NCBI RefSeq assembly: GCF_013315695.1
Contig: NZ_CP054353.1
From: Escherichia coli
GTDB taxonomy: Bacteria > Pseudomonadota > Gammaproteobacteria > Enterobacterales > Enterobacteriaceae
DNA: 64,000 nucleotides
Strand: one strand, 5' to 3'
Made by a program: the position numbers and the translations under genes. How positions within the stretch are numbered: position 1 is the first letter of the stretch; the number at the start of each line of letters is the position of its first letter. Below are positions 1 to 64,000 of this stretch, one piece after another. The notes below the pieces were generated by a model. It made no database searches and was not told where the DNA came from. It saw only the letters and a list, made by a program, of their open reading frames with translations.

Positions 1-533
1 GCGCGAAGATCATCCACGATCCACGTCTCTCCTGGAACACCGTTGATGTGGTGACTGCCGCAGGCGGCACCCCGGTAATGTCGAAAACCGGACACGCCTT
101 TATTAAAGAACGTATGCGCAAGGAAGACGCTATCTACGGTGGCGAAATGAGCGCCCACCATTACTTCCGTGATTTCGCTTACTGCGACAGCGGCATGATC
201 CCGTGGCTGCTGGTCGCCGAACTGGTGTGCCTGAAAGGAAAAACGCTGGGCGAACTGGTGCGCGACCGGATGGCGGCGTTTCCGGCAAGCGGTGAGATCA
301 ACAGCAAACTGGCGCAACCCGTTGAGGCGATTAACCGCGTGGAACAGCATTTTAGCCGTGAGGCGCTGGCGGTGGATCGCACCGATGGCATCAGCATGAC
401 CTTTGCCGACTGGCGCTTTAACCTGCGCTCCTCCAACACCGAACCGGTGGTGCGGTTGAATGTGGAATCGCGCGGTGATGTGCCGCTGATGGAAGCGCGA
501 ACGCGAACTCTGCTGACGTTGCTGAACGAGTAA
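1..533 (+). CDS. cpsG: phosphomannomutase, 3' part (gene begins upstream of window)
   Basis: ORF open to window edge; C-terminal sequence typical of phosphomannomutase; immediately upstream of wcaJ as in the colanic acid cluster. Confidence 0.8.
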
Positions 534-587
534 TGTCGGATCTTCCCTTACCCCACTGCGGGTAAGGGGCTAATAACAGGAACAACG

Positions 588-1982
588 ATGACAAATCTAA
601 AAAAGCGCGAGCGAGCGAAAACCAATGCATCGTTAATCTCTATGGTGCAACGCTTTTCAGATATCACCATCATGTTTGCCGGGCTATGGCTGGTTTGCGA
701 AGTGAGCGGACTGTCATTCCTCTACATGCACCTGTTGGTGGCGCTGATTACGCTGGTGGTGTTCCAGATGCTGGGCGGCATCACCGATTTTTATCGCTCA
801 TGGCGCGGTGTTCGGGCAGCGACAGAATTTGCCCTGCTGCTACAAAACTGGACCTTAAGCGTGATTTTCAGCGCCGGACTGGTGGCGTTCAACAATGATT
901 TCGACACGCAACTGAAAATCTGGCTGGCGTGGTATGGGCTGACCAGTATCGGACTGGTGGTTTGCCGTTCATGTATTCGCATTGGGGCGGGCTGGCTGCG
1001 TAATCATGGCTATAACAAGCGCATGGTCGCCGTAGCGGGGGATTTAGCCGCCGGACAAATGCTGATGGAGAGCTTCCGTAATCAGCCGTGGTTAGGGTTT
1101 GAAGTGGTGGGCGTATACCACGACCCAAAACCGGGCGGCGTTTCTAACGACTGGGCGGGCAATCTGCAACAACTGGTCGAGGATGCGAAAGCGGGCAAGA
1201 TTCATAACGTCTATATCGCGATGCAGATGTGCGACGGCGCGCGAGTGAAAAAACTGGTCCATCAACTGGCGGACACCACCTGTTCGGTGCTGCTGATCCC
1301 CGATGTCTTTACCTTCAACATTCTCCATTCACGCCTCGAAGAGATGAATGGCGTACCGGTGGTGCCGCTGTATGACACGCCGCTTTCCGGGGTTAACCGC
1401 CTGCTCAAACGTGCGGAAGACATTGTGCTGGCGACGCTTATCCTGCTGCTGATCTCCCCGGTGCTGTGCTGCATTGCGCTGGCGGTGAAACTGAGCTCAC
1501 CGGGGCCGGTTATTTTCCGCCAGACTCGCTACGGCATGGATGGCAAACCGATCAAAGTGTGGAAGTTCCGATCCATGAAAGTGATGGAGAACGACAAAGT
1601 GGTGACTCAGGCGACGCAGAACGATCCGCGCGTCACCAAAGTGGGGAACTTTCTGCGCCGCACCTCGCTGGACGAATTGCCGCAGTTTATCAATGTGCTG
1701 ACTGGCGGGATGTCGATTGTCGGTCCACGTCCGCACGCGGTGGCGCATAACGAACAGTATCGACAGCTCATTGAAGGCTACATGCTGCGCCATAAGGTGA
1801 AACCGGGCATTACCGGCTGGGCGCAGATTAATGGCTGGCGTGGCGAAACCGACACGCTGGAGAAAATGGAAAAACGCGTCGAGTTCGACCTTGAGTACAT
1901 CCGCGAATGGAGCGTCTGGTTCGATATCAAAATCGTTTTCCTGACGGTATTCAAGGGCTTCGTTAACAAAGCGGCATATTGA
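588..1982 (+). CDS. wcaJ: UDP-glucose:undecaprenyl-phosphate glucose-1-phosphate transferase (colanic acid)
   Basis: 464-aa ORF; membrane N-terminus plus sugar transferase C-domain (PRPHAVAHNEQY motif region); matches remembered K-12 WcaJ. Confidence 0.9.
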   Translation: MTNLKKRERAKTNASLISMVQRFSDITIMFAGLWLVCEVSGLSFLYMHLLVALITLVVFQMLGGITDFYRSWRGVRAATEFALLLQNWTLSVIFSAGLVAFNNDFDTQLKIWLAWYGLTSIGLVVCRSCIRIGAGWLRNHGYNKRMVAVAGDLAAGQMLMESFRNQPWLGFEVVGVYHDPKPGGVSNDWAGNLQQLVEDAKAGKIHNVYIAMQMCDGARVKKLVHQLADTTCSVLLIPDVFTFNILHSRLEEMNGVPVVPLYDTPLSGVNRLLKRAEDIVLATLILLLISPVLCCIALAVKLSSPGPVIFRQTRYGMDGKPIKVWKFRSMKVMENDKVVTQATQNDPRVTKVGNFLRRTSLDELPQFINVLTGGMSIVGPRPHAVAHNEQYRQLIEGYMLRHKVKPGITGWAQINGWRGETDTLEKMEKRVEFDLEYIREWSVWFDIKIVFLTVFKGFVNKAAY

Positions 1983-1983
1983 T

Positions 1984-3462
1984 ATGAGCTTACGTGAAAA
2001 AACCATCAGCGGCGCGAAGTGGTCGGCGATTGCCACGGTGATCATCATCGGCCTCGGGCTGGTGCAGATGACCGTGCTGGCGCGGATTATCGACAACCAC
2101 CAGTTCGGCCTGCTTACCGTGTCGCTGGTGATTATCGCGCTGGCAGATACGCTTTCTGACTTCGGTATCGCTAACTCGATTATTCAGCGAAAAGAAATCA
2201 GTCACCTGGAACTTACCACGTTGTACTGGCTGAACGTCGGGCTGGGGCTTGTGGTGTGCGTGGCGGTGTTTTTGTTGAGTGATCTCATTGGTGACGTGCT
2301 GAACAACCCAGACCTGGCACCGTTGATTAAAATATTGTCGCTGGCGTTTGTGGTGATCCCCCACGGACAGCAGTTCCGCGCGTTGATGCAAAAAGAGCTG
2401 GAGTTCAACAAAATCGGCATGATCGAAACCAGCGCGGTGCTGGCGGGCTTCACTTTTACGGTGGTTAGCGCCCATTTCTGGCCACTGGCGATGACCGCGA
2501 TCCTCGGTTATCTGGTCAATAGTGCGGTAAGAACGCTGCTGTTTGGCTACTTTGGTCGCAAAATTTATCGCCCCGGTCTGCATTTCTCGCTGGCGTCGGT
2601 GGCACCGAACTTACGCTTTGGTGCCTGGCTGACGGCGGACAGCATCATCAACTATCTCAATACCAACCTTTCAACGCTGGTGCTGGCGCGTATTCTCGGC
2701 GCGGGCGTGGCAGGGGGATACAACCTGGCGTACAACGTGGCCGTTGTGCCGCCGATGAAGCTGAACCCAATCATCACCCGCGTGTTGTTTCCGGCATTTG
2801 CCAAAATTCAGGACGACACCGAAAAGCTGCGCGTTAACTTCTACAAGCTGCTGTCGGTAGTGGGGATTATCAACTTTCCGGCGCTGCTGGGGCTGATGGT
2901 GGTGTCGAATAACTGTGTACCGCTGGTCTTTGGTGAGAAGTGGAACAGCATTATTCCGGTGCTGCAATTGCTGTGTGTGGTGGGGCTGCTGCGCTCAGTG
3001 GGGAACCCGATTGGTTCGCTGCTGATGGCGAAAGCGCGGGTCGATATCAGCTTTAAATTCAACGTATTCAAAACCTTTATGTTTATTCCGGCGATTGTTA
3101 TTGGTGGGCAGATGGCGGGCGCAATCGGCGTCACGCTTGGTTTCCTGCTGGTGCAGATTATCAACACCATTCTGAGCTATTTCGTGATGATTAAACCGGT
3201 GCTCGGTTCCAGTTATCGTCAGTACATCCTGAGTTTGTGGCTGCCGTTTTATCTCTCGCTGCCGACACTGGTGGTCAGTTATGCGCTGGGCCTATTGCTG
3301 AAAGGGCAACTGGCGCTGGGGATGCTGCTGGCGGTGCAAATAGCCGCGGGCGTGCTGGCGTTTGTGGTGATGATTGTGCTGTCGCGCCATCCGCTGGTGG
3401 TGGAAGTGAAGCGTCAGTTTTGTCGCAGCGAAAAAATGAAAATGCTTTTACGGGCGGGGTGA
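1984..3462 (+). CDS. wzxC: colanic acid repeat-unit flippase (Wzx family)
   Basis: 492-aa polytopic membrane ORF directly after wcaJ; matches remembered WzxC. Confidence 0.9.
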   Translation: MSLREKTISGAKWSAIATVIIIGLGLVQMTVLARIIDNHQFGLLTVSLVIIALADTLSDFGIANSIIQRKEISHLELTTLYWLNVGLGLVVCVAVFLLSDLIGDVLNNPDLAPLIKILSLAFVVIPHGQQFRALMQKELEFNKIGMIETSAVLAGFTFTVVSAHFWPLAMTAILGYLVNSAVRTLLFGYFGRKIYRPGLHFSLASVAPNLRFGAWLTADSIINYLNTNLSTLVLARILGAGVAGGYNLAYNVAVVPPMKLNPIITRVLFPAFAKIQDDTEKLRVNFYKLLSVVGIINFPALLGLMVVSNNCVPLVFGEKWNSIIPVLQLLCVVGLLRSVGNPIGSLLMAKARVDISFKFNVFKTFMFIPAIVIGGQMAGAIGVTLGFLLVQIINTILSYFVMIKPVLGSSYRQYILSLWLPFYLSLPTLVVSYALGLLLKGQLALGMLLAVQIAAGVLAFVVMIVLSRHPLVVEVKRQFCRSEKMKMLLRAG

Positions 3463-3491
3463 ATGGCTATCCCCGTAAGGTCGTGCGCATT

Positions 3492-3535
3492 TTCCCCCTC
3501 ACCCTAACCCTCTCCCCAGGGGGCGAGGGGACTGA
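3492..3535. repeat. REP-like imperfect palindromic extragenic element (tcccc..gagggga)
   Basis: Intergenic C/G-rich imperfect palindrome after wzxC; produces the spurious PLTLTLSPGGEG ORF typical of such repeats. Confidence 0.4.
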
Positions 3536-3623
3536 TCGAGCACAGCTTTGAATATGTCACCGGTTTAACTCTTAATCATCAACCATAGCACCGACGCAAT
3601 TTAGAACTCCTTTTGAGGTCATA

Positions 3624-4904
3624 ATGAAATTACTTATTCTGGGCAACCACACTTGCGGCAATCGTGGCGACAGCGCCATCCTGCGCGGCTTACTTGATGC
3701 CATCAACATCCTCAATCCACACGCCGAAGTGGACGTGATGAGCCGCTATCCGGTCAGTTCTTCCTGGCTGCTCAACCGCCCGGTAATGGGCGATCCGCTG
3801 TTCCTGCAAATGAAAAAACACAACAGCGCGGCGGGCGTTGTCGGGCGCGTTAAAAAAGTCCTCCGTCGCCGCTATCAGCATCAGGTATTGCTCTCACGCG
3901 TCACCGACACTGGCAAGCTGCGTAATATCGCCATCGCCCAGGGATTCACTGACTTCGTGCGCCTGCTGTCAGGTTACGACGCCATTATTCAGGTCGGCGG
4001 ATCGTTTTTTGTCGATCTCTACGGCGTGCCGCAGTTTGAACACGCGCTTTGCACTTTCATGGCGAAAAAGCCGCTATTTATGATTGGTCACAGCGTTGGT
4101 CCATTCCAGGATGAGCAATTTAACCAACTGGCGAACTACGTTTTTGGTCACTGCGACGCGCTGATCCTGCGCGAATCGGTCAGCCTTGAACTGATGAAAC
4201 GCAGCAATATCACCACCGCAAAAGTCGAACATGGCGTCGATACTGCGTGGCTGGTCGATCACCACACAGAAGACTTCACCGCCAGCTATGCCGTTCAACA
4301 CTGGCTGGACGTTGCCGCACAACAGAAAACGGTAGCAATTACCCTGCGCGAACTGGCACCGTTCGACAAACGTCTCGGCACCACTCAGCAAGCGTATGAA
4401 AAAGCCTTTGCCGGGGTGGTCAATCGCATTCTCGACGAAGGGTATCAGGTGATTGCGCTTTCCACCTGTACGGGCATCGACAGCTATAACAAAGACGACC
4501 GCATGGTGGCGCTCAATCTTCGCCAGCACATCAGCGATCCTGCCCGTTACCACGTGGTGATGGATGAACTCAACGATCTGGAAATGGGCAAAATTCTGGG
4601 GGCCTGTGAACTCACCGTCGGTACGCGCCTGCACTCTGCCATTATCTCGATGAACTTTGCCACTCCGGCGATTGCCATCAACTATGAACATAAATCCGCC
4701 GGGATTATGCAACAACTGGGGCTACCAGAGATGGCAATTGATATCCGTCATTTATTAGACGGCAGCCTGCAAGCGATGGTTGCGGATACCTTAGGCCAGC
4801 TTCCGGCACTGAACACGCGACTTAACGAAGCCGTCAGTCGCGAACGTCAGACGGGAATGCAGATGGTGAAATCTGTGCTTGAACGCATCGGGGAGGCGAA
4901 ATGA
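3624..4904 (+). CDS. wcaK: colanic acid biosynthesis pyruvyl transferase
   Basis: 426-aa ORF, N-terminus MKLLILGNHTCGNRGDSAILRGL matches remembered WcaK; synteny. Confidence 0.85.
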   Translation: MKLLILGNHTCGNRGDSAILRGLLDAINILNPHAEVDVMSRYPVSSSWLLNRPVMGDPLFLQMKKHNSAAGVVGRVKKVLRRRYQHQVLLSRVTDTGKLRNIAIAQGFTDFVRLLSGYDAIIQVGGSFFVDLYGVPQFEHALCTFMAKKPLFMIGHSVGPFQDEQFNQLANYVFGHCDALILRESVSLELMKRSNITTAKVEHGVDTAWLVDHHTEDFTASYAVQHWLDVAAQQKTVAITLRELAPFDKRLGTTQQAYEKAFAGVVNRILDEGYQVIALSTCTGIDSYNKDDRMVALNLRQHISDPARYHVVMDELNDLEMGKILGACELTVGTRLHSAIISMNFATPAIAINYEHKSAGIMQQLGLPEMAIDIRHLLDGSLQAMVADTLGQLPALNTRLNEAVSRERQTGMQMVKSVLERIGEAK

Positions 4905-6121
4905 AGGTCGGCTTCTTTTTACTGAAATTTCCACTGTCGTCGGAAACCTTCGTCCTCAATCAAATTACCGCGTTTATTGATATGGGCTTTGAGGTGGAGA
5001 TTGTCGCGCTGCAAAAAGGCGACACACAAAACACCCACGCGGCATGGACAAAATATAACCTTGCCGCCAGAACCCGCTGGTTACAGGACGAGCCACAAGG
5101 CAAAGTGGCGAAACTGCGCCACCGCGCCAGCCAGACGTTGCGCGGTATTCATCGTAAAAATACCTGGCAGGCGCTTAACCTCAAACGCTATGGTGCTGAG
5201 TCGCGGAACCTGATTTTGTCTGCCATTTGCGGCCAGGTCGCAACACCGTTTCATGCCGATGTGTTTATCGCTCATTTTGGCCCTGCTGGGGTAACCGCGG
5301 CAAAACTACGCGAACTGGGTGTCATTCGCGGCAAAATTGCCACTATCTTCCACGGTATTGATATCTCCAGTCGGGAAGTGCTCAACCACTACACTCCCGA
5401 ATATCAACAACTGTTTCGCCGTGGCGACCTGATGTTACCAATAAGCAATCTGTGGGCCGGAAGGCTGCAAAAAATGGGCTGCCCGAGGGAAAAAATCGCC
5501 GTATCGCGCATGGGCGTGGACATGACGCGTTTTAGCCCGCGTCCGGTGAAAGCGCCCGCAACGCCGCTGGAAATCATCTCCGTCGCACGCTTAACCGAGA
5601 AAAAAGGCCTGCATGTGGCGATTGAAGCCTGCCGCCAGTTGAAAGAGCAGGGCGTGGCATTTCGCTATCGCATCCTCGGCATTGGCCCGTGGGAACGACG
5701 CCTGCGCACCCTCATCGAACAATATCAACTGGAAGATGTGATAGAGATGCCGGGCTTTAAACCGAGCCATGAAGTGAAAGCGATGCTCGATGACGCGGAT
5801 GTCTTCCTGTTGCCATCGGTTACAGGTGCGGATGGCGATATGGAAGGTATTCCGGTGGCGCTAATGGAAGCGATGGCGGTTGGCATTCCGGTTGTTTCTA
5901 CTCTGCACAGCGGAATACCGGAACTGGTGGAGGCCGATAAATCCGGTTGGCTGGTGCCTGAGAACGATGCCTGTGCACTGGCGCAACGACTGGCGGCGTT
6001 TAGCCAACTGGACACCGACGAACTTACTACGGTTGTCAAACGTGCGCGCGAAAAAGTCGAACACGATTTTAACCAGCAGGTGATCAATCGAGAACTCGCC
6101 AGCTTGCTGCAGGCTTTATAG
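4901..6121 (+). CDS. wcaL: colanic acid glycosyltransferase (GT1/GT4-like)
   Basis: 406-aa ORF overlapping wcaK stop by 4 nt; GT-B type C-terminal domain; synteny. Confidence 0.85.
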
Positions 6122-6131
6122 AGGAGAACGT

Positions 6132-7526
6132 ATGCCATTTAAAAAACTCTCCCGACGCACCTTCCTGACGGCAAGCTCGGCGCTTGCCTTCCTCCATACC
6201 CCTTTCGCTCGCGCGCTTCCCGCCCGACAAATCGTTAACATTAACGACTACAACCCACACGACTGGATCGCCTCATTTAAACAAGCCTTCAGCGAAGGGC
6301 AAACGGTCGTCGTGCCTGCCGGATTCGTTTGTGAAAATATCAACACCGGCATCTTCATTCCTCCTGGCAAAACGTTGCACATCCTTGGAAGCCTGCGCGG
6401 CAACGGCAGAGGGCGTTTTGTCTTACAAGACGGCAGCCAGGTGACAGGGGAGAAGGGCGGCCGTATGCATAACATCACCCTGGATGTGCGCGGTTCTGAC
6501 TGCATCATCAAAGGGTTGGCGATGAGCGGTTTTGGCCCGGTAACGCAGATTTATATCGGCGGCAAAAATAAACGCGTCATGCGCAACTTGACCATCGATA
6601 ACCTGACCGTCAGCCACGCTAATTACGCCATTTTACGCCAGGGATTTCATAACCAGATTATCGGTGCCAACATCACCAATTGTAAGTTCAGCGACTTACA
6701 GGGCGACGCCATTGAATGGAATGTAGCAATCAATGATCGCGACATTTTGATATCCGACCATGTCATCGAGCGCATCAACTGTACTAACGGCAAAATCAAC
6801 TGGGGTATTGGCATAGGACTGGCAGGAAGTACTTACGATAATAATTATCCGGAAAACCAGGCAGTGAAAAACTTTGTCGTTGCGAATATCACGGGATCAG
6901 ATTGTCGGCAACTGATCCATGTTGAAAATGGTAAACATTTTGTTATCCGTAATATCAAAGCTCGTAATATCACGCCGGATTTCAGTAAGAAAGCAGGTAT
7001 TGATAACGCCACAGTTGCTATTTATGGTTGTGACAACTTTGTGATTGATAATATTGAAATGATTAATAGTGCCGGGATGTTAATCGGCTATGGGGTAATT
7101 AAAGGCAAATATCTCTCGATACCGCAGAATTTCCGAGTGAATGATATTCAACTGGATAATACTCATCTTGCTTATAAATTGCGCGGCATCCAAATCTCCG
7201 CCGGGAATGCTGTCTCCTTTGTGGCGCTGACTAACATTGAGATGAAGCGTGCGTCGCTGGAGTTACACAACAAACCGCAACATCTTTTTATGCGAAATAT
7301 CAATGTGATGCAGGAATCCTCAGTTGGACCCGCATTGAGCATGAACTTTGACATGCGCAAAGACGTTCGCGGCGTGTTTATGGCGAAAAAAGAAACACTG
7401 CTGTCTCTTGCAAATGTTCATGCGGTGAATGAAAAAGGACAAATCTCCGTCGATATCGACAGGATTAATCACCATATTGTTAATGTGGAGAAGATTAACT
7501 TTAGATTGCCAGAACGGAGGGAGTAG
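6132..7526 (+). CDS. wcaM: colanic acid biosynthesis protein WcaM (signal-peptide protein, beta-helix-like)
   Basis: 464-aa ORF with N-terminal signal-like sequence; last gene of the wca cluster before galF. Confidence 0.85.
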
Positions 7527-7700
7527 ATTTGCGACCATTCCTGGAAAAATGGAGTCATACTTAGGAACAATGCTACTGCAATCCACAACGAAGCGGCGTA
7601 ACATCACAAGTAATTCAGTAATCAATTCAGGGTAATTGATGCTGGCGAAAAAAATCGAACAAGCTATAATTCAGCAACCATTTTACAGGTGGATGAAATA

Positions 7701-8594
7701 ATGACGAATTTAAAAGCAGTTATTCCTGTAGCGGGTCTTGGGATGCATATGTTGCCTGCCACTAAGGCGATTCCCAAAGAGATGCTACCGATCGTCGACA
7801 AGCCAATGATTCAGTACATCGTTGACGAGATTGTGGCTGCAGGGATCAAAGAAATCCTCCTGGTAACTCACGCTTCCAAGAACGCGGTCGAAAACCACTT
7901 CGACACCTCTTATGAATTAGAATCTCTCCTTGAACAGCGCGTGAAGCGTCAACTGCTGGCGGAAGTACAGTCCATTTGCCCGCCGGGCGTGACAATTATG
8001 AACGTGCGTCAGGGCGAACCTTTAGGTTTGGGCCACTCCATTTTATGTGCACGACCTGCCATTGGTGACAATCCATTTGTCGTGGTGCTGCCAGACGTTG
8101 TGATCGACGACGCCAGCGCCGACCCGCTGCGCTACAACCTTGCTGCCATGATTGCGCGCTTCAACGAAACGGGCCGCAGCCAGGTGCTGGCAAAACGTAT
8201 GCCGGGTGACCTCTCTGAATACTCTGTCATCCAGACCAAAGAGCCGCTGGACCGCGAAGGTAAAGTCAGCCGCATTGTTGAATTCATCGAAAAACCGGAT
8301 CAGCCGCAGACGCTGGACTCAGACATCATGGCCGTTGGTCGCTATGTGCTTTCTGCCGATATTTGGCCGGAACTGGAACGCACGCAGCCTGGTGCATGGG
8401 GGCGTATTCAGCTGACTGATGCCATTGCCGAACTGGCGAAAAAACAGTCCGTTGATGCCATGCTGATGACCGGCGACAGCTACGACTGCGGTAAAAAAAT
8501 GGGTTATATGCAAGCGTTCGTGAAGTATGGACTACGCAACCTCAAAGAAGGGGCGAAGTTCCGTAAAGGGATTGAGAAGCTGTTAAGCGAATAA
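7701..8594 (+). CDS. galF: UTP-glucose-1-phosphate uridylyltransferase paralogue (regulatory subunit)
   Basis: ORF 7689..8594; ATG at 7701 gives [30 protein letters not shown], matching remembered GalF. Confidence 0.92.
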
Positions 8595-8852
8595 TGAAAA
8601 TCTGACCGGATGTAACGGTTGATAAGAAAATTATAACGGCAGTGAAGATTAGCGGCGAAAGTAATTTGTCGCGAATTTTCCTGCCGTTGTTTTATATAAA
8701 CAATCAGAATAACAACGACTTAGCAATAGGATTTTAGTCAAAGTTTTCCAGGATTTTCCTTGTTTCCAGAGCGGATTGGTAAGACAATTAGCGCTTGAAT
8801 TTTTCGAGTTAAGCGCGAGTGGGTAACGCTCGTCACATCGTAGGAATGCATG

Positions 8853-8891
8853 CAGTGCTCTGGTAGCTGTAAAGCCAGGGGCGGTAGCGTG
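8853..8891 (+). promoter_or_regulatory. JUMPStart element with ops site (GGCGGTAGCGTG) for RfaH-dependent antitermination
   Basis: cagtgctctggtagctgtaaagccaggggcggtagcgtg about 75 bp upstream of rmlB; ops 12-mer at 8880..8891. Confidence 0.8.
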
Positions 8892-8966
8892 CATTAATAC
8901 CTCTATTAATCAAACTGAGAGCCGCTTATTTCACAGCATGCTCTGAAGTAATATGGAATAAATTAA

Positions 8967-10052
8967 GTGAAGATACTTGTTACTGGGGGCGCAGGATTTA
9001 TTGGTTCTGCTGTAGTTCGTCACATTATAAATAATACGCAGGATAGTGTTGTTAATGTCGATAAATTAACGTACGCCGGAAACCTGGAATCACTTGCTGA
9101 TGTTTCTGACTCTGAACGCTATGTTTTTGAACATGCGGATATTTGCGATGCTGCTGCAATGGCGCGGATTTTTGCTCAGCATCAGCCGGATGCAGTGATG
9201 CACCTGGCTGCTGAAAGCCATGTGGATCGTTCAATTACAGGCCCTGCGGCATTTATTGAAACCAATATTGTTGGTACTTATGTCCTTTTGGAAGCGGCTC
9301 GCAATTACTGGTCTGCTCTTGATGGCGACAAGAAAAATAGCTTCCGTTTTCATCATATTTCTACTGACGAAGTCTATGGTGATTTGCCTCATCCTGACGA
9401 AGTAAATAATAAAGAACAATTACCCCTCTTTACTGAGACGACAGCTTACGCGCCTAGTAGTCCTTATTCCGCATCAAAAGCATCCAGCGATCATTTAGTC
9501 CGCGCGTGGAAACGTACCTATGGTTTACCGACTATTGTGACTAACTGTTCGAATAACTACGGTCCTTATCACTTTCCGGAAAAATTGATTCCACTAGTAA
9601 TTCTTAATGCTCTGGAAGGTAAGGCATTACCTATTTATGGCAAAGGGGATCAAATTCGTGACTGGCTGTATGTTGAAGATCATGCGCGTGCGTTATATAC
9701 CGTAGTTACTGAAGGTCAAGCGGGTGAAACCTATAACATTGGCGGACACAACGAAAAGAAAAACATCGATGTTGTGCTGACTATTTGTGATTTGTTGGAC
9801 GAGATAGTCCCGAAAGAGAAATCTTATCGTGAGCAAATTACTTATGTTGCTGATCGCCCAGGGCATGATCGCCGTTATGCGATTGATGCTGAGAAGATTG
9901 GTCGCGAATTGGGATGGAAACCACAGGAAACGTTTGAGAGTGGGATTCGTAAAACGGTGGAATGGTATTTGGCTAATGCAAAATGGGTTGATAATGTGAA
10001 AAGTGGTGCCTATCAATCGTGGATTGAACAGAACTATGAGGGCCGCCAGTAA
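8967..10052 (+). CDS. rmlB: dTDP-glucose 4,6-dehydratase
   Basis: 361-aa ORF, GTG start, [14 protein letters not shown]ossmann N-terminus; first gene of the O-antigen cluster. Confidence 0.95.
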
Positions 10053-10951
10053 TGAATATCCTCCTTTTTGGCAAAACAGGGCAGGTAGGTTGGGAACTAC
10101 AGCGTGCTCTGGCACCTCTGGGTAATTTGATTGCTCTTGATGTTCACTCCACTGATTACTGTGGTGATTTTAGTAACCCTGAAGGTGTGGCTGAAACAGT
10201 CAAAAGAATTCGACCTGATGTTATTGTTAATGCTGCGGCTCACACCGCAGTAGATAAGGCTGAGTCAGAACCCGAATTTGCACAATTACTCAATGCGACT
10301 AGCGTTGAATCAATTGCAAAAGCGGCAAATGAAGTTGGGGCTTGGGTAATTCATTACTCAACTGACTACGTATTCCCTGGAAATGGCGACACGCCATGGC
10401 TGGAGATGGATGCAACCGCACCGCTAAATGTTTACGGTGAAACCAAGTTAGCTGGAGAAAAAGCATTACAAGAGCATTGTGCGAAGCACCTAATTTTCCG
10501 TACCAGCTGGGTCTATGCAGGTAAAGGAAATAATTTCGCCAAAACGATGTTGCGTCTGGCAAAAGAGCGTGAAGAACTAGCCGTTATTAATGATCAGTTT
10601 GGTGCGCCAACAGGTGCTGAACTGCTGGCTGATTGTACGGCACATGCCATTCGTGTCGCACTGAATAAACCGGATGTCGCAGGCTTGTACCATTTGGTAG
10701 CCAGTGGTACCACAACCTGGTACGATTATGCTGCGCTGGTTTTTGAAGAGGCGCGCAATGCAGGCATTCCTCTTGCACTCAACAAGCTCAACGCAGTACC
10801 AACAACTGCCTATCCTACACCAGCTCGTCGTCCACATAACTCTCGCCTTAATACAGAAAAATTTCAGCAGAATTTTGCGCTTGTATTGCCTGACTGGCAG
10901 GTTGGTGTGAAACGCATGCTCAACGAATTATTTACGACTACAGCAATTTAA
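10052..10951 (+). CDS. rmlD: dTDP-4-dehydrorhamnose reductase
   Basis: 299-aa ORF starting [20 protein letters not shown]; canonical rmlBDAC order. Confidence 0.95.
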   Translation: MNILLFGKTGQVGWELQRALAPLGNLIALDVHSTDYCGDFSNPEGVAETVKRIRPDVIVNAAAHTAVDKAESEPEFAQLLNATSVESIAKAANEVGAWVIHYSTDYVFPGNGDTPWLEMDATAPLNVYGETKLAGEKALQEHCAKHLIFRTSWVYAGKGNNFAKTMLRLAKEREELAVINDQFGAPTGAELLADCTAHAIRVALNKPDVAGLYHLVASGTTTWYDYAALVFEEARNAGIPLALNKLNAVPTTAYPTPARRPHNSRLNTEKFQQNFALVLPDWQVGVKRMLNELFTTTAI

Positions 10952-11008
10952 TAGTTTTTGCATCTTGTTCGTGATGGTGGAGCAAGATGAATTAAAAGGA
11001 ATGATGAA

Positions 11009-11887
11009 ATGAAAACGCGTAAAGGTATTATTTTAGCGGGTGGTTCTGGTACTCGTCTTTATCCTGTGACTATGGTCGTCAGTAAACAGCTATTACCTAT
11101 ATATGATAAACCGATGATCTATTATCCGCTTTCTACACTGATGTTAGCGGGTATTCGCGATATTCTGATTATTAGTACGCCACAGGATACTCCTCGTTTT
11201 CAACAACTGCTGGGTGACGGTAGCCAGTGGGGCCTGAATCTTCAGTACAAAGTGCAACCGAGTCCGGATGGTCTTGCGCAGGCATTTATTATCGGTGAAG
11301 AGTTTATTGGTGGTGATGATTGTGCTTTGGTACTTGGTGATAATATCTTCTACGGTCACGACCTGCCTAAGTTAATGGATGCCGCTGTTAACAAAGAAAG
11401 TGGTGCAACGGTATTTGCCTATCACGTTAATGATCCTGAACGCTATGGTGTCGTTGAGTTTGATAAAAACGGTACGGCGATCAGCCTGGAAGAAAAACCG
11501 CTACAACCAAAAAGTAATTATGCGGTAACCGGGCTTTATTTTTATGATAACGACGTTGTCGAAATGGCGAAAAATCTTAAGCCTTCTGCCCGCGGTGAAC
11601 TGGAAATTACCGATATTAACCGTATCTATATGGAACAAGGGCGTTTATCTGTTGCCATGATGGGGCGTGGTTATGCGTGGTTAGACACGGGGACACATCA
11701 GAGCCTGATTGAGGCAAGCAACTTTATTGCAACAATTGAAGAGCGTCAGGGGCTGAAAGTTTCCTGCCCGGAAGAAATTGCTTACCGTAAAGGGTTTGTT
11801 GATGCTGAGCAGGTGAAAGTATTAGCTGAACCTCTGAAAAAAAATGCTTATGGTCAGTATCTGCTGAAAATGATTAAAGGTTATTAA
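11009..11887 (+). CDS. rmlA: glucose-1-phosphate thymidylyltransferase
   Basis: 292-aa [22 protein letters not shown] motif. Confidence 0.95.
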
Positions 11888-11891
11888 TAAA

Positions 11892-12440
11892 ATGAACGTA
11901 ATTAAAACAGAAATTCCTGATGTACTGATTTTTGAACCGAAAGTTTTTGGTGATGAGCGTGGTTTCTTTTTTGAGAGCTTTAACCAGAAGGTTTTTGAGG
12001 AAGCTGTAGGCCGCAAAGTTGAATTTGTTCAGGATAACCATTCGAAGTCTAGTAAAGGTGTTTTACGCGGGCTGCATTATCAGTTGGAACCTTATGCACA
12101 AGGAAAATTGGTGCGTTGCGTTGTCGGTGAAGTTTTTGACGTAGCTGTTGATATTCGTAAATCGTCATCGACTTTTGGCAAATGGGTTGGGGTGAATTTA
12201 TCTGCTGAGAATAAGCGGCAATTGTGGATTCCTGAGGGATTTGCACATGGTTTTTTAGTGCTGAGTGAGACGGCGGAGTTTTTGTATAAGACGACAAATT
12301 ATTATCATCCTCAGAGTGATAGAGGAATAAAATGGGATGATCCAAGCATCAATATTTCATGGCCAGTCGATTCACAAGTGCTGCTATCAGCTAAAGATAA
12401 TAAGCATCCTCCATTAACAAAGATTGAAATGTATAGTTAA
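11892..12440 (+). CDS. rmlC: dTDP-4-dehydrorhamnose 3,5-epimerase
   Basis: 182-aa ORF, cupin-type RmlC sequence (FFESFNQ..RGLHYQ). Confidence 0.95.
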   Translation: MNVIKTEIPDVLIFEPKVFGDERGFFFESFNQKVFEEAVGRKVEFVQDNHSKSSKGVLRGLHYQLEPYAQGKLVRCVVGEVFDVAVDIRKSSSTFGKWVGVNLSAENKRQLWIPEGFAHGFLVLSETAEFLYKTTNYYHPQSDRGIKWDDPSINISWPVDSQVLLSAKDNKHPPLTKIEMYS

Positions 12441-13710
12441 GATCACGATAAATCTTGGAAGGGTTGCAAAATTGAATAAAATAGTGAGCAAAAGTGAAAT
12501 AAGGAACGTAATCCACAATGCTGGCTATATGATGATTACTCAGATAGCTTTATATGTTGCACCATTATTTATACTGAGTTATCTGTTAAAAACACTGGGG
12601 GTTGCACAGTTTGGTAATTATGCCTTAATACTATCAATCGTTGCATATTTACAGATTATAACGGATTATGGTTTTTCTTTTAGTGCAAGTCGTGCGATCT
12701 CACAGAATAGAGAGGACAAAGAATATATATCAAAAATTTATCTGTCAACTATGACTATCAAGTTGGCGATATGCGCTTTCTTATTCTTATTGCTCATGCT
12801 ATTTTTAAATCTTTTGCCTGTGCAAGCTGAATTAAAACAAGGAATATTATATGGATATCTTCTTGTAATAGGAAATACTTTCCAACCACAATGGTTTTTC
12901 CAAGGTATCGAAAAATTAAAAATCATAGCCCTTTCTAATGTTATATCAAGATGCGCCGCGTGTTTACTTGTATTTATCTATGTGAGGAATAGCGAGGATT
13001 TACAAAAAGCACTTTTAGTACAGTCACTTCCATTAGTAATTTCTGCGATTGGATTAAATATATTTATATTGAAATATATCAATATTATTTTTCCGGAAAA
13101 AAAATTATTTAAGGTAATTTTAAAAGAAGGTAAGGATTTTTTTCTTGCATCACTTTATTCTGTTATTCTCAATAATAGTGGCATTTTTCTATTAGGGATT
13201 TTTACTAATCCTGTTATTGTTGGTGTATATGCCGCCGCTGAAAAGATAGTCAAGGCCGTATTGTCGCTATTTACACCACTGACGCAAGCTATATATCCTT
13301 ATAATTGTCGTAAGTTTTCACTATCCGTATTTGACGGCATTGAGGCAGCAAAAAAAACTGGTATACCAATTATAATTTTAGCATTTATAGCTGCTGTTAT
13401 CGTTGCAATTACCTTACCTGTTGCAATCGACTATCTTAATTTTCCAAAAGAAACAATTTTTGTAGGTCAAATATTAAGTGCATGGATCTTTTTTGGTGTT
13501 CTTAATAATGTATTCGGCATTCAGATATTGAGTGCATCAGGAAGAAGTAAAATATATAGTAGGATGGTATTCGTATCAGCGCTTATAACATTACTTTTGA
13601 TTACTCTATTATTGCAGTTTTGTAACGCCACTGGAGTGGCATGTGCAATATTATTGGGTGAAATGTTCTTATCAATATTGTTACTTAAGCGATATAAAAA
13701 AATAATTTAA
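12424..13710 (+). CDS. wzx: O-antigen flippase (Wzx family); true start may lie at a downstream Met
   Basis: 428-aa very AT-rich polytopic membrane ORF after rmlC; Wzx-like hydropathy. Confidence 0.8.
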   Translation: MKCIVKITINLGRVAKLNKIVSKSEIRNVIHNAGYMMITQIALYVAPLFILSYLLKTLGVAQFGNYALILSIVAYLQIITDYGFSFSASRAISQNREDKEYISKIYLSTMTIKLAICAFLFLLLMLFLNLLPVQAELKQGILYGYLLVIGNTFQPQWFFQGIEKLKIIALSNVISRCAACLLVFIYVRNSEDLQKALLVQSLPLVISAIGLNIFILKYINIIFPEKKLFKVILKEGKDFFLASLYSVILNNSGIFLLGIFTNPVIVGVYAAAEKIVKAVLSLFTPLTQAIYPYNCRKFSLSVFDGIEAAKKTGIPIIILAFIAAVIVAITLPVAIDYLNFPKETIFVGQILSAWIFFGVLNNVFGIQILSASGRSKIYSRMVFVSALITLLLITLLLQFCNATGVACAILLGEMFLSILLLKRYKKII

Positions 13711-13719
13711 GGAATAGTT

Positions 13720-14847
13720 ATGAAGAAGTTATTATTAGTGTTCGGTACTAGGCCTGAAGCAATAAAGATGGCCTCTATCATTGAATTATTAAAAAAAGAT
13801 TGTAGATTCGAATATAAAATATGTGTGACAGGCCAACATAAAGAGATGCTTGATCAAGTTATGCAAGTATTTGATGTTAAACCTGATTATAATTTACGGA
13901 TTATGCAGCCTGGGCAAACATTAGTATCTGTAGCAACAAATATACTCTCACGGTTAAGTGAAGTTTTAATTATAGAAAAGCCAGATATTATACTTGTGCA
14001 TGGGGATACAACGACTACCCTTGCTGCTACTTTAGCTGGGTATTACCACCAAATAAAAGTTTGTCATGTGGAAGCAGGATTAAGAACAGGGGATATTTAC
14101 TCTCCTTGGCCTGAAGAGGGCAATCGTAAAGTTACAGGGGCATTAGCATGTATTCATTTCGCCCCAACAGAGAGATCAAAAGATAATCTCCTGAGGGAGG
14201 GTGTCAAAGTAAATAATATATTTGTAACGGGTAATACCGTCATCGACTCTTTATTTATTGCAAAAGATATCATAGATAATGACCCTAATATAAAGAACGC
14301 TTTACATAATAAATTTAATTTTCTTGATAAAAGCCGACGAGTAGTACTTATAACAGGTCATCGAAGAGAAAATTTCGGGAAAGGTTTTGAAGATATATGC
14401 TTTGCAATAAAGGAATTAGCTTTCATTTATCCTAATGTAGATTTTATTTATCCGGTGCATCTTAATCCCAATGTAATGGAACCAGTACATCGTATATTAG
14501 ATAATATATGTAATATTTACCTTATTGAGCCCTTGGATTATTTGCCTTTTGTTTATTTAATGAATGAGTCATATTTAATATTGACTGATTCAGGGGGGAT
14601 ACAAGAAGAAGCGCCTTCGTTAGGTAAACCGGTTTTGGTTATGCGTGATACTACTGAACGCCCTGAGGCGGTTGAGGCTGGTACTGTTGTATTAGTGGGG
14701 ACTTCTAAGATAAAAATAGTAAATAAAGTAACGGAGCTATTAAACAATGCTGATATCTACAATGCTATGTCTCTGTTACATAATCCATATGGCGATGGAA
14801 CAGCTGCTCAAAAAATTCTTAATGTGCTCGCCCAAGAGCTAATTTAA
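13720..14847 (+). CDS. mnaA: UDP-N-acetylglucosamine 2-epimerase (non-hydrolysing; UDP-ManNAc synthesis)
   Basis: 375-aa ORF, MKKLLLVFGTRPEAIKMA N-terminus and HVEAGLRT motif typical of WecB/MnaA epimerases. Confidence 0.85.
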   Translation: MKKLLLVFGTRPEAIKMASIIELLKKDCRFEYKICVTGQHKEMLDQVMQVFDVKPDYNLRIMQPGQTLVSVATNILSRLSEVLIIEKPDIILVHGDTTTTLAATLAGYYHQIKVCHVEAGLRTGDIYSPWPEEGNRKVTGALACIHFAPTERSKDNLLREGVKVNNIFVTGNTVIDSLFIAKDIIDNDPNIKNALHNKFNFLDKSRRVVLITGHRRENFGKGFEDICFAIKELAFIYPNVDFIYPVHLNPNVMEPVHRILDNICNIYLIEPLDYLPFVYLMNESYLILTDSGGIQEEAPSLGKPVLVMRDTTERPEAVEAGTVVLVGTSKIKIVNKVTELLNNADIYNAMSLLHNPYGDGTAAQKILNVLAQELI

Positions 14848-14861
14848 TTTAAGCTAAAAAT

Positions 14862-15926
14862 ATGTTATTAATTATTGCTGATTATCCAAACGAAATGAAT
14901 ATGCGCGAGGGAGCTATGCAACGAATAGATGCGATAGACTCTCTCATTCGAGATCGCAAGCGAGTGTATTTGAATATTTCATTCAAAAAGCATCTAGTTC
15001 GCTCAAATAGTTCCTTTAATAATGTTATAGTTGAAAATCTAAATGCAATTATTCACAGAAACATCATAAAACAGTACATGCAAAAATCAACAACTATATA
15101 TGTTCATTCTGTTTATAATTTATTAAAGGTTATAACGCTCATTGATCTAAAAAAAACAATTCTTGATATACATGGTGTTGTACCGGAAGAACTTTTGGCA
15201 GATAATAAAAAATTACTTAGTAAAGTATATAACATGGTGGAAAAAAAAGGTGTCCTTGGATGCAAAAAATTAATACACGTCAGTACAGAAATGCAAAAAC
15301 ACTATGAAGCAAAATATGGAGTAAACTTGGCTGAAAGGTCAATAGTGCTCCCGATTTTTGAATATAAAAATATAACCCAATCGCAAAACAAATGGACAGA
15401 AAATAAAATACGAAGTATCTATCTTGGAGGATTACAAACATGGCAAAATATTGATAAAATGATTCAAATTTGTGATGACACAGTGATAAACAATGAAGCA
15501 GGTAAGTATGAATTCAACTTTTTCATCCCACAGAGTAACTTGGAAGGGTTTATAGATAAATATTCGTTAAAATTACATAATATCAATGCTAATGCATCTA
15601 CGCTATCACGTGATGAAGTAATTCCCTTTCTAAAAGAATGTCATATTGGTTTTGTATTGCGCGATGATATAATAGTAAACAGAGTTGCGTGCCCTACAAA
15701 ATTGGTTGAATATTTAGAGTGTGGTGTCGTTCCAGTTGTGCTCTCCCCACTTATAGGTGATTTTTATTCGATGGGATATCAATACATTACTACAGAGGAA
15801 ATGGCTAACAGAAGTATAAGTTTGTTGGATCTTGAAAAAATGGCTGCACATAATTTACAAATTTTGACTTCTTATCAGAAGAGAACCTACAAGGCACAGA
15901 AAGAACTTATTGCTCAACTGTGCTGA
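14862..15926 (+). CDS. putative O-antigen glycosyltransferase (GT-B-like)
   Basis: 354-aa AT-rich ORF inside the O-antigen cluster; fold assignment by composition and position only. Confidence 0.55.
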   Translation: MLLIIADYPNEMNMREGAMQRIDAIDSLIRDRKRVYLNISFKKHLVRSNSSFNNVIVENLNAIIHRNIIKQYMQKSTTIYVHSVYNLLKVITLIDLKKTILDIHGVVPEELLADNKKLLSKVYNMVEKKGVLGCKKLIHVSTEMQKHYEAKYGVNLAERSIVLPIFEYKNITQSQNKWTENKIRSIYLGGLQTWQNIDKMIQICDDTVINNEAGKYEFNFFIPQSNLEGFIDKYSLKLHNINANASTLSRDEVIPFLKECHIGFVLRDDIIVNRVACPTKLVEYLECGVVPVVLSPLIGDFYSMGYQYITTEEMANRSISLLDLEKMAAHNLQILTSYQKRTYKAQKELIAQLC

Positions 15927-15977
15927 ATTTTTTACATATATAAAATTATGTAAGCATATCGCGGGTCAGGTAATTGT

Positions 15978-16982
15978 ATGCGTATCAAATATAAAGATAA
16001 CGGTTATATATTATGTTTTCTATTATGTTTCATTTTGAGCTACTTAGTTTTACTCAAATCTGACTACTTTCCTGCTGATTTTCTGCCATATACAGAAATA
16101 TACGATGGGACATACGGAGAAATCAATAATATTGAGCCTGCCTTTTTATATTTAACACGGTTGTTTCATTATTTAAATTTCCCCTATATATTTTTTGCAA
16201 TGTTAGTTTGTGCCTTATGTTTAAGTTGGAAAATAAAATATGCAAGAAAAATAATTAAAGATAGTTATATATATTTATTCTTGTATGTATATGTATCATT
16301 TTATGTGTTTTTGCATGAAATGACTCAATTGCGCATAGCAATTGCAGTCACTATGTGCTATGTGTCGGTTTATTATTACTTTTATAAAAATTGTATTAAA
16401 CATGCACTGCCATGGATGGTGTTGGCTATTTTGTTTCATTACAGCGCCTTGCTTTTATTTATGTCATTATTTATATACAGTTATAGGAGGTTATTAATAG
16501 TAATTATAGGGTTTGTAATATGTATGAGCTTTTTAAACGTGTATGCAGATACAATTGCACTATATTTGCCAAATGAAAAAATAGTAAATTATTTATATAG
16601 TATTTCATCATCATTAGACAATAGAAATGATTTGGCAATATTCAACCTGAATAATATAATATTTTTATCAATATTTATTTTGATCTTTTATCTTAGCCGA
16701 TATATAAAATTAAATGATAATGAGGCGAAGTTTATTAAGTATGTGCAATGTTCAGGAATATTAGCCTTTTGTATTTTCTTTCTGGCTAGTGGAGTCCCGG
16801 TCATTGCTTATCGAACTGCAGAGTTGCTGCGAATATTTTATCCGATGGCTTTAGTATTAATCCTTTCGCATATAAAAAATAATAATATGCGTTATTTTAT
16901 TGCAGTCATTATAGTTATCCTTTCAGGCTTAATGTTGTTTATAACACTAAGGGCTGTATCAATAGTTGGTCAAGGATTATAA
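15978..16982 (+). CDS. wzy: O-antigen polymerase (Wzy family)
   Basis: 334-aa highly hydrophobic, Tyr/Phe/Leu/Ile-rich multi-TM ORF with low codon adaptation, typical of Wzy. Confidence 0.7.
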   Translation: MRIKYKDNGYILCFLLCFILSYLVLLKSDYFPADFLPYTEIYDGTYGEINNIEPAFLYLTRLFHYLNFPYIFFAMLVCALCLSWKIKYARKIIKDSYIYLFLYVYVSFYVFLHEMTQLRIAIAVTMCYVSVYYYFYKNCIKHALPWMVLAILFHYSALLLFMSLFIYSYRRLLIVIIGFVICMSFLNVYADTIALYLPNEKIVNYLYSISSSLDNRNDLAIFNLNNIIFLSIFILIFYLSRYIKLNDNEAKFIKYVQCSGILAFCIFFLASGVPVIAYRTAELLRIFYPMALVLILSHIKNNNMRYFIAVIIVILSGLMLFITLRAVSIVGQGL

Positions 16983-17943
16983 AATGAATGTTGCTATTTT
17001 GTTGTCTACGTATAATGGCGAAAAATATTTAGAGGAACAACTGGATTCATTGCTGCTTCAAAGTTATCAGGATTTTGTAGTGTATATCCGTGATGACGGA
17101 TCATCTGATAGAACTGTAAATATAATAAACCAATACGTAATGAAAGATAACAGATTTATTAACGTGGGTAATTCAGAAAATCTTGGTTGTGCTGCTTCGT
17201 TTATTAATTTATTAAGAAATGCTTCAGCCGATATTTATATGTTTTGTGACCAAGATGATTATTGGCTTCCGAATAAATTACAGCGTGCTGTGGATTATTT
17301 TTCGGCTATTGATCCTTTACAACCTACCTTGTATCATTGCGATCTAAGCGTTGTTGATGAAAAACTTAATATTATACAAAATTCATTTTTGCAGCATCAG
17401 AAAATGTCAGCGTATGATTCAATGAGAAAAAATAATCTTTTCATACAAAATTTTGTTGTTGGTTGTTCATGTGCTGTTAATGCTTCACTTGCGGAATTTG
17501 TTCTTTCGCGAATTGGAGAGCAGCATGTAAAAATGATAGCTATGCATGACTGGTGGTTAGCCGTGACTGCAAAACTTTTTGGTCGAATCCATTTTGATAA
17601 TACTCAAACGATTCTTTATCGACAACATCAGGGCAATGTATTAGGTGCAAAATCATCAGGTATGATGCGTTTTATTCGATTAGGATTAAATGGGCAAGGG
17701 ATTTCGCGAGTAGTATCTTTTAGAAAAAAAGTTTGTGCGCAAAATAAGCTTCTTTTAGATGTCTATGATAAAGATTTAAATCTTGAGCAAAAAAAATCTA
17801 TCAGGCTTGTAATTGAGGGCCTTAAAGAGAACTCTTCAATTGCTGACCTTTTAAAATGTTTCTATCATGGTAGCTATATGCAAGGTTTTAAACGTAATCT
17901 TGCCTTAATATATTCAGTTCTTTACACAAAAAAAAGAAGATAG
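16966..17943 (+). CDS. glycosyltransferase family 2 (probable rhamnosyltransferase)
   Basis: 325-aa ORF, N-terminal VAILLSTYNGEKYLEEQLDSLLLQ..DDGSSD GT-A motif. Confidence 0.8.
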   Translation: MVKDYKMNVAILLSTYNGEKYLEEQLDSLLLQSYQDFVVYIRDDGSSDRTVNIINQYVMKDNRFINVGNSENLGCAASFINLLRNASADIYMFCDQDDYWLPNKLQRAVDYFSAIDPLQPTLYHCDLSVVDEKLNIIQNSFLQHQKMSAYDSMRKNNLFIQNFVVGCSCAVNASLAEFVLSRIGEQHVKMIAMHDWWLAVTAKLFGRIHFDNTQTILYRQHQGNVLGAKSSGMMRFIRLGLNGQGISRVVSFRKKVCAQNKLLLDVYDKDLNLEQKKSIRLVIEGLKENSSIADLLKCFYHGSYMQGFKRNLALIYSVLYTKKRR

Positions 17944-17952
17944 TGTATCCTT

Positions 17953-19017
17953 ATGAAAAAAATTGCTATTATCGGTACTGTTGGCATACCAGCATCATAT
18001 GGCGGATTTGAAACATTAGTTGAAAATTTAACAAGATACAATTCCTCGGGAGTTGAATATAATGTTTTTTGTTCATCGTTTCACTACAAATCCCACCAAA
18101 AAAAACATAATGGGGCCCGTTTAATTTATATTCCGCTTAAAGCCAATGGATGGCAGAGCATTGCGTATGACATAATTTCGTTAGCATATTCTATTTTTTT
18201 GAAGCCTGATGTGATTCTGATTTTAGGGGTTTCTGGTTGTTCATTTTTGCCTTTCTTCAAACTCTTAACACGCGCTAAGTTTATTACTAATATTGATGGC
18301 CTGGAATGGCGAAGAGATAAATGGAATTCAAAAGTGAAACGTTTCTTAAAATTTTCAGAAAAAATCGCAGTTCAATATTCGGATGTCGTTATTACGGATA
18401 ATGAGGCAATTTCTGAGTACGTTTTTAACGAGTATAATAAAGATAGCCGAGTTATTGCCTATGGAGGGGATCATGCATGGTTAAATACTGAGGATGTATT
18501 TACAACAAGAAATTATAAAAGCGATTACTACCTTTCTGTATGTCGTATCGAACCCGAAAACAATGTAGAATTAATTTTAAAAACATTTTCAAAGCTAAAA
18601 TATAAAATAAAATTTATTGGAAATTGGAATGGCAGCGAGTTTGGAAAGAAACTTAGGCTGCATTATTCTAACTATCCAAATATTGAAATGATTGATCCGA
18701 TTTATGATCTTCAACAATTATTTCACTTACGAAATAATTGCATAGGATATATACATGGTCATTCGGCTGGAGGAACAAACCCTTCTTTAGTCGAGGCAAT
18801 GCATTTTAGTAAACCTATATTTGCATATGATTGTAAGTTTAATAGGTACACTACTGAAAATGAAGCATGTTATTTTTCTAATGAATCTGACCTCGCAGAG
18901 AAAATCATAATGCATTGTGAGCTATCATTAGGTGTCTCTGGCACGAAAATGAAAGAAATTGCTAACCAGAAATACACTTGGAGACGAATAGCAGAAATGT
19001 ATGAGGATTGCTATTAA
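17953..19017 (+). CDS. glycosyltransferase (DUF1972/GT1-type)
   Basis: 354-aa ORF, N-terminal KKIAIIGTVGIPASYGGFET motif; last gene before gnd. Confidence 0.75.
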   Translation: MKKIAIIGTVGIPASYGGFETLVENLTRYNSSGVEYNVFCSSFHYKSHQKKHNGARLIYIPLKANGWQSIAYDIISLAYSIFLKPDVILILGVSGCSFLPFFKLLTRAKFITNIDGLEWRRDKWNSKVKRFLKFSEKIAVQYSDVVITDNEAISEYVFNEYNKDSRVIAYGGDHAWLNTEDVFTTRNYKSDYYLSVCRIEPENNVELILKTFSKLKYKIKFIGNWNGSEFGKKLRLHYSNYPNIEMIDPIYDLQQLFHLRNNCIGYIHGHSAGGTNPSLVEAMHFSKPIFAYDCKFNRYTTENEACYFSNESDLAEKIIMHCELSLGVSGTKMKEIANQKYTWRRIAEMYEDCY

Positions 19018-19121
19018 CTCTGTTAAACTTCAAATCTTTTACAATATATGGCATGACTATAAGCGCATTAATTGTTTTTCAAGCCGCTCTCGCGGTGACC
19101 ACCCCCTGACAGGAGTAAACA

Positions 19122-20528
19122 ATGTCAAAGCAACAGATCGGCGTCGTCGGTATGGCAGTGATGGGGCGCAACCTTGCGCTCAACATCGAAAGCCGTGGTT
19201 ATACCGTCTCTATTTTCAACCGTTCCCGTGAAAAGACGGAAGAAGTGATTGCCGAAAATCCAGGCAAGAAACTGGTTCCTTACTATACGGTGAAAGAGTT
19301 TGTTGAATCTCTGGAAACGCCTCGTCGCATCCTGTTAATGGTGAAAGCAGGTGCAGGCACGGATGCTGCTATTGATTCCCTCAAACCATATCTCGATAAA
19401 GGTGACATCATCATTGATGGTGGCAATACCTTCTTCCAGGACACCATTCGTCGTAACCGTGAACTTTCTGCCGAAGGCTTTAACTTCATTGGTACCGGTG
19501 TCTCCGGTGGTGAAGAAGGCGCGCTGAAAGGTCCTTCTATTATGCCTGGTGGGCAGAAAGATGCCTATGAACTGGTTGCACCAATCCTGACCAAAATCGC
19601 CGCAGTAGCTGAAGACGGGGAGCCATGCGTTACCTATATTGGTGCCGATGGCGCAGGCCATTATGTGAAGATGGTTCACAACGGTATTGAATACGGCGAT
19701 ATGCAGCTGATTGCTGAAGCCTATTCTCTGCTTAAAGGTGGCTTGAACCTTTCCAACGAAGAACTGGCGCAGACCTTTACCGAGTGGAATAACGGTGAAC
19801 TGAGCAGCTACCTGATTGACATCACTAAAGACATCTTCACTAAAAAAGATGAAGACGGTAACTACCTGGTTGATGTGATTCTGGATGAAGCGGCTAACAA
19901 AGGTACCGGTAAATGGACCAGCCAGAGCGCGCTGGATCTCGGTGAACCGCTGTCGCTGATTACCGAGTCTGTGTTTGCACGTTATATCTCTTCTCTGAAA
20001 GATCAGCGTGTTGCCGCATCTAAAGTTCTCTCTGGCCCGCAAGCGCAGCCAGCAGGCGATAAAGATGAGTTCATCGAAAAAGTTCGCCGTGCACTGTATC
20101 TGGGCAAAATCGTTTCTTACGCTCAGGGCTTCTCTCAACTGCGTGCGGCGTCTGAAGAGTACAACTGGGATCTGGACTACGGCGAAATCGCGAAGATTTT
20201 CCGTGCTGGCTGCATCATCCGTGCGCAGTTCCTGCAGAAAATCACCGATGCTTATGCCGAAAATCCGCAGAGCGCTAACCTGCTGCTGGCTCCGTACTTC
20301 AAGCAAATCGCCGATGACTACCAGCAGGCGCTGCGCGATGTCGTCGCTTACGCGGTACAGAACGGTATCCCGGTTCCGACCTTCGCCGCTGCGGTTGCCT
20401 ATTATGACAGCTACCGCGCCGCTGTTCTGCCTGCGAACCTGATCCAGGCACAGCGTGACTATTTCGGTGCGCATACTTATAAGCGCATTGATAAAGAAGG
20501 TGTGTTCCATACCGAATGGCTGGATTAA
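19122..20528 (+). CDS. gnd: 6-phosphogluconate dehydrogenase, decarboxylating
   Basis: 468-aa [25 protein letters not shown]-terminus; conserved location next to the O-antigen cluster. Confidence 0.97.
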
Positions 20529-20555
20529 TCTGATTTAATCAACAATAAAATTGAG

Positions 20556-20585
20556 GCCCGGCGTATATTATGCCGGGTTTTTTTT
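20556..20585 (+). terminator. rho-independent terminator of gnd
   Basis: gcccggc..gccggg hairpin followed by a T8 run 28 bp after the gnd stop. Confidence 0.8.
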
Positions 20586-20766
20586 ACCAATTATCTTATA
20601 GACTAAATTTCACTGCTTAATATTAACTTAATAAATATCAGCTATTCTTATAAAGAAATTCTGAATTGTTTTTCGTTGCGTTGACCATCTTACAACGTAG
20701 CGTTAAAACTTTTAACTCTTATCAGGATGCTAAAAACATCATGATTCACAGTTAAGTTAATTCTGA

Positions 20767-21942
<1,176 letters not shown>

Positions 21943-22087
21943 CATCCTGTTATCAGGGCTATTTACGCCCTGATTGTCTTTTGTTACTTGCGTAACAATT
22001 CATTATTTTTATCAATTATCCTATAGCATTCATGAGGATTATCGCTAAACTATGCGGACTTGGAAATTTCCGTCAGTTAGGGTAATG

Positions 22088-23068
22088 ATGAGAGTAGAAA
22101 ATAATAATGTTTCTGGGCAAAACCATGACCCGGAACAGATTGATTTGATTGATTTACTAGTGCAGTTGTGGCGTGGCAAGATGACAATCATCATTTCCGT
22201 CATTGTGGCTATTGCCCTGGCTATTGGATATTTGGCAGTAGCGAAGGAGAAATGGACGTCAACAGCAATTATCACTCAGCCCGATGTGGGGCAAATTGCT
22301 GGCTATAACAATGCCATGAATGTTATCTATGGTCAGGCTGCACCGAAAGTATCGGATTTGCAGGAGACGTTAATTGGTCGCTTCAGTTCTGCCTTCTCTG
22401 CATTAGCAGAAACGCTGGATAATCAGGAAGAACCAGAAAAACTTACCATCGAACCTTCTGTTAAGAACCAGCAATTACCATTGACTGTTTCTTATGTTGG
22501 GCAAACTGCAGAGGGCGCACAAATGAAGTTGGCCCAATACATTCAGCAAGTTGACGATAAAGTGAATCAAGAGTTAGAAAAGGATCTCAAGGACAACATT
22601 GCTCTGGGACGGAAAAACTTGCAGGACTCTTTAAGAACGCAGGAAGTGGTTGCGCAGGAGCAGAAAGATCTGCGTATCCGTCAGATTCAGGAAGCGTTGC
22701 AGTATGCGAATCAGGCGCAGGTGACAAAACCGCAGATTCAACAGACTGGCGAAGATATCACACAAGATACGTTGTTCCTTTTGGGGAGCGAAGCGCTGGA
22801 GTCGATGATTAAGCATGAGGCGACCCGTCCGTTGGTGTTCTCACCAAACTACTATCAGACTCGTCAAAACCTGCTTGATATCGAAAGCTTAAAGGTTGAT
22901 GATCTTGATATTCATGCTTACCGCTATGTAATGAAACCGACGTTACCTATTCGTCGTGATAGCCCGAAAAAGGCAATTACCTTGATTCTGGCGGTGCTGC
23001 TGGGTGGCATGGTTGGCGCGGGGATTGTGCTGGGGCGTAATGCTCTACGCAATTACAACGCGAAGTAA
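22088..23068 (+). CDS. wzzB: O-antigen chain-length determinant (Wzz)
   Basis: ORF 22052..23068; internal Met gives MRVENNNVSGQNHDPEQIDLIDLL as in remembered WzzB; two TM segments. Confidence 0.9.
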   Translation: MRVENNNVSGQNHDPEQIDLIDLLVQLWRGKMTIIISVIVAIALAIGYLAVAKEKWTSTAIITQPDVGQIAGYNNAMNVIYGQAAPKVSDLQETLIGRFSSAFSALAETLDNQEEPEKLTIEPSVKNQQLPLTVSYVGQTAEGAQMKLAQYIQQVDDKVNQELEKDLKDNIALGRKNLQDSLRTQEVVAQEQKDLRIRQIQEALQYANQAQVTKPQIQQTGEDITQDTLFLLGSEALESMIKHEATRPLVFSPNYYQTRQNLLDIESLKVDDLDIHAYRYVMKPTLPIRRDSPKKAITLILAVLLGGMVGAGIVLGRNALRNYNAK

Positions 23069-23089
23069 TCTTTTCGGTTTTAAAGAAAA

Positions 23090-23122
23090 AGGGCAGGGTG
23101 GTGACACCTTGCCCGTTTTTTT
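23090..23122. terminator. bidirectional hairpin terminator between convergent wzzB and hisI
   Basis: gggcagggtggtgacaccttgccc hairpin flanked by an A-run on the left and a T7 run on the right. Confidence 0.7.
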
Positions 23123-23163
23123 GCCGGATGCGGCAACAATATCGCATCCGCTTACCCCGCAAC

Positions 23164-23768
23164 TCACTGATGCCGTTTACGCAGGTTCTCAATTACCGTC
23201 GTTAAATCCAGCCCCTGATCCTGCAACAACACCAGCAGGTGATACATCAAATCAGATGCCTCGTTGGTCAGCTCAAAGCGGTCATGTACCGTCGCGGCCA
23301 GCGCGGTTTCCACGCCTTCTTCGCCTACTTTCTGCGCAATGCGTTTGGTGCCGCTGGCATACAGTTTGGCAGTGTAGGAGGTTTCCGGGTCGGCAGATTT
23401 ACGTTCGGCGAGCAGTTGTTCCAGTTGATACAGGAACAGCCACTGGTGAGCGGTGTCGCCGAAGCAGCTGCTGGTGCCTTTGTGGCAGGTTGGCCCGATG
23501 GGATTCGCCAGCACCAGTAACGTGTCGTTGTCGCAGTCCGGGGCAATACTCACCACATTGAGAAAATTGCCCGACGTTTCGCCTTTGGTCCACAGTCGCT
23601 GTTTAGTGCGCGAGAAGAAGGTGACTTTGCCGCTTTCGAGGGTTTTGTCCAGAGCTTCCGGGTTCATATAGCCCAGCATTAGCACTTCGCCGGATACCGC
23701 ATGTTGCACAATCACCGGCATCAGTCCGTCGGTTTTTTCCCAGTCCAGTTCGCGACGTTGTTGTTCTG

Positions 23769-23775
<7 letters not shown>
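23164..23775 (-). CDS. hisI: bifunctional phosphoribosyl-AMP cyclohydrolase / phosphoribosyl-ATP pyrophosphatase
   Basis: 203-aa ORF; last gene of the his operon. Confidence 0.95.
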
Positions 23776-25853
<2,078 letters not shown>

Positions 25854-25854
<1 letters not shown>

Positions 25855-26920
25855 TACAGCACTCCTTTCGACGAGGGCAGGGTGTCGCCTTCCACGCGGA
25901 TGGCCTGGCGTAGGGTGCGGCCAAACGCTTTGAACAGGCTCTCTACACGGTGATGATCGTTTTTACCTTTGGTTTTCAGGTGCAGCGTCACGCCCATGGT
26001 GTAAGAGAGTGAGCGGAAGAAGTGTTCGATCATTTCAGTGCTGAGATCGCCCACACGCTGGTAGGTAAATTCAGCTTTATATTCCAGATGCGGGCGACCA
26101 GAGATATCCAGCGCGCAGCGGGCAAGGCATTCGTCCATCGGCAGCACAAAACCGAAGCGGCAAATACCGCGTTTGTCGCCAAGAGCTATTTTTAACGCTT
26201 CGCCCAGCGCCAGACCGGTATCTTCGACGGTGTGGTGATCGTCGATATAGAGGTCGCCTTTGACGTTGATTTCCATACGGAAACCGCCGTGGGTAGCGAT
26301 CTGATCCAGCATGTGATCAAAGAAGCCAACGCCGGTGTTAATCTTGCTGCCACCTTCGCGATCCAGCCACACCTGGACGTCAATTTGCGTCTCTTTGGTG
26401 TTGCGCACTACATGGGCGTAACGGTCTCGTTTCGTGAGTTGCTCGCCAATCATCGGCCAGTTCAGGATTTCGCGGTCGTAGCGTAAACCATTAATGCCCA
26501 TGTTTTCAGCGAGTTGAATATCGGTCGCGCGATCGCCAATCACATAACTATTGGCACGATCCATCGCTTGCTCAGCGAGATAACGCTCCACCAGTTTTAC
26601 TTTCGGCTTACGGCAGTCGCACTCATCGGCGGGCAGGTGCGGACAAATCAGCACTTCATCAAACTGCACGCCTTGCGAGGTGAAGATCTGCATCATCAGG
26701 TTGTGCGGGCCATCAAAATCCGCCTGCGGGAAACTTTGTGTTCCCAGACCATCCTGATTAGTGATCATCACCAGCTTGTAGCCCGCTTTTTGCAGCTTCA
26801 GCAGCTCCGGGATCACGCCTGGTTCAAAGGCGAGTTTGTCAAAACGGTCCACCTGAAAATCACTCGGCGGTTCGCTAATCAGGGTTCCATCGCGATCGAT
26901 AAAAAGATACTTCTGACTCA

Positions 26921-26921
<1 letters not shown>
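25854..26921 (-). CDS. hisB: bifunctional histidinol-phosphatase / imidazoleglycerol-phosphate dehydratase
   Basis: ORF 25854..26924; [16 protein letters not shown]-terminus. Confidence 0.95.
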
Positions 26922-29292
<2,371 letters not shown>

Positions 29293-29297
29293 GGCGA

Positions 29298-30197
29298 TCA
29301 CTCCATCATCTTCTCAATCGGCAGGACCAGGATTGAACTGGCACCCAACGCTTTCAGTTTTTCCATCGTTTCCCAGAACAGGGTTTCGCTACTCACCATG
29401 TGCATCGCTACGCGCTGTTGGTCACCCGCCAGCGGCAGAATGGTTGGGCGTTCGGCACCTGGCAGCAGGGCGATGACTTCATCCAGGCGTTCGGTCGGTG
29501 CGTGCATCATGATGTATTTTGATTCGCGCGCCTGGATCACACCCTGAATACGGGTCAGCAGTTTGTCGATCAGTTGCTGTTTGGATTCTTCCATTTCGCC
29601 ATCGCGCTGGATCAGGCAGGCTTTCGAGCGGTAGATAACTTCGACTTCGCGCAGGCCGTTAGCTTCCAGCGTGGCACCGGTGGAAACCAGATCGCAAATC
29701 GCATCCGCCAGTCCGGCACGCGGCGCAACTTCGACAGAACCGTTCAGTAAGCAGGATTTAAAAGAGATACCTTTCTGATCGAGATAACGCTTGAGCAGGT
29801 GAGGATAAGAGGTGGCGATACGTTTACCGTTTAAGGAGAGCGGACCGTCCCAGGCTTCATCAACCGGCGTTGCCAGTGAAAGTCGGCAGCCGCCGAAATC
29901 CAGACGACGCAGGGTAAAGTAGCGCGGATCTTCACCCTGGGCTCGGCGGTTAAGCAGCTCTTCTTCCAGCACGTTTTCGCCGATAATCCCAAGGTCTACC
30001 ACGCCGTCCATTACCAGACCGGGAATGTCGTCGTCACGCACGCGCAGAATATCAATCGGCATGTTTTCTGCCATCGCGATCAGGCGCTGGGTGTGAAGAT
30101 TGATTTTAATGCCACAGCGCGCCAGTAATTCGCGTGAGTCATCACTTAAACGGCCGGATTTCTGCATAGCTATGCGTAAACGAGTGTTGTCTGTCAT
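29298..30197 (-). CDS. hisG: ATP phosphoribosyltransferase
   Basis: ORF 29298..30236; ATG at 30197 gives [20 protein letters not shown] (299 aa). Confidence 0.95.
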
Positions 30198-30242
30198 TTT
30201 CTTATTCCTCTTTAAACCTGTCTGAACCGTTATCAACCGCGC

Positions 30243-30279
30243 AATAAAAAAGCCCCCGGAAGGTGATCTTCCGGGGGCT
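30243..30279 (-). terminator. his operon attenuator terminator
   Basis: agcccccggaag..cttccgggggct hairpin followed on the minus strand by a U-run, between hisL and hisG. Confidence 0.85.
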
Positions 30280-30342
30280 TTCTCATGCGTTCATGCACCA
30301 CTGGAAGATCTGAATGTCTTCCAGCACACATCGCCTGAAAGA

Positions 30343-30393
30343 CTAGTCAGGATGATGGTGATGATGGTGGTGTTTAAATTGAACGCGTGTCAT
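30343..30393 (-). CDS. hisL: his operon leader peptide (MTRVQFKHHHHHHHPD)
   Basis: 16-codon minus-strand ORF with seven consecutive His codons upstream of the attenuator hairpin. Confidence 0.9.
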   Translation of the reverse strand: MTRVQFKHHHHHHHPD

Positions 30394-30675
30394 AAAAGTC
30401 TCTGTGAATGTTTATTCAACTGATGTCTTTTAACCTAAACCACTTTCACGTTAGAAAGCAAGGGCTTTTTTATATATTTTATGGCGATAGATTTGTTTAA
30501 TGAATGAGCGGGGAAAGAAGGGGGCTAAGAGGACTGTCCTCTAACTTGACAGCACCAAAAAGAGCAAAGTCTGATTTTTCGTCTCGCTGACAATGTCTTG
30601 ATCTACAAACTAATTAATAAATAGTTAATTAACACCCATCATTGTACAATGAACTGTACAAAAGAGGAGATTGAC

Positions 30676-30927
30676 ATGCGTACAATTAGCTACAGCGAAG
30701 CGCGTCAGAATTTGTCGGCAACAATGATGAAAGCCGTTGAAGATCATGCCCCGATCCTCATTACTCGTCAGAATGGAGAGGCTTGTGTTCTGATGTCACT
30801 CGAAGAATACAACTCGCTGGAAGAGACGGCTTATCTACTGCGTTCCCCCGCTAACGCCCGGAGATTGATGGACTCAATCGATAGCCTGAAATCAGGCAAA
30901 GGAACGGAAAAGGACATTATTGAGTGA
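30676..30927 (+). CDS. yefM: YefM antitoxin (type II TA)
   Basis: ORF 30649..30927; ATG at 30676 gives [31 protein letters not shown] (83 aa). Confidence 0.92.
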
Positions 30928-31178
30928 AACTAATCTGGTCTGAGGAATCATGGGATGATTATCTGTACTGGCAGGAAACAGATAAGCGAATTGTTAAAAA
31001 GATCAATGAACTTATCAAAGATACCCGCAGAACACCATTTGAAGGTAAGGGGAAACCAGAACCCCTGAAACATAATTTGTCAGGTTTCTGGTCCCGACGC
31101 ATTACAGAGGATCACCGTCTGGTATACGCGGTTACTGATGATTCACTGCTCATTGCAGCATGTCGTTATCATTATTGA
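30924..31178 (+). CDS. yoeB: YoeB toxin (RelE-family mRNA interferase)
   Basis: 84-aa ORF overlapping yefM stop by 4 nt; [22 protein letters not shown]. Confidence 0.92.
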
Positions 31179-31260
31179 AGAGATTCATTCATAGAATGAA
31201 TTGTCAGTTTTGATACGCTAGCGTAGCCTTATAGATCTAAGGTGTATCAGGAGATAACGG

Positions 31261-32085
31261 ATGAAAAAGGTCGCAATTGTCGGGTTAGGGTGGTTAGGCA
31301 TGCCGCTGGCGATGTCACTTTCAGCGCGAGGCTGGCAAGTCACCGGGAGTAAAACCACACAAGATGGTGTCGAAGCGGCCCGAATGAGTGGCATTGACAG
31401 CTATCTGCTTCGCATGGAGCCTGAGTTAGTTTGCGATTCTGACGATCTGGATGCCCTGATGGATGCCGATGCGCTGGTCATTACGCTTCCGGCACGTCGT
31501 AGCGGCCCCGGCGATGAGTTCTATTTACAAGCGGTACAAGAGTTAGTGGATAGCGCGCTGGCCCATCGTATTCCCCGAATTATTTTTACCAGCTCAACGT
31601 CTGTCTATGGCGACGCGCAAGGCACGGTGAAAGAAACCACCCCGCGTAATCCGGTAACCAACAGTGGACGAGTATTAGAAGAACTCGAAGACTGGCTGCA
31701 CAATTTACCCGGTACTTCGGTCGATATTCTGCGTCTTGCGGGTCTTGTCGGACCGGGACGTCATCCCGGACGCTTCTTTGCCGGAAAAACCGCCCCTGAT
31801 GGTGAACATGGTGTTAATTTAGTCCATTTAGAAGATGTTATTGGCGCTATCACTCTGTTGTTACAGGCACCTAAAGGCGGACACATCTATAATATATGTG
31901 CGCCAGCTCACCCTGCGCGTAATGTTTTCTATCCGCAGATGGCCCGTTTACTGGGGCTGCAACCTCCGCAGTTCAGAAATAGTCTGGACAGCGGCAAAGG
32001 TAAGATTATTGATGGCAGTCGGATTTGTAATGAACTGGGATTTGAATACCAGTATCCCGATCCGCTGGTAATGCCGCTGGAGTAA
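31261..32085 (+). CDS. yeeZ: NAD(P)-binding epimerase-like protein YeeZ
   Basis: 274-aa ORF, MKKVAIVGLGWLG Rossmann N-terminus; synteny. Confidence 0.9.
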   Translation: MKKVAIVGLGWLGMPLAMSLSARGWQVTGSKTTQDGVEAARMSGIDSYLLRMEPELVCDSDDLDALMDADALVITLPARRSGPGDEFYLQAVQELVDSALAHRIPRIIFTSSTSVYGDAQGTVKETTPRNPVTNSGRVLEELEDWLHNLPGTSVDILRLAGLVGPGRHPGRFFAGKTAPDGEHGVNLVHLEDVIGAITLLLQAPKGGHIYNICAPAHPARNVFYPQMARLLGLQPPQFRNSLDSGKGKIIDGSRICNELGFEYQYPDPLVMPLE

Positions 32086-32130
32086 ACGATCACGCCAGCA
32101 GGACGCCGCATGCACTGCAAGGGGGCGTGT

Positions 32131-33060
32131 ATGAAACCACTGCTGGATGTGTTGATGATCCTCGATGCCTTAGAAAAAGAAGGCAGTTTTGCGGCGGCGT
32201 CGGCCAAACTCTACAAGACGCCGTCCGCTCTGAGTTACACCGTTCACAAGCTGGAAAGCGACCTTAATATTCAATTGCTTGATCGTAGCGGACACCGCGC
32301 TAAATTCACCCGCACCGGAAAAATGTTATTAGAGAAAGGGCGGGAAGTTCTGCATACCGTGCGAGAACTGGAAAAGCAGGCGATCAAACTGCACGAAGGC
32401 TGGGAAAACGAGCTGGTGATTGGCGTGGACGACACGTTTCCTTTTTCTCTGCTTGCGCCACTCATTGAAGCTTTTTATCAACATCATAGCGTGACGCGCC
32501 TGAAGTTTATCAATGGCGTACTCGGTGGTTCCTGGGATGCCCTGACTCAGGGGCGAGCGGATATTATTGTTGGCGCGATGCATGAGCCACCATCTTCCAG
32601 TGAGTTTGGTTTCTCGCGGTTAGGCGATCTGGAACAAGTCTTTGCGGTCGCGCCTCATCATCCGTTAGCCCTGGAAGAAGAACCGTTAAACCGTCGTATC
32701 ATTAAGCGATATCGGGCGATTGTGGTGGGGGATACCGCGCAGGCAGGCGCTTCTACGGCCTCACAACTTCTCGACGAACAAGAAGCTATTACCGTTTTCG
32801 ATTTTAAAACCAAGCTGGAGCTGCAAATTAGCGGCCTCGGCTGCGGCTATTTACCCCGTTATCTGGCGCAACGTTTTCTCGATAGTGGCGCGTTAATCGA
32901 GAAGAAAGTAGTCGCCCAAACTCTCTTTGAACCCGTCTGGATTGGCTGGAACGAACAGACCGCAGGGCTTGCCAGCGGCTGGTGGCGAGATGAAATTTTA
33001 GCAAATAGTGCGATCGCCGGTGTTTATGCAAAATCTGATGACGGAAAATCAGCCATTTAA
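32131..33060 (+). CDS. yeeY: LysR-family transcriptional regulator
   Basis: ORF 32110..33060; ATG at 32131 gives MKPLLDVLMILDALEKEGSF; N-terminal HTH. Confidence 0.9.
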   Translation: MKPLLDVLMILDALEKEGSFAAASAKLYKTPSALSYTVHKLESDLNIQLLDRSGHRAKFTRTGKMLLEKGREVLHTVRELEKQAIKLHEGWENELVIGVDDTFPFSLLAPLIEAFYQHHSVTRLKFINGVLGGSWDALTQGRADIIVGAMHEPPSSSEFGFSRLGDLEQVFAVAPHHPLALEEEPLNRRIIKRYRAIVVGDTAQAGASTASQLLDEQEAITVFDFKTKLELQISGLGCGYLPRYLAQRFLDSGALIEKKVVAQTLFEPVWIGWNEQTAGLASGWWRDEILANSAIAGVYAKSDDGKSAI

Positions 33061-33326
33061 AGAAAAATTATTATGACAAGCCTCTCATTCTCTTGTCATT
33101 TCCCCCCCATTTAGGCACAATGCGCCGCTGTCAAAAAATGACTAAAAACCGACGTTTAATTAGCGTCGGTTATTTTTTGCTTCAAACCAATCATTCATAC
33201 CAAGAGGCCGGGCTTCGTACCGGATAGATATTTACTAAAAATCGACAGTTGTTGTCGCTGAGGAATCCAAAAAAATGGGGCAATTTTTTGCTTACGCGAC
33301 GGTTATCACCGTAAAGGAGAATGACC

Positions 33327-34685
33327 ATGTCGCATAACGTTACTCCAAACACCTCTCGCGTGGAATTGCGTAAAACGCTTACGTTAGTTCCGGTTGTAAT
33401 GATGGGTCTAGCCTATATGCAGCCGATGACGCTGTTTGATACATTTGGTATCGTTTCAGGCCTCACGGATGGTCATGTGCCGACAGCCTATGCGTTCGCA
33501 TTGATTGCGATCCTGTTTACGGCTCTGAGCTACGGGAAGCTGGTTCGCCGCTATCCTTCTGCTGGCTCTGCATACACTTACGCCCAGAAATCCATTAGCC
33601 CGACTGTCGGCTTTATGGTGGGTTGGTCTTCTCTGCTCGACTATCTGTTCGCGCCGATGATCAACATTCTGCTGGCGAAAATCTATTTTGAAGCTCTGGT
33701 GCCTTCCATTCCATCGTGGATGTTTGTGGTGGCGCTGGTGGCCTTTATGACCGCCTTTAACCTGCGTAGTCTGAAATCCGTAGCGAACTTCAACACTGTA
33801 ATCGTCGTGTTGCAGGTAGTGCTGATCGCGGTGATTCTGGGCATGGTTGTTTATGGCGTATTTGAAGGTGAAGGCGCTGGTACGCTGGCGAGCACTCGTC
33901 CGTTCTGGTCTGGCGATGCGCATGTTATCCCGATGATTACCGGGGCGACAATCCTGTGCTTCTCCTTTACCGGCTTTGACGGCATCAGCAACCTGTCGGA
34001 AGAAACCAAAGATGCAGAGCGCGTGATCCCGCGTGCGATTTTCCTGACTGCGCTGATCGGCGGCATGATCTTCATCTTTGCAACTTACTTCCTGCAGCTG
34101 TACTTCCCGGATATCTCTCGCTTTAAAGATCCGGATGCGTCACAGCCTGAAATCATGCTGTACGTTGCGGGTAAAGCGTTCCAGGTTGGCGCGCTGATCT
34201 TCTCCACCATTACCGTACTGGCGTCCGGTATGGCGGCGCACGCGGGCGTTGCGCGTCTGATGTACGTAATGGGGCGTGACGGTGTGTTCCCGAAAAGCTT
34301 CTTCGGTTATGTACACCCGAAATGGCGTACTCCGGCAATGAACATCATCCTGGTTGGCGCGATTGCCTTGCTGGCAATCAACTTCGACCTGGTAATGGCT
34401 ACGGCGCTGATTAACTTTGGTGCGCTGGTGGCGTTCACCTTCGTTAACCTGTCGGTTATTTCGCAGTTCTGGATCCGTGAGAAGCGTAACAAGACGCTGA
34501 AAGATCACTTCCAGTATCTGTTCCTGCCGATGTGTGGTGCGCTGACTGTAGGTGCGCTGTGGGTTAACCTGGAAGAGAGCTCAATGGTTCTGGGTCTGAT
34601 CTGGGCTGCTATCGGTCTGATTTACCTGGCTTGCGTAACCAAGAGTTTCCGTAACCCGGTTCCGCAGTACGAAGACGTAGCATAA
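33327..34685 (+). CDS. plaP: putrescine importer (APC family permease)
   Basis: ORF 33321..34685; [33 protein letters not shown]; 12-TM permease. Confidence 0.92.
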
Positions 34686-34863
34686 TCATCTTTTCTAATA
34701 ATAAACCGGAGTCGAATGAACATTTGGCTCCGGTTTTTTTATTCTTTTTTATCGAAATCCTCATTAATAACCATTTGTTCTAATTTAGATAATTTGGTTA
34801 TTGGTCTGCATTCCACCAGTCATGAATAGTTTCCCCATTAACATTCATCTGGTTAATTAATTT

Positions 34864-35922
34864 ATGTTTTCAATGATATTAAGCGGGCTAATTTGTGGTG
34901 CTCTGCTGGGATTTGTCATGCAGCGTGGGCGTTTTTGCCTGACTGGTGGTTTTCGCGATATGTATATCGCGAAAAATAATCGCATGTTTTACGCCTTGCT
35001 GATTGCAATTTCGGTACAAAGCGTGGGGGTTTTTGCGTTAATTCAGGCGGGCCTACTGACTTACGAAGCCGGGGCGTTCCCGTGGCTTGGTACTGTTATA
35101 GGTGGGTATCTTTTCGGGCTGGGAATTGTTCTGGCGGGTGGATGTGCCACCGGGACCTGGTATCGCGCGGGTGAGGGATTGATCGGCAGTTGGATCGCGC
35201 TTTTCACTTATATGGTGATGAGTGCGGTGATGCGTTCTCCACACGCCAGTGGTTTAAATCAAACCTTGCAGCACTACACTACTGAACATAACTCTATTGC
35301 TGATACTTTTAATTTGTCTGTGTGGCCGTTGGTTGCCGTTTTGCTGGTGATAACGCTCTGGGTGGTGATGAAAGAGTTGAAGAAGCCAAAACTCAAAGTC
35401 GCGACCTTACCGCCGCGCCGAACCGGGATCGCTCATATTCTGTTTGAAAAACGCTGGCATCCCTTTGTCACAGCTGTACTCATCGGTTTGATTGCGCTTT
35501 TAGCCTGGCCCCTGAGTGAAGCAACCGGACGTATGTTTGGGTTAGGCATCACTTCCCCAACGGCCAATATTCTGCAATTTCTGGTCGCGGGTGACGTGAA
35601 ATACATTAACTGGGGCGTTTTCCTGGTGTTAGGGATCTTCGTGGGGTCATTTATTGCCGCCAAAGCGAGCCGTGAGTTCCGCGTTCGCGCTGCTGATGCA
35701 CAAACAACATTACGTAGCGGGTTAGGTGGTGTACTGATGGGCTTCGGTGCCAGCATTGCAGGTGGTTGCTCTATCGGTAATGGACTGGTCATGACTGCAA
35801 TGATGACCTGGCAGGGCTGGATTGGCCTTGTATTTATGATTCTCGGAGTCTGGACTGCGTCCTGGCTTGTGTATGTTCGACCGCAGCGTAAGGCGCGACT
35901 GGCAACTGCTGCGGCAAATTAA
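34864..35922 (+). CDS. yeeE: thiosulfate transporter YeeE/TsuA
   Basis: 352-aa membrane ORF with duplicated GGCxxG-type motifs (..LAGGCATGT.., ..IAGGCSIGN..). Confidence 0.9.
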   Translation: MFSMILSGLICGALLGFVMQRGRFCLTGGFRDMYIAKNNRMFYALLIAISVQSVGVFALIQAGLLTYEAGAFPWLGTVIGGYLFGLGIVLAGGCATGTWYRAGEGLIGSWIALFTYMVMSAVMRSPHASGLNQTLQHYTTEHNSIADTFNLSVWPLVAVLLVITLWVVMKELKKPKLKVATLPPRRTGIAHILFEKRWHPFVTAVLIGLIALLAWPLSEATGRMFGLGITSPTANILQFLVAGDVKYINWGVFLVLGIFVGSFIAAKASREFRVRAADAQTTLRSGLGGVLMGFGASIAGGCSIGNGLVMTAMMTWQGWIGLVFMILGVWTASWLVYVRPQRKARLATAAAN

Positions 35923-35935
35923 GTAAGGTGTAAAG

Positions 35936-36163
35936 ATGGCGATTAAAAAGCTGGATGTGGTGACGCAGGTCTGTCCGTTTCCACTCATAGAAGCAAAAGC
36001 AGCACTGGCAGAAATGGCCAGCGGCGATGAGTTGGTAATTGAGTTTGATTGCACCCAGGCAACTGAAGCAATCCCACAGTGGGCGGCAGAAGAAGGACAT
36101 GCCATCACCGATTATCAGCAGATTGGCGATGCAGCGTGGAGCATCACCGTTCAAAAAGCCTGA
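35936..36163 (+). CDS. yeeD: TusA-like sulfur carrier YeeD/TsuB
   Basis: 75-aa ORF with CPFP motif (VCPFPLIEAK) immediately after yeeE. Confidence 0.9.
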   Translation: MAIKKLDVVTQVCPFPLIEAKAALAEMASGDELVIEFDCTQATEAIPQWAAEEGHAITDYQQIGDAAWSITVQKA

Positions 36164-36205
36164 CTCAAAATTGTCCTCCGCCGTACCAGCGGCGGAGGCT
36201 TCACA

Positions 36206-37633
36206 TTAGACAATCTCTTGCGCGTACTGCCAAAGCGCTTTTAACAGCGCCACTTTCTCTTTGTCATCGGCATACTGTTGTGCCAGCATCTGCAATTCAT
36301 CAGCGTAGCCCTGCAAAAACTCTGGCGTGAAGACCTGGCGGCGGTGCTCAAGCCAGCGTTGCTGCTCGGCATAATCCAGCGTCCCCGGGAAGTTGCGCGC
36401 TCGATAATTGAACAACAGTTTTTCAATTCGTTTATCAACAAAAGTGATATCCAGTGCCGGTAAATTACGCGGCTCGGTTTCCAGCACAATTTTCATTGCT
36501 GCACGATCGGCGTCACTGAAAAAGCCATTATAAAGCTGTGCATCCACGTTATCTGAAGGCGTAAACGGTTCGGCTTCCGCGAATATCGCCACCACTTTTT
36601 CACGCACTTGCGGATTTTCACGCAGAATTTTTAGGTTATCGAGGCAATGCTGACGATTAATTCCCAGTCGGTCGGCATCTTCCGGGCGTAGCGTATTCGC
36701 CTGGGCCAGTACCGGACATTTATTGATATGCACCAGCTTAACCGGAACGGCGGCGTTATCGCCAAGATCGGCTCTTGCGGTATATAAACGCTCGCGCAAT
36801 GTGTCGCTATCCAGCTCCAGTAATGGCGAAATGTCTCCTGCCAAATCCACCATAATTACGGCATTGCGATTTTCAGGATGCCACGCCAGCGGTGCCACCC
36901 AGCTGGTATTGCCGCGCCATGCCCCAAACATTCCGGAAACGTGAACCAGGGGTTTCATCTGCGGAACATCAATCAACGCCATCAGTTTGTGTTTATTACG
37001 ATGGGTAAAGAGATAATCAAACAGGCGTGGCTGACGCGTTTTTACCAGTTTCGCCATCGCAATAGTGGCGTACACATCAGCCATCGCATCGTGGGCGTTG
37101 CTATGTTCAATACCATTCGCTTTGGTTAAATGCTCAAGGCGAAAGCTCGGTAGACCGTCATCATTTTCAGGCCAGTTTATTCCTTCCGGGCGTAGGGCAT
37201 AACAGGCACGCATAACATCCAGTAAATCCCAGCGCGAGTTATCATGCTGCCAGCTCCAGGCGTAAGGATCGTAGAAATTACGATAAAAAACGTTGCGTGT
37301 GACTTCGTCGTCGAAACGCACATTGTTGTAGCCCAGAATACAGGTCTTCGGTACGGTAAAAAGCGAGTGAATACGGGCGGCAAATGCGGCTTCGTTTTCT
37401 CCTTTCGCCCGAGCTTCCTGCGGGGTAATACCGGTAATTAATACTGCTCCAGGCTGGGGTAAATAGTCATCCGCGGGCTTGCAGTAAAAGACTTCGGGTT
37501 CGCCGATGACATTGAATTCGCTATCGGTGCGAATGGCTGCGAACTGTGCAGGGCGATCTAACGCGGGGTGCGTGCCAAAGGTTTCGTAATCGTGAAACAA
37601 AAAGGTAGATTGTTGCTTACCGTCATTCATCAT
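36206..37633 (-). CDS. sbcB: exodeoxyribonuclease I
   Basis: ORF 36206..37681; internal ATG gives MMNDGKQQSTFLFHDYETFG (475 aa), DEDDh exonuclease. Confidence 0.95.
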   Translation of the reverse strand: MMNDGKQQSTFLFHDYETFGTHPALDRPAQFAAIRTDSEFNVIGEPEVFYCKPADDYLPQPGAVLITGITPQEARAKGENEAAFAARIHSLFTVPKTCILGYNNVRFDDEVTRNVFYRNFYDPYAWSWQHDNSRWDLLDVMRACYALRPEGINWPENDDGLPSFRLEHLTKANGIEHSNAHDAMADVYATIAMAKLVKTRQPRLFDYLFTHRNKHKLMALIDVPQMKPLVHVSGMFGAWRGNTSWVAPLAWHPENRNAVIMVDLAGDISPLLELDSDTLRERLYTARADLGDNAAVPVKLVHINKCPVLAQANTLRPEDADRLGINRQHCLDNLKILRENPQVREKVVAIFAEAEPFTPSDNVDAQLYNGFFSDADRAAMKIVLETEPRNLPALDITFVDKRIEKLLFNYRARNFPGTLDYAEQQRWLEHRRQVFTPEFLQGYADELQMLAQQYADDKEKVALLKALWQYAQEIV

Positions 37634-37835
37634 TAGGTTAAATCCGTTGTTTCTGCTGTCTGCCAGAGTATCAAATATCACCGTGCTAATCAGCTTTAGC
37701 GCGACAATTTGGCAGCGAGTGGCAACAGATCATGTCAGATAAAAATGAGAGGGTAGTCACATTTTCTTGCACTTTATTCCAGCCAGTTCATAAGTATTTC
37801 CGTAAAAAGAACAGCTATTTGAAACTCCTGAGGGT

Positions 37836-39008
37836 TTGCTGTTGAAACGCCGTCTTATTATTGCTGCTTCTTTGTTCGTTTTTAATTTATCGTCTGGTTT
37901 TGCGGCGGAAAACATTCCTTTTTCACCTCAACCTCCAGAGATTCATGCCGGGTCCTGGGTATTGATGGATTACACCACCGGTCAGATTCTCACCGCGGGT
38001 AATGAGCATCAACAGCGCAATCCCGCCAGCCTGACAAAGCTGATGACGGGCTATGTCGTGGATCGCGCTATCGATAGTCATCGCATTACGCCAGACGATA
38101 TTGTCACCGTGGGGCGTGATGCGTGGGCGAAAGATAATCCGGTGTTTGTCGGTTCTTCACTGATGTTTTTGAAAGAGGGCGATCGCGTATCGGTACGTGA
38201 TTTAAGCCGTGGTTTAATTGTGGATTCCGGAAATGACGCTTGTGTTGCACTGGCTGACTATATTGCCGGTGGGCAACGGCAGTTTGTTGAAATGATGAAC
38301 AACTATGCCGAGAAGCTGCATCTCAAGGATACGCATTTTGAAACAGTGCATGGTCTGGATGCACCTGGCCAGCATAGCTCGGCTTATGATTTAGCTGTGC
38401 TTTCTCGCGCTATCATCCACGGCGAGCCCGAGTTTTATCATATGTACAGTGAGAAAAGCCTCACCTGGAACGGTATCACCCAGCAAAACCGTAACGGGTT
38501 ATTGTGGGATAAAACCATGAATGTTGACGGCCTGAAAACGGGTCATACTTCTGGTGCCGGGTTTAATCTCATTGCTTCGGCTGTAGATGGGCAGCGTCGT
38601 CTCATTGCAGTGGTAATGGGGGCTGACAGCGCAAAAGGTCGTGAGGAAGAGGCAAGAAAATTACTGCGTTGGGGTCAACAAAACTTTACTACGGTGCAAA
38701 TTTTGCACCGTGGGAAAAAGGTTGGTACGGAACGCATCTGGTATGGCGATAAAGAAAATATCGCCCTGGGAACGGAACAAGAGTTCTGGATGGTGCTACC
38801 GAAAGCCGAAATTCCACATATCAAAGCCAAATATACCCTTGATGGTAAAGAACTCACCGCGCCAATTAGCGCCCATCAGCGGGTAGGGGAAATTGAACTT
38901 TACGACCGTGATAAACAGGTGGCGCACTGGCCGCTGGTTACCCTGGAATCTGTCGGGGAAGGCAGCATGTTTTCCCGGCTGAGTGATTATTTCCACCATA
39001 AGGACTGA
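37836..39008 (+). CDS. dacD: D-alanyl-D-alanine carboxypeptidase (PBP6b)
   Basis: 390-aa ORF with TTG start; signal peptide; SLTK (SxxK) active-site motif. Confidence 0.9.
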   Translation: MLLKRRLIIAASLFVFNLSSGFAAENIPFSPQPPEIHAGSWVLMDYTTGQILTAGNEHQQRNPASLTKLMTGYVVDRAIDSHRITPDDIVTVGRDAWAKDNPVFVGSSLMFLKEGDRVSVRDLSRGLIVDSGNDACVALADYIAGGQRQFVEMMNNYAEKLHLKDTHFETVHGLDAPGQHSSAYDLAVLSRAIIHGEPEFYHMYSEKSLTWNGITQQNRNGLLWDKTMNVDGLKTGHTSGAGFNLIASAVDGQRRLIAVVMGADSAKGREEEARKLLRWGQQNFTTVQILHRGKKVGTERIWYGDKENIALGTEQEFWMVLPKAEIPHIKAKYTLDGKELTAPISAHQRVGEIELYDRDKQVAHWPLVTLESVGEGSMFSRLSDYFHHKD

Positions 39009-39092
39009 CCTTTCTTTTGCAGCAGACTGGCAGGAGTGCGAGTCTGCTCGCATAATCAACACTCATTCCTTGTGGTTTTAATATTGCAACTA

Positions 39093-39106
39093 TACTGTAT
39101 ATAAAA
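39093..39106 (+). promoter_or_regulatory. left half of a split LexA box (TACTGT + spacer ATATAAAA) with the overlapping candidate sbmC promoter -10 TATACT
   Basis: Joined to 40992..41005 it reconstitutes TACTGTATATAAAAACAGTA (CTGT-N8-ACAG). Confidence 0.7.
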
Positions 39107-39205
39107 GGGTCTTCCCCTGTTGTGGTGGGTGGTACATAATTGAGTGATTTTCAAACACCACACAGTACCTTTATGGTGTCTCTTTTTACATGAGAGGGAA
39201 TTCTT

Positions 39206-39724
39206 ATGAGTGTGCCGCAAACAAAAGCTGAACTGCTTTTAGCTATTGATAAAAATTTTAGTAAATTAATTAGTTACCTCAACACAATCCCACCAGAAAT
39301 TACTTCAGATAAATCAATGGACGGACACGCCAAAGGAACGGAGATGAGTGTTCGTGATCTCGTTTCGTATCTGCTTGGATGGAATGCTCTTGTTGTAAAG
39401 TGGATCGCTTCTGATGCTAAAGGTCTGCCTGTCGATTTTCCGGAAACTGGCTATAAATGGAATCAGCTTGGCCTTCTTGCTCAAAAATTTTACTCAGATT
39501 ACAGTGAGTTAAGTTATGAGTTGTTAGTAGCTGAACTTCAGACTGTAAAAAATGAGATTGTGAACCTTATTAATGATCGTACCGATGATATTTTGTATGG
39601 AAGACCATGGTACACAAAATGGACGATGGGGAGAATGATCTCATTTAACACATCTTCGCCTTACGCCAACGCTAATGGAAGATTAAGAAAGTGGGCAAAA
39701 AATAATAATATCAGTTTAAAGTAA
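39206..39724 (+). CDS. ClbS/DfsB-like (DUF1706) protein, putative colibactin/DNA-damage self-protection protein; passenger gene of the ISL3 element
   Basis: 172-aa ORF with good RBS (gagaggga); shares with remembered ClbS the motifs HAKGT, VSYLxGW, LGxLAQKFY, YGxPWYxKWTxGRMIxFNTxSPYxNAxGRL. Confidence 0.6.
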   Translation: MSVPQTKAELLLAIDKNFSKLISYLNTIPPEITSDKSMDGHAKGTEMSVRDLVSYLLGWNALVVKWIASDAKGLPVDFPETGYKWNQLGLLAQKFYSDYSELSYELLVAELQTVKNEIVNLINDRTDDILYGRPWYTKWTMGRMISFNTSSPYANANGRLRKWAKNNNISLK

Positions 39725-39742
39725 GCTTCAGAATGAAATTAT

Positions 39743-40963
39743 ATGGACGAAAAATCCCTCTATGCCCATATCCTTAACCTGACTGCACCATGGCAGGTTA
39801 AATCCCTTACCCTCGATGAAAATGCAGGTTCCGTTACTGTTACAGTCGGAATTGCTGAAAATACTCAGTTAACCTGTCCGACCTGCAGGAAATCCTGTTC
39901 TGTTCACGATCACCGACATCGTAAATGGCGCCACCTTGATACCTGCCAGTTCATGACATTAGTAGAAGCCGATGTTCCCCGCGTTATGTGCCCGGAGCAT
40001 GGCTGCCAGACTCTGCCTGTACCGTGGGCAGGTTCCGGCAGTCGGTACACTCTGCTGTTCGAATCGTTCGTGCTCTCATGGCTTAAAATCAGCACCGTTG
40101 ATGCGGTCAGAAAACAACTTAAACTTAGCTGGAATGCCGTTGACGGCATCATGACCCGCGCGGTTAAGCGAGGCCTGTCGCGGATTAAAAAGCCTTTATC
40201 AGTGCGTCATATGAATGTAGACGAAGTCGCCTTTAAAAAAGGGCATAGGTATATAACCGTGGTATCTGATCGCGACGGGCGGGCACTGGCATTAACCGAT
40301 GATCGTGGCACAGAGAGTCTTGCCAGCTATCTCCGTTCGCTTACTGACAGTCAGTTGTTGGCCATCAAAACACTGTCGATGGACATGAATGCGGGCTATA
40401 TAAGAGCAGCGCGTATCCATTTACCCAATGCGGTCGAGAAAATCGCCTTCGATCGCTTCCATGTGGCGAAGCAACTGGGCGAAGTGGTTGATAAAACCCG
40501 CCAGAATGAACATCCGCACCTCCCTGTTGAAAGTCGTCGTCAGGCCAAAGGTACCCGCTTCCTGTGGCAGTACAGCGACAAATGGATGACTGAGTCCCGG
40601 CAGGAAAAGCTGATGTGGTTGCGGGAACAGATGCAACAGACAAGCCAGTGCTGGACACTGAAAGAGCTGGCAAAAAATATCTGGGATCGCCCCTGGAGCA
40701 CAGAACGCAGGAATGACTGGTTGCAGTGGATATCGCTGGCGTCTGAATGTGATGTGCCGATGATGAAAAACGCAGCGAAAACCATTAAAAAACGGTTATA
40801 CGGAATACTGAATGCAATGCGTCATCGCGTCTCGAATGGAAATGCGGAGGCGCTGAACAGCAAGATCAGACTGCTGAGGATAAAGGCCAGGGGATACCGA
40901 AACCGGGAACGCTTTAAACTGGGAGTTATGTTCCACTATGGGAAACTGAATATGGCGTACTGA
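39743..40963 (+). CDS. ISL3-family transposase
   Basis: 406-aa ORF; N-terminal Cys-rich zf-ISL3-like region ([14 protein letters not shown]) followed by a DDE_Tnp_ISL3-like domain; stop codon abuts the right inverted repeat. Confidence 0.85.
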
Positions 40964-40991
40964 GTCTTCCCACCATGATCGGGGAAGACCC

Positions 40992-41005
40992 ATATAAAAA
41001 CAGTA
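40992..41005 (+). promoter_or_regulatory. right half of the split LexA box (duplicated spacer ATATAAAA + ACAGTA) upstream of sbmC
   Basis: Sits 15 bp upstream of the sbmC ATG; see 39093..39106. Confidence 0.7.
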
Positions 41006-41019
41006 TTAATGGGGGCGTC

Positions 41020-41493
41020 ATGAACTACGAGATTAAGCAGGAAGATAAACGTACCGTTGCAGGTTTCCATCTCGTTGGCCCGTGGGAACAGACGGTAAAG
41101 AAAGGCTTTGAGCAGTTGATGATGTGGATAGATAGCAAAAATATTGTGCCGAAGGAGTGGGTTGCTGTCTATTACGACAATCCAGATGAAACACCCGCCG
41201 AAAAATTACGCTGCGACACCGTCGTGACGGTGCCGAATAACTTTACGCTCCCCGAAAACAGTGAGGGCGTCATTCTGACAGAAATTTCAGGTGGTCAGTA
41301 TGCGGTGGCGGTGGCTCGTGTAGTCGGTGATGATTTTGCTAAACCCTGGTATCAGTTCTTTAATAGCCTCTTGCAGGACAGTGCCTATGAAATGTTACCA
41401 AAGCCCTGCTTCGAGGTTTACTTGAACAATGGCGCGGAAGATGGGTACTGGGATATCGAAATGTATGTTGCGGTGCAGCCAAAACATCACTAA
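41020..41493 (+). CDS. sbmC: DNA gyrase inhibitor SbmC (GyrI)
   Basis: ORF 40975..41493; ATG at 41020 gives [24 protein letters not shown] (157 aa). Confidence 0.92.
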
Positions 41494-41690
41494 TTCATCT
41501 CAGGGCGGTGTGTTGACGCGAAGACCACTCTTTTTTTGAAAGCGAAAAGAGTAAGATGCGCCTTTCAAATTTTTCGCTCCTGCCGGGAAATTACACTGTT
41601 CCCGGTATGTCCGTCGGATAACTCAGAGGCGCGCCTTCTGGCCGACAGATGTGTTATGAGCGCTTTTAATCTTCATTACGGAGTTTCTGC

Positions 41691-42749
41691 GTGCGTGCCG
41701 ATAAGTCATTAAGCCCGTTTGAAATCCGGGTATACCGCCATTACCGCATTGTGCATGGTACTCGGGTCGCGCTGGCATTCCTGCTCACTTTTCTCATTAT
41801 CCGCCTGTTTACTATCCCGGAAAGCACCTGGCCGCTGGTCACCATGGTGGTGATTATGGGGCCAATCTCGTTCTGGGGGAACGTTGTCCCTCGTGCCTTC
41901 GAACGTATTGGCGGTACGGTGTTGGGTTCGATTTTAGGTCTTATCGCTCTGCAACTGGAGTTAATTTCGTTACCGCTGATGTTAGTCTGGTGCGCGGCGG
42001 CGATGTTTCTTTGCGGTTGGCTGGCGCTGGGCAAGAAACCGTATCAAGGATTATTGATTGGGGTGACGCTGGCAATTGTTGTGGGTTCCCCGACAGGTGA
42101 AATTGATACGGCGTTATGGCGAAGCGGCGATGTGATCCTCGGCTCTTTACTGGCAATGTTGTTTACCGGTATCTGGCCACAACGGGCGTTCATCCACTGG
42201 CGCATTCAACTGGCGAAAAGTCTGACCGAGTATAATCGGGTCTATCAATCTGCATTCTCACCGAACTTACTCGAACGCCCACGTCTGGAAAGCCATCTAC
42301 AAAAACTGCTGACCGATGCCGTGAAAATGCGTGGGCTGATTGCGCCCGCCAGCAAAGAAACCCGTATTCCCAAATCGATATATGAAGGTATCCAGACCAT
42401 TAATCGCAATCTGGTTTGTATGCTGGAGTTGCAAATCAATGCATACTGGGCCACGCGCCCCAGCCATTTCGTGTTATTGAACGCGCAAAAACTTCGTGAT
42501 ACCCAGCACATGATGCAGCAAATACTGCTGAGCCTTGTTCATGCGCTGTACGAAGGTAATCCGCAGCCGGTTTTTTCCAATACGGAAAAATTGAACGATG
42601 CTGTGGAAGAGCTGCGTCAGTTGCTCGATAACCACCATGACCTGAAAGTCGTGGAAACACCAATCTATGGTTATGTGTGGCTGAACATGGAAACGGCACA
42701 TCAGCTTGAGTTGCTATCGAATCTGATTTGCCGGGCCTTGCGCAAATAA
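41691..42749 (+). CDS. yeeA: FUSC-family inner membrane protein YeeA
   Basis: 352-aa membrane ORF; synteny sbmC-yeeA-yeeX. Confidence 0.85.
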   Translation: MRADKSLSPFEIRVYRHYRIVHGTRVALAFLLTFLIIRLFTIPESTWPLVTMVVIMGPISFWGNVVPRAFERIGGTVLGSILGLIALQLELISLPLMLVWCAAAMFLCGWLALGKKPYQGLLIGVTLAIVVGSPTGEIDTALWRSGDVILGSLLAMLFTGIWPQRAFIHWRIQLAKSLTEYNRVYQSAFSPNLLERPRLESHLQKLLTDAVKMRGLIAPASKETRIPKSIYEGIQTINRNLVCMLELQINAYWATRPSHFVLLNAQKLRDTQHMMQQILLSLVHALYEGNPQPVFSNTEKLNDAVEELRQLLDNHHDLKVVETPIYGYVWLNMETAHQLELLSNLICRALRK

Positions 42750-42920
42750 TTCCTGAACTTCAGAATCATCTTGCTGCTGCTTCGATTCAGCAAGGATAAA
42801 GGGTATGATAGTGAAAAGGGATAAAAGCATTGTCATCTGCGGCAGCTATGAGTAATGTTGGCCCTAACGAATAGCGGTTGCTTAAACGAATCCGACTCTC
42901 ACATTATCAGGGGTATAAAA

Positions 42921-43250
42921 ATGGAAACTACCAAGCCTTCATTCCAGGACGTACTGGAATTTGTTCGTCTGTTCCGTCGTAAGAACAAACTGCAACGTGA
43001 AATTCAGGACGTTGAGAAAAAGATCCGTGACAACCAGAAGCGCGTCCTGTTGCTGGACAACCTGAGCGATTACATCAAGCCAGGGATGAGCGTTGAAGCA
43101 ATCCAGGGCATCATCGCCAGCATGAAAGGTGACTATGAAGATCGCGTTGACGATTACATCATCAAAAATGCCGAGCTCTCCAAAGAACGCCGCGATATCT
43201 CCAAAAAGCTGAAAGCTATGGGCGAAATGAAAAACGGCGAAGCGAAGTAA
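42921..43250 (+). CDS. yeeX: UPF0265/DUF496 protein YeeX
   Basis: ORF 42855..43250; internal Met gives [28 protein letters not shown] (109 aa). Confidence 0.9.
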
Positions 43251-43263
43251 TTCCCGTTTTATT

Positions 43264-43292
43264 CAATGAGGGTTGCCCGGCAACCCTCATTG
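43264..43292. terminator. 12-bp-stem hairpin after yeeX (no clear U-tract)
   Basis: caatgagggttg-cccgg-caaccctcattg perfect inverted repeat 14 bp after the yeeX stop. Confidence 0.4.
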
Positions 43293-43350
43293 CTCATTGA
43301 TTCTTATCTGTGTATCACCGTCATCATTCTCATCTGAGAACCAATCGAAA

Positions 43351-43575
43351 TTAACAACAGCCTTCTTCTGTATGCAGCAAGGCAAAAAGTTCTGTAACTC
43401 CATTGTTATTAACTGCACTGGTTACTAACACGTTGTGCGCTCCAGCTTCCCGTAACCAACTTTTCACCAAAGATATTTGTTCCATGCTGGCTAAATCTGC
43501 TTTGGTTACTACTCCAATGACCGGGTGATTCATGGCCCGGTAGGGCGTTTTTACCTCTAATTCCTGCTTCAGCGC
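43351..43575 (-). pseudogene. 3' remnant of a small EutP/PduV-family GTPase gene (G4 TKxD and G5 SA motifs only)
   Basis: Minus-strand ORF C-terminus ..NHPVIGVVTKADLASMEQISLVKSWLREAGAHNVLVTSAVNNNGVTELFALL; the upstream part of the ORF call is antisense to an IS66 fragment and not credible. Confidence 0.35.
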
Positions 43576-43589
43576 TGAGATTCCTGCTT

Positions 43590-43733
43590 GTTGCCGGAAA
43601 AGCAGGCACCTGCCGTCTGAACGGTATCGATCCGGAAGCGTATCTGCGCCATATTCTGAGCATACTGCCGGAATGGCCCTCCAACCGTGTTGACGAACTC
43701 CTGCCATGGAACGTAGTTCTCACCAATAAATAA
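43590..43733 (+). mobile_element. IS66-family transposase C-terminal fragment
   Basis: Translates to ..AGKAGTCRLNGIDPEAYLRHILSILPEWPSNRVDELLPWNVVLTNK*, the conserved C-terminal motif of IS66-family TnpC; no intact upstream ORF. Confidence 0.55.
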
Positions 43734-44147
43734 GCGTCAATACGGTGCTCCGTTGACGCTTACTTTAATCCGTTTTCTGAGCTTAGATTTTTCTGTTCCT
43801 ACCCAGACCGTGGATTTGGAATTCATTTTTTGTCAGGTCAATGCTAATCGTTAAAACGGCCATAACGCACCTCCACTGGAAGGTTTATCAGTAATATCCT
43901 ACCGTTGCTTCATGGTCGGGGCGTCCATTCCATTATTATCGGTTTTCCTTTCTGTTTATAAATGAAAACGCCAGCTGTATTCAGGCTGGCGTCAGGGGAA
44001 ATGAAGCCTGTTGAGTGAGATTCACCGGTTCTGGTGCAGAAGCTGCAGATGGCGCAGGGTAAGGACATCTTCTCTTGCCTGCTTAATACAGGACAACAGT
44101 GCTGTTTCTGTGGTTAATGGCACTATACCCTGTATCACTGCATTGTC

Positions 44148-44342
44148 TTACAGCAACTGGTGAGGGCTGGCATAAGTTGCCGGTGTTTCGGTAGAGTCAC
44201 GGCCATCCACCACGCGGAGTGAATAACCGTTTTCAGCGGCCTTATTAATCAGTTCAGTGATATTAACACCATCAATGTCAACGACAATGTGCCCCATATC
44301 CAGCGCCTGTACGTTAACGCTGTCGGCTTCCAGTGTCATCAT
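44148..44342 (-). CDS. yeeW: CP4-44-type prophage protein YeeW
   Basis: 64-aa ORF overlapping the cbtA stop; matches remembered YeeW. Confidence 0.7.
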   Translation of the reverse strand: MMTLEADSVNVQALDMGHIVVDIDGVNITELINKAAENGYSLRVVDGRDSTETPATYASPHQLL

Positions 44343-44713
44343 TTCGCCTCCGGATACTTACCCAGGGTAATGTTATTTACCGTTCTGTAATTGTCGCGGG
44401 TCATCAGGCCGGTCGCCCTGCGAGCCCGGAGGATATCGATGCTGTTTATTAACTGAGAGCGGGTACAGGCGCTGAATCCCGGCTGGTCGGTACGCACCAG
44501 CGCGTATTTTTCCACGAGAAAGTTCACCGCATCACACAGTGAAATGCCTGCCTCAATATGCTGCTCAATCACACGTTCATCGGCAAACGGTGTGTCATTC
44601 AGTGTGAGGCCGTAGTGCTGGTCCAGCAGTCGGGACAGCAGTATCTGCCAGATTTCAACAGGAGACGGGCGAGAACTGGCCGCCTGCCCGGGTAATACAG
44701 GTAATGTTTTCAT
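44339..44713 (-). CDS. cbtA: CbtA toxin (cytoskeleton-binding toxin, YeeV family)
   Basis: 124-aa ORF MKTLPVLPGQAASSRPSPVEIWQILLSRLLDQHYGLTLNDTPFADE.. matches remembered CbtA. Confidence 0.92.
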   Translation of the reverse strand: MKTLPVLPGQAASSRPSPVEIWQILLSRLLDQHYGLTLNDTPFADERVIEQHIEAGISLCDAVNFLVEKYALVRTDQPGFSACTRSQLINSIDILRARRATGLMTRDNYRTVNNITLGKYPEAK

Positions 44714-44801
44714 ACTGAAGATTTTCCTGATATGCAGATATAAAAATGGGAAAGTGGCGTGGTGAAAACACCAGGCCGTAGCAGAAGGCTATTCTGGAGA
44801 G

Positions 44802-45170
44802 TTAATTTTTCATTTCGGGCGTCGGATAAACAGCCAGATAAACGTAACCACAACTGCTGAGGGTATCGGCTTCACAGGCCAGCCCCTTCGCATACAGCGT
44901 GACGGTATGCTGAGTGCGGGGATTCAGTTCACCGCTGGTGAGCATGAGTTCCAGTTGTTTCATCAGCAGCGGAAAGGCCTGGTCCAGGGGGTACGCATCT
45001 GCATCGCTGGACAGGCCTCTGATACCGGCGCGGTCGGCAAGGTAATGCAACCGGTTACCCTCCTGCACCAGACGTGCCCCGAAACAGGGCGTCACGGTGC
45101 AGGGCAGCCCCCACTAGGGGCGGTCGTGATTGTCGTCGGGAAGTGTTGTCCCGGGGAGTGTGTCTGACAC
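44802..45170 (-). pseudogene. cbeA: CbeA (YeeU) antitoxin gene with premature amber codon at codon 19
   Basis: From GTG 45170: VSDTLPGTTLPDDNHDRP-TAG-WGLPCTVTPCFGARLVQEG..; TAG at 45114..45116 where I remember Trp in K-12; longest ORF 44802..45095 would need internal GTG reinitiation. Confidence 0.8.
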
Positions 45171-45243
45171 GATAAAATCCTTACAGAAAATCGGTTAAGA
45201 ATGGTCCGGTGGTGGCGATAATTCTGCTCATCAGAATTCCCAC

Positions 45244-45465
45244 TCAGTTCAGGGTGACGCTCATCAGTCGGACATACGGGCCAAAACTGTCCTTACGGCG
45301 TTCAGCAAACACGGCCAGCACACCGGGAATATCCTGCACTTCACGACCGGTATACGCTTCAGCACTGCCGTGCCAGCGGTATTTACCGGTACAGAACGGA
45401 AAAAGACGGGATGTCGGATGTTGTTGGTGAATACGCATGGCTTCACCACGGGTGATAATTTTCAT
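45244..45465 (-). CDS. yeeT: DUF987 protein YeeT
   Basis: 73-aa ORF MKIITRGEAMRIHQQHPTSRLFPFCTGKYRWHG.. Confidence 0.85.
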   Translation of the reverse strand: MKIITRGEAMRIHQQHPTSRLFPFCTGKYRWHGSAEAYTGREVQDIPGVLAVFAERRKDSFGPYVRLMSVTLN

Positions 45466-45527
45466 AATGGGATACCTCTGAAGACAGAAGATAAAAGTGA
45501 AAACAGGTGTGATGTGGTTGTGACGGG

Positions 45528-45974
45528 TTAAAGCAGACCATGTTCGGCAAAGGAGAAAACCTGGCTGCCACCGACTATCAGATGGTCCGGCACCCGGATA
45601 TCCACCAGGCCCAGTGCCTGTACCAGACGTTCCGTGATAAGGCGGTCTGCCTTGCTGGGTGTGACTTCACCGGACGGGTGATTGTGTGCCAGCACCACGG
45701 CAGCGGCATTGTGGTACAGGGCGCGTTTAATCACTTCCCGGGGATGGACTTCCGTGCGGTTGATGGTGCCGGTGAAGAGGGTTTCACCGGCAATCAGCTG
45801 ATTCTGGTTATTCAGATACAGCACCCGGAATTCTTCACGCTCCAGTCCCGCCATGTTCAGAATCAGCCATTCCCGTGCCGCACGGGTGGAGGTGAAGGCC
45901 ACGCCGGGTTCATGAAGATGGCGGTCCAGGGTTTTCAGGGCCCGCTGAATGAGGCTGCGCTCGCCGGGCGTCAT
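45528..45974 (-). CDS. yeeS: RadC-like JAB-domain protein YeeS (start uncertain; alternative starts at 46004 and 46019)
   Basis: ORF 45528..46019 with HNHPSG JAMM-like motif. Confidence 0.8.
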   Translation of the reverse strand: MTPGERSLIQRALKTLDRHLHEPGVAFTSTRAAREWLILNMAGLEREEFRVLYLNNQNQLIAGETLFTGTINRTEVHPREVIKRALYHNAAAVVLAHNHPSGEVTPSKADRLITERLVQALGLVDIRVPDHLIVGGSQVFSFAEHGLL

Positions 45975-46019
45975 CTCTCCGGGCAGAAAGGAAAGCTGCT
46001 GCATTGTCCCTGCCTCCAT

Positions 46020-46484
46020 TCAGTCGATGATGCGCATAATGGCGCTGCATTCCGGATGCTGCAGGGCATAATCCCGCAGCCGGTAATAATGAACCGTCAT
46101 GGCATAATTCTCTGTACGACAGGCGTGATGGCTGTACGCCATCAGACAGGCGGCAATGCCGGCGGCTTCCGGGCTCATTTCAGCGCGGTTACCGTTCATG
46201 ACGTTAAACAGCACCCATGTTTCGTCATCATCGTCATCCGGTTCGGGTGCCATAAATGCGCCACCGTTGTTCAGGGTGTACAGATTCCAGATACCACCGC
46301 AGTAGTCTTCATACAGACGGTCCATCCAGCCGAAGACCCGGGGCTCCAGGGTCACCCACTGTGGAATGAGGCCAAAATGCTGCGGCCAGAAGCTGATGCG
46401 CTGTTCATCAGGGACTATGGTGGCAACCAGTTGTTGCAGGCCAGTCTCCGGTGCACAGGCCGAAGAGGTGGTGTTCTGAGACAA
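46020..46484 (-). CDS. antirestriction protein (KlcA/ArdB-like); 5' end abuts the IS element, N-terminus possibly altered
   Basis: 154-aa ORF with TTG start only 5 nt from the IS right end; acidic DDDDDE stretch; position equivalent to yfjX/yafX-type genes in CP4-family prophages. Confidence 0.65.
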   Translation of the reverse strand: MSQNTTSSACAPETGLQQLVATIVPDEQRISFWPQHFGLIPQWVTLEPRVFGWMDRLYEDYCGGIWNLYTLNNGGAFMAPEPDDDDDETWVLFNVMNGNRAEMSPEAAGIAACLMAYSHHACRTENYAMTVHYYRLRDYALQHPECSAIMRIID

Positions 46485-46496
46485 TGTTTGTAGTGG

Positions 46497-47747
<1,251 letters not shown>

Positions 47748-47785
47748 GTTTCCTCTGACTCGTGTCAGTCGGTCTCTGGTTGTAT

Positions 47786-47824
47786 CCACGGACCGCACTC
47801 TTGACATAAGAGTGCGGTCCGTGG
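47786..47824. repeat. perfect 17-bp inverted repeat with 5-nt loop
   Basis: ccacggaccgcactctt-gacat-aagagtgcggtccgtgg, 40 bp outside the IS3 end; no adjacent U-tract. Confidence 0.6.
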
Positions 47825-49250
47825 AAAACGGAGTTGAAAAAATGGTGTCTGAAAGAAGGTACCATCATTGCGATGACAAACACTTTGGCGTGGATAATGT
47901 AATTAATTGCTGAAATTGACCGTATATGCGGTAAGACTCATATCAGTATCAGGTCCGGTTAATTGCTGATACTGACATAAACTTTTTACAAAAGGATGAA
48001 TGCAGAAGGTTACTCTAATGGCCAGAGTGATGACAATGATGGTCAGACGTTGACCTGCAGAAACTGCATTTTAATTGGTCTATAAAGTCTGCAAGAGGAA
48101 TCAGGGTCAGATCAGTGAGTCTTATCGCGGCCCGAAGCTATGACTGAAAGAAGGCTGGATACAGAATTGCAACAATTTGGCAATGTCAGAACACAGAAGC
48201 TTTGCAAGCAGGTGAAAGGTTATGTCTAGAAAAAGGAGTATATCAGAATACATCTACTGATGTACAAAACACAACAATAGCTTCATGATATATAAATACG
48301 TGATGACGAGTGGTACTCCGCATGGTTATTTAACTTCTCAGCACCACTAATGATCCTGAGCAACTTCGTATTTGGGCCATTGCCATGGAGTAGAAAGCTG
48401 TGTCTGAGAATGCAGAATTTGAGAAAAGAATTCGCTTTCTTGGAGAGCTTCTGAAAATGGCACGCTAACAACGCTTTGTTAAAAAATGTGAATCACTTGC
48501 CGAGGCTGCATTTTCTATTCGAGGAGAATGTTGACGTAGATATTACAGAAATCTCAGCGCATCAGGATAAACTGCTACCTTAGGTCAACCACCAAAAGAA
48601 AATACAATACGTCCAGTTTGTATGCCTTTAATAACACATCTTTTAAATGTTGAAGAATTATCCCGCCTGCTGAAGAACGTTGCTCTGAGTGTGATAAACC
48701 TTTTTATTCTTGATGATGTCAGCGAGAAGATGGAATATATCCCCGACTGGGTCGTGGTTACCCGGTTAAACATCTGGTGGCGCTAATAAATCTGGCAAGT
48801 CACATTCTGTTGAATGCTGTGACAGTGCCTTACCGAGAGAGCGAAATTGTGGTGTTCTAGTGCATAGTCGCCACCATTCCGGATAATTTTATTGCGTTGT
48901 TTTACAACTTCTTTTACAGCGCAGATCTGTCGCTGACGTTGAATCAATAGCCTGGATTTCAGAACACAATGCCCGTTTGCTGGTTGGTCCGGCAGTAGCA
49001 TTAATTCATTATCTGAATGAAATGTGTCAATCCACAGAAACCGCTGTCAATGACGCATTTTGTCGGACGTTAACACGAGAAAGTCTGGCTATTCCGTAAT
49101 GCCATCTTATTTCGTAATGGATTGAGAATGCTGGATTTTTAATTATATTACGCGCAGTATTAATCGCGTAAATGTTTTGCGGTCAGCAACGGTGGGGGAT
49201 CCATTGCTCTGTTCAATGAATACCATCATACATTTGAATCAGGAGTCGGT

Positions 49251-49796
49251 ATGATGATTTTGGTGACGGGAGGCGCACGGAGCGGGAAGAGTCGCCACGC
49301 AGAGGTGCTTATTGGGGACTCTTCACAGGTTCTGTATATCGCTACCTCGCAAATCCTTGATGATGAGATGGCTGCACGGATAGAACATCATCGGCAAAGC
49401 CGCCCGGAGCACTGGCGCACAGTGGAGCGCTGGCAACATCTTGATGAATTAATTCATGCAGACATTAACCCGAATGAGGCTGTGTTGCTGGAATGCGTTA
49501 CCACAATGGTGACTAATCTGTTGTTTGATTATGGCGGCGATAAAGACCCTGATGAATGGGATTATCAGGCGATGGAACAGGCGATTAATGCTGAGATTCA
49601 GTCGTTGATTGCTGCCTGCCAACGTTGCCCCGCAAAGGTTGTATTAGTGACTAACGAAGTGGGAATGGGGATTGTGCCGGAGAGTCGTCTGGCACGACAT
49701 TTTCGTGATATTGCCGGGCGGGTAAATCAGCAGTTGGCCGCTGCGGCAAATGAAGTATGGCTGGTGGTTTCGGGTATTGGAGTAAAAATCAAATGA
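49251..49796 (+). CDS. cobU: adenosylcobinamide kinase / adenosylcobinamide-phosphate guanylyltransferase
   Basis: 181-aa [18 protein letters not shown]-loop. Confidence 0.93.
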
Positions 49797-50536
49797 GTAA
49801 ATTATTTTGGGCGATGCTCTCATTTATTACGCGTCTGCCTGTACCGCGTCGCTGGTCCCAGGGACTGGATTTCGAGCATTATTCTCGCGGTATTATTACT
49901 TTTCCTTTGATTGGATTATTGCTTGGCGCGATTAGCGGGCTGGTCTTCATGGTGCTGCAGGCATGGTGTGGCGTACCACTGGCGGCACTGTTTAGCGTAC
50001 TTGTGCTGGCGCTGATGACCGGGGGATTCCATCTGGACGGCCTCGCTGATACCTGTGATGGCGTATTTTCTGCACGTAGCCGCGATCGCATGTTGGAAAT
50101 CATGCGTGATAGCCGTTTAGGCACCCACGGCGGTCTGGCATTGATTTTTGTGGTACTGGCAAAGATTCTGGTGTTAAGCGAGTTGGCTCTGCGTGGCGAA
50201 CCGATCCTTGCATCGCTGGCGGCAGCATGTGCGGTCAGCCGCGGGACTGCCGCATTATTGATGTATCGTCATCGTTATGCGCGGGAAGAAGGGCTTGGCA
50301 ATGTGTTCATTGGCAAAATTGATGGGCGACAAACCTGCGTCACACTCGGCTTAGCCGCTATTTTTGCTGCCGTATTATTGCCGGGTATGCATGGTGTGGC
50401 TGCTATGGTGGTGACGATGGTGGCGATTTTCATCCTCGGTCAGCTTCTCAAACGTACGCTGGGCGGGCAAACGGGCGATACGCTGGGAGCAGCCATAGAG
50501 TTTGGTGAACTGGTTTTCCTGCTGGCACTGCTATAA
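49793..50536 (+). CDS. cobS: cobalamin 5'-phosphate synthase
   Basis: ORF 49757..50536; ATG at 49793 overlaps cobU stop (ATGA), [18 protein letters not shown]; membrane protein. Confidence 0.93.
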
Positions 50537-50547
50537 AGAGACGTGAC

Positions 50548-51627
50548 ATGCAAATACTTGCCGATTTACTGAATACGATCCCAGCCATCAATTCTGCCGC
50601 TATGTCGCGTGCACAACGGCATGTTGACGGGTTACTCAAACCTGTTGGTAGCCTGGGAAAGCTGGAGGCGCTTGCCATACAACTGGCAGGAATGCCGGGG
50701 TTGAATGGCATACCGCATGTGGGCAAAAAAGCAGTACTGGTTATGTGTGCCGATCACGGCGTCTGGGAGGAAGGGGTCGCTATTTCTCCAAAAGAAGTGA
50801 CAGCCATACAGGCTGAAAATATGACCCGTGGAACAACCGGCGTGTGTGTGCTGGCAGCACAAGCGGGCGCTAACGTCCACGTAATTGATGTTGGTATTGA
50901 TACTGCTGAGCCTATCCCCGGGCTTATCAACATGCGTGTCGCACGAGGTAGCGGCAATATTGCTTCAGCTCCGGCAATGAGTCGCCGTCAGGCTGAAAAG
51001 TTGCTTTTGGACGTCATATGTTATACGCGGGAGCTGGCAAAAAACGGTGTCACGCTGTTTGGTGTAGGTGAACTGGGGATGGCAAACACGACACCGGCAG
51101 CGGCAATAGTCAGCACAATCACTGGCCGGGATCCTGAAGAAGTGGTTGGGATTGGCGCAAACCTGCCGACAGATAAACTGGCTAATAAAATTGATGTTGT
51201 GCGTCGGGCGATTACGTTGAATCAACCAAATCCTCAGGATGGTGTTGATGTCCTGGCAAAAGTGGGTGGATTTGATTTGGTCGGAATAGCTGGAGTGATG
51301 TTAGGTGCTGCTTCCTGCGGTTTACCCGTGTTGCTGGATGGATTTCTTTCTTATGCTGCTGCGCTCGCAGCCTGCCAGATGTCTCCTGCAATCAAACCGT
51401 ATCTCATTCCTTCTCACTTGTCGGCAGAAAAAGGCGCGCGTATAGCGCTCTCGCATTTGGGGCTGGAGCCTTATCTCAATATGGATATGCGTTTAGGTGA
51501 GGGGAGTGGTGCAGCTCTGGCGATGTCCATCATCGAAGCTGCTTGTGCGATATACAACAACATGGGCGAACTTGCTGCCAGTAATATTGTTCTACCGGGG
51601 AATACGACTTCTGATTTGAACAGCTAA
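50548..51627 (+). CDS. cobT: nicotinate-nucleotide--dimethylbenzimidazole phosphoribosyltransferase
   Basis: 359-aa ORF following cobS. Confidence 0.93.
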
Positions 51628-51691
51628 AAACGAAAAGTCTGATAAAAGCTATACTTATCGGATAGTATTCGCGACTTAGGAAAGGGACATG

Positions 51692-52624
51692 ATGCGTCGT
51701 GTAAATATTCTTTGCTCATTTGCTCTGCTTTTTGCCAGCCAAAATAGCCTGGCGGTAACTTATCCATTACCTCCAGAGGGTAGCCGTTTAGTGGGGCAGT
51801 CGCTTACTGTAACTGTTCCTGATCACAATACTCAGCCGCTGGAGACTTTTGCCGCACAATACGGGCAAGGGTTAAGTAATATGCTGGAAGCGAATCCGGG
51901 CGCTGATGTTTTTTTGCCGAAGCCTGGCTCACAACTCACCATTCCGCAGCAACTGATTTTGCCCGCCACTGTTCGTAAAGGGATTGTGGTTAACGTCGCT
52001 GAAATGCGTCTTTATTACTATCCGCCAGACAGTAATACAGTGGAAGTCTTTCCTATTGGTATCGGCCAGGCTGGGCGAGAAACCCCGCGTAACTGGGTGA
52101 CTACCGTTGAACGTAAACAAGAAGCACCAACCTGGACGCCAACGCCGAACACCCGGCGCGAATATGCGAAACGAGGGGAGAGTTTGCCCGCATTTGTTCC
52201 TGCGGGGCCCGATAACCCCATGGGGCTGTACGCGATTTATATTGGCAAGTTGTATGCCATCCACGGTACCAATGCCAATTTTGGTATTGGGCTCCGTGTA
52301 AGTCAGGGCTGTATTCGTCTGCGTAATGACGATATCAAATATCTGTTTGATAATGTTCCTGTAGGCACTCGTGTACAAATTATTGATCAGCCAGTGAAAT
52401 ACACAACGGAACCGGATGGTTCAAAGTGGCTGGAAGTTCATGAGCCGCTGTCGCGCAATCGTGCAGAATATGAGTCTGACCGAAAAGTGCCATTGCCGGT
52501 AACCCCATCTTTGCGGGCGTTTATCAACGGGCAAGAAGTTGATGTAAATCGCGCAAATGCTGCGTTGCAACATCGATCGGGAATGCCTGTGCAAATTAGT
52601 TCTGGTTCAAGACAGATGTTTTAA
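51692..52624 (+). CDS. ldtA: L,D-transpeptidase (ErfK/LdtA)
   Basis: ORF 51689..52624; [16 protein letters not shown] signal peptide; YkuD-domain. Confidence 0.9.
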
Positions 52625-52649
52625 GAGCGTTGGTAATTAGAAAGTAAAA

Positions 52650-52675
52650 AGCCTGCTCGAAAGCAGGCTTTTTTG
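52650..52675. terminator. bidirectional terminator between ldtA and tRNA-Asn
   Basis: agcctgct-cgaa-agcaggct hairpin flanked by an A-run and a T6 run. Confidence 0.8.
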
Positions 52676-52679
52676 AATT

Positions 52680-52755
52680 TGGCTCCTCTGACTGGACTCG
52701 AACCAGTGACATACGGATTAACAGTCCGCCGTTCTACCGACTGAACTACAGAGGA
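52680..52755 (-). tRNA. asnV: tRNA-Asn (GUU)
   Basis: 76-nt reverse complement of TCCTCTGTAGTTCAGTCGGTAGAACGGCGGACTGTTAATCCGTATGTCACTGGTTCGAGTCCAGTCAGAGGAGCCA; anticodon loop CUGUUAA; symbol by K-12 synteny. Confidence 0.95.
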
Positions 52756-53081
52756 ATCGTGTGAACGGGGCGCATATTAATGGCAGTGCATGGTGATGTC
52801 AAAGGGTGAAATGCATTTTTTTGTTTGTTTGCTGACAATTTCAACAAAGTGGTGAGCTTTCAATCTTATTGGGTAATGAACCATCGTGGTGCATACCCCC
52901 CTTTTATAGGGCAGGTGAATGCGACTGCTGATAAAAAGGGCCAATGACGAATCTATCATAATCTCTTATTTGACAGTTGGTTAGCTTGCGCATCAACGCT
53001 AAAATAGAACTGGCAAGCATCTTGCATTCTGGTTGTAAGTAATGGCGGCACTTGGGCCGATTCTTAAAAACCGGAGGCAAC

Positions 53082-53999
53082 ATGAACTTCAGACGCCTGA
53101 AATACTTCGTAAAAATTGTAGATATTGGTAGCCTGACCCAGGCTGCTGAAGTATTGCATATCGCACAACCAGCGCTCAGCCAGCAGGTTGCCACACTGGA
53201 AGGTGAGTTAAATCAACAGCTTTTGATTCGCACAAAACGGGGCGTTACGCCAACAGGCGCCGGAAAAATTCTCTATACCCATGCACGGGCCATTTTACGT
53301 CAGTGTGAGCAGGCCCAACTGGCGGTGCATAACGTTGGTCAGTCATTATCGGGGCAAGTCTCGATTGGCTTTGCGCCAGGAACCGCTGCGTCATCCATCA
53401 CCATGCCCTTATTACAGGCGGTTCGCGCTGAATTCCCGGAGGTCGTTATCTATCTTCATGAAAATAGTGGTGCAGTGCTTAACGAAAAACTGATAAATCA
53501 CCAACTCGATATGGCGGTGATTTATGAGCATTCCCCTGTGGCTGGGGTATCCAGTCAGGCTTTGCTGAAAGAAGATCTTTTCCTGGTAGGAACTCAAGAT
53601 TGCCCGGGGCAAAGCGTTGATGTTAATGCTATTGCGCAAATGAACCTTTTTCTCCCCAGTGATTACAGCGCTGTTAGACTTCGTGTTGATGAGGCTTTTT
53701 CCCTACGGCGGCTCACGGCAAAAGTCATTGGTGAAATTGAGTCTATTGCCACGCTTACTGCAGCGATTGCCAGCGGCATGGGCGTTGCAGTATTACCTGA
53801 ATCGGCTGCGCGTTCGTTATGTGGCGCAGTAAATGGGTGGATGTCACGCATTACCACTCCTTCAATGAGTCTCTCTTTGTCCTTAAATTTACCCGCCAGA
53901 GCAAACTTGTCACCACAGGCACAGGCAGTGAAAGAGTTGTTAATGTCAGTGATTAGTTCTCCAGTGATGGAAAAAAGGCAGTGGCAATTGGTGAGCTAA
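53082..53999 (+). CDS. nac: nitrogen assimilation control protein (LysR family)
   Basis: ORF 53052..53999; ATG at 53082 gives MNFRRLKYFVKIVDIGSLTQAAEVLHIAQPALSQQV. Confidence 0.92.
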   Translation: MNFRRLKYFVKIVDIGSLTQAAEVLHIAQPALSQQVATLEGELNQQLLIRTKRGVTPTGAGKILYTHARAILRQCEQAQLAVHNVGQSLSGQVSIGFAPGTAASSITMPLLQAVRAEFPEVVIYLHENSGAVLNEKLINHQLDMAVIYEHSPVAGVSSQALLKEDLFLVGTQDCPGQSVDVNAIAQMNLFLPSDYSAVRLRVDEAFSLRRLTAKVIGEIESIATLTAAIASGMGVAVLPESAARSLCGAVNGWMSRITTPSMSLSLSLNLPARANLSPQAQAVKELLMSVISSPVMEKRQWQLVS

Positions 54000-54100
54000 G
54001 CGTTATATCGGGATGGAATAAGATGCGGGTTTTTATTATTTGTTATGCCGGGCATTAGACTTTAACAATAACGGGATATCTGAACTGCCCGGAGTTTACC

Positions 54101-55051
54101 GTGAATTTCCAACAACTAAAGATAATCCGCGAGGCTGCACGTCAGGATTACAACCTGACAGAGGTTGCGAATATGCTTTTTACCTCACAGTCAGGCGTTA
54201 GCCGTCATATTCGGGAACTGGAGGATGAACTTGGCATCGAAATATTTGTTCGACGAGGTAAGCGACTGCTGGGCATGACTGAACCGGGCAAAGCATTACT
54301 GGTCATTGCAGAACGCATTCTGAATGAAGCCAGTAATGTTCGTCGGCTCGCAGACCTGTTTACCAACGATACGTCTGGCGTTCTCACTATTGCAACGACG
54401 CATACTCAGGCACGTTATAGCTTGCCTGAGGTCATTAAAGCTTTTCGCGAACTTTTCCCGGAGGTTCGGCTGGAGCTAATCCAGGGTACACCACAGGAAA
54501 TTGCGACGTTGTTGCAAAATGGCGAAGCTGATATTGGTATCGCCAGCGAGCGTTTGAGTAATGACCCGCAGCTCGTCGCCTTCCCGTGGTTTCGTTGGCA
54601 CCATAGTTTGCTTGTTCCACTCGATCATCCCTTGACGCAAATTACACCGTTGACGCTGGAATCAATAGCGAAGTGGCCGTTAATTACTTACCGACAGGGA
54701 ATTACGGGGCGCTCACGCATTGATGACGCATTTGCCCGCAAAGGTTTGCCGGCAGATATTGTATTAAGTGCACAGGATTCTGCTGTCATTAAAACCTATG
54801 TTGCTCTTGGGCTTGGGATCGGATTAGTTGCCGAACAATCCAGCGGCGAACAAGAGGAAAAGAATTTAATCCGCCTGGATACGCGGCATCTTTTCGATGC
54901 TAATACTGTCTGGTTGGGACTGAAGCGAGGGCAACTTCAGCGTAACTATGTCTGGCGCTTTCTGGAACTTTGTAATGCAGGACTGTCAGTTGAGGATATC
55001 AAGCGCCAGGTGATGGAAAACAGTGAAGAGGAAATTGATTATCAGATATAG
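54101..55051 (+). CDS. cbl: CysB-like LysR-family regulator Cbl
   Basis: 316-aa ORF MNFQQLKIIREAARQDYNLTEVANMLFTSQSGVSRHIRELE. Confidence 0.92.
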   Translation: MNFQQLKIIREAARQDYNLTEVANMLFTSQSGVSRHIRELEDELGIEIFVRRGKRLLGMTEPGKALLVIAERILNEASNVRRLADLFTNDTSGVLTIATTHTQARYSLPEVIKAFRELFPEVRLELIQGTPQEIATLLQNGEADIGIASERLSNDPQLVAFPWFRWHHSLLVPLDHPLTQITPLTLESIAKWPLITYRQGITGRSRIDDAFARKGLPADIVLSAQDSAVIKTYVALGLGIGLVAEQSSGEQEEKNLIRLDTRHLFDANTVWLGLKRGQLQRNYVWRFLELCNAGLSVEDIKRQVMENSEEEIDYQI

Positions 55052-55054
55052 CAA

Positions 55055-55080
55055 AAAGCCCGCTATAAAAGCGGGCTTTT
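55055..55080. terminator. bidirectional terminator between cbl and tRNA-Asn
   Basis: aagcccgc-tataaa-gcgggctttt hairpin. Confidence 0.75.
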
Positions 55081-55088
55081 CAGAAATT

Positions 55089-55164
55089 TGGCTCCTCTGA
55101 CTGGACTCGAACCAGTGACATACGGATTAACAGTCCGCCGTTCTACCGACTGAACTACAGAGGA
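55089..55164 (-). tRNA. asnU: tRNA-Asn (GUU)
   Basis: Identical 76-nt tRNA-Asn sequence on the minus strand. Confidence 0.95.
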
Positions 55165-55324
55165 ATCGCTGTTGAGGCACATCTTAACGGCGAAAAATAT
55201 TTTGTCAAACCCGATTTTTAAATTTCCCAACTGTTTGCCGTTTCTATCAACAGTTTGTTGCATTTGCAGACAATTTGTTGGCGAAAATCTTTGCAGCTTT
55301 GCTGATTCTCCCTCATCATTTGAA

Positions 55325-56812
55325 ATGTGGTTTCACTTTCTGCAATTAAGGTCGGCTTTGAATATCTCCTCTGCTTTACGCCAGGTTGTTCACGGCACTC
55401 GCTGGCACTCTAAACGCAAGAGCTACAAAGTGTTGTTCTGGCGCGAGATAACCCCGCTTGCTGTTCCTATCTTCATGGAGAACGCCTGTGTCCTGTTGAT
55501 GGGGGTCCTGAGCACTTTTCTGGTCAGCTGGCTGGGAAAAGATGCGATGGCCGGCGTGGGGTTGGCGGACAGCTTCAATATGGTCATTATGGCTTTTTTT
55601 GCAGCTATCGATCTTGGTACTACTGTCGTTGTAGCATTTAGTCTCGGTAAGCGAGATCGACGACGAGCGAGGGTGGGGACGCGGCAGTCATTGGTGATCA
55701 TGACGTTGTTTGCCGTACTGTTGGCAACGCTAATTCATCATTTTGGCGAACAAATTATTGATTTCGTCGCGGGTGATGCCACGACAGACGTTAAAGCACT
55801 GGCGTTGACTTATCTGGAGCTGACCGTACTCAGTTATCCAGCAGCTGCCATCACTCTTATTGGTAGCGGGGCACTTCGTGGTGCAGGGAATACGAAAATA
55901 CCGCTACTGATTAACGGTAGCCTGAATATTCTTAATATTATTATTAGCGGCATATTGATTTACGGCCTTTTCTCCTGGCCGGGACTGGGATTTGTCGGGG
56001 CTGGGTTGGGTTTAACCATTTCTCGTTATATTGGCGCAGTTGCAATTTTGTGGGTGCTGGCGATTGGTTTTAATCCTGCGCTAAGGATTTCATTAAAGAG
56101 CTATTTTAAACCGCTGAATTTTAGCATTATCTGGGAAGTCATGGGGATTGGTATTCCAGCGAGTGTCGAATCAGTGCTATTTACCAGTGGTCGGTTATTA
56201 ACCCAAATGTTCGTTGCCGGGATGGGGACCAGCGTTATTGCCGGAAATTTTATCGCGTTTTCAATTGCGGCTCTTATCAACTTACCCGGAAGTGCGCTCG
56301 GTTCTGCTTCTACGATCATTACAGGCCGAAGGTTGGGGGTAGGGCAGATAGCGCAAGCAGAGATTCAGTTGCGGCATGTGTTCTGGCTGTCCACTCTTGG
56401 ATTAACGGCCATCGCCTGGCTAACGGCTCCCTTTGCCGGGGTTATGGCATCGTTTTACACCCAGGATCCACAGGTTAAACACGTCGTTGTGATTCTGATT
56501 TGGCTAAATGCTTTATTTATGCCTATTTGGTCCGCCTCATGGGTGCTACCCGCTGGATTTAAGGGTGCTCGTGATGCCCGTTACGCCATGTGGGTTTCTA
56601 TGTTGAGCATGTGGGGTTGCCGGGTTGTAGTCGGTTATGTGCTGGGAATCATGCTTGGCTGGGGTGTGGTTGGTGTCTGGATGGGAATGTTTGCCGACTG
56701 GGCTGTGCGGGCCGTGCTGTTTTACTGGCGAATGGTTACTGGACGTTGGCTGTGGAAATACCCTCGACCCGAGCCGCAAAAGTGTGAAAAAAAGCCAGTT
56801 GTGTCGGAATAA
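55325..56812 (+). CDS. yeeO: MATE-family efflux transporter YeeO
   Basis: ORF 55172..56812; ATG at 55325 gives MWFHFLQLRSALNISSALRQVVHG (495 aa); 12-TM MATE. Confidence 0.9.
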   Translation: MWFHFLQLRSALNISSALRQVVHGTRWHSKRKSYKVLFWREITPLAVPIFMENACVLLMGVLSTFLVSWLGKDAMAGVGLADSFNMVIMAFFAAIDLGTTVVVAFSLGKRDRRRARVGTRQSLVIMTLFAVLLATLIHHFGEQIIDFVAGDATTDVKALALTYLELTVLSYPAAAITLIGSGALRGAGNTKIPLLINGSLNILNIIISGILIYGLFSWPGLGFVGAGLGLTISRYIGAVAILWVLAIGFNPALRISLKSYFKPLNFSIIWEVMGIGIPASVESVLFTSGRLLTQMFVAGMGTSVIAGNFIAFSIAALINLPGSALGSASTIITGRRLGVGQIAQAEIQLRHVFWLSTLGLTAIAWLTAPFAGVMASFYTQDPQVKHVVVILIWLNALFMPIWSASWVLPAGFKGARDARYAMWVSMLSMWGCRVVVGYVLGIMLGWGVVGVWMGMFADWAVRAVLFYWRMVTGRWLWKYPRPEPQKCEKKPVVSE

Positions 56813-56912
56813 ACGACAAAGTGCAGATTATTTCAGCAAACGATTTCAAATTTAAAAAACAGGCTTTGACATTGTGGATGGGCATCGCTAATATTCGCCT
56901 CGTTCTCACGAT

Positions 56913-56988
56913 TCCTCTGTAGTTCAGTCGGTAGAACGGCGGACTGTTAATCCGTATGTCACTGGTTCGAGTCCAGTCAGAGGAGCCA
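56913..56988 (+). tRNA. asnW: tRNA-Asn (GUU)
   Basis: TCCTCTGTAGTTCAGTCGGTAGAACGGCGGACTGTTAATCCGTATGTCACTGGTTCGAGTCCAGTCAGAGGAGCCA on the plus strand. Confidence 0.95.
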
Positions 56989-57441
56989 AATTTTAGTTTT
57001 GAGACATCTCTATGAGTCTCAGGACAGTTAAAAAATAAAAATTATTTTTACCCGGTCACTTTGTAAAAAAGTGGCCGGGTTTTTGATTTCTGTGTTTCGT
57101 GCGCTTAATCGAGTCTCACGCTTCAGTGAGCAAATTGCCCCTCCCCAACAGACATCACGATTCACAAGGTCAAAAATTCTGTTCCATGAAGTACCGTACA
57201 AAGATAAAGAGAAAAATGCCTTATGCGGGATGTAGCTGTCGCGTCTTTATCGGGAAACTATACGTAATTGCCACTTTGTCTTCGGTAATCAGAAAAAGAA
57301 GACCTGCCATTTTAATAAATATTATTTCTCTGGGAACGGGGATTTTTTATAAGCAATATGACGAGTTAAACATTATATTTTTATAAGGATTATATGAGAT
57401 TAAAGAAATCTGCCATAAAGACAGATTTCTTTAACATATAA

Positions 57442-58158
57442 TTAGAGATTTGCGACGTTATGATAAACTTTTTGTACATCGTCGTCATCTTCAAGGGCAT
57501 CAACAAGCCCTTCAAAGATTTCTAAATCTTCTGGGGAAAGCTCAACTTCAGATTGAGCAATCATTTCTAATTCTGTTGTTGAGAACTCAGTGATTCCAGC
57601 TGCTTTTAGCGCCGCGATTCCTTTATGAAGGTCAGTAGGTTCAGTATAAATAACAATATTACCTTCTTCTTCAGTTACATCACGAACATCAATTTCAGCT
57701 TCAAGCAAAATTTCAAAAATATGGTCAGGGTCTGTTCCTTTAAATACAATCACCCCCGTATTGTCAAACATATAGCTGACAGAACCTGCCGCTCCGATAT
57801 TGCCGCCTTTTTTATTGAAAATTGTGCGAACGTTAGCAATCGTACGGTTAACATTTGAAGTCAATGTCTCAGCAATAATCATTGAGCCATTAGGACCAAA
57901 GCCTTCATAACGTCCCTGTACGAACGTTTCATCTCCACCGCCTTTGGCTTTATCAATTGCTTTATCAATAACGTGCTTTGGAACTTGTGCCTGCTTTGCA
58001 CGTTCAATAACGAATTTTAAAGATGTGTTTAATTCTGGATCGGGTTCACCTTGTTTGGCAGCAGCATAGATTTCTACACCGAATTTTGCATAAATTTTAG
58101 ACGTTGCACCGTCTTTAGCCGTTTTTTTAGCAACAATATTGGCCCATTTACGTCCCAC
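57442..58158 (-). CDS. yeeN: YebC/PmpR-family transcriptional regulator YeeN
   Basis: 238-aa [30 protein letters not shown].. Confidence 0.9.
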
Positions 58159-58500
58159 TGGAATGATCTCCTCGAAAATTTATTTACATTACTGGTAAAT
58201 CGTTAACATGTGTTAATTCGGCATATTATATCATAACAGGAAAAATCTCGTCTATTAGAAATAAAAATATTCTAAATCCATAATTTTATATTTAATTTTA
58301 TAAAAAATAATGTTGTTGGCGGGATTTTTTATAATTGTGTTTTGAAAGCATACTTGCTTTTAATATGTGGAAATCATTAAGACGATAATAAAACTCGCAT
58401 CTGCCCAAGGAAGCAAACAGCCAGCGTTTATTGCAGGCTATTTGCCAGATGTCTTACTTAATCCTTCACATCTATTTCTGATAAGAAGGTTCATAACTTA

Positions 58501-64000: not shown

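Follow-up and report, generated by a model that had tools for sequence, protein, structure and literature searches.

We observed a perfect palindrome in the 64-kb stretch of E. coli DNA analysed here (the window), between a variable island that carries yeeS, yeeT, yeeU, cbtA and an antirestriction gene and the conserved cobU-cobS-cobT-ldtA-tRNA-Asn block. An IS3-family element lies to its left, and the remains of an IS1111-type and an IS66-family element overlap it or follow on its right (Table 1). The two arms of 18 nt each are 100% complementary and enclose the 5-nt loop GACAT, giving 41 bp in total. The initial annotation had recognised the perfect repeat and its loop, but had set the arms at 17 nt and the whole at 39 bp. 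The palindrome is the longest of the perfect short-range inverted repeats of the window. Two others were recorded, one at 43264-43292 (14-nt arms CAATGAGGGTTGCC / GGCAACCCTCATTG, spacer 1 nt) and one at 57400-57434 (13-nt arms TTAAAGAAATCTG / CAGATTTCTTTAA, spacer 9 nt).

Table 1 Coordinates of the palindrome and of the neighbouring features in the window
Feature	Coordinates	Strand	Description
IS3-family element	46489..47746	-	IS911-like ends TGTAGTGG...; strain-specific insertion or junction
Decayed 3' tnp fragment of a DEDD transposase gene	47778..47962	+	Final ~57 codons, interrupted by two stops; native stop codon 47960-47962
Left arm of palindrome	47785..47802		TCCACGGACCGCACTCTT; outer 7 nt are native I-H-G codons; inner 11 nt match the right arm exactly in reverse complement
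Loop GACAT	47803..47807		GACCA in relatives; native orientation kept, within Thr-Lys codons
Right arm of palindrome	47808..47825		AAGAGTGCGGTCCGTGGA; native K-E-x-G-P-W codons; outer CCGTGGA identical in most relatives
Smaller hairpin	47940..47978	+	ATATCAGTATCAG / CTGATACTGACAT; 13-nt arms; spans the stop codon of the relic; sequence conserved in most intact relatives
Decayed 3' non-coding region (seekRNA region in IS1111-type elements) and right subterminal repeat-like end	47963..48226	+	Aligned to intact relatives
IS66-family relic (tnpB end and downstream)	48204..48764	+	Abuts the right end of the IS1111-type relic

The predicted folding energy of the hairpin is -36.6 kcal/mol for RNA of the plus strand and -36.5 kcal/mol for the minus strand, and -24.4 and -24.0 kcal/mol for the two strands as DNA. 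Its stability z-scores range from -9.7 to -10.8, and none of 200 shuffled sequences was equally stable (0/200). With its GC-rich stem and short loop the structure is like an intrinsic terminator, but it has no U-tract on either strand, its 18-bp stem is much longer than typical, and no gene end adjoins it. The stem is followed by AAAACGGAG on the plus strand and by ATACAACC on the minus strand, neither of which contains a T-run, and a terminator scan made no call at the hairpin; the earlier judgement that this is not a typical intrinsic terminator was borne out. The DNA to the right of the palindrome has a G+C content of 38-46%. An Rfam scan returned no family at its gathering score over the hairpin, and the sub-threshold matches there (mir-5444, 21.5 bits against a threshold of 90; CRISPR-DR47, 19.7 bits against 39) are chance. 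A literature search for the arm sequence yielded nothing relevant.

The palindrome begins 39 nt past the right end (47746) of the IS3-family element, just outside it as initially annotated. This adjacency is incidental. Nissle 1917, NU14 and many other strains match the window at 100% identity from 47747 rightwards, and the palindrome is therefore not part of the IS3-family element; that assignment was rejected because strains without this IS have the sequence that starts at 47747 joined directly to other DNA. The junction with the element is common to only 4 of 5426 complete genomes, and no 3-bp target duplication flanks the element at 46489-47746. On the minus strand, 47556-47678 gives a full-length match to the Rfam family isrC (RF01387; 145 bits against a gathering score of 39). 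This match falls within orfA of the IS3-family element, towards the 5' end of the gene, so that the "isrC Hfq-binding sRNA" model matches IS-derived sequence here.

In Nissle 1917 (L001), the gene adjoining the palindrome encodes an intact 715-aa TonB-dependent receptor on the minus strand. It is the counterpart of the K-12 yoeA pseudogene, and we take it to be the UPEC haem receptor Hma. The gene normally follows the palindrome but is missing from the window, where the IS3-family element stands in place of the sequence found at 3834-3960 of the Nissle locus L001. In strains that keep the gene, the palindrome stands 206-246 nt upstream of the receptor ATG, and in between lie promoter-like hexamers and a Fur box close to the consensus (GATAATAATTATCATTA; in Nissle ~50 nt ahead of the ATG). 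Because these sites separate it from the ATG, the palindrome is not in the hma 5' UTR, and we rejected it as a 5' UTR element of hma/yoeA. We also compared, together with their flanks, receptor homologues of 78-87% protein identity from an unassigned metagenome contig, from Salmonella and from a MULTISPECIES Enterobacteriaceae protein whose closest named relatives are in Kluyvera. The palindrome never occurs in the flanks of these homologues, and DNA similarity ends ~100 nt upstream of the ATG. The homologues in Salmonella and in the Enterobacteriaceae contigs (closest named relatives Kluyvera) are located within full haem-uptake operons.

The region 47746-47992 beside cobU is a hot junction. 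Breakpoints across strains fall at 47746 and 47760 (IS3 family), 47792 (IS3), ~47815 (IS1), 47836, 47977 and 47992. At five loci (L004, L005, L035, L036 and L037) the leftward DNA differs each time, comprising hma, php/ggt remnants, CP4-44-like genes and a group II intron. Further right, at ~48760-49100 and just upstream of cobU, RefSeq annotates in identical genomes an IS4-family transposase fragment and a C-terminal "cobalamin biosynthesis protein" fragment, which are probably the remains of a lost cbi operon.

The surrounding IS1111-type sequence and its intact relatives

A distant DNA search against plasmids showed that 47921-48764 is ~70% identical to sequences beside IS66-family tnpB genes and an "IS110 family transposase". 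When the IS110-family transposase of plasmid CP057768, which carries the Pfam domains DEDD_Tnp_IS110 (PF01548) and Transposase_20 (PF02371), was compared with the window by tblastn, its residues 284-337 of 339 aligned with 47792-47953 on the plus strand (50% identity, E 5e-8). This was the single significant match in the window, and the alignment runs straight through the palindrome, pairing TALLT*ECGPWKTELKK of the window with AALLTKEPGPWITELKK of the transposase. A DNA profile of six full elements matched 47793-48209 by nhmmer (envelope 47778-48231), covering profile positions 1091-1516 of 1561 with an E value of 6.5e-55. The 200 nt to the left of this match scored no better than shuffled controls. 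On these alignments, the palindrome sits at the 5' edge of a truncated IS1111-type relic, ~47778-48226, of which approximately the last 450 bp survive. The surrounding DNA had been described as non-coding, which holds for its present state but not for its origin, as the palindrome lies inside a transposase pseudogene fragment. Likewise, the suggestion of a relic of another element proved correct in that this is the decayed C-terminal coding region of an IS1111/IS110-family transposase, but not in the sense of a transposon end.

ISEc11, of the IS1111 family in the IS110 superfamily, is 1443 bp long, and its 3' non-coding region encodes a seekRNA (PMC11187229). The ~450 bp around the palindrome correspond by homology to the transposase C-terminus, the 3' non-coding region and the right end of IS1111 elements such as ISEc11. 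The non-coding part (47963-48226) is 57-74% identical to the 3' non-coding region of 9-11 intact relatives, and the right end, GGTGAAAGGTTAT, is by eye identical to the subterminal repeat of the relatives at ~8 of 13 positions; the left end is absent. The relic is unlike IS1111 elements in that it retains only the 3' third, contains stops and a frameshift, has lost part of its RNA pairing and is single-copy and immobile. Within the window it lacks both catalytic domains and keeps the C-terminal tail only, and it is found as an essentially single-copy, truncated sequence with stop codons at one locus per genome, not as an intact mobile multi-copy element. Of the 60 consensus RNA pairs of the non-coding part, the relic has 18 broken and each intact relative 0-4; a domesticated seekRNA downstream of the hairpin was rejected on this count. 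Several stems in the non-coding region of intact IS1111-type copies show compensatory changes. The yoeA/hma-cobU junction of E. coli K-12, O157:H7 and B2 strains thus holds a previously unannotated IS1111-type fragment with a dead seekRNA region.

The comparison set comprised 11 intact relatives, which came from plasmids, IMG/VR contigs and one E. coli chromosome. One of them (L007) was delimited in full. It measures 1428 bp and has tnp at positions 137-1156 of the element, a non-coding region of ~260 nt after it, and 13-bp subterminal inverted repeats (ATGAACGCATCCC / GGGATGCGTTCAT) that are also present in most other relatives. The intact relatives share the gene and non-coding layout of ISEc11 but differ from it in target sequence. 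In three cases (L007, L008 and L016, from plasmids and one chromosome) the intact IS1111-type element is inserted in an IS66-family element, between tnpB and tnpC. The flanks of these nested elements, ...CCTGGA / GAGCAG..., are different from the published ISEc11 target GTGAAAATACTG.

The nearest intact relatives of the relic have 59-67% DNA identity and 52-57% protein identity to it; the best from the representative library reach 52-54% and the best from plasmid tblastn 52-57% protein identity. No closer relative was present in plasmids, 50%-identity protein representatives, viral contigs, species genomes or metagenomes, and a word-index search with the conceptual translation of the relic gave no candidate.

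Next to the native sequence, the palindrome site of the window differs in a defined way. In the 11 relatives the site reads TAT(C/T)CA(C/T)GG-NGCAAGGGCG-GCAGCATTACT-GACCA-AAGARCCNGGN-CC(G/A)TGGATA and encodes F-I-H-G-A-R-A-A-A-L-L-T-K-E-P-G-P-W-I. In the window it reads TATCCACGG-(10 nt missing)-ACCGCACTCTT-GACAT-AAGAGTGCGGT-CCGTGGAAA, with an in-frame stop TAA at 47807-47809 where the relatives have Lys AAA. The inner left 11 nt stand where the relatives have 21 nt after TCCACGG, equal to a 10-nt deletion plus five substitutions. The inner 11 nt of the right arm are identical to one relative (L023) at 9 of 11 positions, compared to 6 of 11 for the left arm and the relatives. The right arm has TGC (Cys) at a Pro codon that is conserved in all relatives, and the GCA paired with it in the left arm is ancestral-looking.

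In the relatives themselves this site forms an inverted repeat that is weak and imperfect. The outer stems of 7-9 bp, TATCCAYGG / CCRTGGATA, consist of the F-I-H-G and P-W-I codons, and in the register of the relic 7-11 of 18 positions form Watson-Crick pairs, versus 18 of 18 in the relic. The 56-nt segment of the relatives has a minimum free energy of -13 to -26 kcal/mol (z -0.2 to -4.7), compared to -36.6 kcal/mol (z -10.8) for the relic. Three of the relatives fold well at the site (z -2.8 to -4.7) and two have z near 0. We detected no covariation in the native stem among the relatives, in which all four combinations of His CAY and Pro CCR codons are present. The native site occupies ~967-1025 of the intact element, and the seekRNA-sufficient fragment of ISEc11 is bp 1127-1397. 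A conserved functional stem in active IS1111 elements is unsupported, given the four codon combinations, the spread of z-scores and a position outside the seekRNA-sufficient fragment by analogy with ISEc11. The perfect palindrome was in no intact IS1111-family member examined.

Occurrence in other genomes and metagenomes

We assessed how widely the palindrome occurs. Within the window, the 41-mer and either arm occur once, even when up to 3 mismatches are tolerated, and shuffled sequences never matched the observed count. At least part of a 114-nt query (47747-47860) matched in 2760 of 5426 complete E. coli genomes, among them K-12, O157:H7 and B2 strains. The stretch is essentially present once per genome and always at the same locus, and no more than two genomes have it in two places. 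In the plasmid and phage searches, the palindrome turned up only on records containing the same E. coli segment at 98-100% identity. The proposed check for repeats in the same and other genomes showed a single-copy palindrome at one chromosomal locus beside cobU, and the arm was found nowhere else that would place it in a known repeat family.

An exact scan with the 17-nt arm over one genome per species (100,044 species) returned 2 single, non-palindromic matches in unrelated MAGs, which are chance. A scan of metagenomes returned 78 stretches, made up of 17 palindromic loci, 6 copies of the same locus with one exact arm and 55 single arms. All 17 palindromic loci are the same E. coli locus, with flanks at least 98.3% identical and the same truncated relic at profile positions 1091-1516. 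The 6 one-arm copies are IS3-interrupted copies, one contig end or variant alleles. The 55 single-arm stretches have no detectable similarity to the locus or to the IS profile and are presumably chance matches. Neither the 100,044 species genomes nor the metagenome collection contained an intact IS carrying the palindrome.

Natural variation at the stem is sparse. A C to T change at 47796, which produces a G.T mismatch, is present in strain DFK.1 (L013) and one metagenome contig, and a 2-nt deletion in the left arm is present in a metagenome contig of ~1x coverage, where it is possibly a sequencing error; both variants are uncompensated. Since the flanking diversity of E. coli at this locus is only ~1%, nothing can be read from the fact that the stem hardly varies. 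Among other strains, IS3 cuts the left arm at 47792, in about 1/8 of carriers as judged from evenly spaced samples, and IS1 cuts the right arm at about 47815. These insertions and the uncompensated variants indicate that the palindrome is dispensable.

Origin of the perfect stem

Template switching is an established E. coli route from imperfect to perfect inverted repeats and has been proposed for the genome-wide excess of long perfect repeats (PMC5941160, PMC7202029). We consider it probable that the palindrome arose as a template-switch "correction" of a quasipalindrome in a dead IS1111-type gene, as a mutational by-product with no function. An IS1111-type insertion sequence of the IS110 superfamily once stood beside the present cobU-island junction, and its truncated end survives there in a heavily decayed state. 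A nascent strand ending in TATCCACGG could have paired, via the native stem, with CCGTGGATA. It would then have used the opposite arm as template for 11 nt before switching back at the loop, leaving the perfect 18-bp stem and 5-nt loop. One templated patch of this kind is enough to remove the 10 nt, to introduce the five substitutions of the left arm and to make the complementarity perfect.

The left arm looks like a derived copy of the right arm, because the right inner arm resembles L023 more closely than the left inner arm resembles the relatives. From the pairing of the right-arm TGC with the left-arm GCA, a second conversion in the opposite direction may also have taken place. We infer the switching mechanism, its direction with the left arm copied from the right, and the lack of present function from these comparisons; the pre-event sequence is reconstructed from relatives of 59-67% DNA identity, which do not fix the number and direction of the switches. 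Inheritance plus drift cannot explain 18 paired positions out of 18, because the genuine RNA stems of the same relic have decayed. By a rough hand estimate, the probability that drift alone, at ~38% divergence, made all seven non-complementary inner pairs complementary while the others were retained is ~1e-6. The relic therefore contains its own internal control, with genuine RNA stems decayed and the palindrome perfect.

The site agrees in several respects with the quasipalindrome template-switch mutations described previously (PMC7202029, PMC5941160). The relatives have an imperfect repeat at the corresponding position, the derived sequence reproduces the opposite arm exactly in reverse complement, one patch can supply the whole multi-nucleotide change (10-nt loss and five substitutions), and the orientation of the loop is kept. 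Unlike the studied events, this one is deduced from ~60-65% identical relatives and not from a direct ancestor, and it lies in a pseudogene. It also differs from most events in reporter assays in that the interior of the repeat was shortened by 10 nt, a larger change, and in that TGC in place of CCN hints at reverse conversion. The palindrome is a fresh example of an already known kind of event. It provides a natural illustration of how template switching can make a long perfect inverted repeat from ordinary coding sequence, with the intact gene family as the "before" state.

A related scenario differs from the template-switch explanation in its trigger only, as templated copying is still needed. 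The IS1111-type gene would have been broken at this point or close to it, and the resected end would have folded back on partial complementarity, been extended and been joined to hma-promoter DNA, so that the palindrome would mark the truncation junction and not an internal correction. The left arm is indeed the exact inverted copy of the first 18 nt beyond the loop, and no more than roughly 10-40 nt separate that arm from the point where recognisable homology of the relic stops, since the IS profile begins at 47793 (envelope 47778) and nothing similar is found in the 200 nt leftward. However, the native ...CTGTTTATCCACGG of the relatives aligns with TATCCACGG and probably also with CTGGTTGTA, which suggests native sequence to the left of the arm, and in the native frame the left inner arm still encodes T-A-L-L, compared to A-A-L-L in the relatives. 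We regard such a junction as unlikely. That the active parent IS already possessed the perfect hairpin, for instance as an mRNA or single-stranded DNA structure that the relic preserves, is very improbable. Some complementarity exists at the site in 11 of 11 relatives, the three that fold well would fit this account, and no close relative of the relic was found that would show the contrary. Against it, the 10-nt gap would frameshift the last ~57 codons, which are conserved among relatives, and no intact element with the arm occurs in the genomes and metagenomes scanned. The absence of covariation, the two relatives with z near 0 and a position outside the seekRNA-sufficient fragment by analogy with ISEc11 (PMC11187229) also argue against inheritance.

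We found no evidence of function for the hairpin, as argued from its distribution and context. A cis element could in principle stabilise an RNA or direct its processing, form a roadblock to transcription, or serve as a protein- or cruciform-binding site, and would influence the divergent hma/yoeA receptor gene or transcripts that cross the cobU-island junction; the initial annotation had likewise considered a protein-binding site or an RNA structure. The hairpin is very stable on both strands, is perfect in nearly all carriers and stands 206-246 nt upstream of the hma start codon where the gene is kept. However, the Fur box and promoter-like sites lie between it and the hma ATG, and the similarity shared with the hma loci of Kluyvera, Salmonella and the metagenomic homologue of 87% identity reaches only to ~100 nt upstream of the ATG, short of the palindrome. 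It has neither a U-tract nor an Rfam match, is single-copy, is absent from about half of E. coli genomes and is interrupted by IS3 or IS1 in other strains. In the present window hma is gone, and conservation carries no weight at ~1% E. coli diversity. We therefore consider a cis-acting role highly doubtful. A member or remnant of a repeated palindromic family, such as REP/BIME-like sequences, MITE ends or transposon terminal repeats, has next to no probability and was rejected, as was a transposon end. Like REP/BIME, the palindrome is GC-rich and intergenic, lies in an IS-rich region and has an IS inserted in some strains, but it is present essentially once per genome at one locus only, it has no family consensus, its arm is absent from the rest of the window, from other species and from metagenomes beyond the locus, and plasmid and phage matches are the same E. 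coli segment only. A stable hairpin near an IS end readily invites annotation as a transposon end, a regulatory site or the terminator of an sRNA, and these assignments can be set aside here.

We further considered that the hairpin is kept perfect by recurrent templated correction and acts as a structure-dependent fragile site that draws IS insertions and deletion end-points. The breakpoints at 47746, 47760, 47792, ~47815 and 47836 bear on this idea, and the truncation of the relic adjoins the hairpin. We hold this to be very unlikely; if it were true, the hairpin would help to generate the highly variable island junction beside cobU.

Follow-up and report, generated by a model that had tools for sequence, protein, structure and literature searches.

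The stretch directly upstream of cobU, a gene of vitamin-B12 salvage, in this strain of Escherichia coli is not a single decayed gene but a row of several relics: two broken insertion-sequence transposase genes, followed by the scar of a deletion in the cbi genes for B12 synthesis. Within the window (the whole stretch of 64,000 nucleotides from contig NZ_CP054353.1 that was analysed), positions 48620-49110 are very probably non-coding debris made up of juxtaposed relics, none of which would be able to encode its original protein. The initial annotation had stated that no ORF longer than about 70 codons lies between the IS3 element and cobU. This holds, with a maximum of 72: between the end of the IS3-family element (~47746) and cobU (49251) the longest ORF is one of 72 aa (48783-49001, minus strand), followed by one of 71 aa that starts within the IS3 end (47698-47913) and one of 62 aa. 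The protein-like plus-strand stretches broken by stops, which the same annotation had described, proved to be real homologues of known proteins by tblastn, BLASTP and HMM comparison, with similarity far beyond chance, and both peptides that it quoted were found exactly, one as a 54-aa ORF (48622-48786) and one as a 40-aa ORF (48977-49099). Its proposal of a decayed gene was right as to the decay but not as to a single gene, since 48620-49110 holds at least three unrelated relics.

The sequence is not confined to this strain: at least the cobU-proximal end of the region has a match in 5403 of the 5426 complete E. coli genomes, and at least 80% of 47720-49250 is present in 3440 of them. The relic stretch is ordinary and mostly annotated already, both as K-12 pseudogenes and as the IS4 and “cobalamin biosynthesis protein” pseudogenes of PGAP, and the finding of relics here is unsurprising to a specialist. 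A Pfam search of the raw frame translations and of the 111-aa relic of strain N3 gave no matches, which is uninformative for pieces so short and so interrupted. Rfam (E-value mode, 44000-53000) returned only tRNA and an isrC-family match within the IS3 element.

The island and its insertion-sequence relics

The relics farthest from cobU belong to a much-reduced CP4-44 / PAI-cobU island (43534..48954; the name PAI-cobU is from PMC7545054), which takes the place of L003:4721-5000 in the island-free strain N3; the DNA before it (42900-43533) aligns with N3 at L003:4087-4720. The island carries yeeW, cbtA, a yeeU-type antitoxin, yeeT, yeeS, an antirestriction gene and an IS3-family element, and then insertion-sequence debris. 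Its right edge lies at 48954/48955, with homology to island-free and pdu+ strains beginning at 48955, while on its far side stands a pduV' fragment (43351..43533, minus strand), which PGAP, in its annotation of the identical strain AF3, places in the EutP/PduV family and which forms the opposite lip of the scar left by the ancestral pdu-cbi deletion.

The debris opens with the C-terminal fragment of an IS110-family transposase (47792..47953, plus strand; K-12 pseudogene yoeH), which matches an IS110-family transposase of 339 aa at residues 284-337 (50% identity, tblastn E=1.8e-10). The 3' non-coding end of the same element follows (47939..48207, plus strand); over 277 bp it shares 73% of its DNA sequence with what lies downstream of the transposase gene in another locus (L093). 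Plasmid pEND_Eco 14033-1 was considered as a better-preserved copy and set aside; it carries the same chromosomal segment at ~99% identity.

Next comes an IS66-family relic (48204..48764, plus strand) that makes up most of yoeG and consists of a tnpB' 3' end, a spacer, and tnpC' codons 1-165 from 48322, the first third of that gene. Over 580 bp its DNA is 70% identical to that of an IS66-family element (L094), the match beginning at 48204 in the last tnpB codons, where the collinear TnpB protein match is weak (E=0.41); a tnpA signal was not found for this relic. TnpC residues 1-165 align with 48322-48765 across stops (tblastn E=1.6e-20), and the frame-corrected translation gives a BLASTP E of 8e-48 and matches 233 plasmids, the annotated genes among the matches listed being IS66 family transposases. 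Compared with IS66-family elements (plasmid CP099011.1; IS682-like elements of O157 plasmids), the relic is collinear over TnpC 1-165 at 43-46% identity and shares the N-terminal coiled region, the first zinc-finger CxxC (ERCSECD, with CSEC at ~48680) and the tnpB 3' end upstream; unlike an intact IS66-family tnpC, it is cut at codon 165 and has stops, frameshifts and a 14-codon deletion. The DDE catalytic domain (DDE_Tnp_IS66) is absent, the alignment ending at residue 165, where IS4-family sequence begins, and Pfam giving no match; tnpC' is thus a relic and not a functional IS66 member.

The adjoining piece is an internal fragment of an IS4-family transposase (48759..48947, plus strand; aa 165-228 of 445), which forms the end of yoeG and the whole of yeeH. 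Its match to a 445-aa transposase of the WP_029488891.1 type is close (BLASTP 67% identity over aa 165-228, E=2e-26; tblastn 67-68%, E=3.9e-22; DNA identity 78%), its sole stop is an in-frame TAG at 48858-48860, and the NCBIfam IS4 model NF033592 reaches E=0.004, which is below the family cut-off. Unlike a complete IS4-family element, it retains 63 codons (189 bp), neither element end and no complete DDE transposase. PGAP annotates an IS4 pseudogene here, and that label is correct because both a distant DNA search and direct comparison identify an IS4-family fragment at 67% identity. An extension of IS66 TnpC over 48765-48947 (the “PLYRQSEI” region, from a weak BLASTP extension) was ruled out by the same IS4 identity.

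Apart from the IS5 of K-12, the DNA of K-12 is ~99% identical to that of the window. The three CP4-44 pseudogenes of K-12 correspond to 47795-47953 (yoeH, b4641), 48322-48854 (yoeG, b4640) and 48861-48947 (yeeH, b4639). In K-12 an IS5H sits inside the CTAG at 48857-48860; the window strain is without it and, unlike K-12, has the IS3-family element ending at ~47746 and a much smaller island. The initial annotation had proposed alignment to K-12 as a check. The identity is indeed high, but what it matches there is curated pseudogenes and not plain intergenic sequence; it is no refutation of the relic reading, because K-12 curators list yoeG and yeeH as pseudogenes. The K-12 record that we consulted gives yoeG, yeeH and yoeH no product or family name. 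Judged by homology, yoeG is IS66 tnpC' plus IS4 tnp', yeeH is IS4 tnp' and yoeH is IS110 tnp', so that these pseudogenes become nameable as IS66, IS4 and IS110 relics.

The cbi deletion scar

Past the island edge, from 48955, the scar begins with a cbiG' fragment (48955..49020, plus strand; cbiG encodes cobalt-precorrin-5A hydrolase) placed by transitive homology at about codons 108-143, in the CbiG N-domain; ~22 cbiG codons survive, and compared with other alleles in E. coli 9 bp are deleted. The piece in the window is too short to be recognised alone (HMM positions 128-141, with E=2.9 for the whole sequence and E=5.1 for the matched stretch; BLASTP E=5.0), and because it scores so low the cbiG assignment rests on its orthology to longer relics. 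The stretch from 48955 matches the relics of E. whittamii and E69 (tblastn E of 3e-16 and 7e-14), and these orthologous relics match CbiG HMM positions 10-143 (E69 2e-27, E. whittamii 4e-24, N3 5e-8); further, the E. whittamii ORF matches a Pfam-verified CbiG (BLASTP E=1e-20) and the N3 relic matches the NCBIfam CbiG model (E=8e-4). CbiG_mid and CbiG_C are absent, every Escherichia relic ending at ~143 of ~370 HMM positions, whereas a genuine CbiG, from Kosakonia, shows all three Pfam domains. PGAP annotates a “cobalamin biosynthesis protein” pseudogene here; on this chain of homology, it is probably cbiG-derived.

The second peptide (48977-49099) opens with cbiG codons about 128-143 (...GPAVALIHYLNE) and then runs into a stretch without an assigned source. 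That junction stretch (49021..49112, plus strand), which includes the end of the peptide, was matched to no gene: the DNA similarity of 49030-49112 to cbiP nt -231..-142 has a z of about 0, and an nhmmer profile of six Escherichia junction sequences found nothing below E=0.8 in nine loci with cbi operon genes. The cbiG'/'cbiP junction is accordingly placed only to within 49021-49112. A tandem duplication (a ~18-bp repeat in 49064-49100) was also considered and rejected, only 11 of 18 positions matching by eye.

The last relic before cobU is a 'cbiP relic (49113..49254, plus strand), which begins 3 bp past the 48620-49110 region and retains ~47 codons from the 3' end of cbiP, the gene for cobyric acid synthase, interrupted by stops and a frameshift. 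In global alignment with the last 141 nt of cbiP from four genera, including Citrobacter, Salmonella and Klebsiella, it reaches z=11-16, with 0 of 1000 shuffles attaining the observed score and flat controls, and nhmmer finds cbiP matches in collinear order in each of the seven Escherichia sequences examined. A protein HMM match covers the short run NGLRMLDF*LYYAQY*SRK, and the full-length CbiP HMM matches at about positions 452-477 only; the CbiA-type ATPase and GATase_3 domains, both of which intact CbiP shows, are absent. The ancestral cbiP TGA overlaps the ATG of cobU (49251..49796, plus strand; first gene of cobUST), as in intact operons, and the relic keeps this overlap. Against E. whittamii the relic is 81% identical and cobU 90%, so that the relic diverges ~1.8 times faster.

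Other readings of the fragments

The initial annotation had suggested a cbi operon relic, for instance the cbiP 3' end, and as to kind this was borne out: a genuine cbiP 3' relic adjoins cobU, in the same orientation, from 49113. That the whole stretch upstream of cobU, second peptide included, should be decayed cbiP is nevertheless hardly credible. The peptide hint that would speak for it, NDAFCRTL beside the CbiP motif SDAFTRAL, scores -2.7 bits, and the DNA test was as flat (z about 0 over 49030-49112), cbiP similarity being significant only from 49113; moreover, the second peptide opens with sequence whose orthologues are the relics that match CbiG, and 48620-48947 is IS66 and IS4 transposase sequence. 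We regard an origin in cbiP alone as largely refuted, the second peptide being cbiG plus a stretch that matches no gene. The other suggestion, a CP4-44 remnant, stood as far as the location of the first peptide goes, for 48620-48954 is inside the island both as delimited here and in the K-12 annotation; it very probably does not hold for YeeP, YeeR or Flu as the source. IS66 or IS4 homology accounts for every island stretch within 48620-49110, and blastn of 43300-49300 against K-12 2062000-2072000 (yeeP, isrC, flu 5' end) returned only the collinear yoeH-yoeG-yeeH-cobU matches and, at the DNA level, no match to yeeP, isrC or the flu 5' end, so that remnants of such cargo genes are scarcely conceivable here and the material is insertion-sequence debris.

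A different possibility is that the short ORFs are genuine small protein genes, namely the 54-aa ORF, the 40-aa ORF or both. PGAP annotates the former (48622..48786, plus strand), the first peptide, as a CDS for a 'hypothetical protein' (WP_001128468.1), its sequence is ~99% conserved over thousands of E. coli genomes, and upstream of it lies a promoter-like TGTACA-17-CATGAT (48261..48289, plus strand; 33 bp upstream of the tnpC' start, and the one exact match in the window), whose hexamers are listed for yoeG as an RpoD-binding promoter in the table of a genomic SELEX study (PMC3946193). Such conservation is a product of the recent shared ancestry of E. coli strains rather than of constraint. 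The ORF itself is a frame-hopping tnpC' chimera: at either end it follows the TnpC frame, the TnpC match for its middle part (IPPAEERCSECDKPFY) is read in a different frame, and its last codons run into the IS4 fragment. In addition, the short ORFs match no Pfam or NCBIfam family, K-12 curators class the stretch of the 54-aa ORF as a pseudogene, and the K-12 IS5 ~70 bp downstream (48857-48860) splits the yoeG/yeeH relic with no known effect. Genuine genes are thus very improbable, and the 54-aa ORF, apparently stitched by accident from two tnpC' frames, is almost certainly spurious, which is of some value for annotation, as WP_001128468.1 can be treated accordingly.

Probable loss of a cbi-pdu cluster, and a candidate cobUST promoter

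In Salmonella, Citrobacter and Klebsiella the cbiA-P cobUST operon, with pocR, pduF and pdu alongside, occupies the same chromosomal neighbourhood, with sbcB-dacD-sbmC-yeeA-tmaR on one side and ldtA, tRNA-Asn and nac on the other. Unlike the intact operon, the present locus has no cbi coding capacity, ~22 cbiG and ~47 cbiP codons being left. Intermediate arrangements are found in related genomes: E. coli S1-ESP-03-A, E. whittamii and E69 have pduA-pduF-pocR-cobalamin riboswitch-cbiG'::'cbiP ORF-cobUST, with the riboswitch, pocR and pduF upstream as in intact operons, and strain N3 has tmaR-pduV'-cbiG' (from about codon 35)-cobU. A comparison of these extant genomes, rather than a phylogeny, suggests an order of events in which internal deletions in an Escherichia ancestor would have removed cbiA-cbiF and cbiG(3')-cbiP(5'), a later deletion in most E. 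coli would have taken out the segment from pduV into the 5' end of cbiG', and the PAI-cobU / CP4-44 island would now fill the pduV-cbiG' gap, which has been trimmed further.

The cbiG'/'cbiP scar is shared with pdu+/riboswitch+ genomes of E. coli and of the cryptic clades, and taken together these indicate that the Escherichia lineage formerly possessed a cbi-pdu cluster here, which it lost in steps. Such stepwise loss bears on the older view, reportedly that of Lawrence and Roth, that B12 synthesis in enterics went through “loss and reacquisition”. As for the scar itself, a full-text literature search, with Lawrence and Roth (1995) lying outside its scope, returned no account of the cbiG'/'cbiP relic.

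The riboswitch-to-cobU segment (at least 80% of it) is present in 645 of the 5426 complete E. coli genomes (about 12%), and these pdu-pocR-B12 riboswitch E. coli have an intact 145-codon cbiG'-derived ORF ahead of cobUST.

In pdu+ Escherichia in general, this ORF (144-145 codons) consists of a CbiG N-domain fused to unassigned sequence and lies between the cobalamin riboswitch and cobUST. Its retention is conceivable because it is open across lineages at Ks about 0.3, with Ka/Ks 0.43-0.64; it could be a riboswitch-gated translated leader needed for cobUST, or a truncated CbiG-N protein with its own function. In the lineage of the window the ORF is destroyed, and cobUST expression may depend on a promoter that arose inside the decayed cbiP. 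That the cbi scar is in these two respects not wholly inert (a retained ORF in pdu+ strains, and cobUST dependent on a promoter from decayed cbiP in the window lineage) is a tentative idea that we hold to be rather doubtful.

The candidate sigma-70 promoter of cobUST, TTGAGA-16-TATATT, lies inside the 'cbiP relic (49122..49149, plus strand). It is the one site that a promoter scan of 48250-49350 returned, a count no higher than chance gives (2.2 are expected in shuffles), and its hexamers fit the consensus at 10 of 12 positions. The same hexamers and spacing appear as a constitutive cobUST promoter in the RpoD genomic SELEX table (Shimada et al., 2014; PMC3946193), where the experiment shows the holoenzyme of RNA polymerase bound within the cobU-insH6 spacer and not a mapped transcription start; the table entry gives the promoter without the origin of its sequence, which is here placed within decayed cbiP codons. 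The promoter falls in the best-conserved part of the relic, with a pairwise identity of 0.90-0.93 against 0.72-0.80 in the flanks. The 'cbiP relic is plausibly the only part of the region still doing something, as a sigma-70 promoter and ribosome-binding region driving cobUST, and would provide a small example of a promoter within dead coding sequence. All 5403 of the genomes with a match keep the cobU-proximal end, the shortest among the matches listed being ~128 bp, with an IS1 upstream.

The Island and Its Insertion-Sequence Relics

The broken coding fragments at 48620-49110 lie between an IS3-family element (transposase 46497-47710, minus strand; element end at about 47746) and cobU (49251-49796). 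As the initial annotation had noted, this gap holds no long ORF (the longest run to 72, 71, and 62 codons), and both peptides that it quoted are found in the sequence. The 1,531 bases of 47720-49250 were compared with E. coli isolate AF3 and are 100% identical to it; 3440 of 5426 complete E. coli genomes carry at least 80% of this stretch, and the region upstream of cobU is near-universal in the species (5403 of the 5426 match at least the cobU-proximal end).

Comparison with the locus of the island-free strain N3 (L003) pairs window 42900-43533 with L003:4087-4720 and window 48955-49300 with L003:5001-5355; since the flanks match on either side, 43534-48954 is taken as an island in place of 280 bp of N3, with a pduV fragment (43351-43533) forming the far lip of the gap. 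The island is a heavily reduced CP4-44/PAI-cobU (the latter name is taken from PMC7545054).

The island side was resolved by a distant DNA search against plasmids and direct follow-up comparisons: 47747-48954 consists of three insertion-sequence relics end to end, of the IS110, IS66, and IS4 families. The IS110-family relic comprises a C-terminal transposase fragment (47792-47953; 50% identity to residues 284-337 of 339, E=1.8e-10) and the 3' non-coding end of the same element (approximately 47939-48207; 73% identity over 277 bp). The IS66-family relic (48204-48764) and an IS66 element share 70% of their DNA sequence over 580 bp; across stops, 48322-48765 aligns with TnpC residues 1-165 (E=1.6e-20), and the frame-corrected translation reaches E=8e-48 and matches 233 plasmids, where each listed match that has a gene annotation is an IS66 family transposase. 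The IS4-family fragment (48759-48947) has one in-frame TAG, and its identity to a transposase of 445 aa is 67% over residues 165-228 (E=2e-26); at that identity, a reading of 48765-48947 as further IS66 sequence was rejected, and the IS4 label given by PGAP is right. Many plasmids of Shigella and E. coli carry copies, of about 72% identity, of the roughly 270-bp IS110 non-coding relic (47939-48207). The non-coding ends of some IS110/IS1111 elements encode a guide (“bridge”) RNA; an Rfam search gave no match in this relic.

The components are all of familiar types (insertion-sequence fragments, a deletion scar, a sigma-70 promoter) and have already been publicly flagged as pseudogenes; what this analysis adds is the naming of the relics. 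On the identical strain, PGAP gives three features in the region: a 54-aa hypothetical protein (WP_001128468.1; 48622-48786), an “IS4 family transposase” pseudogene (48759-48947), and a “cobalamin biosynthesis protein” pseudogene (48956-49099). The hypothetical protein is the first quoted peptide; both its ends are in the TnpC frame, the TnpC match to its middle (IPPAEERCSECDKPFY) is in another frame, and its final codons enter the IS4 fragment. It is very likely an accidental ORF, a frame-hopping IS66 tnpC chimera, and a spurious CDS call. The curated K-12 record places pseudogenes yeeH, yoeG, and yoeH within cryptic prophage CP4-44, equivalent by blastn mapping to 48861-48947, 48322-48854, and 47795-47953, respectively. 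By sequence similarity, yoeG is IS66 tnpC' plus IS4 tnp', yeeH is IS4 tnp', and yoeH is IS110 tnp' (partial remnants of those genes). Unlike the window, K-12 carries an extra IS5H in the 4-bp CTAG matching 48857-48860, where the IS4 fragment has its in-frame stop, and for this reason has the relic as two pseudogenes, yoeG and yeeH.

Remnants of cbiG and cbiP

A relic of the cbiP 3' end, proposed initially for 48620-49110, does exist in the same region but starts 3 bases past the end of those fragments. This decayed cbiP end makes up the final 141 nt ahead of cobU: aligned globally with the 3' end of cbiP from Citrobacter, Salmonella, and Klebsiella, the stretch has z=11-16 (none of 1000 shuffles scored as high, and controls were flat), and nhmmer finds a collinear cbiP match in 7 of 7 Escherichia sequences. 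In alignment A3, the conserved segments are ...TACGCGCAGTAT.AATC... (YAQYKS) and ...ATACCATCAT.CA......CAGGAG.C.GTATGATG, and the ancestral cbiP TGA overlaps the cobU ATG. For the second quoted peptide (40 aa, 48977-49099), the suggestion of a cbi relic holds at its beginning, a remnant of cbiG (cbiG'), but the rest is not cbiP; comparison with cbiP and intact cbi operons found no source gene for 49021-49112, between the two remnants, so that the peptide is cbiG' plus unassigned sequence.

The case for cbiG comes from island-free and pdu-positive relatives, in which the sequence from 48955 onward has a longer form directly upstream of cobU: a 111-aa ORF in N3 and 144-145-aa ORFs in E. coli S1-ESP-03-A, E. 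whittamii, and strain E69. These longer relics match positions 10-143 (E69, 2e-27; E. whittamii, 4e-24; N3, 5e-8) of a CbiG HMM whose five source proteins are bona fide members; one of the five, from Kosakonia, has all of the Pfam domains CbiG_N, CbiG_mid, and CbiG_C. The E. whittamii ORF matches the Kosakonia protein by BLASTP (E=1e-20), and NCBIfam, independently, also indicates CbiG for the N3 relic. The window retains only the end of cbiG' (...EHNARLLVGPAVALIHYLNE); alone, this piece has no significant match to CbiG by HMM or BLASTP, and it is assigned to cbiG' because it is orthologous to the longer relics that do (tblastn E of 3e-16 and 7e-14). The PGAP “cobalamin” pseudogene is cbiG-derived, with the promoter carried by the separate cbiP relic. 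Our literature search, which did not reach Lawrence and Roth (1995), a paper that may describe it, found no description of the cbiG'/'cbiP scar.

The window/K-12 allele of cbiG' has a 9-bp deletion at about 48995-49005 (columns ~337-345 of alignment A1). N3, pdu+ E. coli, and the cryptic clades keep the three codons concerned (PAGGAV versus PAV), and the window/K-12 allele shares just 93-95% identity with theirs, versus 97.4% for cobU. Segments orthologous to window 48955-49250 in pdu+ E. coli and the cryptic Escherichia clades (L090:4514-5476, L007:6050-7000, and L009:6039-7000) have a cobalamin riboswitch, then an intact ORF of 144-145 codons, in which CbiG codons 1-143 are fused to unassigned sequence, and then cobUST. 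Lineages separated by a Ks of ~0.3 have kept this ORF open, with a Ka/Ks of 0.43-0.64 versus 0.10-0.22 for cobU; selection on it is relaxed, not clearly neutral, and it might be a candidate translated leader.

Deletion History and the cobUST Promoter

The extant genome states suggest a stepwise history. The earliest surviving state, seen in pdu-positive genomes, would be pduA...-pduF-pocR-cobalamin riboswitch-cbiG'::'cbiP-cobUST (Rfam gives the riboswitch 109-111 bits, and PGAP also annotates it), a state in which cbiA-cbiF and everything between cbiG codon ~143 and cbiP codon ~460 are already missing; at least 80% of the riboswitch-to-cobU segment is kept in 645 of 5426 complete genomes. N3-type strains lack, in addition, the stretch between pduV and about codon 35 of cbiG', and the K-12/window type has the island in the pduV-cbiG' gap, with cbiG' trimmed to about 22 codons. 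The latter is the majority type (~3,700 genomes match the short piece at 80-95% identity). Still shorter relics occur in O157, ET120, and Cn5, and in SLDY13, with IS1 ~127 bp upstream of cobU. Identity to E. whittamii is 81% for the relic versus 90% for cobU, and to N3 95.3% versus 97.4%; this faster divergence is as expected for mostly unconstrained DNA.

One promoter-like site only, TTGAGA-16-TATATT at 49122-49149, lies within 48250-49350, which by itself is not above chance (2.2 sites expected in shuffles). A genomic SELEX study (PMC3946193) lists the constitutive RpoD promoter of cobUST with identical hexamers and spacing. Across five Escherichia lineages, conservation of the relic is highest around this site (0.90-0.93 pairwise identity versus 0.72-0.80 nearby). 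At the aligned positions, intact cbiP genes read CTGACT...TTCCAA, and therefore the -10 element appears to have arisen after cbiP died. The cbiP relic now plausibly serves as the predicted promoter and 5' UTR of cobUST, and we conclude that everything within 48620-49110 is inert.

The truncations upstream of cobU form a nested series (N3, K-12, O157, ET120/Cn5, and the IS1 type of SLDY13, L005:5288-6001), with at least ~127 bp surviving in all types; in SLDY13, IS1 stands in place of the -35 hexamer (window 49124 equivalent).

Neighboring Observations

Rfam isrC (RF01387) has a full-length 145-bit match at 47556-47678 (minus strand), in orfA of the IS3-family transposase and on the same strand. 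The IS3 element (~46497-47746) has no blastn similarity to the K-12 stretch holding K-12's own isrC gene; the family may therefore model a transposase mRNA of an insertion sequence, at its 5' end. A copy of cobU and its upstream region, ~99% identical to the window and beside IS3-like sequences, occurs on an APEC IncFIB plasmid (L087; NZ_CP126949.1, 6525-14073), and is either chromosomal DNA captured by the plasmid or a misassembly. Elsewhere in the window, dacD and sbmC are separated by an insertion (39206-40963) that holds a ClbS/DfsB-family (colibactin self-resistance-like) gene and, after it, an ISEc53 transposase, an IS1A insertion splits the colanic-acid gene wcaM (5355-7526), and an O1-type O-antigen cluster is present.

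Follow-up and report, generated by a model that had tools for sequence, protein, structure and literature searches.

A pair of near-identical 18-bp direct repeats in Escherichia coli probably reflects the decay of an ISEc11-like insertion sequence fossil

Two 18-mers with a start-to-start spacing of 56 bp and 16 of 18 positions in common lie in the window, the 64,000-nucleotide stretch of E. coli DNA which was analysed in this work (Table 1). An earlier note had described this pair correctly and had offered as readings binding sites, iteron-like repeats of a decayed element, or chance in AT-rich DNA. The mention of a decayed element was right as to location, as both copies lie within a truncated and decayed insertion sequence of the IS1111 family. 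The pair itself is probably a fortuitous, non-functional similarity which arose by neutral decay of this dead element. Living relatives carry one copy only and, therefore, the pair would have arisen accidentally during decay and would not represent binding sites.

Table 1. Coordinates of the features discussed in the text (window positions unless another sequence is named).
Feature	Position	Strand	Remarks
IS3-family element, intact	46489-47746	-	26-nt imperfect terminal inverted repeats; no target-site duplication
Palindrome, 18-nt arms and 5-nt spacer	47785-47825	.	perfect; at the 5' truncation point of the fossil
Fossil 3' end of IS1111-family (ISEc11-like) DEDD transposase gene	47795-47962	+	55 codons plus stop, internal stops
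Repeat copy 1, TTAATTGCTGAAATTGAC	47903-47920	+	decayed transposase codons
Hairpin across the transposase stop codon	47943-47975	+	stem 47943-47952 with 47966-47975, 13-nt loop
Repeat copy 2, TTAATTGCTGATACTGAC	47959-47976	+	end of transposase gene and arm of the stop-codon hairpin
Fossil of the downstream non-coding region (apparently seekRNA-coding in living relatives)	47963-48207	+	blastn and alignment A1; 3' tip missing
Decayed IS66-family fragment (tnpB end, tnpC start; K-12 yoeG region)	48204-48764	+	blastn
Segments with seekRNA-type matching	L003 3161-3211; L004 3178-3210; L005 1300-1331		L005 on the minus strand

From position 47747 rightwards, the window, which is part of an E. coli chromosome, is identical to E. 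coli Nissle 1917, CFT073 and many others, in the DNA between the gene of a TonB-dependent receptor and cobU. In K-12 the receptor gene is yoeA, the intact form of which we take to be hma, the haem receptor gene of uropathogenic strains. The left boundary of this conserved hma/yoeA-cobU intergenic DNA is formed by the IS3-family element, with the identity to Nissle starting at its edge. As this element joins a CP4-44-type island directly to the hma/yoeA-cobU DNA, the strain has lost its receptor gene, and a copy devoid of target-site duplication is consistent with IS-mediated deletion of hma/yoeA. The earlier note had also thought of a link between the motif and IS3 copies. There is none in the window, where the motif has no further copy and the neighbouring IS3-family element is a later and unrelated insertion 157 bp away.

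As judged by homology, the DNA from 47795 to 48207 is the fossil of an ISEc11-like element in the IS1111 family of insertion sequences. A sensitive BLAST search with 47747-48620 gave matches of ~70% identity to mobile elements, and blastn of the non-coding part gave 68-69% identity to an E. coli plasmid (L003) and to the chromosome of a Shiga toxin-producing strain (L004). Pairwise alignment placed 47921-48207 on the final 42 bp of an IS110-family transposase gene and the non-coding DNA downstream of it in these two sequences. In tblastn, residues 285-337 of the L003 transposase matched 47795-47953 at 27 of 53 residues (51%), with E values of 3e-10 against a 701-nt slice and 5e-8 against the whole window, and the translated fossil in this alignment reads ALLT*ECGPWKTELKKWCLKEGTIIAMTNTLAWIM*LIAEIDRICGKTHISIR. 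The homology to the transposase runs upstream without gaps. No other part of the transposase gene was found anywhere in the window, and Pfam gave no hit on the fragment, whose codons lie beyond PF01548 and PF02371. In an alignment of eight sequences (alignment A1), the window is collinear with the relatives from 47795 to 48207, and the identity of the fossil to their consensus is 66% overall, 64% in the coding part and 67% in the non-coding part. A search for a closer intact relative in E. coli genomes and plasmids returned nothing above about 70% identity.

The living relatives were compared in six sequences, L003 and L004 from E. coli and two from Photorhabdus and one each from Serratia and Brenneria, the last four having been found, equally distant, by a pattern scan of one genome per species. 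The L003 transposase has 339 amino acids and carries PF01548 and PF02371; the subterminal inverted repeats of the element are GAACGCATCCC and GGGATGCGTTC (in the relatives generally GAAC(G/A)CATCCC and GGGATG(C/T)GTTC), and a long non-coding region lies downstream of the gene. This layout matches the IS1111-family arrangement exemplified by ISEc11 (PMC11187229). ISEc11 and its relatives, IS1111-family elements with a 3' seekRNA, have the same gene order, in which a 339-aa DEDD transposase is followed by ~270 bp of non-coding DNA (Siddiquee et al. 2024, PMC11187229). The fossil shares with the ISEc11-type elements 51% amino acid identity over 53 residues, 67% nucleotide identity in the non-coding part and the stop-codon hairpin but, unlike them, it has lost some 285 codons along with its left end and the subterminal repeat on the right.

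According to the literature, the 3' non-coding region is transcribed together with the transposase mRNA and then processed to a seekRNA which guides the choice of target. In the relatives L003, L004 and L005, short non-coding segments agree directly with the left flank and, as reverse complement, with the element's first 7 bp, and a compensatory difference is seen between ATGTAAT/ATTACAT in L003 and L004 and ATGTCAT/ATGACAT in L005. Such matching of segments to the flank on both strands is as described for seekRNA by Siddiquee et al. (PMC11187229), and the non-coding region of this clade appears to be a seekRNA region, the use of a seekRNA by the clade being supported independently in this way. 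The apparent target of the relatives is GGAGAA(A)TGTAAT-like while the published ISEc11 target is GTGAAAATACTG; therefore, the relatives are called ISEc11-like and not ISEc11 itself. For the target predicted from the fossil, beginning with AGAGGAATAAGAC, no convincing site was found in the window or in the compared loci; the left end and the true flanks of the fossil are lost.

The bridge RNA of IS110/IS621 comes to mind here, as these elements belong to the same broad transposase superfamily and likewise encode an RNA that guides target choice. The IS110-type RNA is, however, located upstream of the gene whereas the RNA region of the fossil is downstream, which is the IS1111 arrangement. The two repeats are not guide segments, which correspond to roughly 48093-48128. 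It was also observed that the segments 47928-47940 and 48116-48128 are complementary at 12 of 13 positions, which is not so in the relatives. The latter segment aligns with the second seekRNA guide of the relatives and complements the 3' end of the fossil's own transposase gene; either coincidence or a former self-targeting guide could account for this.

The element is dead: its frame contains stops, one predicted RNA pair in three is disrupted and both ends are missing. Of the base pairs in the predicted consensus RNA, the fossil keeps 51 out of 77 while the intact copies keep 67-75. Neither subterminal inverted repeat is present, since the fossil stops at its right boundary before the right repeat (the GGGATG(C/T)GTTC of the relatives is absent) and the left end is missing. 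Homology and gene order are thus those of the IS1111 family and an intact transposase and terminal repeats are wanting; therefore, the stretch is a remnant and not a working member of that family.

The point of 5' truncation is marked by the palindrome. Its right arm is derived from the transposase gene and the outer 10 nt of its left arm are an inverted copy of the right arm. The tblastn homology, which begins at 47795, is mirrored on the minus strand. The palindrome is identical in K-12 and absent in the relatives, and it looks like a breakpoint scar of the fold-back or hairpin type. Its reading as a terminator was rejected since neither strand has a T run after it. In different E. coli strains, at least three independent IS3-family insertions were seen within ~90 bp around it, at 47746/47747, in L010 (equivalent to 47791/47792) and in H52 (equivalent to ~47836), which suggests a local insertion hot spot.

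In K-12, the pseudogene yoeH (b4641) maps exactly to 47795-47953, and this pseudogene, in a region annotated as cryptic prophage CP4-44, represents the same locus as the transposase part of the fossil. Therefore, copy 1 lies inside yoeH and copy 2 starts 6 bp past its annotated end. The description of the surroundings of the pair as non-coding is thus half right, copy 1 being situated inside a transposase pseudogene. The K-12 annotation of yoeH names no product; here it is identified as the C-terminus of an IS1111-family transposase. The locus is, then, already annotated, and what is added is the identity of yoeH and the unannotated fossil of the seekRNA region.

The two copies occupy quite different places in the element. 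Copy 1 reads in frame TTA ATT GCT GAA ATT GAC (LIAEID), where the relatives have AIAAH(G/D), and it is directly preceded by an in-frame stop at 47900-47902 that replaces a Trp codon of all relatives. Their DNA at this place is GC(G/A)ATAGC(A/C)GC(C/T)CA(T/C)G(A/G)(C/A), aligned without gaps. Copy 1 agrees with the consensus of the relatives at 9 of 18 positions, and 22% of the 18-mers of the coding remnant score that low or lower; the divergence of copy 1 is within the normal range for the fossil. Copy 2, by comparison, agrees at 16 of 18 positions. It begins with the last base of the final codon, continues through the TAA stop (47960-47962) and ends with GCTGATACTG, which forms the hairpin's 3' arm, and all six relatives have TTAAT(C/T)GCTGATACCGAT in its place. 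As copy 1 falls in codons and copy 2 at the stop codon and hairpin arm, they are non-equivalent parts of the element.

The hairpin was found as an inverted repeat and is present in both the MFE and the centroid folds. Its eight core pairs do not vary among five intact relatives and are kept in the window, and the hairpin with copy 2 as its 3' arm is invariant in six relatives from four genera. In live elements, it presumably serves RNA processing or assembly of the ribonucleoprotein.

Conservation of the pair in related elements was not found. A match to the motif occurs once in each relative, at the position of copy 2, twice in the fossils of B2-type E. coli and once in K-12. The relatives' equivalent of copy 1 (GCGATAGCAGCCCATGAC or GCAATAGCCGCTCACGGA) agrees with their equivalent of copy 2 at only 7-9 of 18 positions (hand count in alignment A1). 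K-12 differs from the window by 47974 G>A and 47976 C>T, both inside copy 2, which lowers the match of the pair to 14/18, while copy 1 does not differ between the K-12 and B2 lineages. Comparison with the outgroups suggests an ancestor with a match of 15/18 (G at 47974 and T at 47976), which would have risen to 16/18 in one lineage and fallen to 14/18 in the other.

A 111-bp stretch of the locus is present in 2,897 of 5,426 E. coli genomes and about half are without it. For the 2,836 genomes with the stretch that were compared by identity, 1,473 records have at least 99% identity and 1,372 have 95-99%, so that the two types are about equally common; in the 95-99% band, there are two mismatches each among the matches listed. 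The region has many different breakpoints across E. coli genomes and, with the stretch missing in half of them, the locus is dispensable. One rearrangement breakpoint is situated directly after copy 2 (47976/47977; L009 3000/3001) in many E. coli, for example in 14EC029, and unrelated DNA ending in GGAGATTCAGGGGGCCAGTCT is found to the left of it.

Likeness between the copies ends at the edges of the 18-mers. Therefore, the pair is not a diverged 56-bp tandem duplication, which was rejected also on account of the alignment: the window and the intact relatives are gapless from 47795 to 47974, so that neither an insertion nor a duplication has taken place, and the first gap comes 2 nt before the end of copy 2. 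No further copies were found elsewhere in the 64-kb window. The next best match to the degenerate motif there has 3 mismatches, and shuffles are expected to hold 0.29 such matches.

The chance level was estimated with 200 dinucleotide-preserving shuffles by counting pairs of at least 16/18 at 18-100 bp spacing. The real window holds 2 such pairs against 0.08 per 64-kb shuffle, and shuffles of the AT-rich 1.5-kb region alone hold 0.002 on average. The second pair in the real window, also a direct one, consists of CAGCGTGGGCGTTTTTGC at 34921-34938 and AAGCGTGGGGGTTTTTGC at 35019-35036. When neutral decay was simulated for the 413-nt fossil under the fossil's own substitution matrix, P was 0.0008 for at least 16/18 and 0.01 for at least 15/18. 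Scaled to 64 kb, these rates become about 0.1 and about 1.5, respectively, in line with the shuffles. Within the fossil taken by itself such a pair is rare and, consequently, the argument for chance depends on correcting for the look-elsewhere effect over the whole window; locally the pair is unusual and yet about a one-in-ten-windows event for a reader who scans 64 kb by eye. It is the chance reading that the shuffles and the decay simulation favour.

The likely course of events can be outlined as follows. An ISEc11-like element would have lost the 5' four-fifths of its length and its right tip, leaving the present fossil, and its presence across lineages points to a truncation before the E. 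coli lineages diverged. The sequence of copy 2 has a role in living relatives, where it contains the stop codon of the transposase gene and contributes the 3' arm to an invariant hairpin that opens the non-coding region. Copy 1, once ordinary coding DNA (W-AIAAHG/D), would have gained nine substitutions after inactivation, mostly from G/C to A/T, which happened to create the resemblance to copy 2. These substitutions were presumably independent and neutral.

One observation is suggestive and counts against chance: the derived changes that move the copies together are 7 of 9 in copy 1 and 3 of 3 in copy 2. A hand estimate for the convergence in copy 1 is about 0.008 with equal base choice and about 0.05 with an A/T-biased choice, both computed after the pair had been selected for being similar. 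The changes in copy 1 that converge on the bases of copy 2 include the block TGGGC to TAATT, and one may ask if a template switch or short-patch correction rewrote copy 1 from copy 2, as a multi-base mutation with no function; we consider this unlikely. Such a templated event would turn a quasi-repeat, which ancestrally shared AT-GC-G, into a near-perfect repeat in one or few events. The palindrome is located 78 bp upstream and its absence from the relatives shows that at least one event of the template-switch or fold-back type took place in the stretch. The converging changes and this breakpoint palindrome therefore leave some room, albeit little, for templated mutation. Nevertheless, two mismatches (47914 and 47916) persist inside the supposedly converted tract, most of the changes are from G/C to A/T as in ordinary decay according to the substitution matrix, copy 1 is no more diverged than many 18-mers of the fossil, and no intermediate state was seen, K-12 and B2 having the same copy 1. 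That the near-identity is the scar of a single templated event and the palindrome a second such scar is, in our opinion, improbable; if true, template-switch mutagenesis of the E. coli chromosome would have left a natural record in this fossil. Less likely than the templated event is modulation by the pair of the duplex between sense and antisense RNA of yoeH.

Readings in which the pair has a function, as protein sites, iterons or an RNA switch, are contradicted by the comparative data and are, taken jointly, left with a small probability. Both strands of the yoeH locus are transcribed in K-12, where an antisense RNA sensitive to RNase III and a Rho-dependent RNAP-binding aptamer have been described (PMC6847712), and the region is listed with constitutive promoters and an H-NS mark (PMC3946193). 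These features, together with the phased spacing of 56 bp and, where a strain has kept hma, a distance of about 320-400 bp from the repeats down to its start, would suit recognition sites for a DNA-binding protein acting on divergent hma/yoeA or yoeH transcription. Nothing ties the transcripts, the aptamer or the promoters to the repeats, however. A scan for sigma-70-like promoters found none at the repeats, and shuffled versions of the region contained more sites than the region itself; a promoter reading of the -35-like TTGAC in each copy was dropped on the same ground. The canonical Fur box of hma is located near the start codon (in Nissle, L002 3871-3893), and with it the promoter region, outside the conserved block that contains the repeats. 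GATAATGTAATTAATTGC, immediately upstream of copy 1, was considered as a Fur box for hma and is a weak match by eye only. The window's own strain has no hma, and copy 2 was hit twice in the K-12 lineage. The iteron variant fares no better. Iterons of plasmid and phage origins are likewise short direct repeats (17-22 bp) in AT-rich DNA, but they form arrays of several regularly spaced copies beside a rep gene and are conserved among related replicons, whereas here there are two copies, no adjacent rep, partition or other regulator gene, relatives without the pair and a polymorphic pair within E. coli. A functional pair of recognition or iteron-like sites is, accordingly to the comparison with other genomes, already close to refuted, and we regard it as very improbable. 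The same low probability is given to an element acting at the RNA level, in which copy 1 would compete with copy 2 for the 5' arm of the hairpin (47942-47952) and alter RNase III cleavage or Rho termination. Such competition would agree with a hairpin that is strong on both strands (z-score -4.5 for the minus-strand RNA) and with the double-stranded RNA and aptamer described at K-12 yoeH (PMC6847712). On the other hand, copy 1 pairs poorly with the 5' arm (about 8/11 by hand alignment) and lies outside the predicted MFE and centroid structures, and nothing of this is conserved outside E. coli. An Rfam search of 47000-49600 gave no match at the repeats; its only matches were isrC in the IS3-family element and a chance-level miRNA on the palindrome.

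With fortuitous similarity as the preferred reading, the pair matters little for biology and the gain is in annotation. yoeH can be named as a C-terminal fragment of an ISEc11-like IS1111-family transposase, and about 245 bp of unannotated DNA after it as the fossil of a seekRNA region. From 47795 to about 48764, the DNA between hma/yoeA and cobU consists of stacked insertion sequence fossils, first IS1111-type and then IS66-type, and is not regulatory DNA. With such annotation, the region should not again be taken for a candidate regulatory or origin-like element.

The IS66-type fragment abuts the truncated right end of the IS1111-type fossil. It has 68-73% identity to L003 1596-1818 and 3314-3643, and the plasmid matches are annotated as IS66 tnpB/tnpC. 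Within the IS3-family element on the other side, isrC (RF01387) has a full-length Rfam match of 145 bits at 47556-47678 on the minus strand, over the 5' end of orfA, which suggests that the 'isrC sRNA' family is largely an IS fragment. An annotated 'hypothetical protein' of 54 aa at 48622-48786 is found in the stretch aligned to the start of the IS66-family tnpC; for its reading as tnpC start, the sequence was judged against what we take to be typical TnpC proteins. The adjacent pseudogene at 48759-48947 is called 'IS4 family transposase' by PGAP, though the DNA up to 48764 aligns to the IS66-family tnpC; the IS4 label may be wrong, or a further fragment may follow.

Follow-up and report, generated by a model that had tools for sequence, protein, structure and literature searches.

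The window analysed here, a 64-kb stretch of Escherichia coli DNA, carries exactly three tRNA-Asn(GTT) genes as predicted by ARAGORN (Table 1). The three genes are 100% identical to one another over 76 nt, each scores 72.6 bits against the Rfam tRNA model, and the copies at the same positions in K-12 MG1655 are named asnV, asnU, and asnW (the asnW-asnU-asnV region; b1984, b1986, b1989). The names and coordinates that a first-pass annotation had given to these three 76-nt genes are therefore correct. An Rfam search of positions 49000-61000 found no known RNAs besides the tRNAs. According to the annotation of E. coli MSB1_4I, which is identical to the window over 49000-61000, the tRNA genes lie between ldtA and nac, between cbl and yeeO, and between yeeO and yeeN, and the resulting order, ldtA-asnV-nac-cbl-asnU-yeeO-asnW-yeeN, is that of K-12. 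Together with the alignment to K-12, this bears out the earlier statement that core genes directly flank all three asn genes. Downstream of the tRNA 3' ends, ldtA follows after 55 bp, cbl after 37 bp, and yeeN after 453 bp, as compared with 55, 37, and 452 bp in K-12.

Table 1. Features of the asnV-asnU-asnW cluster (positions in the window)
Feature	Position	Strand	Basis and remarks
ldtA, core gene 3' of asnV	51689..52624	+	ORF; MSB1_4I RefSeq annotation
asnV terminator hairpin, 12-pair stem	52646..52673	-	Terminator scan; in the 55-bp gap between asnV 3' end and ldtA stop
asnV, tRNA-Asn(GTT), intact empty attB	52680..52755	-	ARAGORN; Rfam 72.6 bits; flanked by ldtA and nac, like K-12 asnV
Segment bounded by inverted asnV/asnW copies	52680..56988		4,309 bp; K-12 (uninverted) orientation; alignment
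asnV promoter-like site, TTGACA-17-TAATAT	52774..52802	-	Consensus scan, 10/12 matches; function inferred
nac, core gene	53082..53999	+	Annotation transferred from MSB1_4I; ORF ends 53999
cbl, core gene 3' of asnU	54101..55051	+	ORF; MSB1_4I annotation
asnU, tRNA-Asn(GTT), intact empty attB	55089..55164	-	ARAGORN; 100% identity; Rfam
asnU promoter-like site, TTGACA-16-TAAGAT	55181..55208	-	Consensus scan
yeeO, MATE transporter, core gene	55325..56812	+	MSB1_4I annotation
asnW promoter-like site, TTGACA-17-TAATAT	56866..56894	+	Consensus scan
asnW, tRNA-Asn(GTT), intact empty attB	56913..56988	+	ARAGORN; 100% identity; Rfam
asnW-yeeN spacer, 453 bp, 35% GC	56989..57441		Conserved core DNA by comparison with K-12 and 25POL
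asnW terminator	57050-57080		Terminator scan; inside asnW-yeeN spacer
yeeN, core gene 3' of asnW	57442..58158	-	ORF; MSB1_4I annotation

Each of the three tRNA genes looks like a small transcription unit of its own, with a putative near-consensus promoter upstream and a candidate hairpin terminator downstream. The -35 hexamer TTGACA is invariant across all four asn copies. Downstream of asnU, a GCCCGCT/AGCGGGC hairpin can be read from the sequence inside the 37-bp gap that separates the tRNA from the cbl stop, and the asnV terminator sequence is the one that adjoins the 16-nt island repeat in the pks+ strain 25POL.

Asparagine-tRNA genes are frequent insertion points of virulence islands. The P4-like tyrosine integrases carried by the HPI, by the pks island, and by related elements use the 3' end of a tRNA-Asn gene as their attachment site. 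When an island integrates, the tRNA gene is rebuilt, an integrase gene comes to lie roughly 160 bp downstream of it, and the distal border of the island receives a 16-17 nt copy of the tRNA 3' end. Other genomes with an occupied site do show a tRNA gene followed after ~160 bp by an integrase gene of 1,263-1,272 bp and then by cargo. In the window, the alignment of positions 51689-58158 with K-12 is a single block of 6,469 columns that has 97.1% identity and 5 gap columns, and it contains no island insertion relative to K-12 at any of the three asn sites. The 16-nt tRNA 3' end, CCAGTCAGAGGAGCCA, occurs with up to two mismatches at the three asn genes only, where shuffled sequences lead one to expect 0 matches; at this tolerance the 64-kb window holds no orphan att repeat, while the control strain 25POL does show the repeat. 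When three asn-type integrases were used as tblastn queries, no P4-like integrase was matched in the window, whose gaps behind the tRNA genes are those given above. Homologues of ClbP, ClbQ, FyuA, and YbtS were likewise absent from the whole window by tblastn, and the sole match of any of the queries used was that of ClbS, at a ClbS-like gene (39206-39700). Because they lack the integrase, att repeat, and cargo of an asn-integrated island of the HPI, pks, or ICEEc1 type, the three sites are intact, empty attachment sites, as the first-pass annotation had held in stating that no pks, HPI, or other island is attached there.

A decayed island remnant could nevertheless persist at one of the sites, most plausibly in the AT-rich asnW-yeeN spacer, which has 35% GC as compared with 46% around it and whose length far exceeds that of the other two gaps. 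Yet this spacer is also present in K-12 (452 bp, 93.2% identity) and in 25POL (99.8% identity), resembles neither the left ends of the HPI and pks island nor integrases, and holds the asnW terminator. Given its conservation in both strains and its lack of similarity to island ends or integrases, we rejected the spacer as an island relic, and we consider a remnant at any one site very unlikely.

Empty sites of this kind are common. Among 5,424 complete E. coli genomes, the site is uninterrupted at asnV in 4,667 (86%), at asnU in 5,179 (95%), and at asnW in 4,970 (92%), where uninterrupted means that 80% or more of a 3-kb query, with the site at its centre, is covered by one place, so that insertions shorter than ~2 kb (e.g. 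IS1) are scored as uninterrupted. Three empty asn sites are the usual state in E. coli. These genomes also bear on whether the assembly dropped a real island because the identical tRNA genes were collapsed. Assemblers can be misled by identical repeats; however, the same uninterrupted structure is found in two independent complete assemblies (one from a rectal swab in Australia, one from a blood culture in the UK) and likewise in thousands of other complete genomes, and a repeat of 76 nt is much too short to make long-read assemblies lose an island of 30-54 kb. A collapse artefact is therefore extremely unlikely.

The pks island offers a direct view of the same neighbourhood when occupied. In 25POL, ~54 kb comprising clbA-clbS and an integrase lies between ldtA and the inverted, yeeO-proximal asn gene, and not between yeeO and yeeN; the repeat TGGCTCCTCTGACTGG is found at the far end of the island. 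Positions 15788-20104 of the 25POL locus map to window positions 56993-52676, meaning that the 4.3-kb asnV-asnW segment is inverted in that strain. Both this inversion and the common pks configuration '1A' were described by Auvray et al. [quoted passage not shown] The arms of the segment here are 104 bp long at 97% identity. The pks-type inversion of nac-cbl-asnU-yeeO relative to ldtA and yeeN is not present in the window, which is collinear with K-12. Since the island of 25POL sits between ldtA and the inverted segment, its empty counterpart in the window is split between the asnV 3' flank on the one hand and the asnW gene with its 5' flank on the other. For typing of pks insertion sites, the 4.3-kb inversion means that the asnV 3' flank and the asnW gene together form the unoccupied equivalent of the common configuration. 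Clusters of clb genes at loci other than tRNA genes have also been described, in strains of phylogroups A and B1 (PMC8209727).

The orientation of this segment also speaks to the history of the sites: an ancestor could have had an island there, such as pks, that was lost later by precise integrase-mediated excision. Such an event would restore attB exactly and leave no scar in the sequence, and the integrase at asnT in this lineage is of the asn type, 81% identical to the pks integrase. But the segment was uninverted in all surveyed pks-negative strains, as it is here, and inversion was confined to typical pks+ B2 strains (PMC8209727); moreover, the data are explained without any island-bearing ancestor. 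Thus, ancestral occupancy followed by excision seems quite improbable, and we favour sites that simply have the ordinary island-free form.

The first-pass annotation had also pointed beyond the window, to the fourth copy, asnT, and to clb and ybt genes elsewhere in the genome. In the two closest complete genomes, MSB1_4I and AF3 (OZ547117), asnT lies ~33 kb past the window end and carries the HPI, with int and ybtS to fyuA, the fyuA end of the island being ~2.4 kb beyond the window end. The HPI of E. coli is reported to have no right repeat and to be fixed at asnT (PMC8209727). In this lineage, irp1 and irp2 of the HPI show apparent stop codons and frameshifts. We looked for clbP with a chimeric query, consisting of a 3-kb asnW region joined to 1 kb of clbP, and read out the number of places matched per record. 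Upon addition of clbP this number stayed at 4 in MSB1_4I but rose from 4 to 5 in split-site genomes. The total number of places is not comparable between queries with and without clbP, the joining distance varying with query length. By this single 1-kb clbP probe, then, clbP was not found in the MSB1_4I chromosome. We infer that the source genome shares the asnT status of these near-identical relatives, MSB1_4I and AF3, and the pks status suggested by the clbP result in the MSB1_4I chromosome.

The empty asn sites had been put forward as useful context for the orphan ClbS-like gene, but they say little about it, as the gene travels in an insertion sequence. Inverted repeats of ISEc53 (ISL3 family) at 39107-39129 and 40969-40991 enclose a transposase and the ClbS/DfsB passenger, and the element is flanked by the 8-bp target duplication ATATAAAA, with K-12 having the empty site. 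The unit is found at 99% identity or more in 656 genomes, on both chromosomes and plasmids, and also inside fimB. Carried inside ISEc53, the ClbS-like gene is not the remains of a lost pks or other tRNA-linked island but an ISEc53 passenger, unlinked to the tRNA sites. In the window, the unit is inserted in the LexA box (operator) of sbmC, and this sbmC::ISEc53 junction is common to 79 genomes, a divergent background included. The insertion takes away half of the LexA operator and leaves the likely sbmC promoter reading into the ClbS-like gene. One could imagine that, in an HPI-positive, pks-negative lineage, a colibactin-resistance homologue has come under the control of a de-repressed DNA-damage promoter and has been retained by selection, so that its position would not be due to the target preference of the element alone; we regard this as speculative and unlikely.

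Taken together, the window almost certainly shows the asnV-asnU-asnW cluster of E. coli in its ordinary, island-free state, in a lineage that is HPI-positive and pks-negative. The value of this reading is one of bookkeeping only: the lineage would have an HPI at asnT, lack pks, and keep three intact sites still open to asn-targeting islands.

Among known systems, K-12 MG1655 is like the window in its three identical tRNA-Asn genes, their flanks, and their orientation, with gaps of 55, 37, and 452-453 bp at the overall identity of 97.1%, and differs at the cluster only by point differences and the 5 gap columns. Outside the cluster the two part ways, in that asnT is empty and yeeJ full length in K-12, whereas in the closest relatives of the window asnT carries the HPI and yeeJ is truncated. 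The HPI at asnT belongs with the same P4-like integrase family and uses the same target tRNA sequence as the asn sites of the window, yet it is absent from the window's three copies. The pks configuration '1A' of 25POL shares both the tRNA-Asn attachment site and the chromosomal neighbourhood, and its ldtA side, the 16-nt repeat included, is 100% identical to the window; 25POL has the ~54-kb island and the inverted segment, however, and the window has neither. Finally, strains A29 (asnU) and 19KM1831 (asnW) carry islands with an integrase and RHS cargo at the same attachment sites in the K-12 orientation; there the integrase lies ~160 bp downstream of the tRNA and is followed by cargo, whereas in the window the tRNA genes are followed by neither.

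Each of the three tRNA genes that ARAGORN found in the 64-kb window is a tRNA-Asn(GTT), and no known RNA besides them was found by Rfam in 49000-61000. Both methods place these genes where the first-pass annotation had put them, and its description of three identical 76-nt genes is accurate, as asnV, asnU and asnW agree at 76/76 nt. The gene names are also right, since K-12 MG1655 uses them for the same positions. Each gene has a promoter-like site close to the consensus (TTGACA, 16-17 nt, then TAATAT or TAAGAT); a terminator scan found a hairpin at asnV and asnW, and the asnU hairpin was read in the sequence. Beyond the gene and promoter elements, the flanks diverge. The 16-nt tRNA 3' end, CCAGTCAGAGGAGCCA, has no extra copy in the window at up to 2 mismatches, where shuffled sequences lead one to expect 0.

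Positions of the tRNA-Asn genes and of the ISEc53 unit with its two genes
Feature	Window position	Strand	Remarks
asnV, tRNA-Asn(GTT)	52680-52755	-	ARAGORN; Rfam tRNA model 72.6 bits
asnU, tRNA-Asn(GTT)	55089-55164	-	ARAGORN; Rfam tRNA model 72.6 bits
asnW, tRNA-Asn(GTT)	56913-56988	+	ARAGORN; Rfam tRNA model 72.6 bits
ClbS/DfsB-like gene	39206-39724		53.6% protein identity to pks ClbS
ISEc53 transposase gene, ISL3-family	39743-40963		
ISEc53 unit	39107-40991		one terminal inverted repeat pair enclosing ClbS-like gene and transposase gene

The closest complete genomes are MSB1_4I (NZ_LR898874.1), with 100% identity to 49000-61000, and isolate AF3 (NZ_OZ547117.1), with near-100% identity; both are again the best matches for the rest of the window. 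In the RefSeq annotation of MSB1_4I the order is cobU-cobS-cobT-ldtA, tRNA-Asn, nac-cbl, tRNA-Asn, yeeO, tRNA-Asn, yeeN-amn-shiA, which, together with the K-12 alignment, confirms the proposed core-gene flanks (ldtA/nac, cbl/yeeO, yeeO/yeeN). Positions 51689-58158 align to K-12 as a single block of 6,469 columns (97.1% identity, 5 gap columns), and the tRNA 3' ends are separated from the neighbouring gene by 55 bp at ldtA, 37 bp at cbl and 453 bp at yeeN, where K-12 has 55, 37 and 452 bp. Near the cluster, yet joined to no tRNA gene, is a mobile-element patch at ~44000-49150, comprising a CP4-44-like cryptic prophage remnant (yeeW, cbtA, a YeeU-family antitoxin, yeeT, yeeS and an antirestriction gene) split by an IS3-family element, with IS4 and cbi gene fragments adjoining cobU. 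Elsewhere, the O-antigen cluster (12484-16982) is of O1 type, with O1-family wzx and wzy, and positions 1-25000, which hold it, are covered to at least 80% in only ~90 of 5,426 genomes.

Other genomes (MSB1_4I, AF3, A29, 19KM1831 and 25POL) served as positive controls for occupied asn sites. In MSB1_4I and AF3, asnT, the fourth copy, is followed at ~160 bp by a tyrosine integrase gene of 1,263 bp, beyond which come ybtS through fyuA; this is the High Pathogenicity Island (HPI). The same kind of integrase, followed by RHS cargo, is found at asnU in strain A29 and at asnW in strain 19KM1831. In 25POL, which carries the colibactin (pks) island, an integrase and then clbS through clbA come after the tRNA, and the distal island end bears the repeat TGGCTCCTCTGACTGG. 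In contrast, asnV, asnU and asnW of the window lack every mark of these occupied sites, be it integrase, cargo or distal repeat. By tblastn, the three asn-type integrases, ClbP, ClbQ, FyuA and YbtS had no match in the entire 64 kb; ClbS was the sole query with a match, at the ClbS-like gene. The AT-rich asnW-yeeN spacer was considered as an island relic and rejected, as it is kept in K-12 (93.2%) and 25POL (99.8%); it has no relation to island ends and is core DNA. The claim that no island is attached at the three sites is thus borne out by the lack of integrase, repeat or cargo and by K-12 collinearity.

How common this state is was surveyed in 5,426 complete E. coli genomes with one 3-kb query per site, each with the tRNA 3' end at its midpoint. 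With a site called uninterrupted when a single place covered at least 80% of the query, a definition that also admits insertions below ~2 kb, asnV was uninterrupted in 4,667, asnU in 5,179 and asnW in 4,970 of the 5,424 matching genomes. The complete 12-kb stretch (49000-61000) was uninterrupted in 4,247 genomes. Given these single-site and 12-kb counts, three empty sites are the majority state, at roughly 78-86% of genomes. On the asnV 3' side, Z1323HEC0477 (locus L007, 1-9127) and A29 (locus L008, 1-9113) have a sugar-PTS, rpe and hxlB cluster instead of ldtA, without a tRNA-adjacent integrase; this arrangement explains some of the 757 genomes whose asnV site is interrupted.

The first-pass annotation had proposed inspecting asnT and searching the genome for clb and ybt genes. 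In MSB1_4I and AF3, asnT, ~33 kb to the right of the window, is occupied by the HPI, whose fyuA end is ~2.4 kb past the window's end. The clb search was run as a one-probe test, in which 1 kb of clbP was appended to the 3-kb asnW query and matching places per genome were compared. Genomes with a split asnW site went from 4 to 5 places, and MSB1_4I had 4 with and without clbP; the MSB1_4I chromosome therefore lacks clbP. From these relatives, with clbP tested in the MSB1_4I chromosome only, the best description of the lineage is HPI-positive and pks-negative. In two assemblies made independently (MSB1_4I, locus L002, 21599-37158; AF3, locus L011, 14020-29579), the annotation treats the HPI genes irp2 and irp1 as pseudogenes that contain internal stops and frameshifts, and the lineage may not make yersiniabactin. 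Adjoining the fyuA end of the HPI in MSB1_4I, AF3 and 25POL is yeeJ, a truncated, frameshifted remnant common to these genomes and the window (62901-64000, running past the window end), whereas K-12 yeeJ is a full-length 7-kb inverse autotransporter gene.

The empty sites had been offered as context for the orphan ClbS-like gene, but they have no bearing on its origin. The ISEc53 unit is an insertion relative to K-12, with an 8-bp target duplication, ATATAAAA. Its insertion point lies just upstream of sbmC (41020-41493), within CTGTATATAAAAACAG, which fits the LexA-box consensus CTGT-N8-ACAG, is presumably the sbmC LexA box, and is split exactly by the unit (flanks 39092-39106 and 40992-41006). 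From the sequence, the upstream copy of the likely sbmC promoter is predicted to read into the ClbS-like gene. Of the 5,426 E. coli genomes, 656 have the 1.9-kb unit at 99% identity or more, on plasmids as well as chromosomes and in unrelated locations, for example inside fimB; the sbmC/ISEc53 junction itself is found in 79 genomes, the divergent strain Z226-5 among them. Matches to other ISEc53 copies extend 8-12 nt past the end of the element, pointing to a preference for AT-rich targets of similar sequence. Given the shared inverted repeats, the target duplication and the same unit at unrelated sites, the ClbS-like gene is an insertion-sequence passenger. In a 2025 preprint (10.1101/2025.11.17.686825), clbS-like genes of E. 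coli, both chromosomal and plasmid-borne, are described beside a single ISL3 transposase.

The pks island of 25POL is inserted between ldtA and the yeeO-adjacent asn gene rather than between yeeO and yeeN, with the 4.3-kb nac-cbl-asnU-yeeO segment in inverted orientation. By BLAST, 25POL 15788-20104 matches window 56993-52676 in reverse (99.5% identity), and its ldtA side, including the 16-nt repeat, matches 51623-52695 (100%). With the island at ldtA and this segment inverted, the empty equivalent of the common pks configuration is split in this window, one part being the asnV 3' flank and the other the asnW gene together with its 5' flank. This inversion and split site are already published: Auvray et al. 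(2021) describe a 4,309-bp asnW-asnU-asnV region, inverted only in typical pks+ B2 strains, and also report that the HPI is fixed at asnT and that pks is more rarely inserted at asnU, asnV or non-tRNA loci (PMC8209727). The first-pass observation is correct and its interpretation supported; the span that it covers, 52680-56988, measures exactly 4,309 bp and has the K-12 orientation, without the inversion. The feature is the island-free form of the well-known asn cluster, a common and already described state.
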